Shown here: piece by piece, positions 1 to 64,000 of the stretch
Numbering within the stretch: position 1 is the first letter of the stretch
Layout of the letters: every line of letters begins with the position of its first letter
Source of the DNA: an uncultured Pseudomonadales bacterium
Lineage (GTDB): Bacteria; Patescibacteriota; Microgenomatia; UBA1400; UBA12108
Length of the DNA: 64,000 nt
NCBI GenBank assembly: GCA_964502225.1
Contig: CAZCUC010000002.1
Location: 9,092-73,091 of the forward strand
Direction of reading: 5' to 3'
Program-made: the position numbers and the translations under genes
The notes under the pieces: generated by a model
Told to the model about the DNA's origin: nothing
The model's input: the letters and a program-made list of their open reading frames with translations, nothing else
The model's database searches: none

Positions 1-4
1 TCCT

Positions 5-907
5 ATGCCACATAAAATAGCCGAGGTGGCGATGGAGAGTAAAGTGGTCAGAGCCACAGTGTATCAATCAAATCTCCCCTACAAAGTGGGCGACATGGTG
101 ATTGTGAGTCATGATCCACAGTTTGAAGATCTCTATAGCGTCACTGACAAAGTCAGAACCCTAGCCTTGTATCGATTGTTTATCCTTTTTGTCGTCGCGA
201 TTGTGGCAGTAAGTGGGATAGCTGGAGTCCGCTCGCTCTTTGGACTAGCTTTCTCTTTTGCCGTCATCTTTATGTATGTACTACCCCAAATAGTGGGGGG
301 CAGTAACCCAGTGAGCGTAGCCCTCATCGCTAGCGCCATGATTCTCTTGGTCTCGTACTACCTGACGCATGGACTAAGCCACAAATCAACGATCGCAATC
401 CTTGGTACACTGGGAGCACTGTTTGTGACTGGGATCCTCGCCAGTCTGTTTGGGAGCTGGGCAGGACTCACTGGGTTTGGCGCTGAGGAGACTGGATTTT
501 TGCTCGACAAATTCCCGGTCGAGAGGTTTTACAATTTGCTTCTTGCCGGGATTATTATTGGATCGCTTGGAGTCTTGGATGATATTACAATTTCTCAGGC
601 CTCGATTGTATCTGAGCTCGCAGATAGCAACCCCAAACTAGGGATGAGGGATCTATATTTGAGGGCGATGCGGATCGGCCATGATCATATATCCTCACTC
701 GTCAATACCTTGGTCCTTGTTTATGCTGGGAGCTCGCTACCGTTACTCCTATTATTTGTCACCAGTCGAGCTACACCATTTGAACTACTCAACTACGAAG
801 CAATGGCAGAGGAAATAGTTCGAACTCTAGCCGGATCTATTGGGCTCATTGCGGCAGTGCCTTTGACTACTTTGATTGCTAGTTACTGGTACAGCAAAAA
901 GCGCTAA
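5..907 (+). CDS. YibE/F-like multi-pass membrane protein
   Basis: N-terminal soluble segment followed by about 6-7 hydrophobic helices. Overall layout resembles the YibE/F family. No catalytic motif seen. Confidence 0.45.
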   Translation: MPHKIAEVAMESKVVRATVYQSNLPYKVGDMVIVSHDPQFEDLYSVTDKVRTLALYRLFILFVVAIVAVSGIAGVRSLFGLAFSFAVIFMYVLPQIVGGSNPVSVALIASAMILLVSYYLTHGLSHKSTIAILGTLGALFVTGILASLFGSWAGLTGFGAEETGFLLDKFPVERFYNLLLAGIIIGSLGVLDDITISQASIVSELADSNPKLGMRDLYLRAMRIGHDHISSLVNTLVLVYAGSSLPLLLLFVTSRATPFELLNYEAMAEEIVRTLAGSIGLIAAVPLTTLIASYWYSKKR

Positions 908-908
908 T

Positions 909-1646
909 TTATTCTTTGACTAAGATCATGATCACAACTCCAAACAAGAATGTAGCGATCATGGCGACTGTGCGTTTTGTAGAGGTTTCGTGCTTGAGTT
1001 CGGGGATGAGATCGGCCGCCGAGATATAAATAAACCCACCAGCCGCGATCGGGATGAGATAGCTGGCAAACTCGGTCAAGGCGTGACTGGCAAAGTACCC
1101 GAGTACCCCACCAGCGACTGCAGTCATGCTAACAACTACATTGTAAATGAGAGCTTTTTTACGGGTAAAACCAGAGTGAAGGAGGACGCCAAAATCGCCT
1201 ATTTCCTGCGGTATTTCGTGCATTGCGATAGCCAGCGTAGCCACTAGTCCCAAACCATTGCCTGTCGCAAAGGAGGCGGCAATCAGGACACCATCGAGGA
1301 AGTTGTGGATCGCATCGGCGATCAGATTCATTGTGCCCATCGTGTGCTTGGCCAAGTGATCTTTGTCGTGACAATGACGCCAGTGGAGGAATCGCTCTAA
1401 AACAAAAAAACCAATAAAAGAAAGAAGGGTCAGCTGAAAGGGTAAAGTAGTACCCAAGGCATCGATCGACTCGGGGAGGAGGTGGAGAAGAGCGGCAGAG
1501 AGCATGGTACCTGCCGAGAGTGAAACGAGGGACATGAGGATTTTATTTAAAAATTTTTGCGAGAGTGCGAGTGCCGCGACACCCACAAAAGAGCCGGAGC
1601 TAATAATAATGGTAGCCAAAACTACTGACCACAATTCGCTAGACAT
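909..1646 (-). CDS. zupT: ZIP-family zinc transporter (ZupT-like)
   Basis: HEIPQEIGDFGVL and HNFLDGVLIAASF motifs typical of ZIP/ZupT, with multiple TM helices. Start chosen at the internal Met (MSSELW) to avoid overlapping zur; the ORF track extends to 1682. Confidence 0.8.
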   Translation of the reverse strand: MSSELWSVVLATIIISSGSFVGVAALALSQKFLNKILMSLVSLSAGTMLSAALLHLLPESIDALGTTLPFQLTLLSFIGFFVLERFLHWRHCHDKDHLAKHTMGTMNLIADAIHNFLDGVLIAASFATGNGLGLVATLAIAMHEIPQEIGDFGVLLHSGFTRKKALIYNVVVSMTAVAGGVLGYFASHALTEFASYLIPIAAGGFIYISAADLIPELKHETSTKRTVAMIATFLFGVVIMILVKE

Positions 1647-2070
1647 ATGTATTGCTCCTTTGACATTTATTACAAATACCAAATAATTCTAGAGCGTGCT
1701 TGGTGACTCGAAAGCCGGATTCTTGCTGAAGACGATTTTCGATGGCAAAGACCTCCGTCAATGTATCGACTACATCTTCAACCTTGCCACAGATATTACA
1801 CACCGCATGATGGTGGTGACCATGCATATATTCGTAGCGGAATTTACCTTCTTGGAAGTCGATCCGTTCTAGGATGCCGGCGCTGACAAATTTTTCTAGC
1901 GTGCGATAAACGGTAGCGAGATGGGCTTTAGTTCCTAGCTTACTCGCGACCTCGTCAACGTCGAGCGGGAGATCGCTGTCCATACAGATCCGAAGAATTA
2001 TAGTCCTAGCCGTAGATGGCTTTAAACCCTTCGAGCCCAGGACTTGATTGATAATGTCAGTGCGAGTCAT
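1639..2070 (-). CDS. zur: Fur-family metalloregulator, likely Zur
   Basis: Winged-helix N-terminus, His-rich HHHHAVC plus CxxC...CxxC Fur-family metal sites. Lies immediately upstream of zupT. Start codon uncertain (2070, 2076 or 2106). Confidence 0.75.
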   Translation of the reverse strand: MTRTDIINQVLGSKGLKPSTARTIILRICMDSDLPLDVDEVASKLGTKAHLATVYRTLEKFVSAGILERIDFQEGKFRYEYMHGHHHHAVCNICGKVEDVVDTLTEVFAIENRLQQESGFRVTKHALELFGICNKCQRSNTYV

Positions 2071-2083
2071 TCGCATAGTATAG

Positions 2084-2098
2084 TGCGAATTGTTCGCA
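2084..2098. promoter_or_regulatory. Candidate Zur/Fur-family box, 7-1-7 inverted repeat TGCGAAT-T-GTTCGCA
   Basis: Near-perfect 7-1-7 palindrome between divergent zur and the 2128 gene. Overlaps a TTGTCA -35-like hexamer. An adjacent second inverted repeat TCGCA-N8-TGCGA sits at 2071..2088. Confidence 0.45.
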
Positions 2099-2127
2099 TT
2101 TGTCAATCGTTAAAAATCTTATACAAT

Positions 2128-2622
2128 AACGGTATGAATAAACACTTGAAACTAGGAATACTGGGTTGCTTGCTCGTTGGAGCTATACTGGCTAACTGGC
2201 TATACTCAACCAAAACCCCTACTGACGCTGATCATGAGGACGTCCACTACCATGCTGGATTTAAGGTTTACATCGATGGCCAGCTCCAAGATTATAGCGA
2301 CTACAAGTATATGAACTTTGTGCCATGTACTGAACACAATGTAAAAAAATCGCCAGCCGAGGAGCAAATTGAGTTGGCACATCTCCACGATGGTGTGGGC
2401 GATGTGGTACACGTGCATCGCAGTGGAGCTAAATGGGGAGATTTGTTTAAGAATATCGGAGTTAAGCTCAGTGGTGAAGTGCCAGAACTAGACCAGCCGA
2501 TTGCTCCAGATAGCTCGATCGTAATAACCATCGGGAAACAAGTAGATAATCCCGAGAGAGTCAGCGTTGAACATATAAAAGAAGTAGAATCCAAAAGTGA
2601 GCTGTGTGGTAAGAGTGAGTGA
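2128..2622 (+). CDS. His-rich secreted/membrane-anchored protein, possible Zur-regulon metal-binding protein
   Basis: Signal/TM segment MNKHLKLGILGCLLVGAIL, then several HxH/HxxH clusters (HEDVHYH, ELAHLHDGVGDVVHVH). Divergent from zur and shares the box-containing intergenic region. Confidence 0.4.
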   Translation, partial: NGMNKHLKLGILGCLLVGAILANWLYSTKTPTDADHEDVHYHAGFKVYIDGQLQDYSDYKYMNFVPCTEHNVKKSPAEEQIELAHLHDGVGDVVHVHRSGAKWGDLFKNIGVKLSGEVPELDQPIAPDSSIVITIGKQVDNPERVSVEHIKEVESKSELCGKSE

Positions 2623-2624
2623 GT

Positions 2625-3125
2625 CTAGTTGAGTAGCCAAATTGAGAGATTAAGGAAACTAGCGAAAGTAACCCAGACGATATAGGGGTAGAGGAGATAG
2701 GCTGACCAAGGTGAGAGTTTTTCCCCTTCCTGGATAGAGCGCGCGATAAAATACCACATAGCTAAAATTTCGATAAACGCTAGGCCGGTAAATTTGAGAC
2801 CAAAGAAAAGGATCGACCAGAGGGCATTGAGGATTAGCTGAGATGCATAGACGTGCCAAAATGATCTGGCTTTTTTGCCAAACTGGTATTTGCGCCAAAC
2901 CAAGTATGCTGAGATCCCCATGAGGGTGTAGAGGAGTGTCCAGACTGGACCAAAGACCCAGTTGGGAGGAGAGAAAAATGGCTTGTTGAGATAAAGATAC
3001 CAATTGGTGATAGCAGAGAAAGTAAACAGCGAGCCGATCCCACCAGCTAATTGGGCGACGGCAATGCTTAAGATGAGCATCCAGTAGTTATCTTTGGGGC
3101 GAGACCATGGCCAGGTAATGTTCAT
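2625..3125 (-). CDS. tspO: TspO/MBR family tryptophan-rich sensory protein
   Basis: FFSPPNWVFGPVWTLLYTLMGISAYLVW Trp-rich motif, five TM helices, about 165 aa from Met MNITW. Confidence 0.75.
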   Translation of the reverse strand: MNITWPWSRPKDNYWMLILSIAVAQLAGGIGSLFTFSAITNWYLYLNKPFFSPPNWVFGPVWTLLYTLMGISAYLVWRKYQFGKKARSFWHVYASQLILNALWSILFFGLKFTGLAFIEILAMWYFIARSIQEGEKLSPWSAYLLYPYIVWVTFASFLNLSIWLLN

Positions 3126-3403
3126 AATTCGAGTATAACCTTTTTGAAGCGTGGCACAATAGCGCCATTCCACTCGACTTTTTCTAGCCAGGAGTCTAGG
3201 TCTCTAACAAATTCTGGGGCATTAACTTCTTGGATGTTCGTGTAGCGGATCGCGACTTTTTGGGTGACTTCTTGGATCACATAGCCCAATACCTTGTAGT
3301 CACGGTCTCTGTATTTGTAGTGCTTGTAGATGGCGCCAAGCTCTACCAACTTACTAGCTTCTGCAATTCTTTTGTTTAACTCTGTGTGGGAAATGTGGGT
3401 CAT
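3122..3403 (-). CDS. DUF1653-like small protein
   Basis: G-x-YKHYK...Y-V-LG...RYT...F-RDLDSW pattern matches DUF1653 (YRHYKG...Y.V). Confidence 0.4.
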   Translation of the reverse strand: MTHISHTELNKRIAEASKLVELGAIYKHYKYRDRDYKVLGYVIQEVTQKVAIRYTNIQEVNAPEFVRDLDSWLEKVEWNGAIVPRFKKVILEL

Positions 3404-3404
3404 G

Positions 3405-3881
3405 TTATACCTTCAGGGCCTGGCCCTGAAGGTCTAGGTAAGCTTGAATATCACGCTTGATGCCATCTACTGTGATTAGTTCAAGTGCTTCGGTTGGCGT
3501 TACCCAGGAATACTCTTCGTGCTCGTCGGACAATTTGATATCGAGTTGGTCGGTGGAAGCGACGAAAGTAATTCCGACTAATTCATTCTCTGCTGTTTCT
3601 TCGTGACCGCGATAAATATGCCAGCAAGTTAGTGGAGTGCCGGCAGTAATGGTGATACCTAGTTCTTCACCCACTTCGCGTACTAGACCAGCTTGAGGAG
3701 ATTCGTGCTGGGCGATGCGCCCATACATGATTTCCCATTCTCCTGGGTGCCAATCTAGTTTTTGACTACGTTTGATAAGGAGAATTTTGCCCACTGGATT
3801 GGTAATCACCGCACCGACCGCCACCATGAAACGACCAACTGGGTTATGCTCACTATTTGTATTATCGACTTTGTTTGTCAT
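3405..3881 (-). CDS. NUDIX hydrolase
   Basis: Nudix box GRIAQHESPQAGLVREVGEELGI (Gx5Ex7REUxEExGU). Start moved to the internal Met at 3881 to avoid overlap with the upstream aldo-keto reductase. Confidence 0.8.
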   Translation of the reverse strand: MTNKVDNTNSEHNPVGRFMVAVGAVITNPVGKILLIKRSQKLDWHPGEWEIMYGRIAQHESPQAGLVREVGEELGITITAGTPLTCWHIYRGHEETAENELVGITFVASTDQLDIKLSDEHEEYSWVTPTEALELITVDGIKRDIQAYLDLQGQALKV

Positions 3882-3885
3882 ATGA

Positions 3886-4803
3886 TTATTTAAAGTAAGG
3901 GATGTCCCACGAGTCGGATGGATCGACATAGCGTAGGCCTTTATCTAACATAGATAACTCTTTCATATCGGTTTCGTCGAGCTGGAAATCAAAAACTTCG
4001 ATATTCTCCTTGATCCTAGCTGGAGTGACGCTCTTGGGGATGACCACGGTGCCCCGCTCGATCGCCCAGTTGATAAGAATTTGCGCGACAGATTTGTTGT
4101 GTTTGGCGGCGATTTTCTTTACTACCGGATCTTCGTGGAGACGAGTAGTATTTAGCTCGACTCCCATGCGCCCAGTGGGCGAGTAGGCGGTGACTGCAAT
4201 ATTGTGATCCAGGCAGTAATCGACTAGCTCCTGCTGAGCGTTGTATGGGTGAAGCTCGATTTGATTCATAGCGGGGATGATGGTTGCATAGGACATAAGA
4301 TCATGAAGCATCATGGTGGAAAAATTTGCCACACCGATTGATTTAACAAGTCCAAGCTGGATGAGTTTCTCCATGGCCTCCCACGTTTCGCGGATGGAGA
4401 CTTTTTCCGTGACTGCTTTGCCGTCTTGCATAGGCTCTAACTCTTCTCCATGTTTAAAAGCCACACCCCAGTGCATGAGATAGAGATCGAGATAATCTAG
4501 CTGGAGATCTTGGAGGGTTTGTCGACAGGCGGCTTCGACGTTTTGTGAAGCGTGATTGGTATTCCAAAGTTTGCTAGTAATAAAAATGTCTTCTCTTTTT
4601 ATCGACTTAAACACTTCGGCGTATGCCTTACCTACTTCGGGCTCGTTGCGGTAGATCATGGCTCCGTCGATGTGGATGTAACCTGCTTCAGTTAGGGCAT
4701 ATCGCACTGCCTGACCGACTTGGTTGGGTAGGGACTTCCAGGTGCCCAAACCTATGGTTGGGATATTGTAGCCACTATTTAGTTTAATAGTTTTTTGTAA
4801 CAT
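3886..4803 (-). CDS. Aldo/keto reductase (AKR, 2,5-diketo-D-gluconate reductase-like)
   Basis: LNSGYNIPTIGLGTWKS N-terminal signature, IDGAMIYRNE, LYLMHWG, about 300 aa. Confidence 0.85.
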   Translation of the reverse strand: MLQKTIKLNSGYNIPTIGLGTWKSLPNQVGQAVRYALTEAGYIHIDGAMIYRNEPEVGKAYAEVFKSIKREDIFITSKLWNTNHASQNVEAACRQTLQDLQLDYLDLYLMHWGVAFKHGEELEPMQDGKAVTEKVSIRETWEAMEKLIQLGLVKSIGVANFSTMMLHDLMSYATIIPAMNQIELHPYNAQQELVDYCLDHNIAVTAYSPTGRMGVELNTTRLHEDPVVKKIAAKHNKSVAQILINWAIERGTVVIPKSVTPARIKENIEVFDFQLDETDMKELSMLDKGLRYVDPSDSWDIPYFK

Positions 4804-4811
4804 AACACTCC

Positions 4812-5435
4812 TTAGTTTGTAACTATTTTAGTTTCACCATCATTTACTATAACAGCTTGGTCGTCGCGGAGTGGGAGGACGATATTATCCTGATATCTTA
4901 AACTAAGGTCATCAAGTAGTGCTCTGTGTCGTAAGGCGTATTTTTCTCGCCCATAATGAGGAATTAACAGTTTCTTTATAAGATTGAGACCACTGAAATT
5001 GGTGAGTGCTGGAACTGGCATTTCTAGTGACTTCGCATATTCTATATCTGACCCCATGATGATAGATCCTGCACTACTACCGATATATACAGTCCCCTTG
5101 TCGATTAGCTCCTTGATGACGATGTCGAAACCAGATTTCTTCACTTCATTTAATAAATAGTAGGTGTTGCCACCGGCTACAAATATGACATGGAAAGGAG
5201 AGAGTTCGCTACTCAATATATCGACATTTTTATTTTTGAGATCGTAGTCGGTCACGGCAAATCCCATCTCTACCAACTTGGCTCGGTCGCCATCCATCCA
5301 CGGGCGACTATCTGCTGGGTAGGGATCTGCGGCAGTGGGGATAAAGGCGAGTTTGAGACTGCTTGGTTTGTCGGGGAGTAATGGGTAGACTAGGTCTAGT
5401 GTGGCACTGGCGAGACTGGCGAGAAAAAGTTTCAT
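4812..5435 (-). CDS. Peptidase S51 (dipeptidase E / cyanophycinase-like), paralog 1 of 3
   Basis: VAGGNTYYLL and YIGSSAGSIIMG nucleophile-elbow motifs of S51 peptidases. Confidence 0.75.
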   Translation of the reverse strand: MKLFLASLASATLDLVYPLLPDKPSSLKLAFIPTAADPYPADSRPWMDGDRAKLVEMGFAVTDYDLKNKNVDILSSELSPFHVIFVAGGNTYYLLNEVKKSGFDIVIKELIDKGTVYIGSSAGSIIMGSDIEYAKSLEMPVPALTNFSGLNLIKKLLIPHYGREKYALRHRALLDDLSLRYQDNIVLPLRDDQAVIVNDGETKIVTN

Positions 5436-5456
5436 TAAACCATTTTACAACAGTAG

Positions 5457-5753
5457 CTACTTGCGAAGACCAAAGTAGAGCATGGCAAGGAGAATGATTT
5501 TGAAAAAGTATCCACTGTAGGGGTCGATGGCCAGCTTGGTGAGTGGAGTCATGTTGCCGGTAGCGAAGTGGAAAAGGATACTAATGGGCAAAACGAGGAG
5601 CATCCATTGCCAGTGAGTGAGCTGTCTACCTGTAAATGTGATTAGCTTGTTGAGAAGAGGCACAAGGAGATAAATCCCAAGATAGGCAGTAGAAAAATCA
5701 AAAACTGCCAAATTGCCAATACGGAAAGAGCGGAGATATTCAATAGTGATCAT
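5457..5753 (-). CDS. Small hydrophobic membrane protein at the distal end of the cop operon
   Basis: 98 aa with three predicted TM helices. Overlaps the copZ stop by 4 nt. Confidence 0.35.
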   Translation of the reverse strand: MITIEYLRSFRIGNLAVFDFSTAYLGIYLLVPLLNKLITFTGRQLTHWQWMLLVLPISILFHFATGNMTPLTKLAIDPYSGYFFKIILLAMLYFGLRK

Positions 5754-5989
5754 TTGACCACAGTATAGCCTAGTTTCTCGATTATTGTGGTGAACTTAGA
5801 GGGGGACGTGAGTTTGGGGTCGTATGTGATGACTGACTCTTGCTTGGCGTAGCTGGTAGAGGTCGAGATGACACCAGGGAGGTCCTCTAAATCAGAGTCG
5901 ATGTTTAGTGAGCATGAGCTACAGTGGAGGCCACTCAGTTTGAGAGTAACGGTCGTTCCAACTGATTTTTTCTTGAATAAATTAAACAT
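5750..5989 (-). CDS. copZ: Heavy-metal-associated (HMA) domain copper chaperone, CopZ-like
   Basis: LKLSGLHCSSCSLNI: GMxCxxC-type HMA metal-binding loop. Confidence 0.75.
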   Translation of the reverse strand: MFNLFKKKSVGTTVTLKLSGLHCSSCSLNIDSDLEDLPGVISTSTSYAKQESVITYDPKLTSPSKFTTIIEKLGYTVVK

Positions 5990-6407
5990 GAATTTTGTCC
6001 AAATCCTGATTAATTACGCGTACGTCTAGTGCTAAGAGCTCGTCTTTGTAAGCGGCGTCATCGCTAAATTGGTTCCACACAAATATTTTTTTGTTTAAGT
6101 GAAATGCAAGACCAATTTCCATCAGTACGTTGGGGCCAATATAGCCTATTATTCCGTTTTTCTCGTTGTTAATGACAAGAATAGCATCGGATGAGGCAAT
6201 ATTGTCAAAATTTTCTTTAATGTATAGACCCTTTTGCAGACTCGTAGTTCTACCCTTGAAATTTTCTACTACAAAGTCGTTTTTGGCTTTCATCGTTTTG
6301 GCGGAGACGGGGATATCGACCTCAAATCCTTTGGCGATGAGATCTGTTTCAACTTGTACTAGTTCTTTATAAAAATTCATGCTGGCGCAGAGGAAGATCT
6401 TGGTCAT
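5982..6407 (-). CDS. Nucleoside 2-deoxyribosyltransferase-like (Rossmann-like) protein
   Basis: KIFLCASM...DAILVINNEKNGIIGYIGPNVLMEIGLAF resembles the NDT/PF05014-like fold. It sits inside the cop operon and overlaps both neighbours. Confidence 0.4.
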   Translation of the reverse strand: MTKIFLCASMNFYKELVQVETDLIAKGFEVDIPVSAKTMKAKNDFVVENFKGRTTSLQKGLYIKENFDNIASSDAILVINNEKNGIIGYIGPNVLMEIGLAFHLNKKIFVWNQFSDDAAYKDELLALDVRVINQDLDKIHV

Positions 6408-7444
6408 ATAACCTCCATAGTGCCACTATACATGCCCATAGAACAAGAGAAAGTATAGATACCCTTTTTGTCGGGAGTGAATGTAAAGACTTGATTGGTA
6501 TTGGGTTTAACAAAAGCATTGATACCAAAGGCGCGGAAAGTAAAAGCGGTAGCACAAGAGTAAACCTCGCCTGCATTTACTGTCAGTTTGACAGGGATAC
6601 CATTTTTTACAGCGAAATGTCTAGGCGAATAGCCACTATTCAAGATATTTATGGTAACTGGCTGGACGCCATCGACTAGGCTGGGAGTCGGGATGACCCT
6701 CTCTGTAGATTGGTCGTAGGGAGGCAAAAGTTTGACTATCCTAGGACCTAGCCGCTCGAGAGAATAGTTGCTGTCCATAACCTGGAGGATTCCGTTGAAT
6801 GAGTAGAGTGCCATGGCGATTAAGAGTACGGCGGCAGTACGGAGGAAGTAAATGCGCCAGACCTCACTGAGCTTGGCGGTCGCGATACCGATCAATACAA
6901 ACATGGGGGCAGTCCCCAGGACAAAAGTCCCCATAATCAGTGCACCCTGGAGAGGAGAGCCAGAACTGATGGCAAGGATCTCCATGGCCTGTGTGACTCC
7001 GCAGGGGATAAGAATAGTCAAGAATCCAAGGAGCCCGGGAGCGAACAATCGATCGGCTGTAGTATTATTCTTGATCAGTTTGCGCGCAAATTTGGGCGGG
7101 GTAAACGCCATAAAGCGGAAAATTGGGTGCACTTCGAGTAGGTTCATGGCAGAGGCAAACATGAAGAGCGCGGCAAAACCTTGGAAGAAGAGTCGCATGC
7201 TGAGGGAGAGTGTGATAGCAGATCCAAGCCAGCCGAGGAAAAAACCGAGGATGGTGTGGGCGATGAGTTTGGTCACAAGGAATGCAGTGACTCCTGCCCA
7301 GTCGTCTGCGCCGAAGCCTGGCTCTACTTTAAGCTTTTTTTGATTGGCGATGGTAGAGGCGAGGATCCCTCCTTGCATGGCGGCGCAGGTTACACCACCA
7401 CTGGTTAGACCAGTCAATAAAATGAGCCATAGATTCATATACAA
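6404..7444 (-). CDS. Polytopic permease with duplicated Cys motifs fused to a C-terminal cupredoxin-like domain, putative Cu transporter
   Basis: About 8 TM helices carrying two related motifs, GVTCAAMQGG and IPCGVTQAME. The C-terminal roughly 100 aa (VKLTVNAGEVYSCATAF...YTFSCSMGMYSGTMEV) looks like a Cupredoxin_1-type domain. Embedded in the cop operon. Confidence 0.5.
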   Translation of the reverse strand: MYMNLWLILLTGLTSGGVTCAAMQGGILASTIANQKKLKVEPGFGADDWAGVTAFLVTKLIAHTILGFFLGWLGSAITLSLSMRLFFQGFAALFMFASAMNLLEVHPIFRFMAFTPPKFARKLIKNNTTADRLFAPGLLGFLTILIPCGVTQAMEILAISSGSPLQGALIMGTFVLGTAPMFVLIGIATAKLSEVWRIYFLRTAAVLLIAMALYSFNGILQVMDSNYSLERLGPRIVKLLPPYDQSTERVIPTPSLVDGVQPVTINILNSGYSPRHFAVKNGIPVKLTVNAGEVYSCATAFTFRAFGINAFVKPNTNQVFTFTPDKKGIYTFSCSMGMYSGTMEVI

Positions 7445-7486
7445 GTGCTCCGATGTTCCGGTGTTCCAGTTTTCCGGTAGATATTT

Positions 7487-9775
7487 TTATAATTTAACAT
7501 ACTTTAAGCGTAAAGAATTGGTTACGACAGAGACTGAGGAAAAAGCCATGGCGGCGCCAGCGATCCCTGGGTTGAGCATGATCCCATAGAGAGGATAGAG
7601 GATACCTGCCGCAATCGGGATGCCAATAATATTGTAAGCAAAGGCCCAGAACAGGTTTTGCTTGATTACGCGGAAGGTGAGGCGGGATAATTTGATGGCT
7701 TGGGGTAGTCTCTCGAGATTGCCCCCTAGGAGCGTGAGTCCAGCGGACTCGATAGCCACGTCGGTACCAGTCCCCATGGCGATCCCCACATCGGCGGTCG
7801 CGAGAGCTGGGGCGTCGTTGACTCCGTCGCCTACCATGGCGACCTTGTATCCCTCGGCTTGCAATTTTTGCACTTCGTTAGCTTTGTCTCCCGGCATGAC
7901 TTCGGCAATAATTTTGTCAATTCCCACGGTTTTGCCAATATACTCGGCAGTCAAATGGTGGTCACCTGTCATCATAGCCACTTTGATCCCCAACTTGTGG
8001 AGATCTTTGATGGCTTGGATGGATTCGTCTTTGAGCGTGTCGCTGATGCCTAGGTACATAATAATCTCTTTGGATGAGGCCAAGATGATCGGGGTCGCGC
8101 CGACTGCGGCAGAACTTTCGATAACACCTTTGTCAATTTTGAGGCCCAAGGATGAGATAAGTTTGAGATTGCCTGCGTAGTAGAGTTTTTTCCCGATTTT
8201 GCCTTGCAAACCTTGGCCGGGAATCGACTTGAAGTCTGAGATTGATAAGAGTGTTAGTTTGTCTGATTTGGCTTTTGCGACGATCGCCTGAGCTAGCGGG
8301 TGCTCGGAGCTAGCTTCCAGTGAAGCGAGGTGGACGAGTGAGTCTTGTTCTGAGAGAGTACCTACTGTTTTGAGATTGGTAACGGTGGGCTCGCCTTTGG
8401 TCAGGGTACCCGTCTTGTCTAGAACAATGTAGTCTACCGCGCGCAACTTTTCGAGACTTTCGGCATTTTTGACCAAGATACCCTTTTGGGCGGCCTTGCC
8501 CACACCTACTATGATCGCGGTCGGGGTGGCTAGACCTAGGGCACAGGGACAGGCGATGACGAGGATGCCGACAAAACTGAGGAGTCCGAGGAGGGGGTTG
8601 CCTAGCGCTGTCCACAAAATGAAAACTAGCACGGATAAAACTATGACGATAGGCACAAAAACCGAGGAGATTTGGTCGGTCAGACGCTCGATCGGGGCGT
8701 GACTACCCTGTGCAGTCTCGACCATTTTGATGATCTGAGAAAGGATAGTCCCCTCACCCACAACAGTGGCGCGGAGATTGAACATGCCTTGTTTGTTGAT
8801 AGTGCCACCGATCACTTTGTCGCCGACGACTTTATCTACTGGGAGAGGCTCGCCGGTCAACATGGATTCATCCACGCTACTGTCGCCACTGATGATTTCT
8901 CCGTCCACTGGGATTTTGACTCCTGGTTTGACGATGACTATGTCTCCGATAATCACTTCGCTGACGGGGATCTCTGTTTCTTGACCATTGCGCAGAACGA
9001 GTGCTGTCTTGGCTTGCAAACCCAAGAGTTTTTCGATAGCTTCGCCGGTTTTCATTTTGGAGCCGGCCTCTAAGTATTTACCGAGGGTGATAAACGCAAT
9101 TACCACGATGGTGACGTCGTAATAGACTTGCTCTACTGCGAGGTATGGTGCGAGTATCCCCTCAAAGGCAGAAACGATAAACGAATAAAGAAATGCGACC
9201 GAGGTACCGATACCAATCAAGGTATCCATATTGGCAACTCTATACTGGACAAATCGAAACACAGACTTGATGTAGGGCAAACCTATGACAAATAACATAT
9301 AGGTGGCCATGATGGGGAGGAGATGGTGGAAAAAGGTTTTGACAGCATCAGGGTAGGGGAAGAATGATTCCCAAATCATCATCACGAGACTCACGGCGGC
9401 CAGCGGGAGAGAGATCTTGACCTGAGATTTTAGCTTGGCTAAATCCGCTAGTTTTTCGGCTTTTTTGGCAGGGTTTGTGCCTACGGGCCCCATGTCGTGG
9501 CCAGCATGGAGGGAATGATCCATTCTGGACATGTCGTAACCGGGGTGGCCCATAGGAGGATTGGGGTCGGTTGGTTTGATACTATAACCGAGGGGAGAGA
9601 TTAGCGAGTTAAATTTAGAATCATCAATGTTTTTGGTTGTCGACAACTCTGCAACCTCGGTAGCATAGTTTACGTCGACCGATTTCACCCCATCTACTTT
9701 GGAGAGCTTTTTCTTGATAATACTGGCACAACTGGCGCAATGCATACCAACCACTTCGTATTTTTTGGTGATCAT
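7487..9775 (-). CDS. copA: Copper-translocating P1B-type ATPase
   Basis: N-terminal [18 protein letters not shown] motif ([11 protein letters not shown]), DKTGTLT phosphorylation site, [10 protein letters not shown] hinge. Confidence 0.92.
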
Positions 9776-10215
9776 ACAACTCCTTTGTGTAAAGAATTAA
9801 ATTCTTTGAGACAACCTTTGCCGCAAAAGTAGTGGCGCACACCATCGTATTCGCAGGTATAGCTTGCAGAGCTAGGAGTTAACTGCATCTGGCAAACTGG
9901 GTCAACCACAGTGGGCTCGGCTTCGCTCATGGGTCTTGTTTTGGTTAGACCGTCGATAAAGATAGATAGTGTGGCAAAACGATCCATTGCGAGTACGTAA
10001 TACATTTCTTTGCCGATCTTTCTTGTCTTTACTAGACCGCACTGTTTGAGGAGTATGAGGTGCTGGGATACTGTTGCCTGGCGGAGCGCTGTCATCTGAA
10101 CTATCTGATTGACGGTGAGCTCGTGGCCATGCAAAAGACAGACAATTTCCAACCGTTTGGCGTGGCCGAGGACTTTGAGGTGGGCCGCGTTTTTTCTAAA
10201 CATTGATGACTGCAT
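9772..10215 (-). CDS. ArsR/SmtB-family repressor fused to a C-terminal TRASH/YHS-type metal-binding domain
   Basis: wHTH ([21 protein letters not shown]...VSQHL) plus DPVCQMQL...[11 protein letters not shown] Cys cluster. Its start overlaps the copA stop (ATGA). Confidence 0.7.
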
Positions 10216-10227
10216 ATATAGTCATCA
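10204..10227. promoter_or_regulatory. Perfect 8-bp inverted repeat TGATGACT-N8-AGTCATCA spanning the ArsR-family start codon, candidate auto-operator
   Basis: Seen directly in the sequence. ArsR/SmtB regulators bind imperfect inverted repeats overlapping their own promoters. Confidence 0.3.
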
Positions 10228-10253
10228 TATTCTATTTTTTGAATATGTCAAAT

Positions 10254-10730
10254 TTAGGATAGGGTAGAGATATAGGCATCGAGAGCTTGAACAAAAAATC
10301 CACTGTCTGCGCCAAAGTCGAATGATTTAAGCTCCTCAGGTTTCACCCATTTATACTCAGTATGTTCGCTAGACAAGACTACCTCCCCCTCCTTCGCCAA
10401 GGCTTCGGAGGACATGCCTTCCCAATCTGTGCTGGCATAACAGGCACCAAAAACTGTATCTCCTTTAAAAAACCCTTCCCCCACCCCTATCCTGTTGGTA
10501 AAAAAGATGGGTCGGAGAGAATGAACGATCAAACCGGCTTCTTCCATAACCTCTCGCTTGATGGCATCGATGACGTCTTCTCCCTGCTCATATCCCCCAC
10601 CGGGCAAGTCCCAGTTGCCACCACGCGAGTGATCGTCCTGTGCTCTTTTGAGTGCCAAAATTTTTCCGTCTTTGCCCACCATGATACATTTTTGGATTAA
10701 ACGAACCTTGTTGAGGATTTTTGTTATCAT
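10254..10730 (-). CDS. NUDIX hydrolase
   Basis: Nudix box GGGYEQGEDVIDAIKREVMEEAGL. Confidence 0.8.
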   Translation of the reverse strand: MITKILNKVRLIQKCIMVGKDGKILALKRAQDDHSRGGNWDLPGGGYEQGEDVIDAIKREVMEEAGLIVHSLRPIFFTNRIGVGEGFFKGDTVFGACYASTDWEGMSSEALAKEGEVVLSSEHTEYKWVKPEELKSFDFGADSGFFVQALDAYISTLS

Positions 10731-10761
10731 AAATACATTTTAGCACTGAAGACATACTACG

Positions 10762-10785
10762 ATAATTCGAATTATCGTAGTAATA
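10762..10785. repeat. Perfect 24-bp palindrome CTACGATAATTCGAATTATCGTAG
   Basis: Lies between the half-MFS gene stop and the NUDIX start. No U-tract follows on the minus strand, so it is either an operator or a processing/terminator hairpin. Confidence 0.4.
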
Positions 10786-10799
10786 ACTCCCACCACTAT

Positions 10800-11351
10800 T
10801 TATAGTGCTCGACGAGGGAGTAAATAGGTAAATATGGCACAGGCTATAGCGACTACTCCCATAAAATAGAACATAGGGTTAAACCCGTACCAAGTAACTA
10901 TAAAGCCTCCAATTAAGGTGGCCAATGAGGCGAGCAAATTGGAAATAGTTTTCCAGACAGCATAATCACGAATATGACTTGACCGGTCAAGATGTTCTGC
11001 CATGATGGCATCAAACCCAGTACTACCAACTGCTTCGCCGAGTCCAATGATGATTTGCAGAAGAATAATAGTTGGTAGACTGTGAGCGTAGATAAAACCT
11101 ATCCAAGCAATCGCTCTAAATACAAAGCCGACTATTAGAAAGTACTCGTGCTCCTTGACGCGATCACCGTAGCGGATCAAGAAAAAATTGACTAGTGTGG
11201 TGGTGAGGAGCATGACGCTCCAGGTCCCACTGACGACCGCAATGCTCCCACCCAATCCTTCGATGAAAACTGCGTATAGTGGACCCAAAAGATTGCCAGC
11301 TAGAACAAAAATACTATTGACCGCGAGGAGGATTTTGAGAGATTTATTCAT
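10800..11351 (-). CDS. Half-size MFS-like membrane protein (six TM, N-terminal MFS half only)
   Basis: Six TM helices. The loop 2-3 motif LIRYGDRVKEHEY resembles MFS motif A. Only 183 aa. Confidence 0.45.
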   Translation of the reverse strand: MNKSLKILLAVNSIFVLAGNLLGPLYAVFIEGLGGSIAVVSGTWSVMLLTTTLVNFFLIRYGDRVKEHEYFLIVGFVFRAIAWIGFIYAHSLPTIILLQIIIGLGEAVGSTGFDAIMAEHLDRSSHIRDYAVWKTISNLLASLATLIGGFIVTWYGFNPMFYFMGVVAIACAIFTYLLPRRAL

Positions 11352-11363
11352 GATTGTAAAACT

Positions 11364-12020
11364 CTAAATATTCGAGGAATTAGAGTTATTATTTTTTACG
11401 TCGATTATTTTGAATGAGTCGTCTTTGACTTCAACGTATTGAGTATCGGTGAGCATAATATATGGATAGTTTTCGTTATAACTGTTTGGAATTTTATATT
11501 CAAAACAATAATCTTTCTTTTTTACATCACCCCAATGAGGCATAACAACAAAATTGACTAGATTCAGCCCTTTCGTGCTCGCTAAATTGTACATATCAGC
11601 AGACTTACCAGGCCTATTAACAGATGATGTGTCGGGACCAGCAAGAATAGAGCCTGCACTAGTTCCTATATAAATTAATCCTTCCTCTACCTTTCTTTTA
11701 ACAAACTCAATGAAATTATTCTTTTGAGCTTCTTGCTGTAAGTAAAAAGGATTACCACCTTCAATGTACATAATGTCGTATTTATCCAAATCTAAAACTA
11801 TTTGCTCGGCCGACTTGCCCGCAATATCGTACATGTCAAAAACAAAGCCTGATTCCTCCATTTTTGACTTGTTCAGTTTGTGCCAATCAAGATTTGAATG
11901 TACTTGATCACGAATAGTCGTGTCGATAAATACGGCTTTCAGCTTAACCTCATCCCCAAGTGTTTCGGCGATCTTATCGGCAACGTGCTGTACCTGTGAA
12001 GTCAAAAAAAGTCTTTTCAT
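11364..12020 (-). CDS. Peptidase S51 (dipeptidase E-like), paralog 2
   Basis: IEGGNPFYLQ and YIGTSAGSILAGPD motifs. Confidence 0.7.
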   Translation of the reverse strand: MKRLFLTSQVQHVADKIAETLGDEVKLKAVFIDTTIRDQVHSNLDWHKLNKSKMEESGFVFDMYDIAGKSAEQIVLDLDKYDIMYIEGGNPFYLQQEAQKNNFIEFVKRKVEEGLIYIGTSAGSILAGPDTSSVNRPGKSADMYNLASTKGLNLVNFVVMPHWGDVKKKDYCFEYKIPNSYNENYPYIMLTDTQYVEVKDDSFKIIDVKNNNSNSSNI

Positions 12021-12661
12021 TTCTCTCTCCTGACATCGACAATTTTAAATTGGATGCCTACTACCTCAACATATTGGTCGTTGTTTAGAGTGATCAGTGG
12101 AGTCCTCTCTTTATACATCGGCTCAAGATTATTTGTGAGATATGATTTTTTGAAAATATCACTACCCCAATGTGGAAGTACACAGAAATTCACTAAGTTG
12201 TAGCCAGCATACCCATTCAATTCAGGGGCAAGCCTGACATCGTCGATACCTAAAATTGGTTCTAAATCTGGCCCTGCGATAACTGACCCTGCACTACTAC
12301 CGATGTAAGGTAGTCCATTTTCTACTTTTTCCTGGATGATTTTGATAAAGCCTGTTTTTTGAGATTCTTGGAGTAAGTAAAAGGTGTTTCCTCCTGACAT
12401 AAAAATAACGTCTATAGAGGCTAAAGCATCACTTAGCTGCTTTTCAGATTTACCACTGACTGAAAATTCAATAACATCAAATCCTGCACTCCTGAGTCCA
12501 TTCATATCATCTTCATACCATGAGAGATCTTGTCGCACCTTGTCTTCTGTGGCAGTTTTTATGCATAGTGTTTTAAGTGGAGAAGACTTTCCGATTTTCT
12601 TAAATATATCCTGGGTGACTGTGCGATTTTCAATACTGCTGGCCAGGAAAAGATGCTTCAT
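12017..12661 (-). CDS. Peptidase S51 (dipeptidase E-like), paralog 3, in tandem with and 4-nt overlapping paralog 2
   Basis: MSGGNTFYLL and YIGSSAGSVIAGPD motifs. Confidence 0.7.
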   Translation of the reverse strand: MKHLFLASSIENRTVTQDIFKKIGKSSPLKTLCIKTATEDKVRQDLSWYEDDMNGLRSAGFDVIEFSVSGKSEKQLSDALASIDVIFMSGGNTFYLLQESQKTGFIKIIQEKVENGLPYIGSSAGSVIAGPDLEPILGIDDVRLAPELNGYAGYNLVNFCVLPHWGSDIFKKSYLTNNLEPMYKERTPLITLNNDQYVEVVGIQFKIVDVRREK

Positions 12662-12972
12662 TTATCCTTTTTTTCCTTGGGTTTGTCGATTTTATCCAAG
12701 CCTAAACCATGAACACCAAAATAAACAACGGCGGCGATGACGGCAAAATCGATTAGGACCGAAACAAAGTGGCCCCACATGACTTGCTTGCCGGCGAGCC
12801 AAAAGGAAGCGTCGGCTAAATTGGCGGTAAAACCAAGCAGGATGCCAACAAGTGGATTGACGATGTCGGTCACGAGAGAGGAGACCACTTTGGAGATGGC
12901 GCCACCCAAGATAAACCCAACTGCCAACCCCATTACTCCCTGCTCGCGAATAAAGTTTAAGAAGCCTTTCAT
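12658..12972 (-). CDS. mscL: Large-conductance mechanosensitive channel MscL
   Basis: MKGFLNFIREQGVMGLAVGFILGGA N-terminus, two TM helices, about 100 aa. Confidence 0.85.
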   Translation of the reverse strand: MKGFLNFIREQGVMGLAVGFILGGAISKVVSSLVTDIVNPLVGILLGFTANLADASFWLAGKQVMWGHFVSVLIDFAVIAAVVYFGVHGLGLDKIDKPKEKKDK

Positions 12973-12990
12973 GACATGATCTTAGCACTA

Positions 12991-13022
12991 TTGACACATA
13001 AAGGCTAAATATGTGCTATACT
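12991..13022 (+). promoter_or_regulatory. Candidate sigma70-type promoter: TTGACA and extended -10 TGcTATACT
   Basis: TTGACA at 12991..12996 and TGnTATACT at 13014..13022. Spacer is long (20 nt), so mainly extended-10 driven. About 100-nt 5'UTR before the RRM gene. Confidence 0.3.
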
Positions 13023-13125
13023 ACGACCTAGTTATTTATGTGTACATGCTTTTCCCAACGATAGTGAATTTTTTCCTGTTTGTTTGAGTGATCAGTGATG
13101 GCACGCGTTTATGGAGGTGCCGCAC

Positions 13126-13491
13126 ATGGCAACCAAATTATTTGTCGGAAGTTTAGCCTGGGCTACAACTGACGATTCATTATCAGCTTTATTCTCCCAG
13201 GTAGGTACTGTCGTCAGTGCTCGCGTCATCACTGACCGTGCAACTGGTCGCTCCAAAGGCTTCGGCTTTGTGGAGATGAGTACAGAAGAAGAAGCCCAAA
13301 AGGCTGTCGCTGAGCTCAACGGCAAAGACCTAGATGGTCGCACAATCGTTGTCAACGAAGCACGCCCAATGGAACCTCGCGACAACAGTCGTGGTGGTGG
13401 ATTTGGCGGAGGCCGCCCACAAGGTGGTTCTTCTTATGGTGGTGGCCGCGACAATCGTGGTGGCTCCTCATATGGCCGTTCCAGTTACTAA
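13126..13491 (+). CDS. RRM-type RNA-binding protein with Gly/Arg-rich C-terminal tail
   Basis: RNP-2 LFVGSL and RNP-1 KGFGFVEM motifs. Tail GGGFGGGRPQGGSSYGGGRDNRGG. Confidence 0.8.
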   Translation: MATKLFVGSLAWATTDDSLSALFSQVGTVVSARVITDRATGRSKGFGFVEMSTEEEAQKAVAELNGKDLDGRTIVVNEARPMEPRDNSRGGGFGGGRPQGGSSYGGGRDNRGGSSYGRSSY

Positions 13492-13530
13492 TTTTAGATT
13501 TAAGTTATTAGATTTAAGATATAAGAAAAA

Positions 13531-13553
13531 CCCCGTCGCAAGGCGGGGTTTTT
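13531..13553. terminator. Bidirectional Rho-independent terminator
   Basis: CCCCG-tcgcaagg-CGGGG stem followed by TTTTT and preceded by AAAAA. Sits between the convergent RRM and NRAMP genes. Confidence 0.7.
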
Positions 13554-13564
13554 GCTGGGAGAAG

Positions 13565-14842
13565 CTATACGAATAGAAGCATATAGACGGTACCAAGTGC
13601 GGCACCCGCCATAACTATGAAAGTAACCCAAATTAGGGTGCGGGAGAAAATACCACTTTTGTATTTGCCCATGATCGCTTTGTCGCTACTGATTTTGGCG
13701 ATCAAGTAAATAAGTGGTACTGCCACAAACCCATTAATTACTCCCGCATAGACTAGAGCTTTAATGGGGTCTATACCTATATAGTTAATCCCCAGGCCGA
13801 CTAAAGTAGCAATTGTCATGGTCAAGTAAAAGCCGTGAGCTTGTTTAAACTTGAGATTGAGCCCATCACGAAAACCTACTGCTTCAGAGACTGCGTAGGC
13901 GGCTGATCCGGCAAGAACGGGAATAGCCAAGAGACCCAAGCCAACTACGCCCGTCGTAAAGATAAGTTTGGCGAGGTATCCAGCGTTGGGGAAACCGGCA
14001 ACAAGTGGCTCTAGAGCGGCGGCGGCATCAGCGGCAGTTTGGATATCAACGATCCCATGTGAGTGCAAGACAGTAGCGGCCACAATAATGATCGACCAAG
14101 TACCTAGCTCGGCAAAAATCATGCCGAAAATAGTATCAAAGCGAATGTTTTTGACAAACCTGGCAGTCAAGTGCGGGATGCCATATTTAATCATTTTTTG
14201 TGATCGCTCCTCCTCTACTTCCTCGGATGCCTGCCAGAAGAATAAGTATGGTGAAATGGTGGTACCCAAAATCCCTGTAAACAACAGAAAAAATGGTAGC
14301 GTAAACTCAAAATGTGGGGTGATGCTAGCGGGGAGAATGGTTGACCAGGGAGCATTGATGATAAAAAGTGTTAGTGGGTATGCGAGGAGCGAGAGAGCGA
14401 GCCATTTAAGGATTTTGGAATAGACGCGATAGGATGTAAAAATCTCCAGTAACAGGATTGAAATAGTGATAACAACGGTAAGTGGCATAAAGGGAAAAGG
14501 AGTAACGAGCTGGAGTGCAGAGGCCATGGCACCAATGTCCGCCCCGATATTGATGGTGTTGGCGATAAGGACCGCAAAAACCATAACAACTAGAATACGC
14601 TTGGAGTAATGACGCTTGACTGCGCCCGAGATCCCACGTCCTGTAACCGCTCCAATCCTGGCGCAGGCCTCCTGAACTGAGATTAGAAAAGGCAACATGT
14701 ATAGAGCGGTCCAGAGCTGAGTAAAACCAAACTGGGCTCCTGACTGACTATAGGTAGCAATCCCAGATGGGTCGTCGTCGGCAGAGCCACTAATTATCCC
14801 AGGGCCGACTGTTTTGAGAAACTTCTTTATATTCTTTAACAT
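13565..14842 (-). CDS. mntH: NRAMP-family divalent metal (Mn2+/Fe2+) transporter
   Basis: GPGIISGSADDDPSGIATYSQSGAQFGF consensus region, about 11 TM helices. Confidence 0.85.
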   Translation of the reverse strand: MLKNIKKFLKTVGPGIISGSADDDPSGIATYSQSGAQFGFTQLWTALYMLPFLISVQEACARIGAVTGRGISGAVKRHYSKRILVVMVFAVLIANTINIGADIGAMASALQLVTPFPFMPLTVVITISILLLEIFTSYRVYSKILKWLALSLLAYPLTLFIINAPWSTILPASITPHFEFTLPFFLLFTGILGTTISPYLFFWQASEEVEEERSQKMIKYGIPHLTARFVKNIRFDTIFGMIFAELGTWSIIIVAATVLHSHGIVDIQTAADAAAALEPLVAGFPNAGYLAKLIFTTGVVGLGLLAIPVLAGSAAYAVSEAVGFRDGLNLKFKQAHGFYLTMTIATLVGLGINYIGIDPIKALVYAGVINGFVAVPLIYLIAKISSDKAIMGKYKSGIFSRTLIWVTFIVMAGAALGTVYMLLFV

Positions 14843-14879
14843 GTTTCCATTGTGCTACAAAATAGACTATATTGTAAGC

Positions 14880-15440
14880 ATGACCAACTCACCAAAATAT
14901 AGAATCGATGTTTTGATCAGTGAAGAAGAGATTGGGATGATCGTAGCTGGGTTGGCAAAGCAAATATATCGCGATTTCCAGTCTGAAGAAGTTGTGCTCG
15001 TAGGAGTGCTGGATGGATCGTTCGCTTTCTTAAATGATTTATCTAGAGAGCTACATAAGTTGGGTATGAAAAATCTGATTATTGATTTTATGGGGATGGA
15101 TACCTATGGTGACTCTGAGCAGTCTTCGGGAGAACCAAAAATTACTAAAGATTTAAAGCATGATATCCGCAACAAAAATGTCATTGTGGTCGAAGACATT
15201 GTAGATACTGGCTTTAGTCTGTCGATACTTCAAGCGATGCTAAAGGCTAGGCAACCGAGCAAATTGGTCTCGGTAGCAATGCTATCAAAAGATGAGCGGA
15301 GGGAGGTCGAAGTCACGGTCGATTATATCGGTAAGCATATCCCCAACAAGTTTGTGATCGGATATGGGATGGATTACGATGGCAAGTATCACCGCGAACT
15401 CCCATACATAGGCACTGTTAGTTTTGAAGAAACGAATTGA
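14880..15440 (+). CDS. hpt: Hypoxanthine(-guanine) phosphoribosyltransferase
   Basis: PRPP-binding motif VIVVEDIVDTGFSL. Size fits from Met MTNSPKY. Confidence 0.8.
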   Translation: MTNSPKYRIDVLISEEEIGMIVAGLAKQIYRDFQSEEVVLVGVLDGSFAFLNDLSRELHKLGMKNLIIDFMGMDTYGDSEQSSGEPKITKDLKHDIRNKNVIVVEDIVDTGFSLSILQAMLKARQPSKLVSVAMLSKDERREVEVTVDYIGKHIPNKFVIGYGMDYDGKYHRELPYIGTVSFEETN

Positions 15441-15993
15441 TATTTTCGATATCTTGGTCGTGTTTGGTGAGGACTGCGTCGCTCTTGCGTTTACGGAGGA
15501 TATCGGCCAAGTGGGCTGATTGATCCTGGACCTCGACCTCAAGATCACCCAGTTTACCTGCAACTGGTCCAGGGAAGTCTATGGGTGAGTTGGTTATGAT
15601 ATTACCATCTAGCTTGACCACTTTGTTGAGATTGACGTATGGATCTTCGGCTGTTTGGACGTAGTAAAAATTACCATGAAAAATAGTACTCTTTACTTTG
15701 ATATCTATCAAAAACTCTTCGTCTTTGGCGATGATCTCAATATTGTTTATTTCGCTCTTGAGATGATCCGACACTTTGGCTAGTGCTTGAGCGCGCGGCT
15801 TGAGACCATAAACCACGAGATCAATATCGCCATGATTTCGCGTAATAGTTTGCAAGTAGCCGTCTAGTCCGTAGCCACCATAGACTACGAGACGCCATCC
15901 CTCTGCCTGACACCATACATGAAACGCCTCGATAAATTTTAGGTGGTTTTTAAGCTTGATTTGATCAATATTTGATTTAATAATCATTTTCAT
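15418..15993 (-). CDS. ANT(2'')/Lnu-like nucleotidyltransferase
   Basis: VVYGGYGLDGYLQ...RNHGDIDLVV resembles the GGWA(I/V)D...HDDIDL core of aminoglycoside/lincosamide nucleotidyltransferases. Confidence 0.5.
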   Translation of the reverse strand: MKMIIKSNIDQIKLKNHLKFIEAFHVWCQAEGWRLVVYGGYGLDGYLQTITRNHGDIDLVVYGLKPRAQALAKVSDHLKSEINNIEIIAKDEEFLIDIKVKSTIFHGNFYYVQTAEDPYVNLNKVVKLDGNIITNSPIDFPGPVAGKLGDLEVEVQDQSAHLADILRKRKSDAVLTKHDQDIENINSFLQN

Positions 15994-16817
15994 TTTGTTA
16001 TCTTCTTGTAATTCTTCTCTGAAATAATCGGTCTACCTAGTTTTTGCTCAATCTTCACCCTCGCTTCGCCGGCGATACTACCACCGATATTAGCGTCTTG
16101 CGCGAGTTTCTTTAATCCTTGTGAATCTTCGTTTTTGTGAATCTCGGTGGTGGTTTTTTCTCCCAGCATGGTGAAGATGAGTTCAAAGTCGTTCATGTGG
16201 TCACGAAGGTTTTCTCGCTTTAGCCCTTTTAGTTTTTTATAACTGCTTGGTGTTAGACCAAACGTGGCCTTACTGATTTCAGCAGTTAAAATCTCATAAT
16301 CCCGGCGTTCTCTAGCTCCCCTCATTTGCCACTCTTCTGTTAACTCTTCGCGAATAGCAATACCTCTCATCCTCTTTTCGATCCAGTCGTCGGGGTAACC
16401 CTTGGCTCTATAGAGCATGCGAGTACGCTTTGTGGCTAGCTCGGGATCCTCAATTTCCTGGATCCGATCATAGCCGACTTTGGCGAGCCAGCGTTTGAGT
16501 GGTTCTGCCTTGGGGGATGGGATGGACTGAACAATGCGGAAAATACCCTCAGTATTTGCACAATCAGTTAAATACTTTTTACCATCACTTGATTCCAATT
16601 TCAGTTGTCGACAAATTGTCGATAACTGAAACCCATCCTCACTTTTTACTCTCATTTTCATTCGGTACCAATAATCTTTGGAATCTTCACTTTCTGTTAA
16701 GACAGAAATAATATCCACCACCGAAAACCACCACTGCCCATTTTGAAGAACCCTACGGATCTGTTTGTGCTTGAATAATACTATTTTCGTTGGTTCCATA
16801 GTTATAGTATTAACCAA
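15990..16817 (-). CDS. Bro-N domain protein, DNA-damage-inducible protein D (DinD)-like
   Basis: N-terminal Bro-N-like IRRVLQNGQWWFSVVDIISVL. The C-terminus (KGLKRENLRDHMNDFELI...GEARVKIEQKLG) parallels E. coli DinD. Confidence 0.55.
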   Translation of the reverse strand: MVNTITMEPTKIVLFKHKQIRRVLQNGQWWFSVVDIISVLTESEDSKDYWYRMKMRVKSEDGFQLSTICRQLKLESSDGKKYLTDCANTEGIFRIVQSIPSPKAEPLKRWLAKVGYDRIQEIEDPELATKRTRMLYRAKGYPDDWIEKRMRGIAIREELTEEWQMRGARERRDYEILTAEISKATFGLTPSSYKKLKGLKRENLRDHMNDFELIFTMLGEKTTTEIHKNEDSQGLKKLAQDANIGGSIAGEARVKIEQKLGRPIISEKNYKKITK

Positions 16818-16830
16818 ATACTACCCGAAG

Positions 16831-17391
16831 TCAACTATATTTTTTGATTACCTCTAAAATCTCTGGGAAGGTCTTGTTGAGCGGGTTTTGATCGGTCATG
16901 TAGTGGCCACGATCGGATAATTCATAATATTCGCTGTCCAACTGCTCATGAATCAGGTGAGGAACGGCGATCGGGATATAGGGATCATCGGTCGAGGCAA
17001 ACTGGACTATCCAACCTGCGTTGGCTTTGATTTTGTCCCACTGCCAAGGAGAGTCGTAGTAACCACTATCTTTCTCATCTTCAAATCCTAAGTCTGTATG
17101 CATCACCCCAATGATAATGACACCTCGTAGTTTGTGAGTTTCGAGATATCGAAGCGCCGCCACACCACCTGATGAATGACCAATGATAATTGCGTTTGCG
17201 TCGGCTTTAACAGTATTTTCGATATGCGGGAGCCAAATATTTGCGTGAGCGGCCACGGGATCGGGCATGTCCTCGGCTATTACTTCGTATCCCCTACCCC
17301 TGAGCTCATCACGCACCCACGCATACCAATGATCGGTTGCAATATGCGATCCGCCATTGCCGGGAATGATAATAATTTTTGGTTTAGTCAT
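16831..17391 (-). CDS. YdeN/RBBP9-family serine hydrolase (alpha/beta fold)
   Basis: IIIPGNGGS N-terminus and GHSSGG nucleophile elbow, about 185 aa. Confidence 0.65.
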   Translation of the reverse strand: MTKPKIIIIPGNGGSHIATDHWYAWVRDELRGRGYEVIAEDMPDPVAAHANIWLPHIENTVKADANAIIIGHSSGGVAALRYLETHKLRGVIIIGVMHTDLGFEDEKDSGYYDSPWQWDKIKANAGWIVQFASTDDPYIPIAVPHLIHEQLDSEYYELSDRGHYMTDQNPLNKTFPEILEVIKKYS

Positions 17392-17392
17392 G

Positions 17393-18763
17393 TTATTTCT
17401 CCTGAGCTATGACTTTTACCTGTGTCACGTCCTCAAAGCCATACTTGCCGTGCTCACGACCTAGACCAGATTGCTTGTAACCACCAAATGGATCGTACGG
17501 CTTGATATAGCTCAAGTTGTTTTGACTGACCATGCCAGATTGTAACTGGGCAGATACCCTAGACATCAGTTCTTTGTCTGTCGTAAAGACAAAGGCTCCA
17601 AGTCCATACTTGGTATCGTTGGCGAGCTCGATGGCTTCCTGTACAGTCTCAAAGCTGACAACGGGCAGAACTGGACCAAAGACTTCTTCTGTCCAAACCT
17701 TCATATCTTTGGTGACACCAGTAAGGAGCGTTGGCTCGTAATATGCCCCGTCGAATCCTGTCGGTCGTTTACCTCCAGTTAAAATAGTTGCACCTTTAGC
17801 GCGAGCGTCTTCTACTTGGATTTCAAGTGCTTGGACTTGGCGCTCTGCAACAAGTGGTCCGAGCTCGGTTGCTGGATCTATAGCCTGACCTATTTGTTTA
17901 GCATTAATTTTTTCGGTTAATAGCTTGATGACTTCGTCATAGCGAGACTTGTGGACGATGAGGCGTTTGAGCCCATCACACATTTGACCGCAACCCATAA
18001 AGCGGTTGCCATATATCGTATCGATTACTCCGGTAAGATCAACATCTTCAAAGATAATTCCAGGGGCTGATCCACCCATTTCCATGACGGCCGGGATGAA
18101 CTTTTCGGCGGCCACGGTGTACAAATACTTACCAGTTTTTGTACTACCAGTAAAACACAACATATCAATATCTGCATGGGCTAATTGATCACCGACTTTG
18201 CCGTCGCCATACACAAAACTCAGTACTCCGGCGGGTATTTTGGCTTCAACTGCAAGCTCTTCCAGTTTTTTCTCAAATAGAGGTACTTCTTCTGAGTGCT
18301 TGAGGATAACCACGTTCCCGGCGACGAGGCTTTGACCACATTGCCAGACGAAATTGGCGAGCGGATAATTCCAGGGAATGATGGAAGCGACCAAGCCACG
18401 AGGCTCCCTATACACCCGGTGAATCTCTTTATCGTTTTCAAAAGTGGTATAGGGAGAGAGATGTTCGATCGCGTGATCACTGTACCAGCGCAAATAATCA
18501 ATACTACCCTCGATGTCCCCTACCGCCTCACTAATTATCATACCCATTTCAGTAGACTGTAGCTCTGCCAGTTCTTGTTTATTTTTTTCGAGTAAATCAT
18601 AAAAATTGCGCAAGATTTTATTGCGACCTTCTATGCCTAGCTCTCGCCAGGATTGTTGTGCTTTGCGTGCAGATTTTACTTTGGCATCGATTTCTTCTTT
18701 TGTAGACATCTCTACCTCACCAAGTACTGCATTGGTTGAAGGATTAATTGATACTAGTTTCAT
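17393..18763 (-). CDS. NAD(P)-dependent aldehyde dehydrogenase
   Basis: FTGSTKTGK, EMGGSAPGIIFED (Glu active-site region) and FMGCGQMCDG (catalytic Cys) motifs. Confidence 0.85.
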   Translation of the reverse strand: MKLVSINPSTNAVLGEVEMSTKEEIDAKVKSARKAQQSWRELGIEGRNKILRNFYDLLEKNKQELAELQSTEMGMIISEAVGDIEGSIDYLRWYSDHAIEHLSPYTTFENDKEIHRVYREPRGLVASIIPWNYPLANFVWQCGQSLVAGNVVILKHSEEVPLFEKKLEELAVEAKIPAGVLSFVYGDGKVGDQLAHADIDMLCFTGSTKTGKYLYTVAAEKFIPAVMEMGGSAPGIIFEDVDLTGVIDTIYGNRFMGCGQMCDGLKRLIVHKSRYDEVIKLLTEKINAKQIGQAIDPATELGPLVAERQVQALEIQVEDARAKGATILTGGKRPTGFDGAYYEPTLLTGVTKDMKVWTEEVFGPVLPVVSFETVQEAIELANDTKYGLGAFVFTTDKELMSRVSAQLQSGMVSQNNLSYIKPYDPFGGYKQSGLGREHGKYGFEDVTQVKVIAQEK

Positions 18764-19413
18764 AACACCTCCTTGATAAATTGAGCTAGAGCGCGACCGA
18801 GTAAACGATTATTTTCGGCGTCCAAGTGGATTCCATCAACCTGCGAGACAGTCACAACTTTCGAGGCATCGAAAGTGAGTACCTTGTTGTCATCGGCTAG
18901 TTGTTTGATCAGTTTTTGCATTGACAAAATTTTTTCTCCACTCCCGCTAAAGATATTTTTAAATGCTTTGTCGGAGGCAGGCTCGTCGATAGCTGGCGGA
19001 ATCACGAGAGCGATCCGAGGCTTGGGAAAGCCGAGGTGTTTGGCCCACCAAGACACACCACGAATATATTTGATAAGCGGGGAGATTAATTCTTCGGGCG
19101 AAGATTTGCGCGAGCTATTTACATCGTTGGTGCCAAGGAAGATGATGACAAGATCGAGTGGCAAATGGCTACCGATAATGCCGTCAAATTGCGTTAGTCC
19201 ATCGCGATGTGGGAAGAAGCCGTTTTCACCAGAAATAGTACGACCGCGTAACCCCTCTTCGATAATTTCATATTCACTACCTAAATAACTTTGGGTAACT
19301 CCCGTGAAACGGGTGGCAGGATCAAAGCGAAGGCCGCCGGGGATCTTGCCAAATGTATAGGAATCACCGTAGATGAGGATGCGTTTGGCTGAGACGTTGG
19401 TATTCATGGCCAA
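18760..19413 (-). CDS. SGNH/GDSL hydrolase (arylesterase-like)
   Basis: ILIYGDSYTFG block I and LGTNDV block III. Confidence 0.8.
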   Translation of the reverse strand: MAMNTNVSAKRILIYGDSYTFGKIPGGLRFDPATRFTGVTQSYLGSEYEIIEEGLRGRTISGENGFFPHRDGLTQFDGIIGSHLPLDLVIIFLGTNDVNSSRKSSPEELISPLIKYIRGVSWWAKHLGFPKPRIALVIPPAIDEPASDKAFKNIFSGSGEKILSMQKLIKQLADDNKVLTFDASKVVTVSQVDGIHLDAENNRLLGRALAQFIKEVL

Positions 19414-19414
19414 A

Positions 19415-19657
19415 TTATACCAGGATAAGGGAAGATTTTTGTCTGTGTGTAAGTTTTTTGAGAGTCGCCTCGCGTTTGAGAGCGGAAGACTTATCTACTA
19501 GTTCTTCACGGTATACAACTTTTACTGGCTTGTGGGAACGGGTATAGCTCGCTCCTTTGCCGGCTACGTGCTTGATAAACCGCTTATCAACGTCGTTGGT
19601 GGTACCAATGTAAAAACTAGAATCCTCACAAATTAGCATATAGACAAAGTACGACAT
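19415..19657 (-). CDS. GIY-YIG nuclease-domain protein (UPF0213-like)
   Basis: YFVYMLICEDSSFYIGTTNDVDKRFIKH. Confidence 0.8.
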   Translation of the reverse strand: MSYFVYMLICEDSSFYIGTTNDVDKRFIKHVAGKGASYTRSHKPVKVVYREELVDKSSALKREATLKKLTHRQKSSLILV

Positions 19658-19675
19658 ACCCTCTATTATGTCCTA

Positions 19676-20221
19676 ATGGAAGAGAAATGTCCCAAATGTG
19701 GTAAAGATCTCAGCCCAGTCGCAGAAACCAAAACTGGTCGCCAACTACAGCGTTGTAGTGGTGGGAGCTGGAACCCCGATACCCGTAAAAACGAAGGGTG
19801 TGATTACGTCAAATGGCTCGAAGTCCAACCCAAAGAACTCGACGAGAAATGTCCCAAATGTGGCAAGCCACTGGTACTCAATGTCACCCGCTTTGGCAAG
19901 AAAATGAAGAAGTGTTCGACCAACGTCTGGAATGCTGAACTCAAGAAAGCCGAGGGCTGTGACTATATCGAGTGGATCAATGGCACAACCGAAAAACTAG
20001 ATGAGGACTGCCCCGACTGTGGCAAAAAGCTCGTACTCTATACAACAGCCGCCGGGAAGAAAATGAAGAAATGCTCTACTTCTGGATGGGACCGCGACAA
20101 AAAAGAAGCCACTGGATGTCCCTACGTAGAATGGCTCAAGCCTGAACAATACGCTCCAATGACTGATCAGGGTGATGAGTTCCTCCCACCTGAACCCATG
20201 CCGAGCGATCTAGCAAATTAA
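19676..20221 (+). CDS. Standalone protein of three tandem topoisomerase-type C4 zinc-ribbon repeats
   Basis: Three repeats of about 54 aa: (E/D)KCP(K/D)CGK..L......G(K/R)..(K/Q)(K/R)CS...W.....(E/T)GC(D/P)Y(I/V)(E/K)W(I/L), like zf-C4_Topoisom. Repeats 1 and 2 share an identical 20-nt DNA stretch. Confidence 0.6.
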   Translation: MEEKCPKCGKDLSPVAETKTGRQLQRCSGGSWNPDTRKNEGCDYVKWLEVQPKELDEKCPKCGKPLVLNVTRFGKKMKKCSTNVWNAELKKAEGCDYIEWINGTTEKLDEDCPDCGKKLVLYTTAAGKKMKKCSTSGWDRDKKEATGCPYVEWLKPEQYAPMTDQGDEFLPPEPMPSDLAN

Positions 20222-20234
20222 ATTTTCTGTGAAT

Positions 20235-20477
20235 TTATAGCTTCAAGAGCTTGAGAGCTTCGTACACGAGGAATCCTGGCCATGCGAGTGATTTGAAAAT
20301 AGCGAGGAGAAATTGTTCCCCGCCGACAGCTTGGGGGAAGAAATAAAAGGCGGCGCCAAATATACCTAGTCCATAGACTGCTCCACCACTGCTATTACCG
20401 GTATTGTGGACATGCACTGGTTTGCAGTGTTCATGATCACATACACATTTTTCTTCAACTACTTTTTTGCTGGCCAT
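20235..20477 (-). CDS. Small protein with Cys/His-rich N-terminus and two-TM C-terminus
   Basis: EEKCVCDHEHCKPVHVH followed by GGAVYGLGIFGAAFYFF hydrophobic segments. Confidence 0.3.
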   Translation of the reverse strand: MASKKVVEEKCVCDHEHCKPVHVHNTGNSSGGAVYGLGIFGAAFYFFPQAVGGEQFLLAIFKSLAWPGFLVYEALKLLKL

Positions 20478-20506
20478 ATTACCCTCCTAAATATAGTATA
20501 GATATA

Positions 20507-20851
20507 TTATAGTTCTTGGACGCGATATTTGACAATTTTGGTAAAGAGATCAAAGGGGAAAGGTTTGTCGTGGGGGAACTGGATGGATCCTTTGGCGGTT
20601 TTGTACTCTAGGAGCTCGGAGGCAAAGGCGTCTACACCGGAGGGGGTGGGATAAACACCCAGATGATTTTTGAAGGAGGCAAAATAAATGAGTGGCTTGC
20701 CGTTTAGTTTGTATCCTGGCATGCCATAACCTAGGTATTCCTGTGCGGTCGGCGCCCACTCAAACACTATTTCGCGGAGTTTAGAGAGTTTGACCTGGAT
20801 ATCAGATGGAAAACTGGCAATGTATTCTTCGACGGTCGAGTATTTTTTCAT
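20507..20851 (-). CDS. DUF1801/YdhG-like protein
   Basis: EYIASFP...KLREIV...GYGMPGYKLNGKPLIYFASFKNHLGVYP pattern. Confidence 0.6.
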   Translation of the reverse strand: MKKYSTVEEYIASFPSDIQVKLSKLREIVFEWAPTAQEYLGYGMPGYKLNGKPLIYFASFKNHLGVYPTPSGVDAFASELLEYKTAKGSIQFPHDKPFPFDLFTKIVKYRVQEL

Positions 20852-20963
20852 TTGATAATCCTGACAAATTCACATTCACTGACTACTTGTTGTGTTTGCA
20901 AAACTATTTTATCAGGCTCGATGAGATATGGCACTACAGCATGAATGTGGGATAATATATCCT

Positions 20964-22022
20964 ATGAAAACTAAATCTTTTGCTGCACCAGCGTCTGATA
21001 AACCCCTTGAGTACTACGAGTTTGAACGGAGAGAACCAACTGCTACAGATGTGGTGATTGATGTTCACTACTGTGGAATTTGTCATAGCGATATCCATAC
21101 CGCCCATGGTGACTGGGGTGAAGTCGAGTATCCCTGTGTACCAGGCCATGAAATTGTTGGGGTGGTTACTCGCGTTGGCTCGGCAGTTACCCAATTTAAA
21201 CCCGGCGAGCGAGTTGGAGTGGGATGTATGGTTAATAGCTGTGGGGAGTGCGAAGCCTGCAAAGGCGGATTTGAAAATAGTTGTTTTAAGGATCCTACTT
21301 GGACGTATAGCTCCACTGACCCAGTGGATGGGACCGATACCAAAGGCGGTTACTCAACTGTGATGGTCGCACCTGAACATTTTGTACTCCACATCCCCGA
21401 ATCACTAGACATGGCACAGGCCGCTCCCCTACTCTGTGCCGGTATCACCACCTATTCACCACTAAGACACTGGAAAGTAGGCCCTGGGATGAAAGTGGGG
21501 ATTATTGGACTGGGTGGCCTCGGTCATATGGGTGTGAAATATGCTGTAGCGATGGGGGCAGAAGTGTGGGTGATAACCACCTCCGCCAACAAAGCTGAAG
21601 TCGCCAAATCATACGGCGCCCAGGGAACCATCGTTTCGACTTCACCACAAGAAATGGAAAATGCGGCACACCGATTCGATTTCCTCCTCGACACCATCCC
21701 CAAAGCACACGAGTTGTCACCTTACTTAAATTTACTAAACCTCCACGGCACGATTTGTCTCGTGGGCCCGATAGAGCAGATGCCTGGCTTCCATTCGATT
21801 GGTGTGATCAATGGTCAGAAATCAATTGCAGGATCTGGAATTGGTGGAATTCGCGAAACCAAGGAAATGTTAGAGTACAGTGCGAAACATAATATACTCC
21901 CCGAAATAGAAATTATTGATATTAAAGATGTAAATAAAGCATGGAAATCAATGTTGAACAAACAGGTGGCGAAAAGATATGTGATTGATATGCGAAAATC
22001 TTTTTCGAGTATAGATAAATAG
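20964..22022 (+). CDS. Zn-dependent NADP alcohol dehydrogenase (CAD/YahK-like)
   Basis: GICHSDIH, GHEIVG, Cys-rich structural-Zn loop CGECEACKGG, GLGGLGHMG Rossmann motif. Confidence 0.85.
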   Translation: MKTKSFAAPASDKPLEYYEFERREPTATDVVIDVHYCGICHSDIHTAHGDWGEVEYPCVPGHEIVGVVTRVGSAVTQFKPGERVGVGCMVNSCGECEACKGGFENSCFKDPTWTYSSTDPVDGTDTKGGYSTVMVAPEHFVLHIPESLDMAQAAPLLCAGITTYSPLRHWKVGPGMKVGIIGLGGLGHMGVKYAVAMGAEVWVITTSANKAEVAKSYGAQGTIVSTSPQEMENAAHRFDFLLDTIPKAHELSPYLNLLNLHGTICLVGPIEQMPGFHSIGVINGQKSIAGSGIGGIRETKEMLEYSAKHNILPEIEIIDIKDVNKAWKSMLNKQVAKRYVIDMRKSFSSIDK

Positions 22023-22058
22023 ATTAGTGTTGGCGGTTAAGGATTATGTTAGAACCTA

Positions 22059-22649
22059 TTATCTAGAAATGCGTTGTGAGTTGAGAAAATATTCCTGTAT
22101 TTCCTTATAGCTATTTTCTATTAGTATTCGACTTGAAATAGCAAAGATTTCGATAAGTGTGCCACTTTTCTCACCAATACGCCTTTTGACATCCAAAGGT
22201 CTGCTATTTTTATCTTGTACTAAGACGATGTCAACGTCATAGTAAAATTCATTTGCAGATGGTGGACTCATGTCTACATATTGCTCAAATTCTGGAATTG
22301 GCAGAACGTCTCTACCGTCGATATTGGCACCTAAAATAGGGAGATTGCTAGCGAGATAAGCTATAGATTTTTCACTGAGTTCATGACCCCAGTACCGCTT
22401 TAATTTAGAGTGGTTCCAGTAAATTTTACCTACTTGTCTACTTCCTACTAATCCTACATATTCTGGTTCAGAATTATTTCTTGAGTAATGGTCAATAAAT
22501 CCCCATATATCAATTATTTCGCTGACGTTGCGAACATGCGAGCCTACCTTTAAAGGTCCTAGGAAAGGTCTTTCGTTTAACTGATTTTTCCATTTCTCGT
22601 GATTAAGTTGTGGTGATAAATGATCTGGAGTCATGTTAACATTATACAC
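22059..22649 (-). CDS. Hypothetical protein just downstream of the tRNA-Gln 3' end
   Basis: ORF only, no motif recognised. Confidence 0.3.
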   Translation of the reverse strand: MYNVNMTPDHLSPQLNHEKWKNQLNERPFLGPLKVGSHVRNVSEIIDIWGFIDHYSRNNSEPEYVGLVGSRQVGKIYWNHSKLKRYWGHELSEKSIAYLASNLPILGANIDGRDVLPIPEFEQYVDMSPPSANEFYYDVDIVLVQDKNSRPLDVKRRIGEKSGTLIEIFAISSRILIENSYKEIQEYFLNSQRISR

Positions 22650-22661
22650 TATAGGTCAATG

Positions 22662-22732
22662 TTGCGGGACTAGGACTCGAACCTAGGAGACGACATTCAG
22701 AGTGTCGCATGATACCACTTCATCATCCCGCA
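22662..22732 (-). tRNA. tRNA-Gln (anticodon CUG)
   Basis: Manual fold of the minus-strand sequence: 7-bp acceptor TGCGGGA/TCCCGCA, D-arm ATGA-AGTGGTA-TCAT, anticodon stem CGACA/TGTCG with loop CTCTGAA (CTG at 34-36), T-arm CTAGG-TTCGAGT-CCTAG. CCA not encoded. Confidence 0.8.
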
Positions 22733-22747
22733 TCTGCATGGAGTATT

Positions 22748-23104
22748 TTACCTCAAAAGTGGCCTATACACACTGGTGGATTGATTTTGTTCATCATTAC
22801 CAAGCAGTATCCAAAGAACTCCGTCAAAGATTAACTTTAAAATAGGTGTTCTTTCGATATACTCTGTCGTTTGTTCCTCAACCAAATATTGAACATGGTC
22901 ATTTAGCAGAATGGCGCCACATAATACGCTTGGGAGTATAGCGACTTTGGCTTTCCAAACCTTCAGTTTTATCTTGTCAGTAACAAATTTAAGACCAGAA
23001 TTAGTTAGCTCCCCCATACCTGAGAGAAGACTCTCATATTCGATTAAACTTAGTGGTGTGAATGAATCAATCATATTTACCCCACGTAGACTAAGATGGC
23101 ACAT
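22748..23104 (-). CDS. Hypothetical protein
   Basis: ORF only. Confidence 0.3.
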   Translation of the reverse strand: MCHLSLRGVNMIDSFTPLSLIEYESLLSGMGELTNSGLKFVTDKIKLKVWKAKVAILPSVLCGAILLNDHVQYLVEEQTTEYIERTPILKLIFDGVLWILLGNDEQNQSTSVYRPLLR

Positions 23105-23113
23105 CGCAAGCCT

Positions 23114-24232
23114 TTAGAGTGATTTGAGGTGGGAGTGGGTGTATCCCCAGATCGCACCGAGGCCGACCCAGGTAAATAACATAGTAGTAACCCAGCCGAT
23201 CCCGGGGAGCGCACGCAGGAGATAAAAGATGGCTAGACCAACAAAATAGGTGGCGTAGATACCCATCTTGTTCCAGCTGAACTGGCGGGCGACAAAGCGA
23301 CCGAGGGCGTAGCTACTAGCTAGCTTGGCTAAGACGAGGCACAGCGCAAATACAGGAATCATAAACCCAACAATCGGGAGACCGATTACGCTGATTGCGA
23401 GAACCAACATCAGGGGGAGCGCAAAAATAACTATCAAAAACCCAATACCTAGACTGCGCAGGAGAGAGTTCTCGACAGTTTGCGCCAGCCCCATGCCAGA
23501 CTTGGGGAAGAGACGGAGGAGCAATGATCCGAGCAGGAGATAACCAAGGAATGAGATAGCTAGCCAGCCACGATGGGCGACCAGACCGAATTTACCAAAA
23601 TCTTCTTTGGCTTTATCCATGTCACGGCGAGCATCTGATGGAGGGGTGAAACGAGAGATAGTCCCTGCGACAGTAGAGGTGGGACTCTGGGTGAGCGTAG
23701 AGCTATCTTCCCCTAGCGCATAGGTGAGGTTGCCACCGATACGAGAGTTTGGGCCTAGATCGATCACTCCTCCCCCGAGGCGAGCTTCTTTACCGACTTT
23801 GCTGTCTAGATAAATGGTCCCGGCGCCTACCATGAGATTGCGACCAATGGGAGCGTAGTTTTTGAGGTTACCAGTGCCTGTGACAAGAGAGCCGCCGATT
23901 TGACTGGTTGAGTCAATTGTGACATTCCCAGCCCCTGCGACGACTGAGTTGCGGACTGTGGCGCCCGTCAAGATGAGATCTCCGGTACCTACAAAGAGTC
24001 CTCCTTTGATATCTCCACTGATGCGGACAGTACCTGCACCTACAAACACATCGCCAGTGATAGTACCGTCGATACTAAGCGATTCTGCGGCGACAAAAAG
24101 ATCATCATCGATTGTTTCGGTAGCAGGAATGACCACACTACCCTGCTCTTGGATAATGACTTTGGCTAGTGCCTGAGATGGGAAAGCAAAAACTGAGAAG
24201 ACGGTAATGAGGACAAGCAGTTTTTTGAACAT
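23114..24232 (-). CDS. Secreted/membrane-anchored beta-helix (bactofilin/DUF583-like repeat) protein with C-terminal polytopic membrane domain
   Basis: Signal peptide, then about 150 aa of G-x-(V/I)-x repeats (GDVFVGAGTVRISGDIKGGLFVGTGDLILTGATV...), then about 6 TM helices. Confidence 0.45.
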   Translation of the reverse strand: MFKKLLVLITVFSVFAFPSQALAKVIIQEQGSVVIPATETIDDDLFVAAESLSIDGTITGDVFVGAGTVRISGDIKGGLFVGTGDLILTGATVRNSVVAGAGNVTIDSTSQIGGSLVTGTGNLKNYAPIGRNLMVGAGTIYLDSKVGKEARLGGGVIDLGPNSRIGGNLTYALGEDSSTLTQSPTSTVAGTISRFTPPSDARRDMDKAKEDFGKFGLVAHRGWLAISFLGYLLLGSLLLRLFPKSGMGLAQTVENSLLRSLGIGFLIVIFALPLMLVLAISVIGLPIVGFMIPVFALCLVLAKLASSYALGRFVARQFSWNKMGIYATYFVGLAIFYLLRALPGIGWVTTMLFTWVGLGAIWGYTHSHLKSL

Positions 24233-24242
24233 AGGACTCCTT

Positions 24243-24599
24243 TTAAGCTAATTCTTTGTATTGTTTTGGTTTAGATTTGCGGGCTTCGATTTTTTTGAGA
24301 GTTTGAAGAATTCTTTCATGAAGATTGATGTCTTTGATACGGGCAATCCGGAGGATGGTCACAACCAAGTCACCTAGCTCTTGCTCATAGGACTCGTCCT
24401 GCTGGGCGGCCAAGTTGAGGGGTTTGCGTCCGTGCTCGGCCAGGTAGGCACGAGCGATCTCCCCGACTTCTTCGGTGAGTGAGAGTAGGAGAATGGAACC
24501 GTACTCTTTGGAATATCTTTTACCTCGATCGATGCGAGATAGGTAGTTAAAATACTCAGCAAATGGAGACTTGTAGTGCGGTCGTTTTACTGTGGTCAT
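24243..24599 (-). CDS. MazG-like nucleotide pyrophosphohydrolase
   Basis: LSLTEEVGEIARAY and ELGDLVVTILRIARIKDINL EExxE/D-type motifs. Confidence 0.65.
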   Translation of the reverse strand: MTTVKRPHYKSPFAEYFNYLSRIDRGKRYSKEYGSILLLSLTEEVGEIARAYLAEHGRKPLNLAAQQDESYEQELGDLVVTILRIARIKDINLHERILQTLKKIEARKSKPKQYKELA

Positions 24600-24620
24600 A
24601 CCATTATTTTACACTATAAA

Positions 24621-25286
24621 TTAGTATTTAATGGTGGCTGGGACAGTACCAAGTAAATGAAAAGAGCCGGATTTGAAATTGGCTGACTGGATGTCGGCCC
24701 CGCCTATCTGTTTGATCCGCCTTTGGATCATATCCCCAACAGCTTTTGCGGCTGGGCTAGTAATGGAGTCCGGGACTGTGACACGGCCGATCTGAAAAGT
24801 ACTAGGGCTGATACTGAGCTGGTTACTAGTCATCCCGCCCGTACCTTTGACATAAAAAGGCAGATCTCCGGAGACGTACTTGATATACTCTTTACCTTTT
24901 TCGATGTCTTGATCTGAATAGCCGAGGTTCTTGGCTAGGGAGATGGCAGTCCCAATTTTGAGATAACCTGAGGCTTCGCCAGTGCCATCTGCGTTAAATC
25001 TGACCTGCACATTTTTAAGCGGGAAGTAAACATCACGATCTTCCCAAACTGCGAATATTGAGGTGATCTCCTCGCTCGTGAGATTGACGTCTAGTTTGAC
25101 TTTACCGGTAGGGTTTTGCTCCCCATATTTGGACTCAAATGCAGAGACGAGAGACTTGTCAGTTTTGATTCCGAGATCAATGGGTTTGGTCACATATGGT
25201 GAGAGACTGGGAACGAGCCCGAGATAGGTCAGGACACCGACGGGAATGAGAATAAGGATCAGCAAAAATAATAGTAATTTTTTCAT
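24621..25286 (-). CDS. Hypothetical membrane-anchored exported protein
   Basis: N-terminal TM/signal anchor MKKLLLFLLILILIPVGVL. No motif recognised. Confidence 0.35.
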   Translation of the reverse strand: MKKLLLFLLILILIPVGVLTYLGLVPSLSPYVTKPIDLGIKTDKSLVSAFESKYGEQNPTGKVKLDVNLTSEEITSIFAVWEDRDVYFPLKNVQVRFNADGTGEASGYLKIGTAISLAKNLGYSDQDIEKGKEYIKYVSGDLPFYVKGTGGMTSNQLSISPSTFQIGRVTVPDSITSPAAKAVGDMIQRRIKQIGGADIQSANFKSGSFHLLGTVPATIKY

Positions 25287-25316
25287 AGTACCTCCAGTTG
25301 ATTGACTATGAATATA

Positions 25317-26084
25317 TTAAACTACTTTGATTTTGGGAAAGAAAGCCGGGGTACGCTTTGCATATGCTCGCCAGTCTGCGCGCCCTTTATATTTGGCTTC
25401 GAGAAGTGGGATACCAGAAACAAATAGGAGGAGAAAATCGATGACTAGTGGTCCGACAAAAACGAAGTAGTTGCGAGAGACACCATAGGCGAGCAGAGCA
25501 ACGCCCCACCACAAAGTAGCTTCCCCAAAGTAATTGGGGTGGCGGGTTAGACTCCACAAACCCGTGGTCATGAGCTGGCCTTTGCTAGATTTTTTCTTTT
25601 TGAACTGAGAGAGTTGATAGTCCCCCACCGCCTCAAAGAAAAATCCAGTGAGCCATATGAACATACCCAAATACATCATCCAAGGACTGATCGTCGCCAC
25701 CCCGATAATCCCTAGTACCACAGGGATAGAGACCAGTTGCATGAGGATCCATTGTAGTAGGAATATTTGTACAAGAGAGCGGATCACCCAAGTTTTGCCC
25801 CAATCTCTACGCCACTGAGCGTAGCGAAAATCTTCTCCCCTACCCCAGTTACGGGCGAGGATATGGAGAGCCAGACGCACACCCCAAACGACGACATAGG
25901 CTAACACTAGCTGAGAGATAAAGTTGCCACTGCTAAATATGTAAGCTACCCCAGCGATTACGACAAATCCGATGCCCCAGACGACATCGACAATGCTGTT
26001 GTTGCGGAGCATGACGGCCAAGAGAAAAGTCATGACAAAGAGAAGGAGTGAAATGCAGGCGGTATAGAAGAAGATGTTGAGCAT
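25317..26084 (-). CDS. DUF1295 / steroid 5-alpha-reductase-ICMT-like membrane methyltransferase-fold protein
   Basis: RHPNYFGEATLWWG motif with multiple TM helices. Confidence 0.6.
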   Translation of the reverse strand: MLNIFFYTACISLLLFVMTFLLAVMLRNNSIVDVVWGIGFVVIAGVAYIFSSGNFISQLVLAYVVVWGVRLALHILARNWGRGEDFRYAQWRRDWGKTWVIRSLVQIFLLQWILMQLVSIPVVLGIIGVATISPWMMYLGMFIWLTGFFFEAVGDYQLSQFKKKKSSKGQLMTTGLWSLTRHPNYFGEATLWWGVALLAYGVSRNYFVFVGPLVIDFLLLFVSGIPLLEAKYKGRADWRAYAKRTPAFFPKIKVV

Positions 26085-26121
26085 AGTTTGATAGTAGCAT
26101 ACTCTGCGCTATACTGCCTTT

Positions 26122-26757
26122 ATGACGATCAAACAACTTTATGCAAAGTATCAAATTATGCCACAACTTGAAACTCACATGTTGAGAGTCGCTGGAGTGG
26201 GTAAAATAATTGCGGAAAACTGGCAGGGTGAGTGTGACACAAAACTTACAACCGATCTCTGTTCGATCCACGATATGGGGAATATTGTAAAGTTTGATTT
26301 GCGTGATGGGATTGATATGTCAAAGTTTGGCAGAATCGAAAATTTGAAACATTGGCAAGAAGTTCAGCGAAGATACTGGGATAAATATGGCAAGGATGCT
26401 CACGATGCGACTATCGGGATTTTGCGCGAGGCCGGACTGCCTCATTTTGAGTCTTATATCGACGAAGAGGAAAGACTCTATTTTGCGGAGGCTCGGGAGG
26501 AACAATTGGCGAAGGCGCGAGTAGAATCGATTATTCTCATGTACGCAGATTGCAGAGTTATACCGAGTGGGGTAGTGAGTTACCGCGAGCGGGTCAATGA
26601 TTTAAAAGACCGGTATGGGACAAGAAGCGATACCTGGTACGATTGGACGTTTTGGTTTGAAAATTGGTTACATACCAAGGTCGGAGTTGATTTGCAAAGT
26701 ATTACGGAAGATAGTGTTACCCCCCTCTTTGACGAGCTGCTATCACGTACTATATAA
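26122..26757 (+). CDS. HD-domain phosphohydrolase-like protein
   Basis: H..R.....(x)nLCSIHDMG consistent with an H...HD metal site. Confidence 0.45.
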   Translation: MTIKQLYAKYQIMPQLETHMLRVAGVGKIIAENWQGECDTKLTTDLCSIHDMGNIVKFDLRDGIDMSKFGRIENLKHWQEVQRRYWDKYGKDAHDATIGILREAGLPHFESYIDEEERLYFAEAREEQLAKARVESIILMYADCRVIPSGVVSYRERVNDLKDRYGTRSDTWYDWTFWFENWLHTKVGVDLQSITEDSVTPLFDELLSRTI

Positions 26758-26779
26758 TGGTCTTAATTGATAAAGCGAT

Positions 26780-26946
26780 GAAGGGGTTTCCCGCCCTTTC
26801 GACCGCCTCCCTGGCGAGTCAAGCTGAGTACGATGAGTGCTACGTAATCTGCACGAGACGCAGTAAATTGAGTAAAACCGCAAGGTGGTACCGCCCAGAG
26901 AAGGCCCTTGCATGTTCCCATTTTTGGGTGCATGCAAGGGTTTTTT
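26780..26946 (+). ncRNA. T-box riboswitch leader with intrinsic terminator upstream of csaA-proS
   Basis: T-box sequence caaGGTGGTACCGCC at 26881..26896 matches the AGGGUGGNACCGCG consensus. Antiterminator GCAAGG-UGGUACC-GCC-cagagaa-GGC-CCUUGC overlaps the terminator CCCTTGCATG...CATGCAAGGG (26905..26940) plus T6. GCGAUGA K-turn-like element at the 5' end of the putative stem I. Confidence 0.6.
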
Positions 26947-26967
26947 GTATATATAAGGAGTAAACAT

Positions 26968-27303
26968 ATGATCGATTACAACGACTTTGCCAAAGTGGAT
27001 ATCCGCGTGGGGCGCATAGTGGGGGTCGAAGACTTCCCCGAAGCCAAGAAACCCGCCTACAAACTGACCATCGATTTTGGGAGCGAAATAGGACAGAAAC
27101 GATCGAGTGCGCAAGTGAAAAAGTATTACACTAAAGAGACTCTGATGGGCAAAATAGTTTTGGGAGTTGTCAATTTCCCACCCAAACAAATTGGACCGTT
27201 TATGTCGGAGTGTCTCACTCTTGGAGCCCCTGATGAAGACGGACAATGTGTGCTAATCTCACCAAACAATGAGAAGGCAGTCATCGGCGGAAAATTATTT
27301 TAA
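26968..27303 (+). CDS. csaA: tRNA-binding protein (CsaA/Trbp111-type OB-fold)
   Basis: DFAKVDIRVGRIVGVEDFPEAKKPAYKLTIDFG typical of the EMAP/Myf tRNA-binding domain. SD AAGGAG lies 8 nt upstream. Confidence 0.7.
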   Translation: MIDYNDFAKVDIRVGRIVGVEDFPEAKKPAYKLTIDFGSEIGQKRSSAQVKKYYTKETLMGKIVLGVVNFPPKQIGPFMSECLTLGAPDEDGQCVLISPNNEKAVIGGKLF

Positions 27304-27323
27304 CAACTAATCAAAGGAGATTT

Positions 27324-28574
27324 ATGAAATATTCGAAAATGTTTGTCAAAACTTTAAAGACTGCACCCAGTGCGGCCGATACGGCGAACCACCGTCTACT
27401 TGTGCAGGCCGGATTTGTGCGCCAGGTCATGGCTGGAGTTTATACCTACCTCCCCTTGGGACTGCGGGTGCTGAACAAAATATCTAAAATTGTGCGCGAG
27501 GAGATGGATAATATCGGTGCCCAAGAAGTACTCATGCCACTACTTCACCCCTCTAGTTTGTGGAAGCAGACAGGGGCATGGGACAAGGCCGACGTATTAT
27601 TTAAAGTAAAAAGTCGGACTGATAAAGAATATGCATTAGCTATAAGCAATGAGGAGACAGTGACACCGCTCGCCAAAGAGTGGATTCATAGTGCTAAAGA
27701 TCTACCTCTAGCCATCTACCATATTAACTGGAAGTTCCGCGACGAGCTACGGTCAAAATCCGGTATTATGCGCGGGCGCGAGTTCCTCATGAAGGATATG
27801 TATAGTTTCCATGCTACCCAAGCGGATTTTGATACTTTTTATGCCAAAGCTAAAGTGGCTTACATGAATGTGTACAAACGATTGGGACTGGTCGCTAAAG
27901 CAACCGAAGCGTCGGGTGGGGCATTTACTGAGAAAGTCAGTTACGAGTTTGAAGTACTTACCGATGCGGGTGAAGCACCTGTTTTGTACTGCGACCAGTG
28001 TGACTACTGCGTGAACGTCGATGATATCAAAACCTACAAACTGGGTGATGAGTGCCCTATTTGCCACAAAGACAAACTAAAGTCGGCGATGGCATCTGAA
28101 GTGGGGAATGTGTTTGACCTAGGTCTGAAGTACTCCAAAGCGTTTGATCTCACTTTCAATAATGAAAGTGGAGAGAAAACCTACCCAATCATGGGTTGCT
28201 ACGGGATCGGGATCTCGCGCACTATGGGAGTGATAGTCGAAAAGTTCAATGATGCGCGTGGGATACTGTGGCCTGCCTCGATTGCGCCTTTTACTGTCCA
28301 CCTAGCGAGTCTAAACACAAATGATGAAGCGGTCATTAAGCGAGCGGATGAAGTGTATGAGCTCCTCACCAAAGCCGGTGTCGAGGTGCTCTATGATGAG
28401 CGAACAGATGTGGGTGCAGGGCAAAAACTGGGTGAAGCCGATATGATCGGTTGCCCTATCCGCGCGGTAGTATCCTCCAAAACTCAAGACAAAGTTGAAG
28501 TTAAGATGAGGAATGAGAAAGAAGCAAAATTAATGAGCGTGGAGGAGCTAATAAAGTTATGCTTAGAAAAATAG
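27324..28574 (+). CDS. proS: Prolyl-tRNA synthetase, bacterial type lacking the INS editing domain
   Basis: N-terminus FVKTLKTAP...HRLLVQAGFVRQ...GVYTYLPLGLRVLNKI parallels bacterial ProS. Class II motifs present. Only 416 aa. Confidence 0.8.
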   Translation: MKYSKMFVKTLKTAPSAADTANHRLLVQAGFVRQVMAGVYTYLPLGLRVLNKISKIVREEMDNIGAQEVLMPLLHPSSLWKQTGAWDKADVLFKVKSRTDKEYALAISNEETVTPLAKEWIHSAKDLPLAIYHINWKFRDELRSKSGIMRGREFLMKDMYSFHATQADFDTFYAKAKVAYMNVYKRLGLVAKATEASGGAFTEKVSYEFEVLTDAGEAPVLYCDQCDYCVNVDDIKTYKLGDECPICHKDKLKSAMASEVGNVFDLGLKYSKAFDLTFNNESGEKTYPIMGCYGIGISRTMGVIVEKFNDARGILWPASIAPFTVHLASLNTNDEAVIKRADEVYELLTKAGVEVLYDERTDVGAGQKLGEADMIGCPIRAVVSSKTQDKVEVKMRNEKEAKLMSVEELIKLCLEK

Positions 28575-28894
28575 TTGTTTTGATACTTTCAATTTTTATT
28601 GGACTTGCGTTTACTGCATTTTCAACCCGCTTAAATTTTAATGGTTTGACATTGTTTATGTCGAATCAGAATGGAGGTTGTGGAGACCACTGGGGTGGAT
28701 TACCTTTCGCGTATACCTACACCAGAGTAAAACCAACGCCACTCCCGATTGGTGGAATTATTCCTCAACCATTTTGTGTTGGAGTTAGCAATAACTTGCC
28801 AATGTTTATTGATTGGTTTATTTGGACTTTTGCTAGCTACGTTGGGATTGAATCAATCGTCAAACGAATGAAGCGACGCAGATCACAACATTGA
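28559..28894 (+). CDS. Hypothetical small membrane protein
   Basis: Two hydrophobic helices. Overlaps the proS 3' end. Confidence 0.3.
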   Translation: MLRKIVVLILSIFIGLAFTAFSTRLNFNGLTLFMSNQNGGCGDHWGGLPFAYTYTRVKPTPLPIGGIIPQPFCVGVSNNLPMFIDWFIWTFASYVGIESIVKRMKRRRSQH

Positions 28895-28903
28895 GAACGG
28901 TCT

Positions 28904-30325
28904 TCAGTTTACAGAGGACAGGCGGGCAAGCACTTTTTCACGACCGAGAACTTGCATGGTTTCAAAAAGTGGAGGAGTGGCGGTCTTGCCGGTCACGGCT
29001 ATGCGGAGCATCATGAAGTATTGACCTGGCTTCCAGCCATTGGCCTCGGCGAGTGATCTAACTTTTTGCTCGATGTTTTCATGCGTCCAAACTTCTTTAT
29101 CAAGTCCTTCTAGTGCAGACCTAGTGGCGGAGAGCTGAGTAGCAACTTCTTCGGTAGTTGATTTTTTGGTCAGGACTGTTTGATCAACATTGATGTCGCG
29201 GTAGAAGAAAGTGGTGAGCTCCTCGAAATCCTTGAGGGTGACTAGGCGTTCTTTGATCAGGGGAAGAATCTGTGGGACAAGGGTATGTGGACAGTCGGAT
29301 GGGACAAAGGGAGCAAGACGCTTGGTAAGCTCTGTGTCTTCCATCTCGCGGATGTACATGCCGTTGTACCAGTTGAGCTTGTCGATATCAAAGACAGGAG
29401 CGGTGAGGGCTATCCGCTCGATCGTAAAGGTGCGAACAAATTCTTCCATATCGAAAATATCTTTTTTCTCCGGATGCGACCAACTCATGAGTGCAAGAAA
29501 GTTGAGCATAGCTTCTGGTAGGTATCCCTTGTCGCGATATGAAAGGACTGAAACATCATTTTTCCGCTTGCTCATTTTGGAGTGATCTTTGTTCCTGATC
29601 ACGGGTAGGTGCACGAAGATGGGCAGATCCCAGCCAAATGCCTCGTAAATAAGGACGTGCTTGGGGGTGGAAGAGAGCCATTCTTCACCCCGAATAATGT
29701 GGGTGACTTCCATGAGATGGTCATCTACTACTACACCCAAATGGTAAGTGGGGTAACCGTCGGATTTGAGGAGCACTTGGTCATCGATGCCAGAGTTTTG
29801 GAACTCGATGGGACCGCGAATGGCATCCTGGCAGATAGTGACGCCCGTTTCTGGGACTTTGAGGCGGATGACATATGATTCTCCGGCGGCGACGCGCTTT
29901 TTGGCTTCGTCTAAATCTATATTGCGACAAAATTTGTCGTAGCGTGGCAATTCTTTTTTTGCTTGCTGATCAGCACGTACCTGATCGAGGCGCTCTTTGG
30001 TACAGAAGCAGTAATAGGCTTTGCCGTTTTCGATCAGATCCTTGACGTGTTTTTGGTAGCTGGGTAGACACTCGGACTGGATGTAGGGAGCGTGAGGACC
30101 ACCGACGTTAGGCCCTTCATCATTGTCGATACCTAACCAAGCGAGTGCTTCAAAAATAACGTTTACGGCACCCTCTACCAACCTAGTCCTATCCGTATCT
30201 TCGATGCGAATGATAAACTGGCCGCCACTTTGACGGGCCAGTGCCCAGTTGCGCATGGCAGTATAGGCAGTACCTAGATGGAGCATGCCAGTGGGTGAGG
30301 GAGCGATGCGTGTACGTACAGACAT
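28904..30325 (-). CDS. gltX: Glutamyl-tRNA synthetase
   Basis: PSPTGMLHLG (HIGH) and KMSKR motifs. Start set at the internal Met MSVRTR (30325). Confidence 0.88.
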   Translation of the reverse strand: MSVRTRIAPSPTGMLHLGTAYTAMRNWALARQSGGQFIIRIEDTDRTRLVEGAVNVIFEALAWLGIDNDEGPNVGGPHAPYIQSECLPSYQKHVKDLIENGKAYYCFCTKERLDQVRADQQAKKELPRYDKFCRNIDLDEAKKRVAAGESYVIRLKVPETGVTICQDAIRGPIEFQNSGIDDQVLLKSDGYPTYHLGVVVDDHLMEVTHIIRGEEWLSSTPKHVLIYEAFGWDLPIFVHLPVIRNKDHSKMSKRKNDVSVLSYRDKGYLPEAMLNFLALMSWSHPEKKDIFDMEEFVRTFTIERIALTAPVFDIDKLNWYNGMYIREMEDTELTKRLAPFVPSDCPHTLVPQILPLIKERLVTLKDFEELTTFFYRDINVDQTVLTKKSTTEEVATQLSATRSALEGLDKEVWTHENIEQKVRSLAEANGWKPGQYFMMLRIAVTGKTATPPLFETMQVLGREKVLARLSSVN

Positions 30326-30347
30326 AGAAGTATTATATACTAGGGAT

Positions 30348-31397
30348 ATGGCTAATTTAGGCGAAACAGCGATTGTGGCGCGAAAAGCGATCAAGTTTGG
30401 TGGATTTGCTCTAGTGTTTTTGATGGTGGGGAGGATAGTCCTCACCGCTTCGGTTGCATATTGGAAGAAACTGCACCCTGCCCCACCCCCACCACCAGAC
30501 GTGTTGTTTGGCAAACTCCCCAAAATTGTATTCCCGCAGGCCCAGACAGCGAGCTATACATATTCGCTAGAAACACCTACCGGAGGACTGCCCACTCGAC
30601 TACCTAATCAGTTTAAAGTCTTTTTCATGCCGATTAAAAAAGCGAATTTGTTGGCTTATGACGCAGCGGCGGCAGTTGCGACACGACTAGATTTTATCCA
30701 AGAGTCAAAAAAATTGTCTGAGACAGAGTACCGCTGGGACTCAACTGATCCAATCGCGGCGTCGCTGACAATCAATATTATTACCGGAGCTTTTACTCTG
30801 GATAAACGCTGGCAAGATGACCCCAGCTACACAACCCCGACAATCTACTACTCAGATGATCAAGCCATGGAGAGAATGTTGAACTTGCTCTCTAGGGTAG
30901 AGCTATTGCCAGACGATATCAAAGATGGCAAACCGACAGTGCAGTATCTAAAGGCAGATAAAGATCAACTCGTTTCGGCAGTCTCTCTGTCTCAGGCCCA
31001 TTTTGTCCAAGTAAATTTGTATAGAGCACCGGTTGATGGAGTTGAAGTAGTAAATCCCAGCTCAAAACAAGGTCTAATTACAGGTGTCCTGGCCCTCCAG
31101 AGGGAAGATGCTAGGCAGTTTGTCAATTTGCAGTACAACTATTTCCCGGTCGATCTGACCAGATCTGCGGTTTACCCGTTGATTGGAGTAGCAGAGGCGT
31201 GGCAAAGATTACAAAAAGGCGGCGGATTTGTAGCTGGGGTAAAACCAAATACTACAAATGTCGTAATCCGAGATATCACCCTGCAATATTATGACGCCGA
31301 TACTCCCCAACAATTTATGCAACCGGTATATGTCTTTATTGGTGACCCTGATTTTGTTGCCTATGTACCGGCAGTTGCTGATGCGTGGATAGAATAA
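30348..31397 (+). CDS. Hypothetical membrane-anchored protein (N-terminal TM, large extracytoplasmic domain)
   Basis: TM FGGFALVFLMVGRIVLTASVAYW followed by a Pro-rich linker. No motif recognised. Start at Met 30348. Confidence 0.4.
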   Translation: MANLGETAIVARKAIKFGGFALVFLMVGRIVLTASVAYWKKLHPAPPPPPDVLFGKLPKIVFPQAQTASYTYSLETPTGGLPTRLPNQFKVFFMPIKKANLLAYDAAAAVATRLDFIQESKKLSETEYRWDSTDPIAASLTINIITGAFTLDKRWQDDPSYTTPTIYYSDDQAMERMLNLLSRVELLPDDIKDGKPTVQYLKADKDQLVSAVSLSQAHFVQVNLYRAPVDGVEVVNPSSKQGLITGVLALQREDARQFVNLQYNYFPVDLTRSAVYPLIGVAEAWQRLQKGGGFVAGVKPNTTNVVIRDITLQYYDADTPQQFMQPVYVFIGDPDFVAYVPAVADAWIE

Positions 31398-31436
31398 AAA
31401 TCTCAAATCCTAAATTCTCAAATTCTCAAATGATGA

Positions 31437-32723
31437 TTATGGGCGCAAGCGTTTGACATCTCGTGGCAAGAACGTGGCCTCTTTGACACTAGCTAATCCC
31501 AAGATTTGCGCGACGATGCGACCTGGTCCAATGCCAACCCCACCGTGTGGAGGACAACCAAATTTGAAGAACTTCAAATAATCCGATAATGATTCTTCCG
31601 TTAAGCCTTTTTCTGCCGCTTGCTTGACTAGCATGTCGTAGCGATGCTCGCGCTGGGCACCGGTTGTAATTTCAACCCCTTTGTAGAGTAAATCAAAGCC
31701 TTTGGTTAAACCAGTTGCCTCATCACGCATATGGTAAAAGGCGCGGTTATCTTTGGGATAATCGGTGATAAAGACAAACTCACTACCAGTTTCTTCTTTG
31801 ACTATTTTGCAGATACCCCGCTCTTCGTCAGGCGAGAGGTCACCAGCTTTTTCACTGCTTATACCGGCTTGCTTGAGTTTGTTTTTTGCTTCAGCAAAGG
31901 GAATGCGAGCAAATGGGACCTTGATCTCCTCATCAATTAATCCGGCCGTCAATAAATTGGCAAAACCTGATTTGAGCATCGCCTCTTCGGTGTCCATTAT
32001 GTCGTGATGTGAATTAATATAGGCGATCTCAAAGTCCCAGCCAGTAAACTCGGTCATGTGGCGGGTAGTAAAGCTGAGCTCGGCGCGAAAAACAGGTCCT
32101 ACCATAAAGATTTTTTCAAACCCACTAGCAATGGCCATTTGCTTGTAAAACTGCGGCGATTGAGCAAGGTAAGCTTTTCCTTCAAAATACTTAACCTCAA
32201 ATACTTCTGCCCCAGATTCGCTGGCTGCGCTCATTAAAGCTGGAGAGTAGATTTGGGTAAAATTGTTCTTGGCAAAATACTCGCGTATCCCCTGTTCGAG
32301 TACAGTCCAGACACGGAAGATTTTATGAGATTCGCTTTTGCGCAGATCGAGCCAGCGCCAGTCAAAACGATTAGTGACGTCGACGTCGGCAGCACCTTTT
32401 TCTAAGGCTACAGGAATGGGGAGCTGGGCGTCGGATACTGAGAGCACTGTGGCTTTCAAACCGTCAATTTCAAACCCTTCTTGGACTTGTTTGGATTCTT
32501 TAACTAATCCTTCAATCTCCACAACAGATTCGAGCGAGAGATCTTTGACCACGGCGAACACATCTGCGTTCCAGGTACCACTCACTACCTGGACTGAGCC
32601 AGTCTCGTCGCGTAGACGCAGGAAAGCGATCTTGCCCTGGTTGCGGAGACTATGGGCAAAGCCAGCAACTGTGACAGTTTCACCGATTTTTGTTGATAGC
32701 TCTTTGACTTGGACTCTTTTCAT
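31437..32723 (-). CDS. Class IIb aminoacyl-tRNA synthetase, archaeal-type AspRS or AsnRS
   Basis: N-terminal OB anticodon-binding domain, motif 2 FRAE, C-terminal GGVGIGPGRIVAQILG motif 3, about 430 aa. Confidence 0.8.
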   Translation of the reverse strand: MKRVQVKELSTKIGETVTVAGFAHSLRNQGKIAFLRLRDETGSVQVVSGTWNADVFAVVKDLSLESVVEIEGLVKESKQVQEGFEIDGLKATVLSVSDAQLPIPVALEKGAADVDVTNRFDWRWLDLRKSESHKIFRVWTVLEQGIREYFAKNNFTQIYSPALMSAASESGAEVFEVKYFEGKAYLAQSPQFYKQMAIASGFEKIFMVGPVFRAELSFTTRHMTEFTGWDFEIAYINSHHDIMDTEEAMLKSGFANLLTAGLIDEEIKVPFARIPFAEAKNKLKQAGISSEKAGDLSPDEERGICKIVKEETGSEFVFITDYPKDNRAFYHMRDEATGLTKGFDLLYKGVEITTGAQREHRYDMLVKQAAEKGLTEESLSDYLKFFKFGCPPHGGVGIGPGRIVAQILGLASVKEATFLPRDVKRLRP

Positions 32724-32737
32724 ATAGCGATTATAGC

Positions 32738-33700
32738 TTAGAGATCAGGAGTTATCCAACTATGGTGGGAGTAAGCCCAGTCGATGAGTTTGGCAGAATC
32801 GCCGAATCTATCGAGGGAACCCAAGACTACGACGACAATTTTGTGCCCATCTCGCTCTACATAACTCACGAGACACTCCCCTGCGGCAGTAGTCCAGCCG
32901 GTTTTGAGTCCGATCATACCTGGTACAACTCCCAAGAGTTCGTTGGTGGTTTCGAGCTTGTGGGTGATGGTGCCAGCAACATCTGTCACGGTCACAAATT
33001 TTGTACTTGCCATGTCGGCAATGATCGGATTATCCATGGCAACCGAGGCTAGGATCGCCAGATCGCGAGCTGTGGTTGTGTGACCGTATTGCTCAACCCC
33101 AGATGGGTTTTTGAAGGTTGTATGGTCAAGATGGAGCTCCCCTGCTTTGTCGTTCATAGCTTTGACAAAAGCGGTGTATCCACCAGGGTAGTTATCGGCT
33201 ACGGCGAGGGCCGCGTCGTTGCCCGAATGTACGATCAAACCATAAAGAATGTTTTTGAGCGTGATAGTCTCGCCTTTTTCGAGATCGATGGTTTGACCGA
33301 TAGCTCGGTCTTCATTTTTGACTGTAATCTGAGTGTCTAGATCACTCCAGTGCTCCAGGGCAACGAGGGCAGTCATGACTTTGGTGATAGATGCAGGCAG
33401 GAGGAGGGTGTCGGGATTTTTGCTATACAAAATGGTCTTGCTTCCGACGTCTTGGATAACGACTGCTCTGGCGGTAGTGTAGGGAGCTTTGATACCGCCT
33501 GATATTGGGTAGAGTAAAGGCGTGATCTCGCTGAGACTATAGGCACGGATAGGTCCAGGATGTAAAACTATTGTTTGGAGCTGGTTGTGACCAGGATAAA
33601 GGAACGCAAGGAGATAGAGGCTAGATGCGAGGAGATAGTGAGATGGAGGCAATCTCAGCAGAAACGAAATAAATGTTGAAAAAGATTTAAAGTTCCACAT
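32738..33700 (-). CDS. D-alanyl-D-alanine carboxypeptidase (peptidase S11, PBP5-like)
   Basis: SITKVMTA (SxxK), HSGND (SxN) motifs and a KTG-like region. Confidence 0.75.
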   Translation of the reverse strand: MWNFKSFSTFISFLLRLPPSHYLLASSLYLLAFLYPGHNQLQTIVLHPGPIRAYSLSEITPLLYPISGGIKAPYTTARAVVIQDVGSKTILYSKNPDTLLLPASITKVMTALVALEHWSDLDTQITVKNEDRAIGQTIDLEKGETITLKNILYGLIVHSGNDAALAVADNYPGGYTAFVKAMNDKAGELHLDHTTFKNPSGVEQYGHTTTARDLAILASVAMDNPIIADMASTKFVTVTDVAGTITHKLETTNELLGVVPGMIGLKTGWTTAAGECLVSYVERDGHKIVVVVLGSLDRFGDSAKLIDWAYSHHSWITPDL

Positions 33701-35354
33701 AGCTACCGATCAGTTGGAGTGATTCTTTGTTCTGCCAAACATTAATATCGATCGTACAAATTAGCGCTTTAATATACTTTAAGGGGTAGTCTTCTTTGGC
33801 GTTAAAAAGCATTAGTTCACGGGTTGTCCCGTTTTGCTCGACCGTAAGTTTGCGGTGCTTCCCTTCTGCCCCCAGTTTTCTATCCTCGAGGACCGTAAGA
33901 TTTTCTAAGAGAAATTTGGGTTTTTGGTTTCTCATCCCAAATGGCTCGAGTGTATGGAGTAGCTTGGCGAGTGAGAGCGAGGTTGATGAAAGAGGGAGAC
34001 TCAGGTCGGCCGAGTGTGATTTGAGCAGTAAACTATCGGCAATCGTGGTATCGGCTAGTTGCTCGAGCTCGTCCTTCATGGGAGCCACTTGATCTTTAGC
34101 CAAACTAAAACCGGCGGCTTGATCGTGTCCGCCCAGTCCGAGGAAAGGAGTTTGGAGGGAACGGAGTAGATCGGTGATGTTGACACCACTGACCGATCTT
34201 GCGGATCCTTTGATCACGTCACCATTGTCGCTCATGACTACGGCTGGGCGATGGAATAGTTCGGTCAATTTACCAGCTACGAGTCCTATCACGCCTTCGT
34301 GATAGTCGCCAGTTACAACAATAATTTTGTGAGCGATATCCTTGCCTACGACCATTTTGAGCGCACGGTCGGTATATTCTTGCCGATCTTTGTTGTGTGA
34401 TTCTATTTTTCCCGCTAAAACCTGAGAGATTTCTGGATTACTACTGCAGAGGAGCCTCAAGGCATCGAGAGGATTGTATATCCGACCAGAAGCATTGATC
34501 CGTGGCGCAATACCAAAACTGATATCGTAGGTGGTGAGCGACTTTTCTGCCACACCCATGACGGTCTTCATGGCAATTAAACCTACCCGCTTGGTATGAG
34601 ATAGCAGTTTGAGCCCGTGGGCGGCAATTGACCGGTTGAGCCCAGTCAAAGGCATCATGTCGGCAACTACTCCGATTGTGACGAGATCTAGTAACTGCAT
34701 ACCTGGTTCTCCAAGGAGATACATGGCAAAAATCCAAGCTACACCTGCACCGGAGGTGTGGAGCGTGTGGATGATCGCAGTCGCAGGAGGCAAACCAACC
34801 TCTAGGGGTAAGTGATGATCGGTGACGATTACATCGATACCTGCATCGCGAAATGACTTGATACCGGCGTGGGCTACTATCCCAGTATCCACCGTGATAA
34901 TAAGTTTGGGTGAGAAATCCTTGTATTGCCCTGTCCCAAAGGCTGTACCCGTGATTACTTCACCCACTGCCTTGTCTCCTAGGCCATAGCCGTGTTTGTG
35001 TCGGTCTGGGATAAAAGGCAAGATACGTGAGCTCGAGCTTTGCTGTTTGGCGTAGGCAGTGATGGTCTGCCACATGATGGCGCAACTGGTGACCCCATCG
35101 GCGTCGTAATCGCCAAAAACACAGATATCATGACCGAGGGAAATGTGGGCATCTAGTATTTTCTTGGCTTTTGTGAGGACTGTTTTGGTTATCCCAGATT
35201 CTTTGAGGAGATATTCTAGTGAGGGCTCGGGTGGGTGGAGAAATGCGTCTTGTTCTTTGGCTGTTTTGTATCCCCGACTTTCCAATATGGCCTCAAAAAT
35301 CTCTTGAGCGTTTGCCCCATCTTTCACTTTTGTTTTGATTTTGATATCAGTCAT
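33687..35354 (-). CDS. recJ: Single-stranded-DNA-specific exonuclease RecJ
   Basis: DHH-family motifs DYDADGVTS, VTDHH, GGHDQAAG. Start ambiguous: 35354 (MTDIKIK) places the palindromic motif upstream, whereas 35399 would run through it. Confidence 0.85.
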   Translation of the reverse strand: MTDIKIKTKVKDGANAQEIFEAILESRGYKTAKEQDAFLHPPEPSLEYLLKESGITKTVLTKAKKILDAHISLGHDICVFGDYDADGVTSCAIMWQTITAYAKQQSSSSRILPFIPDRHKHGYGLGDKAVGEVITGTAFGTGQYKDFSPKLIITVDTGIVAHAGIKSFRDAGIDVIVTDHHLPLEVGLPPATAIIHTLHTSGAGVAWIFAMYLLGEPGMQLLDLVTIGVVADMMPLTGLNRSIAAHGLKLLSHTKRVGLIAMKTVMGVAEKSLTTYDISFGIAPRINASGRIYNPLDALRLLCSSNPEISQVLAGKIESHNKDRQEYTDRALKMVVGKDIAHKIIVVTGDYHEGVIGLVAGKLTELFHRPAVVMSDNGDVIKGSARSVSGVNITDLLRSLQTPFLGLGGHDQAAGFSLAKDQVAPMKDELEQLADTTIADSLLLKSHSADLSLPLSSTSLSLAKLLHTLEPFGMRNQKPKFLLENLTVLEDRKLGAEGKHRKLTVEQNGTTRELMLFNAKEDYPLKYIKALICTIDINVWQNKESLQLIGSYVEL

Positions 35355-35361
35355 AGATTTT

Positions 35362-35387
35362 ATTCCGTTGAATCGATTCAACGGAAT
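35362..35387. promoter_or_regulatory. 26-bp perfect palindrome ATTCCGTTGAATCGATTCAACGGAAT (copy 1 of 3)
   Basis: Seen directly in the sequence. Lies 7 nt upstream of the recJ Met 35354. Confidence 0.6.
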
Positions 35388-35388
35388 A

Positions 35389-36108
35389 TTATTTTTCAAG
35401 AATAAATTTAGTAGCTAAGTTTAGCATTTCTAGCCAGGCTACTTTCTCAATATCGCTCGTGGGTCTGAGCATAGGGTGGCCATAGCCACTGATCTCGTGG
35501 AATTGAGGATGTAAAGCTGACTCTCTAAAAGAAGTTTTCACTCCCTCTGGGATTACTTTGTCATCTAATCCGTAAATAATCAACGTGTGGCTTAAATACT
35601 TCTTCAAGTCTGTAAATGCTCCACTGGAATTCCAGTTCTCAGGTTTATTAATAATTTCTGTAAAGTCTGGACCAAAAGGCTGTGATTCTGCCTCTAATCC
35701 ATACGCGGCCGCTGATTGGAGTATTAAACCTTTGATCTTTAGATGTTTGGAAATCAATCTACAGGCTATGTGTCCACCCATGCTGGATCCCCAAAGATAT
35801 ATTTGATTCTCGGATAATCCTGTTGTATTAATAAAATATTGCAAGGCTGATTCGGCATCGATTAATCGGTCGTTGAGAGTACTGTTTGTCAGATATCCTT
35901 CACTATTTCCGCAACCTCTAAAGCTAAATGCTAGGCTAATAATCCCCTGATTGGCTAGGTATGCCTGCACTTCCCCATATCGCTCAGCATCAGCGTGACC
36001 GCCCCCATGAAAAAAAATGACTCCCTTTTTGACTGTGGGATTGGGTGTCACCAAGACGCCATCGAGTAATAGGTTGTTGGATTTAATTTTTAAGTGCGTA
36101 GTATTCAT
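35389..36108 (-). CDS. Alpha/beta hydrolase (dienelactone hydrolase/peptidase S9-like)
   Basis: WGSSMGGHIA nucleophile elbow and a HGG-type oxyanion region (FFHGGGH). Confidence 0.65.
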   Translation of the reverse strand: MNTTHLKIKSNNLLLDGVLVTPNPTVKKGVIFFHGGGHADAERYGEVQAYLANQGIISLAFSFRGCGNSEGYLTNSTLNDRLIDAESALQYFINTTGLSENQIYLWGSSMGGHIACRLISKHLKIKGLILQSAAAYGLEAESQPFGPDFTEIINKPENWNSSGAFTDLKKYLSHTLIIYGLDDKVIPEGVKTSFRESALHPQFHEISGYGHPMLRPTSDIEKVAWLEMLNLATKFILEK

Positions 36109-36116
36109 ATACTTGT

Positions 36117-36142
36117 ATTCCGTTGTATCGATACAATAGAAT
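36117..36142. promoter_or_regulatory. 26-bp palindromic motif ATTCCGTTGTATCGATACAATAGAAT (copy 2 of 3)
   Basis: Lies 8 nt upstream of the hydrolase start codon (36108) and downstream of the HTH gene. Confidence 0.6.
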
Positions 36143-36150
36143 ATTTGATT

Positions 36151-36603
36151 CTACCTCAGTTGACTTCGAAGGTTGCGGGATTTTAGGCGTGTGACTTTTT
36201 CATTTCCAGCTTTTTGCCAGTTACGGTACTTGCCGGGAGGCAATTTGTCTAAGATAGCCTCTATCTGGTCAAAAAACTGTTGCCAATCTTTTTTGAGATC
36301 AAGCAATCCTAAGGCTTTTCTTGTGGTTGGACTGGCGTTTTTGAGCCAACTACTGACACTCATGACGGCGGAGTTACTGACAAATAAAGTATCCTTGATA
36401 TGTTCCACTTTCTGTCCACGCATGAGTAACACCATTATCATGAACCTTTTGCTTAACATTATTTTTTCCGTCTGTGTCAAAAAGTCGTTTAAAAACTCAT
36501 AAAATCCATTTTTTGCAGAGATTAGTGAAGCAAACTCACAAAGTTCTCCAAAAATGAGTTTTTCCATCTCTGGCTGGAGCTGATGCCTAGAAATCTGGGT
36601 CAT
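36151..36603 (-). CDS. TrpR/YerC-YecD-like helix-turn-helix protein
   Basis: SKRFMIMVLLMRGQKVEHIKDTLFVSNSAVMSVSSWLK resembles the TrpR-family HTH (ER..I..LL..G.SYREIA...GVS.ATITRGS..LK). Confidence 0.5.
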   Translation of the reverse strand: MTQISRHQLQPEMEKLIFGELCEFASLISAKNGFYEFLNDFLTQTEKIMLSKRFMIMVLLMRGQKVEHIKDTLFVSNSAVMSVSSWLKNASPTTRKALGLLDLKKDWQQFFDQIEAILDKLPPGKYRNWQKAGNEKVTRLKSRNLRSQLR

Positions 36604-36610
36604 ATTTTTT

Positions 36611-36636
36611 ATTCCGATCTATCGATACAACGGAAT
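36611..36636. promoter_or_regulatory. 26-bp palindromic motif ATTCCGATCTATCGATACAACGGAAT (copy 3 of 3)
   Basis: Lies 7 nt upstream of the HTH gene start (36603), in the region divergent from cca. Confidence 0.6.
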
Positions 36637-36695
36637 GAAACTAATTGAGTCTCATTACATGATACACCCCTAGTAGGCGTGGTAGACTATATGCT

Positions 36696-38075
36696 ATGAA
36701 ATACAAGTTTGATCATGGGGTGGTGAAAATAGTAGAAACGATTGAGAAAGCGGGATATGAGGTGTGGATAGTGGGGGGAGCTGTGCGCGACTTACTGCTT
36801 GATATCCCCTCTTCTGACTGGGACGTAACCACAAATGCCTCGCCTGAGCAAATCCAACCTTTATTTGCCGATAGTTTTTATGACAATGAGTACGGCACAG
36901 TCAAAGTAGCTGGTAAACATATAAGCGAACAATTTGGGCTGGCAGAAGGCGAGATTGATGACTCGGTTCTCTACGATATCACCACCTACCGTAGTGAGAG
37001 TGAGTATAGCGATAAGCGTAGGCCAGATAGTGTTGAATGGGGCAAGACCGTGGAGGAAGACCTTAAGCGTCGTGACTTTACGATCAACGCGATTGCCCTT
37101 CGACAAGCTCAGGGTAAACTCACAGAAATCATAGATCCTTACGGTGGACAAGAGGATTTGAAAAATAAATTGATCAAGGCAGTCGGGGATCCAACTGAGC
37201 GATTTGAAGAAGATGCCCTCCGGATCATGCGGGCGATCCGACTATCGTCCCAACTAGGATTTATGATTGAGGATCAAACACTTGTGGCGCTCAAAGAAAA
37301 AGTAGCCAATTTGAAAGAGATTTCGTGGGAAAGGATTGGCGCTGAAACAATGAAGCTCCTGGGAACCGAGCACGCGGCCGATGGGATCCAGCTAATGGTC
37401 AATACTGGGATTATAGAGATCGTGATGCCAGAACTACTCTCGATGAAAGAGGTCAAGCAAGGTGGTCATCATATATATGACGTCTTCACTCATAGCCTAG
37501 AAGCACTTAGGGCTTGCCCCTCTCCTGATCCGGTCGTACGCCTAGCAACACTGATCCATGATATTGACAAACCGGTGGTAGCCAAAGCTGGCGGTGAGCG
37601 GGGAGTGACGTTTTATAACCACGAAGTGTCTGGGGCGCGGACAGCCAAGCGGATAGCCGAGCGACTAAAGCTGTCCAAAAAAGACCAGGACCGGGTGTTT
37701 ACCCTCGTTCGCTGGCACATGTTTGTGTACGAATCCAAAATGACCGATGCCTCGATCCGCAGATTTATCCGCCGGGTGGGCAAAGAAAATATTCATGACA
37801 TGATGGCACTGCGTATTGGTGACCGCGTGGGGGGTGGATCGAAGGCTACTAGCTGGCGACTGACGGAACTACAGAAGAGAATTGGTGAACAGTTCTATGA
37901 ACCACTGTCGCTCAAAGATATGAATATAAATGGGGCTGAGATTATGACACTCTTAAATATCCCCCCTTCCCGTAAAGTGGGCGAAATACTCAATGTCCTA
38001 TTTGAAGAAATATTGGATGATAGCTCTAAGAATACTAAAGAGTATTTGGAAAAACGAGTGAAGGAATTAGCGTAG
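36696..38075 (+). CDS. cca: CCA-adding tRNA nucleotidyltransferase with HD domain
   Basis: Head motif VWIVGGAVRDLLL...DWDV, RRDFTINA, and a C-terminal HD region (HS...IHDIDK). Confidence 0.85.
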   Translation: MKYKFDHGVVKIVETIEKAGYEVWIVGGAVRDLLLDIPSSDWDVTTNASPEQIQPLFADSFYDNEYGTVKVAGKHISEQFGLAEGEIDDSVLYDITTYRSESEYSDKRRPDSVEWGKTVEEDLKRRDFTINAIALRQAQGKLTEIIDPYGGQEDLKNKLIKAVGDPTERFEEDALRIMRAIRLSSQLGFMIEDQTLVALKEKVANLKEISWERIGAETMKLLGTEHAADGIQLMVNTGIIEIVMPELLSMKEVKQGGHHIYDVFTHSLEALRACPSPDPVVRLATLIHDIDKPVVAKAGGERGVTFYNHEVSGARTAKRIAERLKLSKKDQDRVFTLVRWHMFVYESKMTDASIRRFIRRVGKENIHDMMALRIGDRVGGGSKATSWRLTELQKRIGEQFYEPLSLKDMNINGAEIMTLLNIPPSRKVGEILNVLFEEILDDSSKNTKEYLEKRVKELA

Positions 38076-38921
38076 GAGCATGACTCCAGCGAAGGCTGAG
38101 ATTGTGGCAAGAATTTTCCTAAAAGGTTTGTCTTTTTCGCCAAGAAAAATTGTAGCCAGAATCACAGTCACAATTACTGATGAATTACTGATACCGTAGA
38201 TTTTTCCCGCATCACCGCCACTGACATAGGCCCTGAAAACAGTGATTGCCCCAAGTAAATATAGGACAGAGAAGGATATAATTTTTGATAAATATTCTTT
38301 AGTGACTAACTGTCTTACTTTTTCTAATGCGCGTGGCCTTAAAGCCAAGACTAGCAATCCTGGCAATAAAAATCCGACTAGTAAATCTTGTAACACACCA
38401 ATTTGGCTAGCGACATATGACTCGCTAGCGAATACTGCTCCGAACGAGGTAGCAGATATTAAGGTGTACAGATGGCCTTTGTGCCATGCTAGTTTCTCTT
38501 TTTGAGAAAATTCTGTGACTGTAAAAATACTTAAGATAATAAGAAGTGTTCCGATGATTTTTGTGATTGTTAATGGTTCACCCAAGAAGATCGTTACGAC
38601 AAATAAATTTACGAACGCCGAGAAAGTCCCAATGATTGTATACTCTCCAGCCTCTGTGTATTTAGTTGCTTGAAACATAGCCAAGCTAGCGATCGCAACC
38701 AAGACGCCATTTAATATTAGAAACGGCCAGACCTTCATAACGTCCGGCCAGGGCGAGCCAGATAAGAAGATATATAGGGAGATAATCGCGCTAACAACAA
38801 ATTGAAAAATGATCATCGATGCAATAGGGTCGCTATCTACGTCTTTCATTAGTTTCCGCTGAACTATGGTGGAGATCGAGTAAAAGAAAACTGAAATTAA
38901 TGCGAGAAAAAACCATGACAT
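38067..38921 (-). CDS. EamA/DMT-superfamily transporter
   Basis: 10 TM helices in two 5-TM halves, about 284 aa. Confidence 0.55.
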   Translation of the reverse strand: MSWFFLALISVFFYSISTIVQRKLMKDVDSDPIASMIIFQFVVSAIISLYIFLSGSPWPDVMKVWPFLILNGVLVAIASLAMFQATKYTEAGEYTIIGTFSAFVNLFVVTIFLGEPLTITKIIGTLLIILSIFTVTEFSQKEKLAWHKGHLYTLISATSFGAVFASESYVASQIGVLQDLLVGFLLPGLLVLALRPRALEKVRQLVTKEYLSKIISFSVLYLLGAITVFRAYVSGGDAGKIYGISNSSVIVTVILATIFLGEKDKPFRKILATISAFAGVMLLR

Positions 38922-38954
38922 ACGGGAATTATACCCTTAAATGTTATAATTCTC

Positions 38955-39230
38955 CTGCCTTGGGTAGGTGGATGATCGGGCGAGTCGCAAGATGAGTCAG
39001 GAAAGTCCAGACAGCAGTGTGCGGGGTGGCTAGCGCAAGCTAGCACGGGTAACCGCTAGTTTAGAGCAACAGTGACGAATCCCTTTAGTGGGAGTGAAAC
39101 GGGCAATCCTCCCTGCTGCAACCGACGAATGGATCGACAAAGACGGACGCACACCCGAGATCCGAAGTTTGCGGGCATTAGAGAAATGATTATCTTAAAA
39201 ACAGAATCTGGCTTATGCCTACCCAAGGCA
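38955..39230 (+). ncRNA. rnpB: RNase P RNA (bacterial type, compact)
   Basis: P4 halves AGGAAAGTCCAGAC and ACAGAATCTGGCTTATGCC. P1 pairing GCCTTGGGTAGG (38957..38968) with CCTACCCAAGGC (39217..39228). Confidence 0.85.
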
Positions 39231-39239
39231 AACAAAAAT

Positions 39240-39833
39240 CTAGATAATTTCCTGGTATTTAGGGATCCCCTTTTGGCTATAATCTAGCATGACTAGGCCA
39301 CCCATGGGGATGTAGCGAATCTTGGAATTTTCAAATTCGTCAATCGTATGGGGAATCTTCTTCGTGAGGGTAGCGATTAAAAATATGGTTATTGGGTCAC
39401 CGTGTGAAACAAGTACGTGAGATGAGTGTTTACTCATTCCTTTAAGTTTTTCTACAAAAGTAGTGATGCGTGTAAAAATCGCTTCGGGGGATTCGCCGCC
39501 ATTTTTAAGATGTGCGGGAACGTCGTAAGGGTAATTGGGAGATAATTTGGCGAGTTGCGACTTAGATAATCCCTGTAGAGGAGTGCCCGTCTCGATTAGT
39601 TCTCCGTATTGGTTGGGGTGTAAACCTATTACGTGCCCGATTATGGTGGCTGTTTCAACACAGCGTTCAATCGGACTTGTGGAGAGTGAGCGAATTTTTT
39701 CTCCCAGTAGCTTATCTGCCTGAATGTTGGCTTGTTTTATCCCTAGCTCTGACAACGGAAATCCCGGCAGTTGATATGGAACCACGCTTTTTGGATTTTG
39801 GTACTCGCCGTGGCGTGCAAAATAAATTTTCAT
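39240..39833 (-). CDS. Histidine phosphatase family protein (phosphoglycerate mutase-like)
   Basis: MKIYFARHGE (RHG motif) and later LVSHGDPI. Confidence 0.7.
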   Translation of the reverse strand: MKIYFARHGEYQNPKSVVPYQLPGFPLSELGIKQANIQADKLLGEKIRSLSTSPIERCVETATIIGHVIGLHPNQYGELIETGTPLQGLSKSQLAKLSPNYPYDVPAHLKNGGESPEAIFTRITTFVEKLKGMSKHSSHVLVSHGDPITIFLIATLTKKIPHTIDEFENSKIRYIPMGGLVMLDYSQKGIPKYQEII

Positions 39834-40705
39834 TATTTAACCCGATGTGCGAGTTTGTCCCAGACAATCAGGAGTGGAGCGGCAGTGAAAGTCGAGGAGT
39901 AGGTGCCAGAAATTGTGCCGATAAGCAGGGCAAAAATAAACCATTTAGTGGTCTCACCACCAAGTAAATACATCGCTAGGAGCATGAATACGATGGTCAG
40001 TGAGTTGTTGATACTCCTCCCCATGGTCTCGACCACTGCGCGGTTAATAATGTCGTCATTTTCGAGGTAGCCATGCTTTTTCTTGAGTTCGCGAATGCGA
40101 TCGTAAACTACGATGGTATCGTGAACAGAAAAACTAAGGATGGTAAGCAGAGCTGTGACGAATAAAGTATCCACTTCTACTCCCCAATACCTCCCAATCA
40201 AACTAAAGATACCAAGCAAAACTAATGAGTCGTGAAGCATAGCTAGGATAGCCGAGACACCAAACTTGATATTTTTGAACCTGTAGGCAACATACAGCAA
40301 AATCATTGACGCCGCGAGGATGATGGCTGTGAGAGTTTTTGAGATCAACTCGCTACCCAGAGCTGGACCGACAGTGTCGTAGGATAGCTCGACGATATTG
40401 CCGAACTTGGTTTTGTAGTTCTGATAGGTGTCCTTTGCGATTGGAGCAGTGCTGATCGTCCAGACATTATTATTTTGTGATAAAGTGCGAATCTCAATCG
40501 AGGATTCGAGGGCATACTGACGAAGATAGTCTTCCTCTATTTCTCCCTGCCAGACAATGGTAGTGCCACCGGTAAAATCAATCGAAGGTTTGAGTCCGTA
40601 CTTGAGGAGTGAGTAAGATCCAGGGATGATGACAGTCAGCGAGATCAAGAAATAGAGCCACCAATATTTCATTGGCTGAAGGATATGTAGATGTTCACCA
40701 ATCAT
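39833..40705 (-). CDS. secF: Protein translocase subunit SecF
   Basis: Six TM helices with the SecD/F conserved C-terminal region. Start set at Met 40705 with a GGAGAA SD. Confidence 0.85.
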   Translation of the reverse strand: MIGEHLHILQPMKYWWLYFLISLTVIIPGSYSLLKYGLKPSIDFTGGTTIVWQGEIEEDYLRQYALESSIEIRTLSQNNNVWTISTAPIAKDTYQNYKTKFGNIVELSYDTVGPALGSELISKTLTAIILAASMILLYVAYRFKNIKFGVSAILAMLHDSLVLLGIFSLIGRYWGVEVDTLFVTALLTILSFSVHDTIVVYDRIRELKKKHGYLENDDIINRAVVETMGRSINNSLTIVFMLLAMYLLGGETTKWFIFALLIGTISGTYSSTFTAAPLLIVWDKLAHRVK

Positions 40706-40724
40706 AAATTCTCCAATTCTCAAA

Positions 40725-42032
40725 TTATTTTTTAGTAAGTGCCCGTAGTAAGTTGCGTGTGACAAAGATGCCCGTAAAGAGTGAGATACAGATCCCGAGG
40801 AACAAAGTGAGCGCAAAGCCACGTACCATCCCCGAGCTATTGAGGAATGTCCAGTCGAGGGGGTTGAAAAGAATAAAAGTAGTGATCAAGGTGGCAATAT
40901 TGGCATCCTTGATTGCGTCCCAGGCTTTACCAAAACCAAGCTCCATACTACGCCTCCATTCATTACCTTTCCGGAGCTCTTCTTTCATACGTTCAAATAT
41001 CAAGATATTACTATCGACTGCCATCCCAATCGAGAGAATGAACCCAGCAAGGCCAGGTAGAGTAACCGTGATTGGAACCAGTTTGTACACTGCTAGCGTC
41101 AAGAGAGCATAGATCACTAGCCCAATATCTGCGACCAGTCCGAGCCAGCCGTAATTGAGGATCATAAAGAGCGCAACCAAACCCAATCCTACTAGACCTG
41201 CTGAGATGCTTTTACTGACACTCTCTGCACCCAGTGTAGGGGCGATATTCTGCTGTTTAATAATCTCGATCGGGACAGGGAGCGCGCCGGCATTTAAAGC
41301 AATGACTTTGTTTTTGGCATCTTCTACCGTAAACTCGCCATTAATCACAGCATTGCCATCGAGAATGGCTTGCTGGACAATGGGAGCTGTGAGTTCTTGC
41401 CCGTCAAGCAAGATCCAGACTGGTTTGCCAATATTGCGAGAGGTAATCTCCCCAAACTTTTTACCCCCCTCTGGTGTGAATTGGAGGGAAATTTCTGGTT
41501 TGCCGTTTTCGGGGTTGAAAGTGACGGCGGATTTTTTGAGGTCTTTGCCGGTCAAGCCAGTCGGTTTGAGATCGGCGTAGGTAGGACTGTCTGTAGCTAC
41601 TGGCAAGTCGTAGAAATCTAGGGAGGCAGTTTGTCCGATAAGATCGAGTGCTTCGTCTGGATTGCTGACACCAGGGAGCGCTACTAAAATGCGATAAGTG
41701 TCGTTGGTGACCAAGGTTTTGATTGATGGTTCGGCGACACCGTAGAGATCGACGCGGCGAGCGATGACTTCTTTGGCTGAATCGAGCGCGTCTTGGCGAT
41801 CTAGTGGGTCGACACCACTCATATCAGCGGCCAAAGTGACTTCTGTCCCACCCTGGAGATCTAGTCCCTGTTTGATGTCTAGCGAGCGGACGAAGCTACC
41901 GATTTTGATGGTAGGACTGGAGAGGACAAAACTGCGCTCACCCAGGTTAAGCGTATAGTTTTTGGGGGCATCGATAATGAGAGCCATGGCCGAGAGGAGA
42001 ATAATAAAGAAGATATTGCGTCGCAGTTTCAT
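40725..42032 (-). CDS. secD: Protein translocase subunit SecD
   Basis: N-terminal TM, large periplasmic domain, C-terminal six-TM SecD_SecF domain. Confidence 0.88.
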   Translation of the reverse strand: MKLRRNIFFIILLSAMALIIDAPKNYTLNLGERSFVLSSPTIKIGSFVRSLDIKQGLDLQGGTEVTLAADMSGVDPLDRQDALDSAKEVIARRVDLYGVAEPSIKTLVTNDTYRILVALPGVSNPDEALDLIGQTASLDFYDLPVATDSPTYADLKPTGLTGKDLKKSAVTFNPENGKPEISLQFTPEGGKKFGEITSRNIGKPVWILLDGQELTAPIVQQAILDGNAVINGEFTVEDAKNKVIALNAGALPVPIEIIKQQNIAPTLGAESVSKSISAGLVGLGLVALFMILNYGWLGLVADIGLVIYALLTLAVYKLVPITVTLPGLAGFILSIGMAVDSNILIFERMKEELRKGNEWRRSMELGFGKAWDAIKDANIATLITTFILFNPLDWTFLNSSGMVRGFALTLFLGICISLFTGIFVTRNLLRALTKK

Positions 42033-42070
42033 ATGATTAGTTTAAAGGTTAAAGGTGTAAGTGTATAGTC

Positions 42071-42256
42071 ACCCCGTTATTTCACATCTAGCTTTAGTTG
42101 TCTGGTTTGAGTGAATGAAGCTGAGAGGATTTGGGTAGTCTGATCGTAGGAGAGCTCGACCTCATCTCCCTCGTCCAGCGCGAGTGCTTTAATAACGATG
42201 CTTGGAATAATGATACCTTTGGAGTTGCCTATTTTGGTGATCTTGGTGGACATCAT
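42071..42256 (-). CDS. AbrB/MazE/SpoVT-domain small protein (61 aa), not in the ORF track
   Basis: Hand-translated minus strand: MMSTKITKIGNSKGIIIPSIVIKALALDEGDEVELSYDQTTQILSASFTQTRQLKLDVK*. The KIGNSxGxxIP looped-hinge motif is present. Its ATG overlaps the upstream gene stop (ATGA). Confidence 0.6.
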
Positions 42257-42834
42257 GCCACAAGCTCCTCTTCGTCGCCTACTACCATCACTCTAGAGGC
42301 TTCGAGAATACGGCCAATAAAGGGGTCGTTGTGAGTCTTGCGATAGGAGAGCTCGGCTTCGGTCATGACCGTGTAGTTGATTTCCCGGGACAATTTGGCT
42401 TCTTGCTCCTTGATGAGCTCGGTAAGCTGGGGCATGATCAAATCGCCAACTAGGAGGAGATCGACTGTATCTTTGGCTCTAGGCATGTGGCGGACAAAAC
42501 GACCAGAAACCATGGCAAATTTGAGTTTGCCGAGCTTGGGAGCAGATTTGGTAATAGCCAAGCCTAGACCGGTAGTTTTACCGATCATACTCATAAGCTC
42601 TTTGTGAAAAAGGTAGTTTTTATTAAAAGTGTAGTAGATGCGATTGCCACGCTTTTCGTCTTTGACCATACCCACACTCTGCATATGGATCAATTCGCGT
42701 CTGACAGCATTGATTTCCTCGTCCAGTTTGCGGGTGAGCTCGCGGATGTAAAACATTTGCTCAGGATGAATCAGGAAAACTTCGAGAAGTTTGACGCGTA
42801 CTTTAGAAACAACAAAGTCAGATAGACTAGCCAT
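42253..42834 (-). CDS. Winged-HTH fused to a minimal nucleotidyltransferase (MNT, Pol-beta-like) domain
   Basis: N-terminal wHTH (FYIRELTRKLDEEINAVRRELIHMQSVGMV). C-terminal MVSGRFVRHMPRAKDTVDLLLVGD matches GS-x9-13-(D/S)DxDLLV of MNT nucleotidyltransferases. Confidence 0.5.
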   Translation of the reverse strand: MASLSDFVVSKVRVKLLEVFLIHPEQMFYIRELTRKLDEEINAVRRELIHMQSVGMVKDEKRGNRIYYTFNKNYLFHKELMSMIGKTTGLGLAITKSAPKLGKLKFAMVSGRFVRHMPRAKDTVDLLLVGDLIMPQLTELIKEQEAKLSREINYTVMTEAELSYRKTHNDPFIGRILEASRVMVVGDEEELVA

Positions 42835-42885
42835 GCTTCAATTGTATAACAAAAATACTCGAACACAATAGGTGTACGACCTACC

Positions 42886-44085
42886 CTAGTACTCGACCTC
42901 GTTGTCGAGAGGGAGAATTTCGAAGACAATCTTGCCTCGATTGAAAGCGAGCGCTTTGCCTTTGGCATCTTTCCAGATAGTCTTGGCTTCACGATCTTTC
43001 TTGGACCAAGTAGCCTCGGTGGCTAGACCATCTTGGAAAACAATTCCCTTGCCAGTCCCGATCAATTCGTAAAGCATGTGCTTGTGTTCATCTAGGGGCC
43101 CTAGCTCTTTGGTGAACTGAACCACGACCACTTTGGCGGATAGCTGAGAGTCGTCGTTTAAGTCTTTGTGAGCGAGACCACCGTTTTCACGAGTGTAAGC
43201 ATTTTTAGCAGAGTCATAATTCCAGACTACATCGTAGTCATGGTAGCTCTCCCAGAATCCAAATGCGATTTTGGCAATTGAGCCTTTGTCTTTGGCGTCG
43301 TCTTTGAATGTGAATGGAGTGTATTTGTCAGACCACTCGGTCTTGCCATCGGGAGTTTTGTTGGTCCATCCCCTGGTACCAGCGGCATACTTCCAGAGCT
43401 TTTCGGTGCTTGTGTACATGGTGTGTTCGGTGGCAACAGTCCGGCCTAGACGCTCGTAGTCACGCCAGAAAGTGGGGAAACCGATTGAGAACTGGTTGAG
43501 ATCGTTACCCTTGGCTCCACCCCAGCCATACTGATTGATTTGCTCGAGAGCCTGGACACGCTTGTCGGTGTTGCAAGTTTTGGGATCGCTAGAGCCACAG
43601 TTGGCACCCCCGACGTGAGTATAGAGTGGATAGTTGTACTCTGAAGCGGCGTTGATAAAGTGTGTCCTGGCACTACGAACCGGTCCCAAGATTGTGTCTT
43701 TGGCGGCGACACCACAGTAGAAGACAGCACCAAAGCGAGATACCCCACCCTCGGCAACGGCTTCGTAGATGATGTCGGCTGAGCCGAGACCAGATTGTGG
43801 GCGGGCATCAGGCGTGTTTTCGATCATGACAAAAAGCGGGCGGCGAGATTCCCAGACTTTTTTCTCTGCGGTTGTGTACATGACACCATTGATTGGGCAC
43901 TCTGAAGTACGTGGGGCAGATGGATCAATATTCAAGCCACCACCAACGGGAGGAGTGGCAACTGGAGTGAGAGCACCACCTGATTCGGGTGAGTAGAGGT
44001 AATTGGTCAAAGCATAACTTGCGCCCCCAGAGAGGGAGAAAGCGAGGACGAAAACCAAGATACCTTTAACGAGTGGATTTTGCAT
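42886..44085 (-). CDS. DUF3048-domain secreted/lipoprotein (YerB-like)
   Basis: Signal peptide. PLFVMIENTPDARPQSGLGSADIIYEAVAEGGVSRFGAVFY matches the DUF3048 core. Confidence 0.6.
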   Translation of the reverse strand: MQNPLVKGILVFVLAFSLSGGASYALTNYLYSPESGGALTPVATPPVGGGLNIDPSAPRTSECPINGVMYTTAEKKVWESRRPLFVMIENTPDARPQSGLGSADIIYEAVAEGGVSRFGAVFYCGVAAKDTILGPVRSARTHFINAASEYNYPLYTHVGGANCGSSDPKTCNTDKRVQALEQINQYGWGGAKGNDLNQFSIGFPTFWRDYERLGRTVATEHTMYTSTEKLWKYAAGTRGWTNKTPDGKTEWSDKYTPFTFKDDAKDKGSIAKIAFGFWESYHDYDVVWNYDSAKNAYTRENGGLAHKDLNDDSQLSAKVVVVQFTKELGPLDEHKHMLYELIGTGKGIVFQDGLATEATWSKKDREAKTIWKDAKGKALAFNRGKIVFEILPLDNEVEY

Positions 44086-44087
44086 AT

Positions 44088-44558
44088 TTATTTGCCCTTT
44101 CGATTAATTGTTTTTTGTTCTTCTTCAGAGAGAGGATGATCTATGCCAACCCCACCTTTGACTGATTTTACATAGAATCGCGTATTTTCTCTACTATGTA
44201 GAGATGTTATCACTACCCCGTCTTTATTGCCATCGAGGATTGCTAAGATAAAGCTTTGATCGCCACCGGTGTCACCAAAGGGATTAAATCGCTTCATGGT
44301 CAAATTTTGCAGGTGGAGTATGCTGTGCTCCTTTTGTTTTTGGAGCTCTGATCTACTTACCTCTAGCTGTCGCTCGTGCTGAGATAGAGAATGCTGGATA
44401 CCTTGGAGAGCATTCATCAGAGTTTTGGGATCAACTCCCTTGGTGAGTGAGTTGTAGTGTAGGCGCAACTTGCGGATAGAGAGGAAAAGAACGAGATTGA
44501 GAAGCAAGGACAAGATCCCGATACTGCCCACAATGATAGTGTCTAGCGTAAATTGCAT
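44088..44558 (-). CDS. DUF4446-family membrane-anchored protein
   Basis: N-terminal TM, coiled-coil, then RFNPFGDTGGDQSFILAILDGNKDGVVITSL characteristic of DUF4446. Confidence 0.6.
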   Translation of the reverse strand: MQFTLDTIIVGSIGILSLLLNLVLFLSIRKLRLHYNSLTKGVDPKTLMNALQGIQHSLSQHERQLEVSRSELQKQKEHSILHLQNLTMKRFNPFGDTGGDQSFILAILDGNKDGVVITSLHSRENTRFYVKSVKGGVGIDHPLSEEEQKTINRKGK

Positions 44559-44584
44559 AAAATTATGATAGCATAGTTATATAT

Positions 44585-45163
44585 ATGGCATATCTCGAAT
44601 TTGAGAGCGCACCCGCTTCGGTTAAAACTGGGGCGATCATCAAGATAATCTCCCTCTTTGGATTTGCGATCGTATTTGGTATTTTCTTTTTGGTGAGAGG
44701 ACTTTTCTTTAAATCGAGAGTCAATCAAGTTTCTGTGACTGACTCCTTTGGCAAACTAGAATACACCGTGCCCTACAAAAATACCCTTTATGAAAGTTTT
44801 GGATTTGTACAAGAGCCAAAGGTAACGATGCCACTCAAGACTACCAATGGTTATGTAAATACGACTTTCTTGCTGGATTCTGGTGCAGTGGTTACTACCC
44901 TACCACTCCAAGCCGCGCAAGATACGGGAGCGGACTTGGCGCAAGCCAAACGGATTACCCTCCAAGGATTCTCTGGGGTACCCGCTTTTGCTTACCTGTC
45001 TAAAGTCACAATTAAAATCGGCAATACCGACTATGAGCTACCGGCTACTTTTACCGAATCTAACTCGACCACCTATATCCTCGGACGCAAGGGCTTGTTT
45101 GATGACTTTACTATCAACTTTGATCACGAAGAAAGAATGATTACAATCAGTAAAAGGAGTTAA
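44585..45163 (+). CDS. Membrane-anchored retropepsin-like (clan AA) aspartic protease
   Basis: N-terminal TM, then FLLDSGAVVTTLP (DSGA catalytic motif) and a second GADL region. Confidence 0.65.
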   Translation: MAYLEFESAPASVKTGAIIKIISLFGFAIVFGIFFLVRGLFFKSRVNQVSVTDSFGKLEYTVPYKNTLYESFGFVQEPKVTMPLKTTNGYVNTTFLLDSGAVVTTLPLQAAQDTGADLAQAKRITLQGFSGVPAFAYLSKVTIKIGNTDYELPATFTESNSTTYILGRKGLFDDFTINFDHEERMITISKRS

Positions 45164-45168
45164 GTGGT

Positions 45169-45987
45169 ATGAACGAAAATATCTACGATCGCATTCAACA
45201 AGCACTGACATGGAAAAGGATTATCTCGTTTAACTTGGTTTTGTTTTTGGTTTTAATTGTCCCGATCTCTATCCAATTGGCACAGCAAGATACCGAAAAT
45301 AGGTCTGGAGCGGCAGGCGAAGTAGAGCCAGCGCCGATTATCCCCCCAGCCAATTACCCAGTAAACCCCCCATCGATCGACAGAGTGAGTACTTTTTTTG
45401 GCAAAACAGGTGACACGATCGTGATCCTAGGAGCCAATTTTGGTGATTACCAATGGGAGAGCAAGGTGTTTGTGGGCAATACCGAGGCGCCAAAGGATGC
45501 GGTCGTCAGGTGGAGCAATAACGTAGTTGAAGTCAAAATACCAGATAGTGCAAGAACTGGGCAAGTTTGGATTAACTCCAATAATCGGGAGGCCAAATGG
45601 GAGGGTTCGCTACTCCTTTATGATGTGGCGAGAGCGGCTCAGATAGGGATGCAAAAGATATCCTCAACTAATGGCAAGGTTTATACCGTAAATGCAAGTG
45701 GGGTAGTCAGAGGGATGGTCGAGTTTGCGTATGTGAGTGAGCCACTTGTGATCACACCCCTAAGCGGGATCACGGTCACTAGTCAGACACAAAATGCAGA
45801 TAGCTTGGGCAAAAAAATGAAAATTATGTTTGAAACTAGCCCACTTCAAAGTACTAAAACGGAACTGTTTGATTATAGCTACCCAGGCCTGGGAACGATC
45901 GAGATAATCCGGGCAGAGATATTTGATGCGAGTGGTAAGCTACTGCCAATCTTCTCTAATCCACTGGCGATTAAGGTAACACCTTAA
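45169..45987 (+). CDS. Membrane-anchored protein with IPT/TIG-like beta-sandwich domain
   Basis: TM then IDRVSTFFGKTGDTIVILGANFGD...VFVGNTEA...VVEVKIPD pattern of IPT/TIG domains. Confidence 0.4.
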   Translation: MNENIYDRIQQALTWKRIISFNLVLFLVLIVPISIQLAQQDTENRSGAAGEVEPAPIIPPANYPVNPPSIDRVSTFFGKTGDTIVILGANFGDYQWESKVFVGNTEAPKDAVVRWSNNVVEVKIPDSARTGQVWINSNNREAKWEGSLLLYDVARAAQIGMQKISSTNGKVYTVNASGVVRGMVEFAYVSEPLVITPLSGITVTSQTQNADSLGKKMKIMFETSPLQSTKTELFDYSYPGLGTIEIIRAEIFDASGKLLPIFSNPLAIKVTP

Positions 45988-46744
45988 ATAAACCTAAGAT
46001 TCCGCCAAGCACCAGTCGGTACCAACCAAAAACCCTGAGTGTGTGGGTACCCAAGTAGGAAATGAACCACTTGACCACGATGTAACCGGAAATCAAGGCC
46101 ACAACTGTCCCGAGGATGATTAAACTCCAGCCGTTGCCAGTACTTAACAGTAGTTCTCGATTTTGGATTAGATCAACCATGGTGGCGGAAAATATTGTGG
46201 GTAGGGAGAGCAAAAAAGTATATTTGGCCGCCTCTGTGCGCTTGTATCCCAAAAGCATCATGATGACAATAATCGATCCAGAACGAGAAACTCCAGGTAT
46301 AACTGAGGTGGCTTGGGCTAGCCCAATCAAGAGTGCGTCTTTGGTAGTCACATCCTGACATTTTTTAACCAAGTTGGTGATACGCGATTCGAGGACTAGG
46401 AAGATTACACCCATGCCGACAAAAACACTCAACATGAGCCAATCAGATTCAAAAAATACATCTTTGATAATCTTGTGGAGCACAAATCCAACTACGGCGG
46501 TGGGAATAAAAGAATAAATAATATTGACAATGAGCTTGCGGTCGCGGATGAGAGTTTGAAAGTAAATAAAGAGGAGAGCAATGACCGCGCCACTCTGGAT
46601 GACGACTTCGAATAACTTGAGAAAATTGTTAGACTCGAGCGCAAGCAAGCGCGAAGTAAGTATGAGGTGAAAAGTGGAAGAGATAGGGAGAAACTCAGTC
46701 AACCCCTCTACTACGCCCAAGATTAGTACTTGAAGAATATTCAT
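45971..46744 (-). CDS. uppP: Undecaprenyl-diphosphate phosphatase
   Basis: VEGLTEFLPISSTFHL N-terminal motif and SRSGSII second motif, 8 TM helices. Confidence 0.88.
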   Translation of the reverse strand: MNILQVLILGVVEGLTEFLPISSTFHLILTSRLLALESNNFLKLFEVVIQSGAVIALLFIYFQTLIRDRKLIVNIIYSFIPTAVVGFVLHKIIKDVFFESDWLMLSVFVGMGVIFLVLESRITNLVKKCQDVTTKDALLIGLAQATSVIPGVSRSGSIIVIMMLLGYKRTEAAKYTFLLSLPTIFSATMVDLIQNRELLLSTGNGWSLIILGTVVALISGYIVVKWFISYLGTHTLRVFGWYRLVLGGILGLFKVLP

Positions 46745-46753
46745 AAGAAAGCG

Positions 46754-47446
46754 TTATTTCTTTAGATCGCGCTTGAGCTCTTTGTACCAATCGGAGAGTG
46801 CTTGACCGATCACATCTTTGGCACCCAGTCCGATCGCCAAACCAAAACCTAGAGCCAGCATGGCGACAAAGCCGATGAAGAGAATGTTGATAAAAGCAGT
46901 CGCAATCTTGAGTTCGGAAAAAGCGGCGAGGGTGGCGATAGTGACGACGGTGTAACTAGCGATTTTGCCCATGAGCCTAGAGGTTTTGAGATCAACAGTA
47001 GCGAGAGCCCCTTTTACAACCCCTTCGATGAGACCAGCCAGGAGGACTCCGATAGCCATGACGATCACGGCTGAGATCACGTTGGGGACATAGCCCAGTA
47101 CCCCACCTAGAACGTTTGAGACAGTAGTAAGACCGAGGATGTTGGTTGCGGCAATAAAGAAGGTCAGAACGATTAGCCATTTTAGAATACTACCAATCAC
47201 TTCTTCGACTTTACTCTCGACTTCGGCTTTGACTAGAAATGCTTTGAACTTTGAATCTTTGATCAAGGTTTCGAAGCGAAGCATTTGCAAACTTTTGATG
47301 ATAATCATTTTGACCCAATTGCCTAGGAATATCCCAGCCCAAGCGACTACGACTGCCCCGAGGATGTGAGGGAATAAAGTCAGAATAGAAGTCGTGGTGC
47401 TATACCACACAGCTGCAAGCGCACTTTGCCAGGCCATGATATCCAT
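46754..47446 (-). CDS. Membrane protein with conserved TM-helix repeats (MscS-N-terminal-like)
   Basis: Repeated hydrophobic helices with KxxLQxLRF-like connecting segments. No catalytic motif. Confidence 0.35.
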   Translation of the reverse strand: MDIMAWQSALAAVWYSTTTSILTLFPHILGAVVVAWAGIFLGNWVKMIIIKSLQMLRFETLIKDSKFKAFLVKAEVESKVEEVIGSILKWLIVLTFFIAATNILGLTTVSNVLGGVLGYVPNVISAVIVMAIGVLLAGLIEGVVKGALATVDLKTSRLMGKIASYTVVTIATLAAFSELKIATAFINILFIGFVAMLALGFGLAIGLGAKDVIGQALSDWYKELKRDLKK

Positions 47447-47448
47447 AG

Positions 47449-48441
47449 TTAACTCCTCTCCCGATGTAGATCGGGACTAAATGCTTTGATAACTGTTTTG
47501 ATCGTCAAGTAAATGGGCATAGCCAGGATAGCACCAGTCACCCCACCCAGAGTAAAGCCAACAAGGAGAACGAGAATGGTCACGAGTGGCTCGGTGCCGG
47601 TAGCTGATTCCATAATTTTGGGAACAATTAAATTGTTTTCCAGTTGCTGAATGACAATACTCAAAATAAGTGCACCCAACCCTACATAGGGAGAGACAGT
47701 GAGACCAATGAGAATAGCAGGGATGGCGGCGATAGTGGGTCCCAAGTTTGGCACGGCCTCTAGGAGACCAGCAATAACTGCGAGGGGTAAAGCATAGGGA
47801 ATACCAAGTGCCTGAAGACCCAGGTAAGTCATGAGCCCAATAATCGCCATCAGGAATAGTTCGCCTCTGACCCAGCCACCAACCTGACGTTCGACTGCGA
47901 TGACCAATGCTTCGGCGCGTGATTCGGCGTTGCGATTATCAAAGAATCTGAGTAAATAACGATGGAGGTTGGGACGTTCCAGTACCAAGTAGTAGGACAT
48001 AAAGAAGAGGGCCAAAATATTCATAATATTTGAGAAGGCACCGGCGGCGATTTTGAGCAGATTGGAGGGAACCGAGCTCAAGTAGTTGCCTACTACGTTG
48101 GGATCAAATTGAGCATTAAACATGTCTTCGAGATTGTGCATATAAGTCGGGAGGACGAGTGTCAAATCTTTGGTTTGTTGCACTACAGCTGGGACAAGTG
48201 AAGCAATGACTGTAGAAATCAGGGCAATCAAGCCAAAATAAATCACCAACATAACGATGATCGTGGGGATTTTGATTTTTTTGGCGAGTTTGATAACTGG
48301 ATTGACGGCAGTCATTAAAATGAAGGCAATGAATAACAGCACGATAATACTGCGAACCTGGTAAATAAACCAAAGTCCCAAGACAAGGCTAAACGTAAAA
48401 ACAATAGTTTTTTGTGAAATCTCGACTTTTTTGGTTTCCAT
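47449..48441 (-). CDS. AI-2E family transporter (PerM/UPF0118)
   Basis: 8-TM topology of about 330 aa with the conserved C-terminal half typical of AI-2E. Confidence 0.55.
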   Translation of the reverse strand: METKKVEISQKTIVFTFSLVLGLWFIYQVRSIIVLLFIAFILMTAVNPVIKLAKKIKIPTIIVMLVIYFGLIALISTVIASLVPAVVQQTKDLTLVLPTYMHNLEDMFNAQFDPNVVGNYLSSVPSNLLKIAAGAFSNIMNILALFFMSYYLVLERPNLHRYLLRFFDNRNAESRAEALVIAVERQVGGWVRGELFLMAIIGLMTYLGLQALGIPYALPLAVIAGLLEAVPNLGPTIAAIPAILIGLTVSPYVGLGALILSIVIQQLENNLIVPKIMESATGTEPLVTILVLLVGFTLGGVTGAILAMPIYLTIKTVIKAFSPDLHRERS

Positions 48442-48444
48442 AGT

Positions 48445-49305
48445 TTAGTCCTCTTGTATATAGCTATCATACCATTTTATACTTTTAACCTTGTTAAACC
48501 AAGTCATTTGCCTTTTAACGTAAGCCATTTCGTCCCTTACCCAATTCTCTATCAGTTGAGCGTAGGACAAATCACCTTTTAGGTAGCTAATAATACTTTT
48601 GTAGCCAATAGCGGTCATAGATTTGAGGTTGGGATCGTATTTGGAAAGGAGTGTTTTGGTTTCTTCGATCGCTCCATCATTTAGCCGGTCTATTACCCGA
48701 GATTTGATAATACTACGATGATTCGAATCATCGTAGTATTTAAGTCCAATGAGATTAGATTCGAGCTTAGAGAGGCTAGATTCTCGTGTGGACTTGGGAG
48801 ATACGGCAACTTCAATTGCACGACTTAATCGCCGGGGATTGTTCACATCACTATTGTTCATACTGGCAAATTTGGCTAGATCTAACTCTTTTAACTTGAG
48901 CTTTAGCTTGGAGGTAGATAGGAGCGATAGCTCGTCGCGGAGTGATTGATTGATGGGGACACTGAGTGTCGCAATCCCATCAGTTAAGGCTTTGACGTAG
49001 AGGCCAGTACCACCCACCACAATAACCTGTTTATCCTCTTCCCATGCACGCTGGATATGAGGCATGACAGAGTTGTACCAGACAGATACTGAGCATTCCT
49101 CGTCTGGATCCACGATGTCGATCCCGTAGAGCACAAGATCTTTTGGATGATCTTTGCCGGTGACGATGTCCATACCTCGATAGACCTGGCGAGAGTCGGC
49201 AGAGACCAAAATGCTTGGTGAGAGTTTAGATAACTCGATGGCTTTTTTGGTTTTACCGGTGGCAGTTGGTCCGACGACACAGTGGAGTTTGTGCATATTA
49301 GTCAA
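48445..49305 (-). CDS. miaA: tRNA dimethylallyltransferase
   Basis: P-loop VVGPTATGKT and SADSRQVYRGMDIVTGK motifs. Confidence 0.88.
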   Translation of the reverse strand: MTNMHKLHCVVGPTATGKTKKAIELSKLSPSILVSADSRQVYRGMDIVTGKDHPKDLVLYGIDIVDPDEECSVSVWYNSVMPHIQRAWEEDKQVIVVGGTGLYVKALTDGIATLSVPINQSLRDELSLLSTSKLKLKLKELDLAKFASMNNSDVNNPRRLSRAIEVAVSPKSTRESSLSKLESNLIGLKYYDDSNHRSIIKSRVIDRLNDGAIEETKTLLSKYDPNLKSMTAIGYKSIISYLKGDLSYAQLIENWVRDEMAYVKRQMTWFNKVKSIKWYDSYIQED

Positions 49306-50086
49306 CGGAAATTAATCCACGCTTAAGAATGTGAGAGAAGCTACGGTGAATCATAAGCATGGCAATTACAAAATAAATTAGACAGAGGAAGGTGGGCCAA
49401 ATCAAATCTGTTAAGGGTGATGGTGAACCATTCGCGGCGGAGCGCATGGCTTCAAAAACGTAGCTGGCTGGGACATAGCTGGCCACTGATTGTGCCCAGG
49501 GCGGCAAACTACTGACGGGATAGTAAACAGCGGCAAAGGGAGCCACGATGTAGATTGAGGTCCATGCCAAAGTTTGGATCTTGGTACCATAACGCATGAT
49601 AATCCCAGCAACTAGCAAGCCAAAAACCCATCCAAACATAATTAGGAGTACTGCCCAGGGCACTAAGACGAGACCAACAGAGAGAATATTGGCGGAATAA
49701 AGAAAATAAACGAGGAGACTGGCATAGGTGAAGGAAATGATGGCCTTGCCTACTCCAAGCAACAACAACGTGATTACCCACTCCATAAATTTAACGGGTG
49801 AGACAAAAATATTGACCAAGTTGCGGTTCCAGAGATCTTCGAGCAGATTGACGGCAATTTCATACTGACTACGCCAAGGGAAGATCCAGAGAATAATGCC
49901 TCCGAGGAGTCCGAGGATTAGAGTACTGCCCCCGCCCTCTAGATTTTTGGCAAAGTAGCTACTAGTCATGCCCCAAAGGATAATATCCACAGTTGGCCAG
50001 AAAAAAGCATCACTCAAACGATCAAGGGAGTGCTTGAATAGATAGAGATAGCGAAGAGTAAGACCCCAAATACGATATAACTTCAT
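49298..50086 (-). CDS. ABC-2 type transporter permease
   Basis: Six TM helices. Start overlaps the stop of the 50083..50991 ATPase. Confidence 0.6.
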   Translation of the reverse strand: MKLYRIWGLTLRYLYLFKHSLDRLSDAFFWPTVDIILWGMTSSYFAKNLEGGGSTLILGLLGGIILWIFPWRSQYEIAVNLLEDLWNRNLVNIFVSPVKFMEWVITLLLLGVGKAIISFTYASLLVYFLYSANILSVGLVLVPWAVLLIMFGWVFGLLVAGIIMRYGTKIQTLAWTSIYIVAPFAAVYYPVSSLPPWAQSVASYVPASYVFEAMRSAANGSPSPLTDLIWPTFLCLIYFVIAMLMIHRSFSHILKRGLISVD

Positions 50087-50991
50087 TTTTCCCTCGCAAT
50101 CTTCATAAAGTAATCTTCTAGATTGGGCTTGTCGATAGAAATCTCGGTGTAGCCAATATTTTTCTTGGTAACCTCGTAGAGGAATAAAGGCAGTAAAGTT
50201 TCTTTGATGGTAATCGTATATTGTTTGTCATCGACCAACGACTCCAGTTTGCGAAGAGTGATGAGCTTATCTAGTTCGGCTGAGTTTTTGGTCACGCGTA
50301 GTCGTAAGTGGGAGAATTCGAGTTTTTTAGCGAGATTGGCGGGTGAGTCAGCTCCCACAACGAGTCCGTCCTTGAGAATAATCACTCGGTCGCACAACTC
50401 CTCTACCTCGGCCATATTGTGAGAGGTTAAGATGATCGAAGTATTGAACTTGGTCCGCTGATCGGCGAAGAACTCTCGCATGTAGGTAGCGACTTCGGGG
50501 TCTAAACTGGCAGTAGGCTCGTCGAGCAAAAGGACCTTGGGAAAGTTGACCATAGAGCGAGCGAGATTGACCCGAGTACGTTGCCCGGCAGAAAGTGAGC
50601 CAAAAGGCTGATGCCAAATTTTATCTAGTCGAAAGATTTCTTTGATTTTATTTAATCTCTTTTTACGATCGTCGATTTTGTACAACCAAGAAGTCCATGT
50701 TAGATTTTCGGCAACTGTAATCCGCCAAGGTAGATCGGTATAGGTAGAGGAAAAGTTCATGGATTCGAGGATCTCGGATTTGTGCAGGGAGAGATCCTTA
50801 CCAAAAACATTGATTGCTCCACTAGTTGGCGTGAGAATACCAAGGAGCATTTGGAGAGTCGTGGTTTTGCCCGCGCCGTTGGGGCCGAGGATCCCTAAAA
50901 TCTCCCCTTCTGCCATGTCGAAACTAATCCCTTTGATGACGGGATTTTGCTTAAAACTCTTTTTTAAATCTTTTACCTCAAGTATCGCCAT
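50083..50991 (-). CDS. ABC transporter ATP-binding protein
   Basis: Walker A GPNGAGKTT, signature LSAGQRTRV, Walker B LLLDEPTASLD. Confidence 0.9.
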   Translation of the reverse strand: MAILEVKDLKKSFKQNPVIKGISFDMAEGEILGILGPNGAGKTTTLQMLLGILTPTSGAINVFGKDLSLHKSEILESMNFSSTYTDLPWRITVAENLTWTSWLYKIDDRKKRLNKIKEIFRLDKIWHQPFGSLSAGQRTRVNLARSMVNFPKVLLLDEPTASLDPEVATYMREFFADQRTKFNTSIILTSHNMAEVEELCDRVIILKDGLVVGADSPANLAKKLEFSHLRLRVTKNSAELDKLITLRKLESLVDDKQYTITIKETLLPLFLYEVTKKNIGYTEISIDKPNLEDYFMKIAREK

Positions 50992-51013
50992 TTAATGATT
51001 GTATCATGCTAGA

Positions 51014-51817
51014 TCAGGAGGAAGCAGAGGAATAGGATAGGAGGGCGCGGTGCCAGAACCATAATGCGAGGCGGAGCTGGACCAAAGCAAGGAAAGCAAA
51101 CCCAAGCAAGTACCACGGATTGTAGAGACCAAAAATAATCCTGGCGGGGATAGTGGCCATGAGCGCGAAAGGAAACAAGTAGGTGAGAACGGAGCTACCG
51201 ATCTTGCCGTAGATCTCGATGGGCATAGAAGCCATTTTTTCTAGATCGCGATAAAGCATAATTGTGTTGTCGACTTCGAGATACTTGACCCCGATGGCGA
51301 TGATTGCAATGTGCCAGGCCAGGATTGTGAGTGCACTGATTGCGATCGCAGAGATTACAGCTAGGATAATGGGTAGACTGAGGGGAAAGCCTGTGGCGAG
51401 CCAGGCCCAAATGACAATACCAAGGTAAGGCAGAAATAAAATCAAGTCTAGTGGGTCGGTATAGGAAAAGAGACTATAAAATAATTCGGACAAGGGGTTG
51501 AGTAAGTAAAAATCAAAAGTACCATCCACAACTTTTTGGCGAAAAAGATAAATCCCGCGCATAAACAATTGAATCAGCGAACTAACCAAGTTGAATAAGG
51601 CAAGGATAAGGATGGCTTGAGATAGCGTGTACCCTACGATAAGTTGGGCACGTCCAACTATGAGGTAGACCATCAAAAAAGCTGTACCCAGTCTAAACAA
51701 TTTACTGACTATGAATAGTACCGCGGCGAGACGAGCATTGGCTATTTGACTTTGAAACTGCTGAGCCGTGAGCTTGAGCCAGACACGCAGATAAGCTTTG
51801 AAAAAATGTGATTTCAT
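51014..51817 (-). CDS. ABC-2 family transporter permease (second permease of the upstream ABC system)
   Basis: Six TM helices. Start at Met 51817 overlaps the stop of the upstream permease. Confidence 0.55.
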   Translation of the reverse strand: MKSHFFKAYLRVWLKLTAQQFQSQIANARLAAVLFIVSKLFRLGTAFLMVYLIVGRAQLIVGYTLSQAILILALFNLVSSLIQLFMRGIYLFRQKVVDGTFDFYLLNPLSELFYSLFSYTDPLDLILFLPYLGIVIWAWLATGFPLSLPIILAVISAIAISALTILAWHIAIIAIGVKYLEVDNTIMLYRDLEKMASMPIEIYGKIGSSVLTYLFPFALMATIPARIIFGLYNPWYLLGFAFLALVQLRLALWFWHRALLSYSSASS

Positions 51818-52602
51818 CGTCCCTCGGCCTCGTATGATTTGATCCCCTTTTGCCATATAAAGCGAGCCAATAATCCAAGGATTACGACCCAACAGATGCT
51901 CGTAAGGAGATGAAAAGTAATATTGGTGTCTGTACCCAAGTAGATTTTAAGAGGAGCATATAAAAGGTAAGGAAAAGGCGTAAAGTGAAGCCATTGTTGC
52001 CATACAAGTGGGAGCATATCGAGAGGAAACATGGCACCGGTCGCAAACTCCATAACTACCATGAGGAGGAATCTGGGTGCCCAGATATCGCGTGACCAAA
52101 AAGCCAAAGAACCAAAGATAACGTTGATGTAAAAATAAATCAGGATAGCTAGGATTACGGAAAGAGAAAATAGAATGATAGTCATCGGGTTGGATTGCAA
52201 GAATATGGGTGGGTGAAAAACAAAATATATCAAAGGCAATTCGATAAACATAAAGCCCAAGTTAAAAAGTTTGTCGGCAGAATCGCGGACGAAGAAAAAG
52301 CTAAACATGTTGATCGGTCGCATGAGCGGGATAGTGAGTGCACCGGTATTGATCATCCCACCTAAATCAATAGTGCGTGACCCCATGACGAGTGAGCGGA
52401 GAATGGTCGTCCCAAAAAGGTAGGTCATGATGGCGGGAAAAGCGTAACCGTAGATATCACCCCCCTGCCCTAGGACTGATTTCCAGATGAAAAATGGGAT
52501 GAGAAAAACAAAAATCTGTCTTACCCTCCACATGACCATGTTGAGTCGGTAGGCAAAGATCTCTTGGAGAGTGATCGTGAATAGTGAGAAATATTTTCGC
52601 AT
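51814..52602 (-). CDS. ABC-2 family transporter permease
   Basis: Six TM helices. Start abuts the ATPase stop. Confidence 0.55.
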   Translation of the reverse strand: MRKYFSLFTITLQEIFAYRLNMVMWRVRQIFVFLIPFFIWKSVLGQGGDIYGYAFPAIMTYLFGTTILRSLVMGSRTIDLGGMINTGALTIPLMRPINMFSFFFVRDSADKLFNLGFMFIELPLIYFVFHPPIFLQSNPMTIILFSLSVILAILIYFYINVIFGSLAFWSRDIWAPRFLLMVVMEFATGAMFPLDMLPLVWQQWLHFTPFPYLLYAPLKIYLGTDTNITFHLLTSICWVVILGLLARFIWQKGIKSYEAEGR

Positions 52603-53522
52603 TATTTGCCCGCAAAAACTTGGCGAATGACATCTTCAATCTCTACTTCTTTAATGTTGATGTCGACTACCCCAGGATCTTTGAGGAGATCGACGGCTTT
52701 TTCGGCTACTTGCGCCCGCAAGACTTTGTGGGTGGTCGTGCCAGAGGGAGTAATAACTTCGATGATTTTATGCTGGCTAAATTTGGCGATCACGTCGGAG
52801 AGCAAGCCGTCATAGAGGATGCTACCCTGATCGATGATGATGACCCGTTTACAGAGCTCTTTGACATCGTCCATATAGTGACTAGTTAGGATAATCGAAC
52901 CCTCGCTATTTTGGTTGTATTCTTTGAGAAAGTTGCGCATGGATTGTTGCATGACGACATCTAAACCGATGGTGGGCTCGTCGAGAAAAAGGATTTTGGG
53001 GGAGTGAATGAGGGCGGCTACGAGCTCGGCTTTCATTCGCTGACCGAGAGAGAGCTTGCGAACCTGGACGTTTAAGACGTCGCCAATCTCGAGCATTTCT
53101 ACCAGTTTATTGAGAGTTTTTTTGTAGACGCTATCTCTTATCCCGTAGATATCTTTGGCTAAATTGAATGACTCGATTGCGGGCAAGTCCCACCACAACT
53201 GATTTTTTTGACCCATGACTAGGGAGATCTGGCGAAGGAAATCGTAATCACGTTTCCAGGGATCATGACCGATCACCCTCACCTCGCCAGAGGTGGGATA
53301 AAGTAAACCGGAGAGCATTTTGAGAGTCGTGGTTTTGCCCGCACCGTTTGGCCCGATAAAACCTACTAGCTCCCCTTCGTCGATCACAAAGGAGACATCT
53401 TTGACGGCAACTTTCTCTTCTTTGATTGGAGCAAATAAATCTTTAATTGAACCCGAGAGGCCTGTACGCTTTTTCTGGACGGAGTAGACCTTTCTCAGGT
53501 TATCAGCGATGATTGTGTGCAT
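52602..53522 (-). CDS. ABC transporter ATP-binding protein
   Basis: Walker A GPNGAGKTT, signature LSLGQRMKA, Walker B LFLDEPTIGLD. Confidence 0.9.
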   Translation of the reverse strand: MHTIIADNLRKVYSVQKKRTGLSGSIKDLFAPIKEEKVAVKDVSFVIDEGELVGFIGPNGAGKTTTLKMLSGLLYPTSGEVRVIGHDPWKRDYDFLRQISLVMGQKNQLWWDLPAIESFNLAKDIYGIRDSVYKKTLNKLVEMLEIGDVLNVQVRKLSLGQRMKAELVAALIHSPKILFLDEPTIGLDVVMQQSMRNFLKEYNQNSEGSIILTSHYMDDVKELCKRVIIIDQGSILYDGLLSDVIAKFSQHKIIEVITPSGTTTHKVLRAQVAEKAVDLLKDPGVVDINIKEVEIEDVIRQVFAGK

Positions 53523-53531
53523 GGAATAATC

Positions 53532-53807
53532 TTACCAGATTATTTTGCGCAAAGGCTTGGCGGCCTTGAAGTTGACGACGTGGTGAGATTTGACGGTCAC
53601 ACGTTTGTCAGACTTGCCAAAGGGAACAACATCTTTTGGCCCTACTTTACCGATAGAAAGTGTCCCAACTCCGGACAAGACAACTTTGTCGCCCTTTTTG
53701 AGGGTTTTGATAATCTCATCGAGAAAGGTGTCGATGGCATCTTTGGCGGTTTTTTTGGTCATGTGGGCAGATTTGGCAATAATTTCGTAGTAATCAGATT
53801 TTTTCAT
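53532..53807 (-). CDS. hup: HU-family nucleoid DNA-binding protein
   Basis: MKKSDYYEIIAK...AKDAIDTFLDEI...GDKVVLSGVGT...VNFKA, with the arm region. Confidence 0.88.
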   Translation of the reverse strand: MKKSDYYEIIAKSAHMTKKTAKDAIDTFLDEIIKTLKKGDKVVLSGVGTLSIGKVGPKDVVPFGKSDKRVTVKSHHVVNFKAAKPLRKIIW

Positions 53808-53836
53808 TTGATCTCCTCAATATTATTTAATAACAC

Positions 53837-53856
53837 GGGCGGATAATAATCCGCCC
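53837..53856 (-). terminator. Candidate intrinsic terminator downstream of rny
   Basis: GGGCGGA-taataa-TCCGCCC hairpin followed on the minus strand by a U/A-rich tract. Confidence 0.45.
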
Positions 53857-53868
53857 CTACAAATATGC

Positions 53869-55401
53869 TTATTTGGCGACTTGCTGGGCGCGGGTCTCAC
53901 GAATGGTCGTGACCGTCACGGTACCTGGATAGGTCAGCTTGGCTTTGATCTCGTCGCGGATGTCGCTGGCCAGTCTGACGGCTTCGTCGTCGGTAGCCTT
54001 ACCTGGATCGACCATAACACGCACTTCGCGTCCGGCTGAGATGGCGTAGGCTTCAAATACCCCTGGTTTGCTCATAGCGATGTCTTCGATGGCTTTCAAG
54101 CGCTTGACGTACTCGGCGACGTTCTCGTAGCGAGCACCTGGGCGTGAACCGGAGATGGCGTCAGAGATATAAACCAAGATGGCTTCTTTGCTCGTAAACT
54201 CGACATCTTCGTGATGCTGAGCGACACAGTCCACAACAGCTTTGGGCATGTTGTATTTCTCTAGTAGCTTGACACCGAGCTCGACGTGACTACCCTCTTC
54301 ATCGGTCACGATCTTGCCGATATCGTGGAAAAGACAACCGAGTCGGACGATGTCGACGTTGGCGTGCGTCTCAGCCGCCAAGTTCATGCCGATACGGGTT
54401 TCTTCGAGGGTGTGAGCCAACATGTTTTGGCCATAACTAGAGCGGAACTTGAACCGACCGAGCATGGCGATCAGATCGGTGGGAAGATTGTAGGCACCTA
54501 CCATGTGGCAGAGTTTTTTGCCTTCTTCAAACATGATTTTTTCGATATCGTGACGAGCTTTGGCGACGTATTCCTCGATGCGAGTAGGCTGGATACGACC
54601 GTCCTTGATCAACCGTTCGAGGGCGACACGGGCCACCTCGCGACGAACCCCGTCGTAACACGACAACCTGACTTCACCGGGAGTTTCGTCCATGTCGATA
54701 TCGACACCAGTGACTTTTTCGAAAGTACGGATATTCCTACCCTCTTTGCCGATAATGCGACCTTTGACGTCGTCATCGGCGATCTTGACGGTCGAAATGG
54801 TAAACTCGGCAACGTACTCGGTAGAACCATGGTACATGGCATCGATGAGAAGACTTTGGGCTTTTTCTTCGACAGATTCCTTGATTTCGTCTTCGGCGGT
54901 GCGGATACGCTCGGCTACATCGCGTGCGAGTTTTTTGTCCACGGCAGAAAGCAAAACATCTTTGGCTTTTTCTTTGGTGAGTCCACCGATCTTCTCTAGT
55001 TTTTCGACTTGTTTGAGACGGAGTTCGGCGATTTCGGCTTTAGTTTTTTCGATTTCGGCTAATCTAGACTTTATTTCGTTGTCTTTTTTGACTAGCTCGG
55101 CCTCGCGAGCAACAATTAAATCCTCGGCACGCTTGAGTTTGTCTTCTTGACTCCTCAATGTACTTTGGAGTGCTTGCATCTCGACTTTGGCTGTTTCTCT
55201 GATTTTGTCGGCTTGCTCACGAGCAAATGCCAAGACTTCTTTAGCGGTACTCTCGGCTTGCTTTAATATTTCGGTGTTTTCGGCTGATTTTTGAGCCTCT
55301 TTCTTCACGGGAGCTGTGACTTTGACAGCCTTGGGGGTTTCAACTTTAGCTTTTTTGGCTTTGTTAAAAGTGGCAAGTAATGACTTGAGTAATATCGACA
55401 T
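53869..55401 (-). CDS. rny: Ribonuclease Y
   Basis: N-terminal TM, long coiled coil, KH domain (GRIIGKEGRNIR), HD domain (LFHDIGK). Confidence 0.9.
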   Translation of the reverse strand: MSILLKSLLATFNKAKKAKVETPKAVKVTAPVKKEAQKSAENTEILKQAESTAKEVLAFAREQADKIRETAKVEMQALQSTLRSQEDKLKRAEDLIVAREAELVKKDNEIKSRLAEIEKTKAEIAELRLKQVEKLEKIGGLTKEKAKDVLLSAVDKKLARDVAERIRTAEDEIKESVEEKAQSLLIDAMYHGSTEYVAEFTISTVKIADDDVKGRIIGKEGRNIRTFEKVTGVDIDMDETPGEVRLSCYDGVRREVARVALERLIKDGRIQPTRIEEYVAKARHDIEKIMFEEGKKLCHMVGAYNLPTDLIAMLGRFKFRSSYGQNMLAHTLEETRIGMNLAAETHANVDIVRLGCLFHDIGKIVTDEEGSHVELGVKLLEKYNMPKAVVDCVAQHHEDVEFTSKEAILVYISDAISGSRPGARYENVAEYVKRLKAIEDIAMSKPGVFEAYAISAGREVRVMVDPGKATDDEAVRLASDIRDEIKAKLTYPGTVTVTTIRETRAQQVAK

Positions 55402-55552
55402 ATGTCTCCTAAAAAACTGTTATATACATTCAAGAAAAACGCTTACCAAAAACCAAAAAAACCACTTATGCTTTGACTGCTGGACTTAGTGAATAAAATT
55501 TAGTCATGTTTTTTGTATTTTTGTAATATCTTTCTTAAAAGGTACCCTCATT

Positions 55553-56173
55553 CTACTCTGATTCCCAATTTTTGACAACCTCGGTGATCTTGTCCCAGGC
55601 GAAACCCTGGCGAGCCAAATACCCCACTATTTTTTGCTTTTCGGCAGGCTCGAGCCGATGAGGCAACCCGAGTTTTTTCTCTAGGAGATGATAGATCGTG
55701 GCTGACTCATCGCTGATAGAACCTGATACTGCCTGGATAATGTCCTCGGCGATTCCCTTGGCTTTGAGCTCAGCGCTTAAATAGCGTTTAGAGCGAGGAC
55801 GATGCGAGTTGCGGGAGGAGATAAACCACTCTGCAAATGCGCGATCGTCGAGGTAGCCATGACTTTGGAGCCTGGCGATGATGACGTCTTGCTTGGCGGA
55901 CTCTCTGAGTTCGTACTTCCAGAGTCGATCTCTAACTTCTTTCACCGTGCGGGGACGGTACGAGAGGAAATTGAGGATCTTGGAGTAGAGATATTCATCT
56001 TGATCGGCAGACTTTAACTGCTCAATCAAATCTGGACTGATTTCTAGTCCTTTCTTGAGATTATGTCTGGCGACTTCATCGATAGAAAGCGCAAAAGCAA
56101 ACTCGTCGTCCAAATAAAGATTGACCCGGTTGGGATTCTTCTTGCCTTGGACTAGACGCGTGACTATTGGCAT
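55553..56173 (-). CDS. recX: RecX regulatory protein
   Basis: Lies downstream of recA. Three-helix repeat pattern NRVNLYLDDEFAFALSIDEV... typical of RecX. Confidence 0.7.
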   Translation of the reverse strand: MPIVTRLVQGKKNPNRVNLYLDDEFAFALSIDEVARHNLKKGLEISPDLIEQLKSADQDEYLYSKILNFLSYRPRTVKEVRDRLWKYELRESAKQDVIIARLQSHGYLDDRAFAEWFISSRNSHRPRSKRYLSAELKAKGIAEDIIQAVSGSISDESATIYHLLEKKLGLPHRLEPAEKQKIVGYLARQGFAWDKITEVVKNWESE

Positions 56174-56718
56174 TATTTTAGATCGATTGTTTGGGCTAGT
56201 TTTTCTAGCGCCCTACGACGCATATTATTGTCTTCACTTAATTTTTCCTCTACTGACATTTCGGCAAAAGTTTTGGAGGATCCTGTAGGCATAAAAATAG
56301 AATCCCAGCCAAATCCGTTGGAACCCCTTGACTCTACAATAACACCATCGACACTACCTTCAAAGAAGGATATGTCACCGTTCTGGCTGATGTACCCGAA
56401 AATCGAGACCGCAGTTGCTGTGTTATTGCCTATCTGCGTGGCTAAACTGGATAAACCCTCTACTCCAAGCGATTTCATAAACCACTTAATTAGTGGACCT
56501 GGCAATCCATTTAATCCTTTGAAGTAGAGCGAAGTATCCTCTACGAGGATTTCACCGAGACAATTTTTTTGAGCCTCTTTAAGTTTTGCAGTGATAATAT
56601 CTTTCGCATCATTTGATTGAACTTCTACTAGATCAATTGGCAGTTGTTCAACTGATGGTAGATAAGATTTTACTTCGGCAAACTTTCCAGCATTGCCTGT
56701 CACAAAATATAAAGTCAT
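56173..56718 (-). CDS. rdgB: Non-canonical purine NTP pyrophosphatase (RdgB/HAM1)
   Basis: LYFVTGNAGKFAEV N-terminal motif and FGWDSIF. Start at the internal Met 56718 to clear recA. Confidence 0.8.
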   Translation of the reverse strand: MTLYFVTGNAGKFAEVKSYLPSVEQLPIDLVEVQSNDAKDIITAKLKEAQKNCLGEILVEDTSLYFKGLNGLPGPLIKWFMKSLGVEGLSSLATQIGNNTATAVSIFGYISQNGDISFFEGSVDGVIVESRGSNGFGWDSIFMPTGSSKTFAEMSVEEKLSEDNNMRRRALEKLAQTIDLK

Positions 56719-56726
56719 AGATAAAT

Positions 56727-57791
56727 TTACTCCGCTAGTTTTTCCTGATCTTTTTCGACTTTTTTGATTTTGTCCCAAATAGCTTTTTCAAGCTTTTCCA
56801 TGAGCTCAGGCTTTTCTTCAAGAAGCGCCTTGGTAGCTTCCCTCCCCTGGGCGAGCATGGTGCCATCGTATTTGAAGAATGAGCCGGACTTTTCGATAAT
56901 GCCTTTGTCGACTGCAACGTCGAGGATACCACCAGAGCGAGAAATGCCACTTTCGGTCATATCAAACTCGGCCACCTTGAAGGGGGGCGAGACTTTGTTT
57001 TTGACAATTTTGGCCCGATGATGAGAGCCAATGATGACATCACCCTCGGTAATGTTGCCGATTTTGCGCATGTCGATACGAACCGAGGAATAAAATTTGA
57101 GTGCCTGGCCACCGGCAGTTGTTTCTGGGTTGCCAAACATGACCCCGATCTTCATGCGGAGCTGATTGGTAAAGATCATGACGGTATTGCTCTTGCTGAT
57201 CGCACCAGTTAGTTTGCGCAGTGCTTGAGACATGAGGCGGGCTTGCATACCCATCACGGCGTCACCCATCTCTCCCTCGATTTCGGCTTTGGGAACCAAG
57301 GCGGCGACAGAGTCGACCACAATGACATCGACAGCACCGGAGCGGATCAAGGTCTCGGCGATCTCTAAGGCCTGCTCACCGGTATCTGGCTGAGAAATAA
57401 GGAGCTCGTCGAGATTGACGCCCACGGCACGAGCACGAGCAGGATCGAGTGCATGCTCGGCATCGATAAAGGCGGCAGTACCACCAGCTTTTTGAGCCTG
57501 GGCGATGACATGGAGACAGACAGTGGTTTTGCCACTGGCTTCTGGGCCGTAGATCTCGGTGATGCGACCGCGGGGGAACCCGCCGATACCTAGTGCGAGA
57601 TCGAGAGCCATGGCCGAGGTGGGGATAGAGGCGATGTCCATATGGTGAGAGGTGCCGAGCTTCATGATGGAGCCAGTACCAAACTGCTTGTCGATCTGCT
57701 CCATGGCCACTTTAATTGCCTGAAGTTTCTCTGATTGTAGTGCGCTCTTTGGTGCTACAGTTTTATCTGCTTTGTCGCTATTTTTTGCCAT
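56727..57791 (-). CDS. recA: Recombinase RecA
   Basis: Walker [10 protein letters not shown] and the [31 protein letters not shown] core. Confidence 0.95.
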
Positions 57792-57914
57792 ATATTCCTT
57801 TCTTTAAATAATTATTTATTACGGTTAATTAATCTCAGTATATCCTACTATCGGACTAGTTTGCATTTTTGTTATATTTTGTTATACTCTCCTTATCACG
57901 ATGACTGGACTAGC

Positions 57915-58451
57915 CTAAGGTTTCGACCGACCGCGAATGCCAGTCTTTTGATATTCAAGTGCTTTTCTCAGTAAATCAATCCTTACGATATAGCTATCCT
58001 TATTAAATCTCCTGAGTAAACTGGAGTAGTGATTTGTGGGTGCTAATACTTTTAATAACTTCTTATTTGCTTCGAGATATTCTACTAAACAGAAAAAATC
58101 GCCATCTCCTGAGACAATGATCGCCTTGTCGTAGTGCTTGTACTCGATCATGGTGTGTAATACCAGTTCGGCATCGACATTCCCTTTTACAATGACTTTA
58201 TCACCCTCTTTGTGTTCAAGAGTTGGTTTGAAAATGCAAATATATCCTGCTTTCTTAAGTGAAGCGTAGAGTGGTTCGTTGCCTTGGATAAGACCGATAA
58301 ACAAGTAAGCTTTAGACACATGATATTTGTCGGTTAAGTAGCGGCGAAACTTGGCGAAATCTAGCGTCCAACCCTGAGACTTGACACCTAGGTTAAGGTT
58401 TTGACTATCAATAAAGGCGTAAACTATTTTTTCTTTCGTTTTCTTTTCCAT
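57915..58451 (-). CDS. NYN/LabA-like PIN-fold domain protein
   Basis: IVYAFIDSQNLNLG...AIIVSGDGDF, conserved NYN acidic residues. Confidence 0.65.
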   Translation of the reverse strand: MEKKTKEKIVYAFIDSQNLNLGVKSQGWTLDFAKFRRYLTDKYHVSKAYLFIGLIQGNEPLYASLKKAGYICIFKPTLEHKEGDKVIVKGNVDAELVLHTMIEYKHYDKAIIVSGDGDFFCLVEYLEANKKLLKVLAPTNHYSSLLRRFNKDSYIVRIDLLRKALEYQKTGIRGRSKP

Positions 58452-58526
58452 GCTTCCAATTTATCCCAAACACTACCCGAATGTCAACGGGATCAAAATA
58501 TCACGTCACTTATTAATTTGTGTAAT

Positions 58527-59087
58527 TTATGTCAATAATTCAGGAAGTCCAATTCTGGATAAGTATCCTGAGAATCTTTGAGATAGTTCCTCACGGAACA
58601 ATTCACTTAAACTTGCCAAGTAAATTTCCTTCTTTCTATCGTATAGAAATTTTCTAGGTAATGTAAAAAAGTGCTTAAAATCTAATATTAATTCTGGAAT
58701 TAAGTAGTCTTCATGCTTACTTAAATAATGATATCTTTTATACTCATCATTTTTTCTTAGTTTCTCTAACTCCCGGTTACTAAAAACTCTCATTGGCCAA
58801 TCATCGATTTGTTTGCCTAGTGCAAATTGTTCTATGTGATATGCGGGACATACCAGCATTGATCTTAAATACTTGTCATTATTACTTTCCTTGCCGCGAC
58901 TATTGTAATCTTGTTCTATATCACAGTCTTGACTAAGTATTACTGCATATTCTAAAGAAACATGATCCTTTTCTGTATCTAATCCAGCATCACCCACAAC
59001 GAAATCGAGGTCTTTCAGTATGTCTCCTTGATATAGTCTTGAATTAGGACTTTTCCTATACTTCTTTTTAATCTTGCTTTTGAGCAT
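58527..59087 (-). CDS. Hypothetical protein C (186 aa) of the low-GC island
   Basis: ORF in about 31% GC DNA with basic termini and a central acidic D/E cluster (LSQDCDIEQD). Nothing recognised. Confidence 0.4.
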   Translation of the reverse strand: MLKSKIKKKYRKSPNSRLYQGDILKDLDFVVGDAGLDTEKDHVSLEYAVILSQDCDIEQDYNSRGKESNNDKYLRSMLVCPAYHIEQFALGKQIDDWPMRVFSNRELEKLRKNDEYKRYHYLSKHEDYLIPELILDFKHFFTLPRKFLYDRKKEIYLASLSELFREELSQRFSGYLSRIGLPELLT

Positions 59088-59259
59088 AGTTAATTGTACC
59101 GAAAGATGTTCTTTTTACAGTGTAGCTTTGATTATCACGGGAAAGAACTGCGTCTGTTTCGTCAGGATAACCATTTTCAGTTGTTTGAGGTGTCCCTGAG
59201 AAATCCTGATAATCCGTAGAATCGGCATGATTTGGTTGATATATATTTAATCCATCCAT
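59068..59259 (-). CDS. Small acidic low-complexity protein B (63 aa) of the low-GC island
   Basis: Short ORF between genes A and C on the same strand. Overlaps C by 20 nt. Coding status uncertain. Confidence 0.25.
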   Translation of the reverse strand: MDGLNIYQPNHADSTDYQDFSGTPQTTENGYPDETDAVLSRDNQSYTVKRTSFGTINYAQKQD

Positions 59260-59262
59260 ATA

Positions 59263-60015
59263 CTATTTATTCATCAGACTTCTTAAGCCATCTTTTATGG
59301 ATAATTCGAACAAACTTAGTATTTTAGAATGATAATTTTCAAGAACATCATTCAAGTATAAACCTTCAACATCTAATGGAAATTTTGAGTAAACGTTGTA
59401 ATCTAGGATAAAAAATTTATCAACTATTTCGCTTGGAAATTTTGGATTCCAAAGGCCGTAATTCAAGCGAATATCTCCAACTTCATCCTTAATTACTATT
59501 AATCCCATTAATCTAGCAAGTGATTTACTATTCTCTATAGCAAAACTGATTGGTCCCAACATTTTTTCGTTAATGTATTTATTCCAATTTAAAGGATCTT
59601 CTTCCTCTATTTTAATTTCATTAATAAAGCGGAGTCTTAGTTTCGTTACTGTATTAATTTTAAATTTTTTTACAAAATCTTCAACAATTGGAATACTCTC
59701 AATAACCTGCTTAAATCCAACGTATTCCGAATACTCAATCGTCAAGGAAACGGGTGAAAAGTTAATTTTAGTTCTTCGTGACTTATCGTAGATATTCCAC
59801 GCTGAAATTGCATGTGCAACCTGTTTAACTTCTTTGGTTTTGAAGTTAAAGTTTATCAATCCTTCTGCACCTGAAACTTCTTCAATTATGGGAAATTCTT
59901 TTTCGTATTTGGTATGAAAAGCCTTTAGTTTTCCCAACTCAACTTTATCAAAATCTATACCCAAAACGACTTTTTTTAGAAAGTTTCGTTTATACGTCAT
60001 AATTATCTCCGTCAA
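59263..60015 (-). CDS. Hypothetical protein A (250 aa) of the low-GC island
   Basis: Long ORF in low-GC DNA. Possible resemblance to uncharacterised conserved families (a TIGR04255-type impression only). No motif. Confidence 0.4.
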   Translation of the reverse strand: MTEIIMTYKRNFLKKVVLGIDFDKVELGKLKAFHTKYEKEFPIIEEVSGAEGLINFNFKTKEVKQVAHAISAWNIYDKSRRTKINFSPVSLTIEYSEYVGFKQVIESIPIVEDFVKKFKINTVTKLRLRFINEIKIEEEDPLNWNKYINEKMLGPISFAIENSKSLARLMGLIVIKDEVGDIRLNYGLWNPKFPSEIVDKFFILDYNVYSKFPLDVEGLYLNDVLENYHSKILSLFELSIKDGLRSLMNK

Positions 60016-60168
60016 CTACGAATTGTATCACATCTAAATAACGAGGGTTTCAATAAGATTCCCATGATTGCAGATAACAAAAACAGGATAGGTTTAGCGC
60101 TTGGGTGATTGCTTGGTGCGGCGAGTCATCCTACGCTAAAGCTACGGACTGACTGCGAACAAGAAAGA

Positions 60169-60630
60169 TTAACGTTTCGGTGATTGTTTCGTTCTTCTGG
60201 CCTTGCCACCGGTGCCGATCATGCGGCGCTGACGGGTGCGAGAGTCGCGAGTCAAGAGACCAGCGGATTTGAGAATACTGCGGAAAGCTTCTTTGTCGAG
60301 CGCTGATAGAGATCTGGCAATACCGTGGACAGTGGCATCGAGCTGACCCATTTTGCCGGATCCAGCCACTACGACTGAAGCGGACATTTTGGTTAGAGTT
60401 TCTGTGATGATAAAAGGTTTGCGATAAGCGGCTTTGGCAGTTTCCCCTGGGAAATACTGCTCTGCTGGCTTGCCATTGACGATCATTTGGATACCATCAA
60501 AACCAGGAACACTAGCAGATTTGTACAGTCGAACGCGAGCGTTGGCGGTTTTCCTGCGACCAACAGCGTAGGTGTAATTAGCTTTACTAGTGGTTTTACT
60601 GGTGGTTTTTTTGACGGTTTCTTTAGCCAT
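60169..60630 (-). CDS. rpsI: 30S ribosomal protein S9
   Basis: YAVGRRKTANARVRL...GGKARRTKQSPKR C-terminus. Confidence 0.9.
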   Translation of the reverse strand: MAKETVKKTTSKTTSKANYTYAVGRRKTANARVRLYKSASVPGFDGIQMIVNGKPAEQYFPGETAKAAYRKPFIITETLTKMSASVVVAGSGKMGQLDATVHGIARSLSALDKEAFRSILKSAGLLTRDSRTRQRRMIGTGGKARRTKQSPKR

Positions 60631-60633
60631 AGG

Positions 60634-61062
60634 TTAATCCTCTTTTTTAAATTGAGCAGTATGTGGATGGACATCTGACTTGTATACTTTTAAGCGAGAC
60701 ATACGTGGATCCTGGAGCTTGTTCTTGGCAAGCATACCGTTTACGGCGTGCTCAATGACTTTGCGTGGATCACGATCCATGAGACGACCGGCAGATTCTT
60801 GACGGAATCCCCCAGGCTGACCTGAGTGGCGAGAGTATTGTTTGGCGAGCAATTTGTTGCCGGTCAATTTGATATCTTTGGCATTGATCACGACGACAAA
60901 ATCACCCATATCCATATGGGGAGTGTAGTCGACTTTGCCTTTACCAGTTAAGAGAGTAGCAATTTTGGTGGACAAACGACCTAAAGTTTGACCCTGGCAA
61001 TCGATCAAGTGCCAAACTCTTTTGATATCGGCTGTTTTTACCATGGATGTTTGTTTTTTCAT
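60634..61062 (-). CDS. rplM: 50S ribosomal protein L13
   Basis: WHLIDCQGQTLGRLSTKIATLLTGK. Confidence 0.9.
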   Translation of the reverse strand: MKKQTSMVKTADIKRVWHLIDCQGQTLGRLSTKIATLLTGKGKVDYTPHMDMGDFVVVINAKDIKLTGNKLLAKQYSRHSGQPGGFRQESAGRLMDRDPRKVIEHAVNGMLAKNKLQDPRMSRLKVYKSDVHPHTAQFKKED

Positions 61063-61574
61063 TATTTGTCGCCTCTCTTACCAGTGCGTTTAACTAATTT
61101 GGGAGCGGCTTTGGTTGCTTTAACTACTTCGGGTACTACGGCGGCTACCTTCGTTGCCTTGGGAGCTGATTTAGCCTTATTGGGCTCGTTAGCCGAATTT
61201 GATTTGGGAGTGACGACCGATTTTTTGGTGAGGGACAGACGCACGAGAGGAGCGTTGTCCCCTTTGCGGTTGCCGATCAAAGTCAGATTGGTGTAGCCAC
61301 CGCGAACCTCTTTGTAGAGAGGAGCGATCTTCTCGAAGAGCTTTTTGACCAATTTGCCTTCCTGAACATAAGCCTGCACCATACGACGATTCTGAATAGA
61401 ATCAACTTTGGCACGTGTGATAAGCTTTTCGAAAATGGGGGTAACAGCTTTGGCTTTGATTTTGGTGGTGACAATAGCCTCGTGCTCGATCATCGAGTAG
61501 ACAAGGTTTTTCATCAAAGCCAATCTAGCTTGTGAATCACGACTTAGTTTGTAACCACTAATGTGTTTTTTCAT
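61062..61574 (-). CDS. rplQ: 50S ribosomal protein L17 with Lys/Ala-rich C-terminal extension
   Basis: LSRDSQARLALMKNLVYSMIEHEAIVTTKIKAK core, plus about 50 aa of tail (KAKSAPKATKVAAVVPEVVKATKAAPK). Confidence 0.88.
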   Translation of the reverse strand: MKKHISGYKLSRDSQARLALMKNLVYSMIEHEAIVTTKIKAKAVTPIFEKLITRAKVDSIQNRRMVQAYVQEGKLVKKLFEKIAPLYKEVRGGYTNLTLIGNRKGDNAPLVRLSLTKKSVVTPKSNSANEPNKAKSAPKATKVAAVVPEVVKATKAAPKLVKRTGKRGDK

Positions 61575-61591
61575 ATATTTACGTTAATCCG

Positions 61592-62491
61592 TTATTTGGT
61601 GCGGGTAAGCCCTTTCGAAGATAAAGCTTCGTCAATTAACCCGAGCGATTTACCGCCGAGGTTTTTGACAGTTTTTAAGTCTTTGTCAGTGGCGGTAGCA
61701 AGTTCGGCGGCTGTTTTGTAACCAGCGGCTTTTAAGGCATTGGTCACACGAGTAGGTAGACCAAGATCGTCGGTCATAACGCTACTGGCAGAAGAAGGAA
61801 CAACACTGACATCTTCGGCTACAGCGGGATCGACAATTTGGTTAAAGGTAGCAACCAAGATACTAGCCGCTTCTTTGAGGACTACTGAAGGTAGACGTGA
61901 ACCATCGGTATAGATCTCCATGACAACTTTGTCAAAATCTGTGCGACGGCCGACACGAGTAGATTCTACTTTGTAGGCAACACGCTCGACGGGAGAATAG
62001 ATGGCATCGATCGACATTTGACCGATAGCTGAAGCTGGGCGTTCGTCGGCAGGAGAGTAACCATAACCAGTCCCGATTGTGAGTTCGAGATCTAGTTTGC
62101 CATCTTTACTGAGAGAGGCAATGACTGCGTCACCGTTGACGATTTTGACCGTAGCGGGGGCGACAATGTCTTTGGCGGTTACAGTGCAGGGACCTTTGGC
62201 ACTGAGTTTTGCGACAACTGTCTCGTCGCCTTCGTAGGCAACCTTGACTGATTTGAGGTTCAAAATCAAGTCAATCATATCTTCACTGAGTCCAGCTAAA
62301 GTGGAGAACTTGTGGTTGACACCGGCAACTTTGACTTCTGTAATTGCGGCACCACGGAAACTGGAAAGTAAAACACGGCGGAGTGAGTTGCCGAGAGTGT
62401 GACCGAAGCCAGTAACTAGTGGTTCAATAGAAAAAACACCATAATTTGGTTTTTCTTCGATGACTTTGACGGAAAAATTCATAGATTGCAT
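61592..62491 (-). CDS. rpoA: DNA-directed RNA polymerase subunit alpha
   Basis: GFGHTLGNSLRRVLLSS NTD motif and alpha-CTD present. Confidence 0.9.
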   Translation of the reverse strand: MQSMNFSVKVIEEKPNYGVFSIEPLVTGFGHTLGNSLRRVLLSSFRGAAITEVKVAGVNHKFSTLAGLSEDMIDLILNLKSVKVAYEGDETVVAKLSAKGPCTVTAKDIVAPATVKIVNGDAVIASLSKDGKLDLELTIGTGYGYSPADERPASAIGQMSIDAIYSPVERVAYKVESTRVGRRTDFDKVVMEIYTDGSRLPSVVLKEAASILVATFNQIVDPAVAEDVSVVPSSASSVMTDDLGLPTRVTNALKAAGYKTAAELATATDKDLKTVKNLGGKSLGLIDEALSSKGLTRTK

Positions 62492-62514
62492 GATAACCCC
62501 CTTTATATAGCTTA

Positions 62515-63126
62515 TTAACGGGAATAAAACTCCACAATTAATTGTTCGTTAATAGCCTCAATAATGTCGCTTCTTATAGGTAAGCGAGTAACCTTGCCGA
62601 GTGCGGCTTTTCTGTCTAACCAAGCGGCCGATTCTTTCTCTTTGTCGGCGAGAAGTACTTTGATATAAGGTATTTCGGTGGCGGTCTTGGAGAGAGAGAT
62701 GACGTCGTTTAGCTTAACTTTGTAGGAAGGAATATTGAGTTTTTTGCCGTTGACCATAACGTTGCCATGGCTAACCAACTGACGTGCTGAGGAGCGAGTA
62801 GGCGCAAATCCGAGTCGATAAACACAGTTGTCCAGGCGGCGCTCTAGGAGTGAAAGCATAACCTCACCAGTAGCAAGGGGATTTTTGGAGGCTTCGACAT
62901 AGTATTTTTTGAACTGGCGCTCAAGAATGCCGTAAATGTTTTTGGCTTTTTGCTTTTCGGCCAATTGGACGCCGTAATCGGAGACTTTGCGGTTACCACC
63001 TTTGCGACCGTGAGCTCCTGGGGGAGTACCAATGCGACGCTCGAGTTTGACACCACTAGTTTTGAGCCCTAGATCTACTCCGAGTCTACGAGCTTTTTTA
63101 TTTTTTGGACCAGTATAGCGAGCCAT
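62515..63126 (-). CDS. rpsD: 30S ribosomal protein S4
   Basis: MARYTGPKNKKARRLG N-terminus and S4 domain. Confidence 0.92.
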   Translation of the reverse strand: MARYTGPKNKKARRLGVDLGLKTSGVKLERRIGTPPGAHGRKGGNRKVSDYGVQLAEKQKAKNIYGILERQFKKYYVEASKNPLATGEVMLSLLERRLDNCVYRLGFAPTRSSARQLVSHGNVMVNGKKLNIPSYKVKLNDVISLSKTATEIPYIKVLLADKEKESAAWLDRKAALGKVTRLPIRSDIIEAINEQLIVEFYSR

Positions 63127-63177
63127 ATTTTTTTAGATTCCAGATTCTAGATTTTAGATTCTAGTTATAAATAATGT

Positions 63178-63549
63178 TTAGCCGTGGCGTGGCTTTTTGG
63201 CACGGGTGCCGTTGTGTGGAATAGGAGTAACATCTTGCATTTCGGTGACTTTGATCCCGATCGTACGCAGGACACGGAGAGCGGCATCGCGACCTGGACC
63301 TGGACCTTTAATAAAGACAGTAGCGGCGCGCAAACCCATACCTTTGGCGGCATCTACTGCGGCCGTGATAGCCTGGGTAGCGGCGTAAGGAGTAGACTTG
63401 CGTGAACCTTTGAAACCTACCTTGCCGGTAGAACTCCAGTTGAGGACGTTGCCTGTCGAGTCAGTTACGGTAACAACAGTGTTGTTGAAAGTAGCTAAGA
63501 TATAGATGCGACCGTCGGTAATGGTCTTGGTGTTACGGGAAATAGCCAT
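63178..63549 (-). CDS. rpsK: 30S ribosomal protein S11
   Basis: ATFNNTVVTVTDSTGN...STPYAAT. Confidence 0.92.
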   Translation of the reverse strand: MAISRNTKTITDGRIYILATFNNTVVTVTDSTGNVLNWSSTGKVGFKGSRKSTPYAATQAITAAVDAAKGMGLRAATVFIKGPGPGRDAALRVLRTIGIKVTEMQDVTPIPHNGTRAKKPRHG

Positions 63550-63550
63550 A

Positions 63551-63946
63551 TTATTTAGCTCCTCCTACTTTAGCGGCATCTTCTTTTTTCATGGCTCCGA
63601 TAGTCTTGCGCTTACCACGTAGAGTACGAGCGTTGGTTCTAGTGCGTTGACCGCGAACTGGGAGACCGACAGAGTGACGCGATCCACGATAACTACTGAT
63701 TCGCTTGAGACGCTGGATGTTTTCACGGATTTCTTTGCGGAGGTCACCTTCGACTTTGAATGATTCGAGTGCTTTCTGGAGTTTGGCAACCTGATCGGCT
63801 GTAAGATTTTTGGCGCGGATGTTGCCGTCAATTTTGCAGGTAGTGAGGAGGGTTTGAGAGATTTTTGGGCCAATACCATAAACGTAGGTCAAGGCGACCT
63901 CAATACGCTTGTTTTCTGGTAGGTCAATTCCGACTAGACGTAGCAT
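63551..63946 (-). CDS. rpsM: 30S ribosomal protein S13
   Basis: MLRLVGIDLPENKRIEVALTYVYGIG. Confidence 0.92.
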   Translation of the reverse strand: MLRLVGIDLPENKRIEVALTYVYGIGPKISQTLLTTCKIDGNIRAKNLTADQVAKLQKALESFKVEGDLRKEIRENIQRLKRISSYRGSRHSVGLPVRGQRTRTNARTLRGKRKTIGAMKKEDAAKVGGAK

Positions 63947-64000
63947 AATTTATCCTTGACGTTGTTTGTGGCGAGGATTCTCGCAAACTATAAATAAAAC

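Follow-up and report, generated by a model that had tools for sequence, protein, structure and literature searches.

Does the group of six genes around the copA gene of this locus, described in a first-pass annotation as a copper operon of unusual composition, form a true metal-resistance unit, and if so, what would its membrane protein do in it? The window analysed (the whole stretch of 64,000 nucleotides) carries at this place six ORFs, all of them co-directional on the minus strand and downstream of one strong predicted promoter (Table 1), and on the evidence of its sequence the region 5457-10215 is a genuine copper-resistance operon. Four of the gene junctions overlap, by 4, 4, 8 and 4 bp, whereas the CopA and permease genes lie about 48 nt apart (7439-7486), so the earlier description of six overlapping, co-directional genes was right in direction and slightly overstated in overlap. 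Nothing resembling a terminator was reported in the gap of 21 bp past 5457, and the genes beyond this end of the operon run in the same direction. Known RNA elements were searched for in positions 5000-10600, where none was found.

Table 1. Genes, protein domains and putative control sites of the copper cassette, in window coordinates.
Feature	Position	Strand	Remarks
ArsR regulator with C-terminal YHS/TRASH	9772-10215	-	147 aa
CopA Cu(I) P1B-1 ATPase	7487-9775	-	762 aa
DsbD_2-cupredoxin fusion (permease ORF)	6404-7444	-	likely start ATG 7438
Six-helix DsbD_2 (DsbD/CcdA superfamily) domain of the fusion, residues 1-225	6764..7438	-	Pfam
CupA-type cupredoxin domain of the fusion, residues about 253-344	6407..6682	-	C295, C332-x-M334-x-M336
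NDT-like gene	5982-6407	-	141 aa
HMA chaperone, CopZ-like	5750-5989	-	79 aa
Membrane protein	5457-5753	-	98 aa; no assigned function
Sigma-70-type promoter-like site, TTGACA-16 nt-TATGAT	10224..10251	-	11/12 positions
Palindrome CATATTC-N8-GAATATG, candidate operator of ArsR-TRASH	10226..10247	.	conservation
Inverted repeat TGATGACT-N8-AGTCATCA	10204..10227	-	spans ATG of regulator

The assignment to copper is borne out by the CPC, YN and MxxSS signatures of a Cu(I) P1B-1 ATPase in CopA. This protein matches the Pfam families HMA, E1-E2_ATPase and Hydrolase, with a single N-terminal HMA domain, scores 579 bits with TIGR01511 (cutoff 397), and shows the complete set of P1B-1 Cu(I)/Ag(I) motifs (GMHCASC, CPC409, DKTGT453, SEHP, YN714 and MAFSS743). 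The small HMA protein (Pfam HMA, 2.3e-12, 47.6 bits, cutoff 24.8) has the features of an HMA metallochaperone, with a CxxC motif (LHCSSC) at residue 23 and no signal peptide. Its scores do not reach the thresholds of the NCBIfam equivalogs specific to CopZ and MerP, and its best NCBIfam similarity, also below cutoff, is to the MerTP fusion (1.5e-14).

The cassette is not a product of chance, because the order ArsR-TRASH, CopA, fusion and HMA recurs in about 80 other species, mostly Patescibacteria. In the 80 species-level loci on which the linkage counts rest, the HMA gene lies downstream of the fusion in 79/79, the CopA gene directly upstream of it in 73/73, and the ArsR-YHS gene upstream in 66/72. 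The supposedly unusual composition is thus the norm of the group and not an oddity, the four-gene core being the standard Patescibacteria cassette. The pair formed by the fusion and the HMA protein is also found in Actinomycetota, Deinococcus and Chloroflexota, under the public label "sulfite exporter TauE/SafE", and in Deinococcus and Chlorohelix it occurs without an adjacent ATPase, which argues that the two form an independent unit.

The gene between the fusion and the HMA protein had been called deoxyribosyltransferase-like, a name that stands for the superfamily fold and fails at the family level, with a match to Nuc_deoxyrib_tr (PF05014) of E 9e-4 and 19.8 bits, under the 28.8-bit cutoff, some of its homologues bearing a precomputed match to this family. 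Its AF2 model (pLDDT 95.7) has BcmB, NDTs, YtoQ and DNPH1 as top folds, with TM values of 0.5-0.6, and its E97 is invariant; these data support membership in the N-ribosyl hydrolase/transferase superfamily and nothing narrower. As a part of the metal system it was rejected: it is missing from most cassettes, varies in position, is at times unlinked, and behaves here as a sporadic, lineage-specific insertion. The same applies to the 98-aa protein, which has three hydrophobic segments (by eye) and zero Pfam or NCBIfam matches; it follows CopZ directly only in loci L007 and L019-L021, its more distant homologues lie apart from cop genes, and of its 38 homologues all those with a source name come from candidate-phyla (CPR) bacteria. 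Both genes are probably co-transcribed passengers of one Microgenomates lineage.

The regulator had been read as an ArsR protein with a TRASH cysteine cluster, in agreement with what profile searches returned: HTH_5 (6e-11, 42.5 bits, cutoff 22) and YHS (2.7e-10, 40.5 bits, cutoff 30.3) in Pfam, and in NCBIfam the ArsR/SmtB model HTH_metalloreg NF033788 (75.7 bits, cutoff 55). The TRASH signature C-x19-22-C-x3-C is present as C108-x22-C131-x3-C135; these cysteines and the QAxxSQHL helix are kept in 63-69 of 69 relatives, and the three cysteines with Q46, S50, Q51 and H52 in all 69. The promoter-like site in Table 1 is the top promoter match within 5200-10400, and close relatives keep its TTGACA plus the sequence after it. 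Placed between its -35 and -10 hexamers, and overlapping both, is the palindrome CATATTC-N8-GAATATG, whose match here is the single one in the whole 64-kb window, also when as many as 2 mismatches are permitted. Of the 64 distinct upstream sequences listed, most carry its core, ATATTC-N8-GAATAT, over the start of the regulator gene or a short distance upstream of it, and this core is retained down to 33% regulator identity. This position over the promoter suggests that the regulator acts as a repressor, in such a way that ArsR-TRASH would occupy the palindrome over the -35/-10 region of its own promoter, Cu(I) binding to the TRASH domain would take it off the DNA, and the derepressed operon would yield CopA, the small cytoplasmic HMA chaperone and the 344-aa membrane protein. 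Repressor and palindrome together would represent a first defined metal regulon predicted for candidate-phyla bacteria.

The inverted repeat over the regulator start, proposed earlier as the target for binding assays, does exist, and its RNA version has a folding energy of -11.3 kcal/mol (z -3.3). It is kept only in the closest relatives, with arms that are altered yet complementary (TGATGAG/CTCATCA in locus L004, as reported by script, and TGGTTG/CAACCA in locus L008, as read by eye), and the phylogenetically conserved site is the neighbouring palindrome instead. The repeat may form a hairpin in the RNA or serve as a secondary site.

In the case of the permease, the start is most likely ATG 7438 and the stop codon 6404-6406, giving a protein of 344 aa, as in all homologues, rather than the 346 aa first assigned to it. 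The membrane domain belongs to DsbD_2 (PF13386; 2.6e-26, 93.2 bits, cutoff 24.9), and DsbD_TM (PF02683) is also matched by 38 of 131 diverse relatives. The DUF318/SO_0444 family suggested for it did not appear at E<=0.01 in Pfam/NCBIfam, nor was any well-characterised non-metal transporter family assigned, and structure comparison found no solved homologue of the membrane domain. The membrane domain is matched by 2143 clusters at 50% identity, and conservation was measured in representatives of 131 of them. All four cysteines of the fusion are near-invariant in this sample, C18 in TM1 being found in 117/117 and C146 in TM4 in 130/130, and the Met and Gln beside the membrane cysteines are conserved. 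The motifs GVTCAAMQ, PCGVTQAM and YTFSCSMGMYSG, quoted in the first-pass annotation, were all found and are invariant among relatives. As to the internal duplication with one Cys per repeat, the cysteines are as claimed and the duplication is only marginal: the E value was 0.16 with a shallow alignment, whose register left the cysteines unaligned, and 0.025 (hhalign) with a deeper one, in which the halves pair C-C and Q-Q.

The C-terminal domain is cupredoxin-like, as had been proposed (Cupredoxin_1 in Pfam, 2.6e-11), and both fold and alignment make it specifically CupA-like, its nearest solved relatives being Streptococcus pneumoniae CupA and the CopA N-terminal metal-binding domain (PDB 4F2E, 4F2F). 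The CupA-type site, an upstream Cys plus C-x-M-x-M, is present, with its residues kept in 115/118, 114/116, 104/116 and 107/115 of the sequences. CupA has been described as restricted to a few streptococci (PMC5646241). By contrast, the fusion of its site to a DsbD-like domain is widespread, being found in at least 108 of the 131 examined clusters, so that a copper site once presented as a streptococcal peculiarity extends across several phyla. The loops of the fusion carry 11.7 K/R on the predicted inside and 4.3 on the predicted outside, a pattern that gives an N-out, C-out topology, and 15 of 16 N-terminally extended homologues have a K/R-rich tail plus an extra helix ahead of TM1. Because of this positive-inside pattern and of the extended homologues, the CupA-like domain is predicted to face, probably, the cell exterior.

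Our preferred reading, which we hold tentatively and at slightly less than an even chance, is that of a TRASH-regulated copper cassette of Patescibacteria in which the fusion acts as a Cu(I) thiol relay, likely outward. The sequences themselves show which domains are present, that the ligands are conserved, that the genes are linked and that the operator is conserved. Cu(I) would pass by thiol ligand exchange from the CxxC of the HMA protein in the cytoplasm to C18/C146, with M21/M152, in the membrane, and onward to C295/C332/M334/M336 on the external domain, a scheme in which we infer topology, direction and transported species. Since the operon would be copper-induced, the relay would most likely run outward, parallel to or downstream of CopA. 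Such a passage of Cu(I) across the membrane would be the most economical reading, and the fact that the partner of the fusion is an HMA metal binder and not a thioredoxin counts for it. Against it count the DsbD/CcdA parent superfamily, which transports electrons and not metals, the cytoplasmic location in which the pneumococcal CupA and CopA metal-binding domains act, the moderate AF2 model of the fusion (pLDDT 75), and the energy source, which is not obvious for a passive Cu(I) exporter beside an ATP-driven one.

A bolder form of the Cu(I) relay, conceivable and on balance doubtful, takes the fusion and its obligate HMA partner as a class of ATP-independent Cu(I) translocator, fed by a chaperone and so far unrecognised, that is built on a CcdA/DsbD scaffold and in which the membrane Cys pair would carry metal instead of electrons towards a CupA-type external acceptor; this would be a signature device of Patescibacteria, present also in Actinomycetota, Deinococcota and Chloroflexota. 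If the relay is true, the CcdA/DsbD scaffold has been re-used for metal movement, and Cu(I) handling at the surface of cells without an outer membrane would be explained.

Among the alternatives, an electron relay survives best, although we consider it rather unlikely. The DsbD_2 domain would work here like CcdA, DsbD or ScsB, with electrons from a cytoplasmic thiol donor passing through the TM1/TM4 Cys pair to keep the external CupA-like cysteines reduced, for Cu(I) binding or Cu(II) reduction, in an oxidising, copper-rich exterior. The membrane domain speaks for this by its superfamily (93 bits with DsbD_2, besides the DsbD_TM matches of the 38/131 relatives) and by its single conserved Cys in each of TM1 and TM4, as in CcdA, and the fused external Cys-pair domain mirrors the DsbD architecture, its predicted exterior being where a thiol site needs re-reduction. 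In addition, pneumococcal CupA reduces Cu(II) via C74/C111, the source of re-reduction being open (PMC5646241), and ScsB-type proteins have been tied to copper (PMC7785015). The gene neighbourhood points the other way, as the invariant neighbour is an HMA metallochaperone and no thioredoxin-fold protein, and a thioredoxin-like domain is fused in 0/131 relatives. On two actinobacterial plasmids examined, genuine CcdA and TlpA/peroxiredoxin genes lie nearby, suggesting that the reducing job is already covered there. A further point against electron transfer is that TM1 of CcdA has Pro-Cys, and that of the fusion (T/S)-C. Were the electron relay true, the "unknown reductant" proposed for CupA would have a candidate in the fusion; both this and the Cu(I) relay are testable, given that culturable carriers exist, among them Deinococcus sp. 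QL22, Streptomyces sp. F12 with pFRL6, Tsukamurella and Mycolicibacterium aubagnense.

Movement in the opposite direction appears improbable. In a MerT/MerP-like importer the external cupredoxin would capture Cu(I), Ag(I) or Hg(II) and pass it through the membrane Cys pair to the HMA protein, and from there to CopA, MerA or cuproproteins. The layout does parallel the route from MerP to MerT and the HMA domain of MerA, in line with the MerTP likeness of the HMA protein; moreover, merA and a multicopper oxidase come after the pair in Tsukamurella, and Deinococcus has merB nearby. However, MerA is absent among the six ORFs of the cassette, and in about 73 loci of candidate phyla the pair shares its transcript with an efflux ATPase, controlled by a repressor that metal releases; an importer switched on there by copper excess would be counter-productive.

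We give still less credit to a cytoplasmic analogue of CupA, a membrane-tethered Cu(I) chaperone and Cu(II) reductant feeding CopA, with the polytopic domain mainly as an anchor. CupA and the metal-binding domain of CopA, which are the nearest relatives with a solved structure, do cooperate in Cu(I) export by CopA (PMC5646241), and the fusion gene immediately follows copA in the 73 loci counted above. Nevertheless, charge pattern and TM0-bearing homologues predict an external C-terminus, a plain anchor needs no two invariant membrane cysteines, the pair occurs also away from any adjacent ATPase, and CopA here already has a classical HMA domain and CopZ. Finally, an exporter of sulfite or organosulfonate unrelated to metals is hardly credible and in effect refuted, since the TauE/SafE label has public annotation names as its sole source, PF01925 gives no match at E<=0.01 while DsbD_2 and Cupredoxin_1 are the only families reported, the fusion bears CupA-type copper ligands, and it is linked to CopA, HMA and TRASH genes in every locus examined. 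A systematic annotation error, by which these fusion proteins are labelled sulfite exporters, is thereby corrected.

We compared the cassette with known systems. With CcdA, DsbD and ScsB the fusion shares six helices, one essential-looking Cys in TM1 and another in TM4, and an external domain with Cys, either fused or as a partner, ScsB being linked to copper tolerance. The N-out/C-out topology of CcdA is also the one predicted for the fusion. The differences are the Pfam family, DsbD_2 and not DsbD_TM, the conserved Met and Gln beside the cysteines, and the conserved neighbour, a metallochaperone in place of a thioredoxin-fold partner. The likeness to MerT/MerP and MerTP (membrane Cys pair, external soft-metal domain, cytoplasmic HMA acceptor, and a metal that would move through thiol ligand exchange) is functional; MerT has an unrelated membrane fold of three helices, MerP has an external HMA domain where the fusion has a cupredoxin, and here the direction is likely opposite and the metal likely copper. 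Pneumococcal CupA has a one-helix tether and is cytoplasmic, whereas the fusion carries its cupredoxin at the C-terminus of a six-helix, Cys-bearing domain, is predicted to expose it outside, and has a classical HMA chaperone and an HMA-type CopA beside it.

The open-access literature searched yielded no study of the DsbD_2-cupredoxin fusion and no experiment on any member of its family. Among the closest described proteins are those of COG2836 (HMA/DsbD_2/DUF2318) in gut Firmicutes, which contain DsbD_2 and are predicted members of CsoR copper regulons (PMC4938975). They resemble the fusion in that DsbD_2 stands in copper-regulated operons beside HMA proteins, and differ from it in their other fused domains, the paper (PMC4938975) mentioning neither a cupredoxin domain nor CupA, and in their regulator, CsoR instead of ArsR-TRASH; they too are uncharacterised. 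As for the regulator, archaea are known to control copA through HTH+TRASH proteins (PMC3600143). CopT/CopR of Sulfolobus and VNG1179C of Halobacterium likewise join a DNA-binding domain to a C-terminal TRASH cysteine motif and control a Cu ATPase and a chaperone (PMC3600143), whereas in the cassette studied here the DNA-binding domain is of the ArsR/SmtB type, instead of the Lrp type of the archaeal proteins, and the host is a bacterium.

Domain assignment with Pfam and NCBIfam profiles confirmed the genes and domains that the first-pass annotation had read as a copper operon, with small corrections to the start of the fusion and to the gap between CopA and the fusion. The six cassette ORFs, all on the minus strand, span positions 5457-10215 of the window, with overlaps of 4 bp at the regulator/CopA, fusion/NDT-like and HMA/98-aa junctions and of 8 bp at the NDT-like/HMA junction, and a spacer of about 48 nt separating CopA from the fusion. 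The ORF list opens the fusion gene at TTG 7444; however, all its homologues begin with MNLW, so that the start is almost certainly ATG 7438, giving 344 aa, and a GGAG lies ahead of it at about 7446-7449. CopA carries the Cu(I) P1B-1 signatures CPC409, YN714 and MAFSS743. A search for known RNA families found none in the cassette region; imperfect short direct repeats were seen in the CopA-fusion spacer.

Features of the copper cassette and of the rest of the window
Feature	Position	Strand	Profile match or description
ArsR/SmtB winged helix + YHS/TRASH regulator	9772-10215	-	HTH_5 6e-11; NF033788 75.7 bits (cutoff 55); YHS 2.7e-10
CopA	7487-9775	-	HMA, E1-E2_ATPase, HAD; TIGR01511 579 bits
DsbD_2 + Cupredoxin_1 fusion	6404-7444	-	2.6e-26 and 2.6e-11
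NDT-like gene	5982-6407	-	Nuc_deoxyrib_tr 19.8 bits, under the 28.8 cutoff
HMA chaperone	5750-5989	-	2.3e-12
98-aa protein	5457-5753	-	no family matched
Spacer direct repeats	7445-7486		ccggaaaactggaacaccggaacatcggagca
Promoter-like site	10251-10224		TTGACA-16-TATGAT, 11/12 positions
Candidate operator	10226-10247		CATATTC-N8-GAATATG
Inverted repeat	10204-10227		-11.3 kcal/mol as RNA, z -3.3
Start-codon hairpin	10196-10232		
Peptidase_S51 paralogues	4812-5435, 11364-12020, 12017-12661		
NUDIX genes	3405-3929, 10254-10730		
183-aa protein	10800-11351		MFS_1, positions 3-173 of 347
tRNA-Gln(CTG)	22661-22732		
Low-GC island	58001-60000		GC 0.335, about 0.46 elsewhere
NYN-domain protein	57915-58451		
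ORFs of the low-GC island	58527-59087, 59263-60015		no Pfam family

The conservation of the neighbourhood was studied by scanning one genome per species. A relative of the fusion was encoded at 507 loci, and the best 80 of these (48-90% identity) were analyzed, a sample biased to close relatives since it holds the most similar matches. Almost all of the 80 belong to Patescibacteria (Microgenomates, Woesebacteria, Pacebacteria, Saccharibacteria), together with a TM6 genome, a Limisphaerales MAG and a 'Vitreimonas' MAG. Throughout these best 80 of 507 loci, tblastn with the window proteins recovered the order ArsR-YHS, CopA, fusion, HMA, with the HMA gene downstream of the fusion in 79 of the 79 loci with room for it, CopA upstream in 73/73 and ArsR-YHS upstream in 66/72; metagenome contigs agree with this order. 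The four-gene core, whose composition had been called unusual, is therefore ordinary for this Patescibacteria-dominated group, and the fusion plus HMA pair is its invariant unit.

On plasmids of cultured organisms, too, an HMA gene comes after the full-length fusion. The order is ATPase, fusion, HMA, merA and multicopper oxidase on a Tsukamurella plasmid, ATPase, fusion and HMA on a Mycolicibacterium plasmid, and fusion and HMA on Streptomyces pFRL6, where the ATPase gene comes next on the opposite strand. Fusion and HMA are found without an adjacent ATPase in Deinococcus, and also in Chlorohelix, where a YHS protein follows. The plasmid copies of Tsukamurella, Streptomyces, Deinococcus and Mycolicibacterium (related loci L087, L089, L096 and L097) lie within metal-resistance islands that variously hold merA or merB and a multicopper oxidase, and those of Tsukamurella and Streptomyces also have separate CcdA plus TlpA/peroxiredoxin genes. 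All the fusions from cultured organisms are publicly labelled 'sulfite exporter TauE/SafE family protein'; no profile match bears out this label.

In sequence searches of solved structures, residues 253-345 of the fusion matched the metal-binding domain of S. pneumoniae CopA (4F2F, E 1e-9) and CupA (4F2E/2MRY, E 4e-8), values improved to 2e-12 and 5e-10 by a profile search. The upstream Cys and the C-x-M-x-M motif align as well (FSCSMGM in the fusion, FSCGMKM and FACGMNM in the other two), and by these matches the C-terminal domain is CupA-like. Among diverse relatives the first and second cupredoxin Cys are kept in 115/118 and 114/116, and the first and second Met of CxMxM in 104/116 and 107/115. 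In CupA, described from only a few streptococci, Cu(II) reduction is supported by C74, C111, M113 and M115, the residues that form the Cu(I) sites, and the source that re-reduces its cysteines is not known (PMC5646241).

The membrane domain of the fusion has six hydrophobic helices, and none of the solved structures searched matched it. Two of its cysteines are invariant, C18 in TM1 (motif GGxTCxxMQGG) and C146 in TM4 (motif IPCGVTQAM), as are N99, H104-P105 and N215. Among the diverse relatives the TM1 and TM4 cysteines are kept in 117/117 and 130/130. When the two halves are aligned, Cys pairs with Cys and Gln with Gln, at a marginal E of 0.025. With the membrane domain alone as query, a search of 1.84 billion cluster representatives gave 2143 clusters at E<=1e-3. 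A family survey covered the 131 representatives with a length of 240 aa or more; every one matched DsbD_2, 108 also had Cupredoxin_1, 38 also matched the genuine DsbD_TM model PF02683, and neither a thioredoxin nor an HMA domain was seen fused to the membrane domain. The UreH-type nickel permeases associated with urease are also members of the DsbD_2 family.

Two arguments, counted as independent, bear on the topology. The mean K/R content is 3.2, 5.3 and 3.2 in loops 1-2, 3-4 and 5-6, 0.1 at the N-terminus, 1.0 in loop 2-3, 0.1 in loop 4-5 and 3.1 in the first 25 residues past TM6, a distribution that predicts a fusion with both ends outside. Moreover, 15 of 16 N-terminally extended representatives show a K/R-rich hydrophilic tail of 13-154 aa, an extra hydrophobic helix and a short K/R-poor connector before TM1, the Chlorohelix protein being a further case of tail and extra helix. 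Such a tail, having no signal peptide, must stay inside, in such a way that the core would start outside and, after six helices, end outside, which most likely puts the CupA-like domain outside the cytoplasm. Among the listed members of the curA copper-tolerance cluster of Myxococcus is a Cupredoxin_1 protein for which a signal peptide is predicted (PMC3707914).

The sequences show directly which domains are present, how far their ligands are conserved, how the genes are linked and that the operator is a conserved sequence, and from this we tentatively favor, at somewhat under even odds, a Cu(I) relay. The fusion would link a cytoplasmic CxxC metallochaperone, the Met/Gln-flanked membrane Cys pair and an external Cys/Met Cu(I) site, with Cu(I) handed on through exchange of thiol ligands; since induction of these genes goes together with that of CopA, the direction is probably outward. 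The main rival, for which we see perhaps one chance in four, is a DsbD-type electron relay by which the external cysteines would stay reduced; it fits the parent superfamily and, if true, could account for the 'unknown reductant' that has been proposed for CupA. The Cu(I) relay is preferred because the invariant partner is a metal-binding protein, a thioredoxin-fold partner is never fused or linked, and the pair can occur without an ATPase. Its weak points are a topology that is predicted, a membrane model of moderate quality and a passive exporter with no clear energy source. A MerT/MerP-like importer, which would run against the outward direction, is unlikely, and a cytoplasmic CupA analogue, at odds with the predicted external domain, slightly more so. 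Culturable carriers exist in Deinococcus sp. QL22, Streptomyces sp. F12 (pFRL6), Mycolicibacterium aubagnense and Tsukamurella, which makes these readings readily testable.

The candidate operator lies between and overlaps the hexamers of the strongest promoter-like site of the region, and its palindrome has no other match within the window. ATATTC-N8-GAATAT is found just upstream of or over the regulator start in most of 64 distinct upstream sequences, down to 33% regulator identity, and the recognition helix QAxxSQHL and TRASH C108, C131 and C135 are kept in 63-69 of 69 regulators, all 69 of which have the three Cys. This phylogenetic footprint argues strongly for the operator of an autoregulated repressor, from which Cu(I) at the TRASH domain may release it, by analogy with the archaeal HTH-TRASH regulators of copA (PMC3600143). 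The inverted repeat that the first-pass annotation had proposed is real and spans the regulator ATG, but its conservation does not reach beyond the nearest relatives, in which the arms are altered yet complementary (L004 by script, L008 by eye). A small hairpin around the regulator start codon recurs in the Microgenomates loci L004, L008, L014, L015 and L018-L020, also with differing but complementary arms. Only about 8 nt lie between the end of the -10 hexamer and the regulator ATG, a spacing that points to an mRNA with no leader or a very short one.

In six loci (L001, L008, L015, L022, L090, L092) the NDT-like gene sits between fusion and HMA; it precedes the cassette in L010 and L094, comes after CopZ in L028 and is unlinked in L093. 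Its structure model (pLDDT 95.7) is closest to BcmB CMP N-glycosidase, nucleoside deoxyribosyltransferases, YtoQ and DNPH1 (TM 0.5-0.6), and a Glu, E97, is invariant; this goes no further than placing the protein in the superfamily. Of the 38 homologues of the 98-aa protein, all the source-named ones come from candidate-phyla bacteria; its gene follows CopZ in only 4 of the best 80 of 507 loci, and its distant homologues have unrelated neighbours. The best reading of the two genes is that they are passengers of a single Microgenomates lineage, transcribed along with the cassette. Away from cop genes, a RibD_C-domain gene (L090 5717-6229, L093 910-1467, L099 4339-4893) was seen near NDT-like homologues in L090 and L093 and near a 98-aa homologue in L099, which hints that both passengers belong to a different, nucleotide-related neighbourhood.

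The region 3405-12661 is wholly co-directional and syntenic across Microgenomates, and includes three Peptidase_S51 paralogues, two NUDIX genes and an aldo-keto reductase. No terminator was found in it between the cop genes and their neighbours. For the 183-aa protein the MFS_1 match is confined to the first half of the profile; since its length is the same in the relative L094 (2942-3493), it appears to be a true half-size MFS protein and not a truncated one. Elsewhere, the low-GC island, which carries the NYN-domain protein and two ORFs, may be foreign DNA, and the 64 kb hold a sole tRNA. Many cassette records with clear Microgenomates/Patescibacteria synteny are titled 'uncultured Pseudomonadales' or 'Gammaproteobacteria' (L007, L009, L010, L013-L015 and many others), labels that look wrong.

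The open-access literature yielded no study of the fusion or of its identity as CupA-like, its likely position outside the cell or its strict pairing with HMA, nor of the candidate-phyla ArsR-TRASH regulator and operator. The DsbD_2 plus Cupredoxin_1 pairing was already visible in precomputed Pfam annotations, and for Firmicutes a bioinformatic prediction of copper-regulated DsbD_2 proteins already existed (PMC4938975).

Follow-up and report, generated by a model that had tools for sequence, protein, structure and literature searches.

The reported distribution of T-box riboswitches takes in Firmicutes, Actinobacteria, Chloroflexi, Deinococcus-Thermus and also Geobacter (PMC3766115). The closest known class to the leaders described here is that of the ultrashort ('US', class II) ileS T-boxes of Actinobacteria (Mycobacterium, Nocardia) (10.1101/2023.02.28.530422; PMC7583486; PMC11297988). 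This class has been described as translational and as confined to ileS genes (10.1101/2023.02.28.530422); translational T-boxes as a whole have been reported mostly from Actinobacteria (PMC7583486), and the TBDB search for T-boxes with a truncated Stem I was confined to that phylum (PMC7778990). The glyQS T-boxes are reduced in another way, lacking both Stem II and the IIA/B stem and retaining a long Stem I platform as well as Stem III (PMC7583486). Classical proline T-boxes, with the specifier CCU, are given for Bacillus proBA and proI in the part of PMC3858371 that cites Brill et al. (2011). Classical leaders, those described by the Rfam model RF00230, have a long Stem I with the specifier in an internal loop and a platform made of the AG bulge and the distal loop, a Stem II S-turn, a Stem IIA/B pseudoknot, a Stem III, and a G•U wobble as the basal pair of A2, which is the 'steric sensor' of the aminoacyl group in T-boxes. 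Our full-text literature search, the coverage of which was incomplete, so that an earlier description may exist, returned no paper in which T-boxes are described for CPR (candidate phyla radiation) bacteria, Patescibacteria or Microgenomates.

We analysed a leader in a 64,000-nt stretch of DNA, hereafter called the window, for which an earlier note had proposed a T-box-type attenuator sensing tRNA-Pro in front of a csaA-proS operon. At the level of sequence this proposal is supported by the overlap of the competing hairpins, by the specifier and by the covariation within a family of related leaders, and the leader at 26772-26946 is very probably a proline-specific T-box riboswitch of reduced architecture, controlling csaA-proS by transcription attenuation. 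Since CPR bacteria appear neither in the reported distribution of T-boxes nor in the literature that we found, the family would extend tRNA-sensing riboswitches to ultrasmall bacteria with reduced genomes, in which very little regulation has been characterised so far.

Like the ultrashort ileS T-boxes, the CPR leaders have a short Stem I with the specifier in its terminal loop and no elbow-binding platform, a specifier located about 17-19 nt into the element, with C as its third base and a purine after it, a Stem II and then another hairpin, the RAG purine motif, and a UGGN bulge between A1 and A2. The actinobacterial class, however, has been reported with ileS and tRNA-Ile exclusively, whereas the CPR family is CCN-specific and precedes proS, proBAC and ocd; it is translational, whereas the CPR family is mostly transcriptional, with a free Shine-Dalgarno sequence in the window. 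The CPR Stem II is an ordinary covarying helix without an S-turn, and leaders of the window type have no identifiable IIA/B pseudoknot, Stem III or G•U pair at the A2 base. The sensing domain comprises about 117 nt in the CPR family versus about 166 nt in the M. tuberculosis ileS construct (PMC11297988). With the classical RF00230 leaders the family shares its logic, its proline biosynthesis targets, the UGGUACC bulge, the strand common to terminator and antiterminator, and a proline codon as specifier with a purine after it, and its members other than the window show a K-turn pattern at the base of Stem I, but all of the features listed above as classical are missing from the window. The 'minimal' glyQS T-boxes are likewise naturally reduced and act by transcription attenuation, but their reduction is the opposite one, the CPR family having retained a Stem II, in short form, and lost both Stem III and the platform of Stem I. 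In the CPR family an ultrashort Stem I goes together with transcription termination, while Stem III is missing and so is the G•U sensor.

The csaA-proS leader and its competing folds

The leader lies on the forward strand in the 210-nt gap between the stop codon of the upstream ORF (26755-26757) and the csaA ATG (26968), and the RNA element extends from about 26772 to 26946, a little beyond the span first given for it (Table 1). The upstream gene, previously called an HD-domain gene, stands as an ORF, and its Pfam HD match is weak and below the cutoff (E = 0.004). A promoter-like site precedes the leader, its -10 box overlapping the upstream stop codon, and a TTGACG-N17/18-TATAAT arrangement is also found before the leader in L001, L201-L205, L209 and L215 (TAGAAT in L203). 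In the close relatives L002 and L207/208, which are leader-less, the same promoter directly abuts the csaA ATG. The window belongs to a Woesebacteria-like genome of the Microgenomates within the CPR, its nearest CsaA loci showing 90% identity. Downstream of csaA, proS encodes a bacterial-type prolyl-tRNA synthetase of 416 aa without the insertion domain.

Table 1. Features of the csaA-proS leader and operon, in window coordinates.
Feature	Position	Strand	Detail
Promoter-like site TTGACG-18 nt-TATAAT	26729..26758	+	11/12 consensus positions
Stem I base 5' half / putative K-turn 5' strand	26774..26781	+	C-stem AGC 26774-26776; GAU bulge and GA 26777-26781
Ultrashort Stem I GGGG / CCCU	26783..26797	+	closes 7-nt loop UUUCCCG 26787-26793
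Specifier CCC	26790-26792	+	3' purine G at 26793
Window-specific hairpin GACCGCC-UCCCU-GGCGAGUC	26801..26820	+	between Stem I and C-stem 3' strand
C-stem 3' strand GCU	26823..26825	+	closes Stem I; covariation, RNAalifold
Short Stem II GAGUAC / GUGCU(A)C	26826..26843	+	GAUGA pentaloop 26832-26836; bulged A
Hairpin CUGC-ACGAGAC-GCAG	26849..26863	+	in the place of Stem IIA/B; heptaloop conserved
A-rich single-stranded linker	26864..26879	+	RAG triplet GAG 26870-26872; conserved position
Antiterminator	26880..26911	+	A1, T-box bulge and A2
T-box core GGTGGTACCGCC	26884-26895	+
A1 GCAAGG / CCTTGC	26880-26885 / 26906-26911	+
T-box bulge TGGTACC	26886-26892	+	7 nt
A2 GCC / GGC	26893-26895 / 26903-26905	+
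Intrinsic terminator	26905..26946	+	10-bp stem and inner CCCA/UGGG stem, then U6
Terminator stem CCCTTGCATG / CATGCAAGGG	26905-26914 / 26931-26940	+	T6 at 26941-26946
Strand shared by antiterminator and terminator	26905-26911	+	3' strand of A2 and A1 = terminator 5' arm
Shine-Dalgarno AAGGAG	26955-26960	+	free, 3' of terminator
csaA	26968-27303	+	first regulated gene; TIGR02222 / NF007495, above cutoff
proS	27324..28574	+	second regulated gene; TIGR00409, 445 bits vs cutoff 307

The T-box core that the earlier note had placed in this gap is present there, and so are all the other motifs that it lists, each at the coordinates given. By itself, the 11-nt core is not significant: with one mismatch allowed, the window contains 4 matches where 1.7 are expected, a number equalled by 12 of 100 shuffled sequences. 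The significance of the leader therefore rests on its fold, on the family covariance model, and on conservation and covariation across 22 leaders, and not on the core. The whole leader folds far more stably than its shuffled versions (z = -5.0). As long as the 3' arm of the terminator has yet to be transcribed, the domain taken alone has the antiterminator (-10.4 kcal/mol) as its minimum-free-energy fold, and the terminator that competes with it is by far the stronger structure (-25.6 kcal/mol for its core, -37.3 kcal/mol for the whole platform). The two hairpins overlap exactly as had been noted earlier, down to the 10-bp stem and the T6 tract, and they are mutually exclusive. The same exclusion between the antiterminator and a stronger competing hairpin holds in all family members. 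An equivalent terminator hairpin followed by U6-7 is present in all 13 distinct short-form members, which therefore act on transcription.

Five of the six A1 pairs and all three A2 pairs are changed on both sides within the family, and RNAalifold predicts the antiterminator independently. The bulge between A1 and A2 follows the consensus UGGUA(C/A/U)C in 22/22 leaders, with U as the variable bulge nucleotide N in every member. The basal pair of A2 is G:C in 18/22 distinct sequences, A:U in 4/22 and G•U in none of the 22. No tRNA-Pro gene of the window organism lies within the window; the tRNA-Pro(GGG) of L009, which belongs to a different CPR lineage, has A73, complementary to the bulge U.

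A family of related leaders

The family assembled here comprises 22 distinct homologous leaders, all on Microgenomates-like CPR contigs; 13, the window's included, are of the short form. In six of 80 csaA genome loci (L001, L003, L007, L011, L017 and L006) a T-box-like core lies before csaA or its operon, and such a core precedes other genes in L054, L031, L004 and L013. Contigs of CsaA homologues added L201-L205, L209, L215, L219, L221-L223 and L225, and a metagenome scan with the pattern TCCCGCC-N58-88-RGGTGGTACCG yielded L100; the other metagenome matches listed were set aside, being mostly chance occurrences in GC-rich contigs together with ordinary T-boxes of other phyla. The common architecture consists of a base of K-turn pattern with a 3-bp C-stem, Stem I, Stem II (6 bp with a bulged A), a further hairpin (4-5 bp), the RAG motif, and an antiterminator with a 6-bp A1 followed by A2, which overlaps either a terminator or a hairpin sequestering the Shine-Dalgarno sequence. 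The sensing domain measures 116-118 nt (about 117) in the short forms and 140 nt in the window.

A covariance model, R1, built from ten short-form leaders, recovered all members and gave the window a score of 108.5 bits (E about 1e-27), compared with 124-140 bits for its closest relatives. A second R1 match in the window, at 40815-40915 (11.9 bits, E = 0.77), is coding-like and without a terminator, and was dismissed as chance. In the model-fitted alignment 95.0% of the cells are paired, versus 73.8% in shuffled alignments and 36-45% with slid partners; 24 of 27 pairs are changed on both sides, and none of 500 shuffles reaches any of the observed measures. With the same structure imposed on a plain MAFFT alignment, 92.5% are paired versus 84.4% in shuffles and 12 pairs are double-changed versus 5.3, the number of further standard pair types not being above that of shuffles (reached by 401/500). 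RNAalifold, run unguided, returned the same six helices.

These comparisons bear directly on an alternative, which is that the hairpin and U6 tract merely terminate the upstream ORF and that the adjoining T-box-like sequence is a coincidence. The hairpin does lie about 150 nt past the upstream stop codon, and the core would not stand out alone. The leader, however, is conserved with covariation behind varied upstream genes and before varied proline operons, and it is separated from the upstream ORF by a conserved promoter. The family model and the covariation results effectively refute this explanation already, and we give it next to no credence.

The earlier note had proposed a scan with the Rfam T-box model (RF00230) as a check and a missing match as one ground for rejection. 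The model gave no match to the window at its gathering threshold (93 bits), nor at E≤10 on 301 nt, and no member of the family reaches the gathering score. Several relatives are significantly recognised below that threshold, over a range of 23.8-47.0 bits: L100 (47.0 bits, E = 1.3e-7), L011 (34.9 bits), L006 (34.8 bits) and L054 (23.8 bits). The parts of the model that find a counterpart in these relatives are the K-turn base of Stem I, Stem II, Stem IIA and, at the 3' end, the T-box/antiterminator. Because the comparative data support a T-box, we read the miss of the window as a false negative; taken as decisive, the scan would wrongly reject the element. Annotation based on Rfam overlooks the CPR proline leaders entirely.

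The sensing domain and the inserted hairpin

Stem I of the window is a short hairpin whose apical loop holds the specifier CCC, one of the CCN codons expected for a proline leader, and its third-position C fits the T-box 'C rule' for the third codon position (PMC7583486). All four pairs of this stem are changed on both sides within the family, and RNAalifold predicts the hairpin independently. Across the family Stem I has 4-5 bp closing a loop of 6-9 nt, and in 22/22 distinct leaders the codon in the loop is CCC, CCU or CCG, with a purine after it. The sequence UUUCCCG is found in most members, the window included, the other loops being UAUCCCG, AUCCCA, UCCCCCG, UUUCCUG, CUCCUAA, CUCCGAA and UGAUCCGAC. 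The earlier note would have taken the lack of a stable Stem I or specifier loop as refuting a T-box, and this too would wrongly reject the element, which has no classical Stem I: a long Stem I with the distal double T-loop platform (AG bulge and distal loop) is absent from the window and from the family, and in RF00230 alignments of the relatives about 76 model positions, almost the whole of Stem I, are deleted.

The motif GCGATGA, described beforehand as K-turn-like, is located at 26775-26781. It occupies the place that is taken in L100 and L006 by GCGUUGA...GAGC, which RF00230 aligns with the K-turn at the base of its Stem I. The relatives show a K-turn pattern of the C-stem, a 3-nt bulge and then G9•A29, A10•G28 and A11•G27, and the C-stem pair 3:32 covaries from A:U to G:C. 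Judged from the sequence, the K-turn of the window itself is uncertain, because a lineage-specific 22-nt hairpin (26801-26820) interrupts its 3' half. This insertion replaces the G•A-forming 3' strand of the relatives; the window strand reads ...AA-GCU after the insertion, and the tandem G•A pairs of the relatives cannot form. The inserted hairpin (-11.1 kcal/mol) is absent from 12/12 other distinct short-form relatives, and the insertion might impair the function of the leader.

We therefore weighed whether the window carries a decaying relic, that is, a T-box descendant in which the insertion has disabled tRNA sensing and left a constitutive, leaky terminator. That the window alone of the 13 distinct short-form leaders has the insertion, and that it displaces the G•A-forming strand, would agree with such decay, as would the lower R1 score of the window relative to its closest relatives (see above) and the complete loss of the leader in the close relatives L002 and L207/208. 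Yet the specifier loop, Stem II, the ACGAGAC hairpin, the RAG motif, the bulge, A1/A2 and the terminator are all intact and match the consensus, and L011 tolerates a different extra hairpin at the same site. Since the insertion is a clean, stable hairpin, it reads as a three-way junction, into which the K-turn has probably been converted, and not as damage. A constitutive terminator of -37 kcal/mol before a ProRS gene would, moreover, be strongly deleterious. We consider decay improbable, and a riboswitch that still senses tRNA remains the preferred reading of the window.

The short Stem II that follows covaries at every position, with 6/6 pairs changed on both sides (GUAC/GUGC, GUGU/ACAC, GUGC/GCAC, UCCCG/CGGGA), and RF00230 places the corresponding short hairpin of L100 and L006 in its own Stem II. 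We considered whether GAGUAC could form an S-turn (AGUA/GAA) and rejected this, because the positions concerned, AGUA included, covary as Watson-Crick pairs. The purine-rich loop GAUGA is kept in most short-form members. The stem of the second hairpin also covaries (CUGC/GCAG, CCAGC/GCUGG, CCUAC/GUAGG) beneath a conserved loop that reads ACGAGAC, ACGAAAC or ACGAGAA. No conserved complement of the ACGAGAC loop that could serve as its pseudoknot partner was seen on inspection by eye in the linker, in the 5' leader or in the loop of Stem II, and the window-type hairpin CUGC-ACGAGAC-GCAG contains no F-box and no recognisable IIA/B pseudoknot. L100, L225, L011, L006 and L054 keep ACGG...CCGU(G/A)A, of which RF00230 aligns ACGG...CCGU to Stem IIA.

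In the A-rich linker, GAG or AAG occurs at the equivalent position in all short-form members, corresponding to the RAG / RRRxG motif (PMC11297988; PMC7583486). Between this triplet and A1, the 15-16-nt linker holds no conserved helix that could represent Stem III in any short-form member. Candidates for a cryptic Stem III, namely A-U mini-helices in L202 and L221 and a possible GC-GAAA-GC mini-hairpin in L204/L205, were rejected as none is conserved. The long forms L006, L054, L031, L004 and L011 possess a Stem III.

Codon logic and proposed mechanism

The genes that follow the family leaders are always proline genes, in agreement with the proline codon in the specifier loop. The regulated sets are csaA-proS with a bacterial-type ProRS, csaA-proS with an archaeal-type ProRS, ornithine cyclodeaminase (ocd)-csaA-proS, proB, and proB-proA-proC-csaA-proS. 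In contrast, L017 contains a classical T-box with a long Stem I (RF00230, 67.3 bits) and the specifier UAC, which precedes a tRNA-Tyr(GUA) gene and tyrS; T-box codon logic therefore operates in these genomes.

We weighed two further explanations. ThrRS autoregulates at the E. coli thrS operator, and by analogy ProRS or CsaA could control its own expression by binding a tRNA-like part of the mRNA that encodes it. Two tRNA-binding proteins are encoded in the operon, and a 7-nt loop on a short stem is superficially similar to an anticodon arm, but the loop holds the proline codon CCN and not the anticodon NGG, and it is for this reason complementary to tRNA-Pro rather than a mimic of it. The same leader also stands before proB, proBAC and ocd operons, in which the first gene is neither csaA nor proS, and an operator would leave the UGGU bulge and the strand shared by A1/A2 and the terminator without a role. 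Such autoregulation appears very unlikely. Attenuation through a translated, proline-rich leader peptide finds a candidate in an ORF of 68 aa (26757-26963) that spans the leader; this ORF contains only 2 prolines and no proline run, however, and it is not kept in relatives with insertions or deletions in the leader. Its sequence effectively excludes it, and the chance that a leader peptide is at work is negligible.

A tRNA-Pro-sensing T-box can be pictured as follows. Transcription would start about 7 nt 3' of the TATAAT box. In the nascent RNA, the ultrashort Stem I would expose CCC and the following purine at its apex, with Stem II and the conserved hairpin coming next, and the CCC would be read by the anticodon of tRNA-Pro, most likely GGG. 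The 3'-ACCA end of an uncharged tRNA-Pro would pair with UGGU of the bulge and stabilise the weak A1/A2 antiterminator, which in turn would block the stronger terminator and let the polymerase read into csaA-proS. With charged tRNA-Pro, the antiterminator would stay unstabilised, the terminator would form and transcription would stop at the U6 tract (26946). Binding of tRNA and discrimination between its charged and uncharged states are attributed to the leader by extension from the established T-box mechanism (PMC7583486).

A broader reading, which we regard as a genuine possibility without leaning towards it, is that the CPR proline leaders constitute a distinct, naturally minimised T-box class of about 117 nt that uses other conserved elements in place of the missing ones. 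The substitutes would be the purine-rich Stem II loop, the hairpin with the ACGAGAC loop and the A-rich linker with its RAG triplet. If this were true, Stem III would be dispensable, and a long Stem I would not be required for transcriptional T-boxes. As a scaffold that is minimal by nature, the family lends itself to asking which parts of a T-box are really needed, and it provides a compact module for engineering. More speculatively, the co-transcribed CsaA might contribute in trans; Trbp111-type relatives of CsaA bind the tRNA elbow.

Regulation within the family may also extend beyond termination. In L003 and L007 the competing 3' hairpin pairs with a GGAGG Shine-Dalgarno sequence, which points to translational control inside the same family.

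Expression platforms within the proline riboswitch family

In L003 and L007, two relatives of the window locus, the antiterminator's competitor is a hairpin that pairs with the Shine-Dalgarno sequence GGAGG; its U-run lies within the 3' arm, and the stem is not followed by a U-tract. Transcriptional and translational platforms therefore both seem to be used within the proline riboswitch family. The long-form proline leaders of L006, L054 and L031 contain an inner hairpin followed by a run of six to seven U residues (for example, CCACCGCAAGGUGGUUUUUUU), located 5' of the T-box sequence; this looks like an extra intrinsic terminator within the leader.

Positions of the features discussed in this part (~, approximate)
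Feature	Location	Strand	Details
Antiterminator-competing hairpin	L003 2940-3005; L007 2937-3005		Shapirobacteria/Microgenomates members
Inner G+C-rich hairpin with U6-7 run	L006 ~1790-1815; L054; L031	L054 -; L031 -	within Stem III region
Extra 22-nt hairpin	window 26801-26820		loop UCCCU; -11.1 kcal/mol
Heptaloop ACGAGAC	window 26853-26859		in hairpin replacing Stem IIA/B
Leader-less promoter regions	L002 ~2960-3003; L207/L208 ~1960-2003
csaA-proS adjacency	window 26968-28574; L001-L008, L011, L013, L017, L038
tRNA-Gln(CUG)	window 22661-22732	-
Classical long-Stem-I T-box	L017 1633-2028	-	RF00230, 67 bits; specifier UAC

Lineage-specific elements and relatives without a leader

The 22-nt hairpin of the window leader interrupts the K-turn of Stem I in its 3' half and is lineage-specific, being found in none of the other short-form relatives; a dissimilar extra hairpin occupies the equivalent position in L011. 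The ACGAGAC heptaloop is nearly invariant among the window-type leaders, and neither a pairing partner nor a known motif was found for it. The leader as a whole is missing from the close relatives L002 and L207/L208 despite their identical gene order, and the T-box thus seems to have been gained or lost as one unit. The promoter of the leader-bearing relatives recurs in L002 (TTGACG-N17-TATAAT), where it stops a few bases upstream of the csaA ATG. The csaA mRNAs of the leader-less relatives may be nearly leaderless.

The csaA-proS gene pair

In the survey of csaA loci, proS lay directly downstream of csaA in 11 of 80, essentially the Microgenomates-like CPR ones. The csaA product is a Trbp111-like tRNA-binding protein, and its gene was found beside proS genes for both bacterial-type and archaeal-type ProRS. 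This adjacency, with either ProRS type, suggests that CsaA cooperates with ProRS as a trans-acting tRNA-binding cofactor.

tRNA genes and other T-box candidates

The sole tRNA gene within the 64-kb window encodes tRNA-Gln(CUG), and no tRNA-Pro gene is present there. A marginal match of the family model, built from ten short-form leaders, at window 40815-40915 (11.9 bits, E = 0.77) is coding-like, lacks a terminator and was dismissed as a chance match. In L017, a csaA-proS locus, a tRNA-Tyr(GUA) gene comes directly after the classical T-box; next in order are an ORF of 275 aa that matches no family, and tyrS. The L017 T-box appears to control the gene of its own tRNA ligand.

Follow-up and report, generated by a model that had tools for sequence, protein, structure and literature searches.

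Three copies of a 26-bp palindrome punctuate a short run of genes in this DNA, and these palindromes are probably operators for a symmetric dimer of HTH1, the TrpR-like protein encoded between two of them. The protein would autoregulate its own gene from one operator and bind a second one past its stop codon. This reading rests on sequence comparison. In the window, i.e., the whole stretch of 64,000 nucleotides that was analyzed, the 26-nt pattern (left arm ATTCCGTTGNATC, right arm GATNCAACGGAAT) occurs at 35362-87, 36117-42, and 36611-36, each copy 7 to 8 nt 5′ of a minus-strand ATG. No further copy was found in the 64 kb even at ≤7 mismatches, and 100 dinucleotide-preserving shuffles yielded 0 chance matches at ≤3 mismatches.

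The copies have no assigned strand, and their dyad axis passes through the exact center (ATCGAT or TTCGAA). Copy 1 (35362..35387; ATTCCGTTGAATCGATTCAACGGAAT) is a perfect palindrome, extended to 28 nt by the flanking T/A. It lies 1 nt past the hydrolase stop and 7 nt before the recJ ATG, and it is lineage specific. Copy 2 (36117..36142), the downstream site, has two mismatches to the pattern and is found 8 nt past the HTH stop and 8 nt before the hydrolase ATG (36108). Copy 3 (36611..36636), the upstream site, also with two mismatches, is an A''/B heterosite (ATTCCGTTGTATCGATAGATCGGAAT in the mRNA sense) located 7 nt before the HTH ATG (36603), approximately 23 nt downstream of a conserved −10-like box. 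An earlier note had given these positions, copy sequences, and spacings to the three starts, all of which we re-derived. The mismatches between arms are non-compensatory, as it had also stated, with A-A and C-C oppositions in copy 3 and one wobble plus one mismatch in copy 2.

The gene calls of that note, namely, RecJ, an alpha/beta hydrolase, a TrpR-family HTH protein, and a divergent CCA-adding enzyme, were all right. HTH1, the presumed palindrome binder, is a 150-aa TrpR-fold HTH protein (36151..36603, minus strand; PF01371 match and fold model). Copies 2 and 1 enclose the hydrolase gene (35389..36108, minus strand), which some orthologous loci lack or retain only as a remnant. This gene is followed by recJ (33687..35354, minus strand; DHH/DHHA1/RecJ_OB), downstream of copy 1, whose start at Met 35354 is backed by RecJ orthologs of 553 to 555 aa. 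The divergent cca gene (36696..38075, plus strand) is in conserved synteny.

The position of the motif in orthologous loci, a check proposed at the outset, supports its link with the HTH gene. The copies that flank this gene hold the same positions in the orthologous loci examined (protein identity 57-98%), save for the upstream site, which is degenerate in loci L044 and L048 and kept at the copy 3 position in every other one. Where the HTH proteins are 57-82% identical, the flanking intergenic sequence diverges while the sites stay. Several lineages keep an asymmetric A/B site, CCGTTGAATCGATAGATCGG, in front of the HTH gene. In L044, half of one site is swapped for another, GC-rich palindrome. 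The downstream site is directly past the HTH stop in all orthologs, whichever gene comes next; the hydrolase gene is absent in L008 and L045-L053 and reduced to a 61-aa remnant in L009. Copy 1 was seen only in the window, L001, L002/L033, and L041, plus L028, and it is absent in L004 and L006-L011. L028 is a 90-94% identical relative in which the HTH gene and one copy are precisely deleted, with the junction inside the palindrome; its remaining recJ copy, now without the HTH gene, has decayed by two substitutions. The idea of a recJ operator thus had to be abandoned: the recJ copy is confined to close relatives, and elsewhere the second copy stands ahead of varying genes, even convergent ones. 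It therefore goes with the HTH gene rather than serving as an operator for recJ.

Conserved alignment blocks between the divergent genes contain −10-like boxes. One, TATCAT (36659..36664, minus strand; TAATAT in the L011/L054 lineage), was assigned from the consensus to the HTH promoter. The other, TAGACT preceded by TGG (36683..36688, plus strand; TATAAT in L011/L054), lies 7 nt before the cca ATG, and the cca mRNA is therefore predicted to be leaderless. The same box-to-ATG geometry recurs at many genes of the window, which suggests widespread leaderless transcription in this lineage. Shine-Dalgarno sequences are often missing in this genome, where leaderless mRNAs seem abundant. No internal −10 box that would make the mRNAs of all three palindrome-preceded genes leaderless was found between palindrome and ATG at these genes. 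Two suggestions of the earlier note need revision here. No evidence ties cca, a possible regulon member, to the regulation, and it has its own −10 box conserved at the leaderless position. The argument that a motif at the start codon speaks against the usual Shine-Dalgarno arrangement loses its force, given that such sequences are commonly missing in this genome and that recJ of one lineage has an AGGAG past the palindrome. The GGAA of the right arm was considered as a Shine-Dalgarno sequence and rejected as not general, L046-L053 carrying a separate AGGAG downstream of the palindrome.

According to its AF2 model (pLDDT 83), HTH1 is a true TrpR fold, all helical with an HTH formed by helices D/E. 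The top 42 matches of the model in a Foldseek search of the PDB are all TrpR or YerC/HisR-like (probability 0.94-1.00), with target-normalized TM scores of 0.57-0.82 to TrpR-like structures. HTH1 matches Pfam Trp_repressor PF01371 over residues 21-98 with 30.3 bits, the gathering cut-off being 27 bits, and a profile search of the PDB gave weak matches only, to 3KOR, 3FRW, and 3G1C (E 0.02-0.1). With 150 aa, versus ~100 aa typical of the family, the protein has extra helices at 107-119 and 129-149. The family comprises 2199 cluster representatives at E ≤ 1e-3, i.e., about 2,200 clusters counted at 50% identity. Within one clade, several paralogs occur side by side, and each has a site type of its own; the window itself encodes no paralog that would bind the second palindrome type described below. 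L014 has a third YerC-like gene, which is shorter and not bracketed by palindromes. By inspection of HTH1 orthologs, no single recognition-helix residue could be cleanly linked to the CCGTTG versus CCGATG variants of the site. Neither trp nor his genes adjoin any examined site.

Bracketing by palindromes extends well beyond the orthologs. We examined 38 distinct genes for distant homologs (26-44% identity), with 94 genes of the same loci as controls. A palindrome lies ≤60 nt upstream of the start in 33/38 and just past the stop in 36/38, and a 14-nt core is shared by both gene ends in 26 of the 38, versus 0/94 control genes. L042 and the subfamily of the paralog HTH2 display the same layout. 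Palindrome sequences differ by lineage and subfamily, each subfamily having its own, and the core co-varies with the recognition-helix type, a co-variation confounded with phylogeny. The genomic contexts of the subfamilies are cca/recJ, ftsEX-pcsB, and metG/tatD. The downstream copy is present even with a convergent next gene (L080, L083, L091, L092). Perfect symmetry often reaches 26-36 nt in one copy of the bracket, exceeding the footprint of a TrpR dimer, and a compensatory outer-arm change distinguishes L069 from L064/65/91. In several subfamilies, the predicted promoter of the gene has a −10 box and a start site that the palindrome overlaps. With the best predicted promoters (sigma-70-like, TTGACA-17/18-TAAAAT), found in several distant subfamilies, it is centered at −1 to −10, and in L105/L106 the −35 and −10 elements of a predicted leaderless promoter both fall within the arms. 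A conserved site at or just downstream of the gene's own core promoter is what characterizes an autoregulated repressor, and such sites are found here relative to predicted promoters. As judged from these sequences, the bracket layout recurs, with lineage-specific sequences, across a large, uncharacterized family of TrpR-like regulators.

The single-locus regulon proposed in the earlier note proved too narrow. Related genomes carry three to eight sites per MAG on different contigs, some intragenic; these numbers are for exact-pattern matches only, and loci of 8-20 kb were read. Perfect intragenic sites were found at conserved positions in the genes for MiaA, a GT4 glycosyltransferase, a CofD-like protein, and Ham1, and the positions of intragenic sites are also occupied in genomes with 58-70% identical proteins. 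L015 has a perfect site in a convergent intergenic spacer. Around the dispersed sites, no similarity is conserved beyond ~30 nt. In L035, one site is 130 nt from an IS200-like Y1 transposase gene; this Y1_Tnp element has its own, unrelated end hairpins, and the proximity is probably coincidental.

The window also contains two perfect palindromes of the HTH2 type, while the HTH2 genomic context is absent from it. One of 28 nt (10755..10782, no strand assigned; arms TACTACGATAATTC and GAATTATCGTAGTA) is similar to the palindromes that bracket HTH2-subfamily genes. It overlaps the −35 region of a predicted promoter of leaderless type (TGCTAAAAT, then 6 nt and the ATG) that belongs to a Nudix gene. 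The other, of 32 nt (48709..48740, no strand assigned; arms AATACTACGATGATTC and GAATCATCGTAGTATT), is inside miaA, in frame, and encodes YYDDSNHRS. The L029 miaA ortholog has an HTH1-type site at the same codons, its length unchanged. The MiaA alignment between the two has no gap at the site, and the palindrome replaces codons in the IPPT domain. From these sequences, the miaA site was apparently handed over between paralogs. Other correspondences were examined and discarded: the window Nudix gene was not taken as orthologous to the L026/L021 Nudix genes that have an HTH1-type site (30% identity, no synteny), nor were the adenylate kinase genes near sites in L016 and L018 taken as orthologs (34% identity only). 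A DNA-repair and nucleotide-sanitation regulon (recJ, UvrD, UDG, Nudix, Ham1, and adk) is suggestive but was not retained, as these sites are without conserved orthologous placement.

Since the sites are found at gene boundaries, they might be RNA hairpins in a polycistronic mRNA that function as processing or stabilizer sites, as terminators, or as translational occluders before starts. Copy 1, which abuts the recJ start, forms a stable fold (−14.8 kcal/mol, z = −4.8), its plus-strand version looks like a terminator, and some bracket copies have 13-17-bp arms, with one compensatory outer change. However, copy 1 is the only copy that beats shuffled sequences, and the folds predicted for copies 2 and 3, and likewise for the conserved A/B heterosites, are no more stable than those of shuffles (z −1.6 to +0.1). 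The arms vary independently of each other (81.3% paired arm positions versus 79.1 ± 1.4% in shuffles), and 5-8 of the 18 sites have no base pair at the variable arm positions. The center, which would form the loop, is invariant and palindromic. Moreover, both copies of one genome agree in sequence as well as in structure, down to the same departures from symmetry (L112, L008, L046-53), and sites are also found between convergent genes and ahead of promoters. The palindromes have no Rfam match and no U-tract on the coding strand; the only terminator-like prediction is for the plus, noncoding strand. Pair counts, folding z-scores, and Rfam thus led us to discard a hairpin or terminator, which is now a most improbable explanation. 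The independent variation of the arms, the lack of RNA stability of asymmetric sites, and the comparative data support the dimeric-protein operator that the earlier note had favored.

That the palindromes are selfish or mobile, as a REP-like or MITE-like repeat or an excisable palindrome-HTH-palindrome cassette with a domesticated element-binding protein, is very unlikely. The gene is flanked by cognate palindromes as RAYT genes are by REPs, further copies turn up on other contigs and within genes, and subfamilies reside in different housekeeping contexts, as if inserted; the precise L028 deletion, the half-site swap in L044, and the site close to a Y1 transposase gene could be read in the same way. 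Yet the flanked 150-aa HTH protein has no catalytic domain, no transposase or recombinase is associated with it, and each subfamily keeps its gene neighborhood over deep divergence. Exact copies number three to eight, not tens to hundreds. A 26-nt direct repeat can also cause deletion via ordinary recombination or slippage. A REP/RAYT system was rejected because the window has no Y1 transposase and that of L035 has end hairpins of its own. The earlier note had stated that occurrence at many random positions, including inside genes, would mark a MITE-like repeat. Some sites are indeed intragenic, but they are few, conserved in position even between genomes with 58-70% identical proteins, and not insertions, as codons are replaced in a gapless MiaA alignment; a MITE is therefore unsupported. 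In-frame insertion of a MITE or a Rickettsia palindromic element was likewise discarded because MiaA length is unchanged and similarity does not extend beyond ~30 nt. With respect to site-specific recombination (dif/Xer or attC-like), the center is symmetric, no recombinase adjoins the loci examined, and the L028 deletion occurred between two copies.

The same protein-site pair might instead have a mainly architectural role. HTH1 on a few long palindromes would set off the transcription units of a compact genome from one another, as a roadblock or insulator, or it would mark chromosomal positions for nucleoid organization, segregation, or replication, like parS/ParB, NBS/Noc, matS/MatP, or Ter/RTP; autoregulation would be incidental. 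The sites on different contigs, including conserved intragenic ones and one at a convergent junction, would fit this role, as would the presence of the downstream copy regardless of the orientation of the next gene, and asymmetric A/B sites could provide polarity. We nevertheless consider it unlikely: the most invariant feature is the tight link to the regulator's own promoter and start, typical of autoregulated transcription factors, the protein has a TrpR fold and is not a ParB, Noc, MatP, or RTP homolog, and coexisting paralogs with their own site types look more like a transcription factor family. It is similarly doubtful that the palindromes and the TrpR-like gene form a self-contained cassette that can be excised and inserted, whose protein would both preserve its palindromes and spread them among CPR genomes in a RAYT/REP-like manner, overwrite codons of housekeeping genes as in miaA, hand sites between paralogs, and use them as genome-wide roadblocks or landmarks rather than act as an ordinary metabolic repressor.

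In the preferred operator model, a symmetric dimer of the 150-aa HTH1 would recognize the double-stranded 26-bp palindromes. The upstream operator would lie in the early transcribed region, at ~+17 to +42 from the conserved −10 box, ending 7 nt before the ATG, and HTH1 bound to it would block RNA polymerase, resulting in negative autoregulation. The operator past the stop would gate read-through or initiation into the next gene, the hydrolase gene, and then recJ via the lineage-specific third copy. Alternatively or in addition, the downstream and upstream operators would pair and loop out the ~480-bp gene. The dispersed copies, some intragenic, would be additional binding sites. Binding itself is inferred here, as are its regulatory sign, the ligand, and the roles of the downstream and intragenic sites. 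Of the overall interpretation in the earlier note, autoregulation and the flanked HTH protein as putative binder are strongly supported by comparative evidence, namely, conservation, the bracket, recognition-helix co-variation, the lack of hairpin covariation, and the TrpR fold, whereas the recJ/cca regulon is not. Some observations argue against the operator model. In the window lineage, the site follows the predicted transcription start, where roadblocks are less common, and the promoter itself is guessed from a consensus. A classical small regulon would not be expected to include conserved intragenic sites or one in a convergent spacer. The downstream copy persists with a convergent next gene, so that it cannot simply be an operator of whichever gene comes next, and looping or termination in its place is conjecture. 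Finally, the extended symmetry and compensatory outer-arm change leave room for a structural (hairpin or cruciform) component.

HTH1 shares its fold with E. coli TrpR (Foldseek probability 1.00, 25-28% identity over ~100 residues) as well as PF01371, and its locus shares with the trp, aroH, and trpR operators a dyad-symmetric operator of ~20 bp or more and autoregulation of the own gene, putative here. It differs from TrpR in its 150-aa length, two extra C-terminal helices, basic tail, and CPR host, and its sites in their length (26 bp, ≤36 bp in relatives), their sequence, and the second site directly past the stop. The closest solved relative is HisR (B. subtilis YerC; 3KOR, 3FRW, 3G1C; profile E 0.02-0.1, target-normalized TM 0.71-0.82). 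TrpR and HisR/YerC act as dimers on 20-bp palindromes and often autoregulate, and HisR/YerC motifs are lineage-specific 20-bp palindromes, with a site upstream of the own gene in about half of genomes (PMC9413887). Unlike HTH1, HisR has <100 aa, controls his genes, and uses histidine as a co-repressor. HTH1 has no his genes near any site and other contexts, its bracket layout is new, and some of its sites are intragenic.

The HTH1 unit resembles REPtrons in that a single-copy, vertically inherited gene is flanked by cognate palindromes, the palindrome family co-varies with the protein, and copies are dispersed. In contrast, it encodes an HTH protein and not a Y1 HUH transposase and has three to eight exact copies per MAG, and its palindromes, unlike REPs, are perfect or dyad symmetric through the center, lack the GTAG signature, and in some cases lie in coding sequence without added length. 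Like parS/ParB, NBS/Noc, matS/MatP, and Ter/RTP, the HTH1 system has a few long palindromic sites per genome, some intragenic, that are conserved in position. The rtp gene adjoins its own sites and is autoregulated. However, HTH1 belongs to an unrelated family, its strongest conserved feature is the overlap of a site with its own predicted promoter, and its sites were located on the contigs of fragmented MAGs.

Several features are unusual for TrpR-type repressors: the bracket, conserved sites within genes that take precedence over the encoded protein, a site apparently passed from one paralog to another, and a natural knockout through recombination between putative operators. They hint at functions of HTH1-type systems beyond simple repression. 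The host is a tiny-genome CPR (Woesebacteria-like) bacterium, and CPR/Patescibacteria have few recognizable regulators, their transcriptional control being almost unstudied. By sequence, the unit of one gene and two putative operators is a hallmark of a large, CPR-centered TrpR/YerC branch. Each protein of this TrpR-fold family of ~2,200 clusters reveals its candidate binding site at both ends of its gene, which therefore makes regulon reconstruction and in vitro tests feasible for uncultured organisms.

The 26-bp palindrome ATTCCGTTGNATC|GATNCAACGGAAT is present three times in the window, each time just upstream of a start codon on the minus strand. Copy 1 (35362-35387), a perfect palindrome, lies 7 nt upstream of the recJ ATG (Met 35354). 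Copies 2 (36117-36142) and 3 (36611-36636), with two mismatches each, lie 8 nt upstream of the ATG of an alpha/beta hydrolase gene (36108) and 7 nt upstream of that of HTH1 (36603), respectively. The gene of the CCA-adding enzyme, cca, diverges from HTH1 on the plus strand. Judging by the names of its homologs, the host belongs to the CPR (Woesebacteria/Microgenomates). No copies are expected by chance, as determined with dinucleotide-preserving shuffles, and no fourth copy was found in the 64-kb window at up to 7 mismatches. The positions and spacings reported in the earlier note were thus correct.

HTH1, a 150-aa protein, matches the Pfam Trp_repressor family just above the cut-off. Its AlphaFold model has eight helices (pLDDT 83), and the top 42 Foldseek matches in the PDB are all E. 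coli TrpR, with which it shares 25-28% identity, or the TrpR-like proteins 3KOR, 3FRW and 3G1C (probabilities of 0.94-1.00, the top 33 at 1.00). The latter three are also its best sequence-profile matches, albeit weak ones. 3G1C is a HisR, as is Bacillus subtilis YerC; HisR is a TrpR-family repressor whose operators are lineage-specific 20-bp palindromes, and its site is often found before its own gene (PMC9413887). Unlike TrpR and HisR, the CPR protein has a 45-residue C-terminal extension composed of two helices and a basic tail. In an exhaustive profile search, the HTH1 family comprised 2199 cluster representatives at E <= 1e-3 and 783 at E <= 1e-10, and its members are mostly 130-150 aa long.

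Reading the palindromes as RNA hairpins is highly improbable. For 18 distinct sites flanking HTH genes, read in mRNA sense, we scored the 11 pairs of the hairpin and shuffled the 3' letters 500 times. Pairing reached 81.3%, vs 79.1 +/- 1.4% in the shuffles, 43 of which scored as high, and the three variable positions were unpaired in 5 to 8 of the 18 sites. As RNA, copy 1 was the only site stabler than its shuffles (z = -4.8), with z values of -1.6 to +0.1 for copies 2 and 3 and for the asymmetric A/B sites. The dyad passes through an invariant centre that is itself palindromic, and an Rfam search returned no match. The lack of excess pairing, the unstable heterosites, the invariant palindromic centre and the absence of an Rfam match indicate that the half-site sequence is the target of selection, a pattern that would be expected of a dimeric DNA-binding protein. 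The preference of the earlier note for a protein operator over a hairpin is therefore supported. A classical bidirectional hairpin resembling an intrinsic terminator, AAAAACCCCGTC-GCAA-GGCGGGGTTTTT, is found at 13526-13553 and shows how little the genome's ordinary terminators resemble the motif.

We then compared orthologous loci, i.e., those of HTH homologs at 57 to 98% identity and JGI metagenome orthologs (L-numbers denote loci fetched from related genomes or metagenomes). The gene order cca <- -> HTH, (hydrolase), recJ, dacA, aaRS is kept. A palindrome directly follows the HTH stop codon in all loci fetched, preceding the hydrolase gene or, where the latter is missing (L008, L045-L053), recJ. 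The upstream palindrome ends 5-10 nt before the HTH start in all loci except L044 and L048, where it is degenerate. Conservation of position, which the earlier note had proposed to check, thus holds for the HTH-flanking copies, whereas the recJ copy is limited to closer relatives of the window (L001, L002/L033 and L041; decayed in L028). The site consensus is CCG-W-T-S-W-ATCGAT-W-S-A-W-CGG-AA, and the half-site variants A (CCGTTGAATC), A' (CCGATGAATC), A'' (CCGTTGTATC) and B (CCGATCTATC) combine freely; several lineages keep the asymmetric A/B site upstream of their HTH gene, and L008 and L046-L053 have it on either side of the gene. In L044 (687-725), an unrelated GC-rich 24-nt palindrome, ACCCGCCTTGCC|GGCGAGGCGGGT, replaces the left half of the upstream operator, and the downstream operator is still perfect.

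L028, from MAG CAZBML01, matches the window at 90-94% identity except that 36137-36606, precisely the HTH gene and one palindrome, is missing. The alignments overlap by 24 nt within the palindrome (L028 1731-1754, corresponding to 36117-36142 and 36611-36636 of the window). Recombination between copies 2 and 3 would explain this loss, making L028 a putative natural knock-out. Its recJ copy carries two substitutions, which agrees with relaxed constraint but also roughly with the amount expected from neutral divergence, and is only anecdotal.

For distant homologs, we used 68 JGI metagenome loci and L042, the most distant first-round match. They provided 38 distinct homologs at 26-44% identity with both flanks readable, and 94 control genes were drawn from the same loci. 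A palindrome was found at most 60 nt upstream of the start in 33 of the 38 homologs (13/94 controls) and within about 50 nt of the stop in 36 (8/94 controls), often 0-11 nt from the stop codon or overlapping it; 26 homologs, vs none of the 94 controls, have the same 14-nt core at both gene ends. The palindrome differs among subfamilies and tracks the recognition helix: ATACGATA|TATCGTAT with VSPSTVER, GTATCATA|TATGATAC with MSPATIxRMS, AATGATTy|rAATCATT with VSxxTIxxV and CCGTTGAATC|GATTCAACGG with VSNSAVMSV. Each subfamily keeps its own housekeeping context (pcsB-like/LTD after ftsEX, metG/tatD, pgk or thrS), and the downstream copy persists even ahead of a convergent gene (L080, L083, L091, L092/93). 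The bracket thus belongs to the regulator gene itself. A bracketed family member of 150 aa lies between metG and tatD in L090/L095; in L014, whose MAG also contains HTH1, a YerC-like protein of ~120 aa is encoded directly upstream of metG (4732-5095, minus strand) without bracketing palindromes.

The degenerate 22-mer matched 30 loci in a scan of 185,579 species genomes. Some seven of these, two of them within conserved enolase coding sequence, come from unrelated phyla, in line with the approximately four chance matches estimated from the collection size. The others belong to CPR MAGs in which the HTH1 locus is present as well, with extra sites on other contigs (8 sites in CAYGFS01, 7 in JBAQEX01, 5 in JBDRPO01 and 3 in CAJAUT01); a Gottesmanbacteria MAG has one perfect 26-mer. 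Several MAGs titled 'uncultured Pseudomonadales' (L014, L015, L018, L022, L028, L029, L033, L039) are clearly CPR/Woesebacteria-like by gene content and identity to the window, and L037, titled 'Oligoflexales', which harbors a perfect 30-nt site, may be a misbinned CPR contig. Dispersed sites are located upstream of a UvrD-like helicase gene, of Nudix genes and of adenylate kinase promoters, between convergent UDG and GNAT genes, and at 3' ends of genes. Others are intragenic, in a GT4 glycosyltransferase gene (same codons in three genomes, proteins 58-70% identical), miaA, a CofD-like gene, Ham1 and a truncated cyclase gene. In GT4, miaA, Ham1 and the cyclase gene, the frame is always tCC GAT GAA TCG ATT CAA CGG AAT, encoding S-D/V-E-S-I-Q/H-R-N. 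We rejected an insertion as the origin of the MiaA site, because the MiaA alignment between the window and L029 is gapless and the palindrome takes the place of IPPT-domain codons. In L035 (3496-4120), the in-frame cyclase site lies 130 nt upstream of an IS200-like Y1 transposase gene flanked by its own GC-rich hairpins, probably an IS insertion beside a site. Two different genomes (L018 1416-1442; L032 about 3405-3430) have a third palindrome type, AATATCACACACCGGGTGTGAGATATT / ATATCGCATACCGGGTATGTGATAT, immediately next to an HTH1-type site; it may be the target of a further factor.

The window's two other long perfect palindromes, at 10755-10782 (28 nt), over the -35 region of a predicted Nudix promoter, and 48709-48740 (32 nt), in frame inside miaA, are of a second type, TACTACGATrATTC|GAATyATCGTAGTA. 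They share the core CG-W-TGA-W-TCGA-W-TCA-W-CG with the HTH1 motif, and the degenerate pattern CGWTSWWTCGAWWSAWCG has 5 matches in the window at up to 2 mismatches vs 0.2 expected. Both match the palindromes that bracket HTH2 (TTACTTCRATGATTTAAATCAYTGAAG), a paralogous TrpR-like subfamily found in Woesebacteria MAGs; it is not encoded in the window, and we infer that it is encoded elsewhere in the same genome. The same miaA codons hold an HTH1-type site in the CAYGFS genome and an HTH2-type site in the window, and HTH1-type and HTH2-like sites occur in tandem in L013, L014, L017 and L036. A 33-nt near-perfect palindrome, TTTCAGTTGTCGACAA-A-TTGTCGATAACTGAAA (16599-16631), inside a Bro-N-domain ORF (15990..16817, minus strand) is unrelated to the motif families analysed here.

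Promoters were predicted by consensus. Three blocks are conserved in the cca-HTH spacer of the window lineage. The predicted cca -10 box (TAGACT; TATAAT in L011/L054) is 7 nt before the ATG; the palindrome starts 23-30 nt downstream of the predicted HTH1 -10 box (TATCAT or TAATAT), which places the operator at about +17 to +42. A strict consensus scan of several distant subfamilies predicted promoters at 15 of 36 loci. For the best of them (TTGACA-17/18-TAAAAT, 10-11/12 matches) the palindrome centre is at -1 to -10, and in L105/L106 its arms hold the -35 and -10 of a predicted leaderless promoter. A palindrome over a predicted promoter is the classical geometry of negative autoregulation. Only 33 of the window's 78 long ORFs have a Shine-Dalgarno-like motif, and in many of those without one a TAnnnT -10 box, often with TGn, precedes the ATG by 6-7 nt (e.g., 18760..19407-, 22059..22634-, 28904..30325-, 31437..32723-, 36696..38075+ and 10254..10730-). 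This suggests that leaderless mRNAs are widespread in this Woesebacteria-like genome; a literature search gave no paper on leaderless mRNAs in CPR bacteria. The segment 58001-60000, immediately upstream of the block of ribosomal-protein genes, is AT-rich (GC 0.335 vs about 0.45 elsewhere).

The intragenic and convergent sites might point to a primarily architectural function, but this is unlikely, since sites overlap predicted promoters and families of paralogs exist. A selfish REPtron-like or cassette system would fit the gene between two palindromes, the scattered copies and the excision in L028. However, there is no transposase or recombinase, copy number is low, synteny is stable and sites appear without any length change, making such a system very unlikely.

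We favor a regulator acting through DNA operators, and we infer HTH1 binding, the sign of regulation, a ligand and looping. A TrpR-fold dimer would bind the palindromes on DNA, and the upstream operator would repress the regulator's own transcription. The downstream operator, with the third copy in this lineage, would gate expression of the following genes and/or pair with the upstream one, looping the ~480-bp gene. The C-terminal extension may supply the additional contacts or the oligomerisation that 26-36-bp sites require, and the other genomic sites would be additional targets, for regulation, roadblock or architecture. Palindromic operators and autoregulation are already known from TrpR-family repressors; we found no paper on a CPR TrpR-like branch, a two-operator bracket, intragenic sites, site hand-over or operator-mediated knock-out. 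What is new is a large CPR-centred TrpR-family branch with a C-terminal extension, an obligatory two-operator bracket around a TrpR-like gene, long, perfect and positionally conserved intragenic sites, coexisting paralogs with an apparent hand-over of a site, and a natural knock-out that the operators themselves would have mediated.
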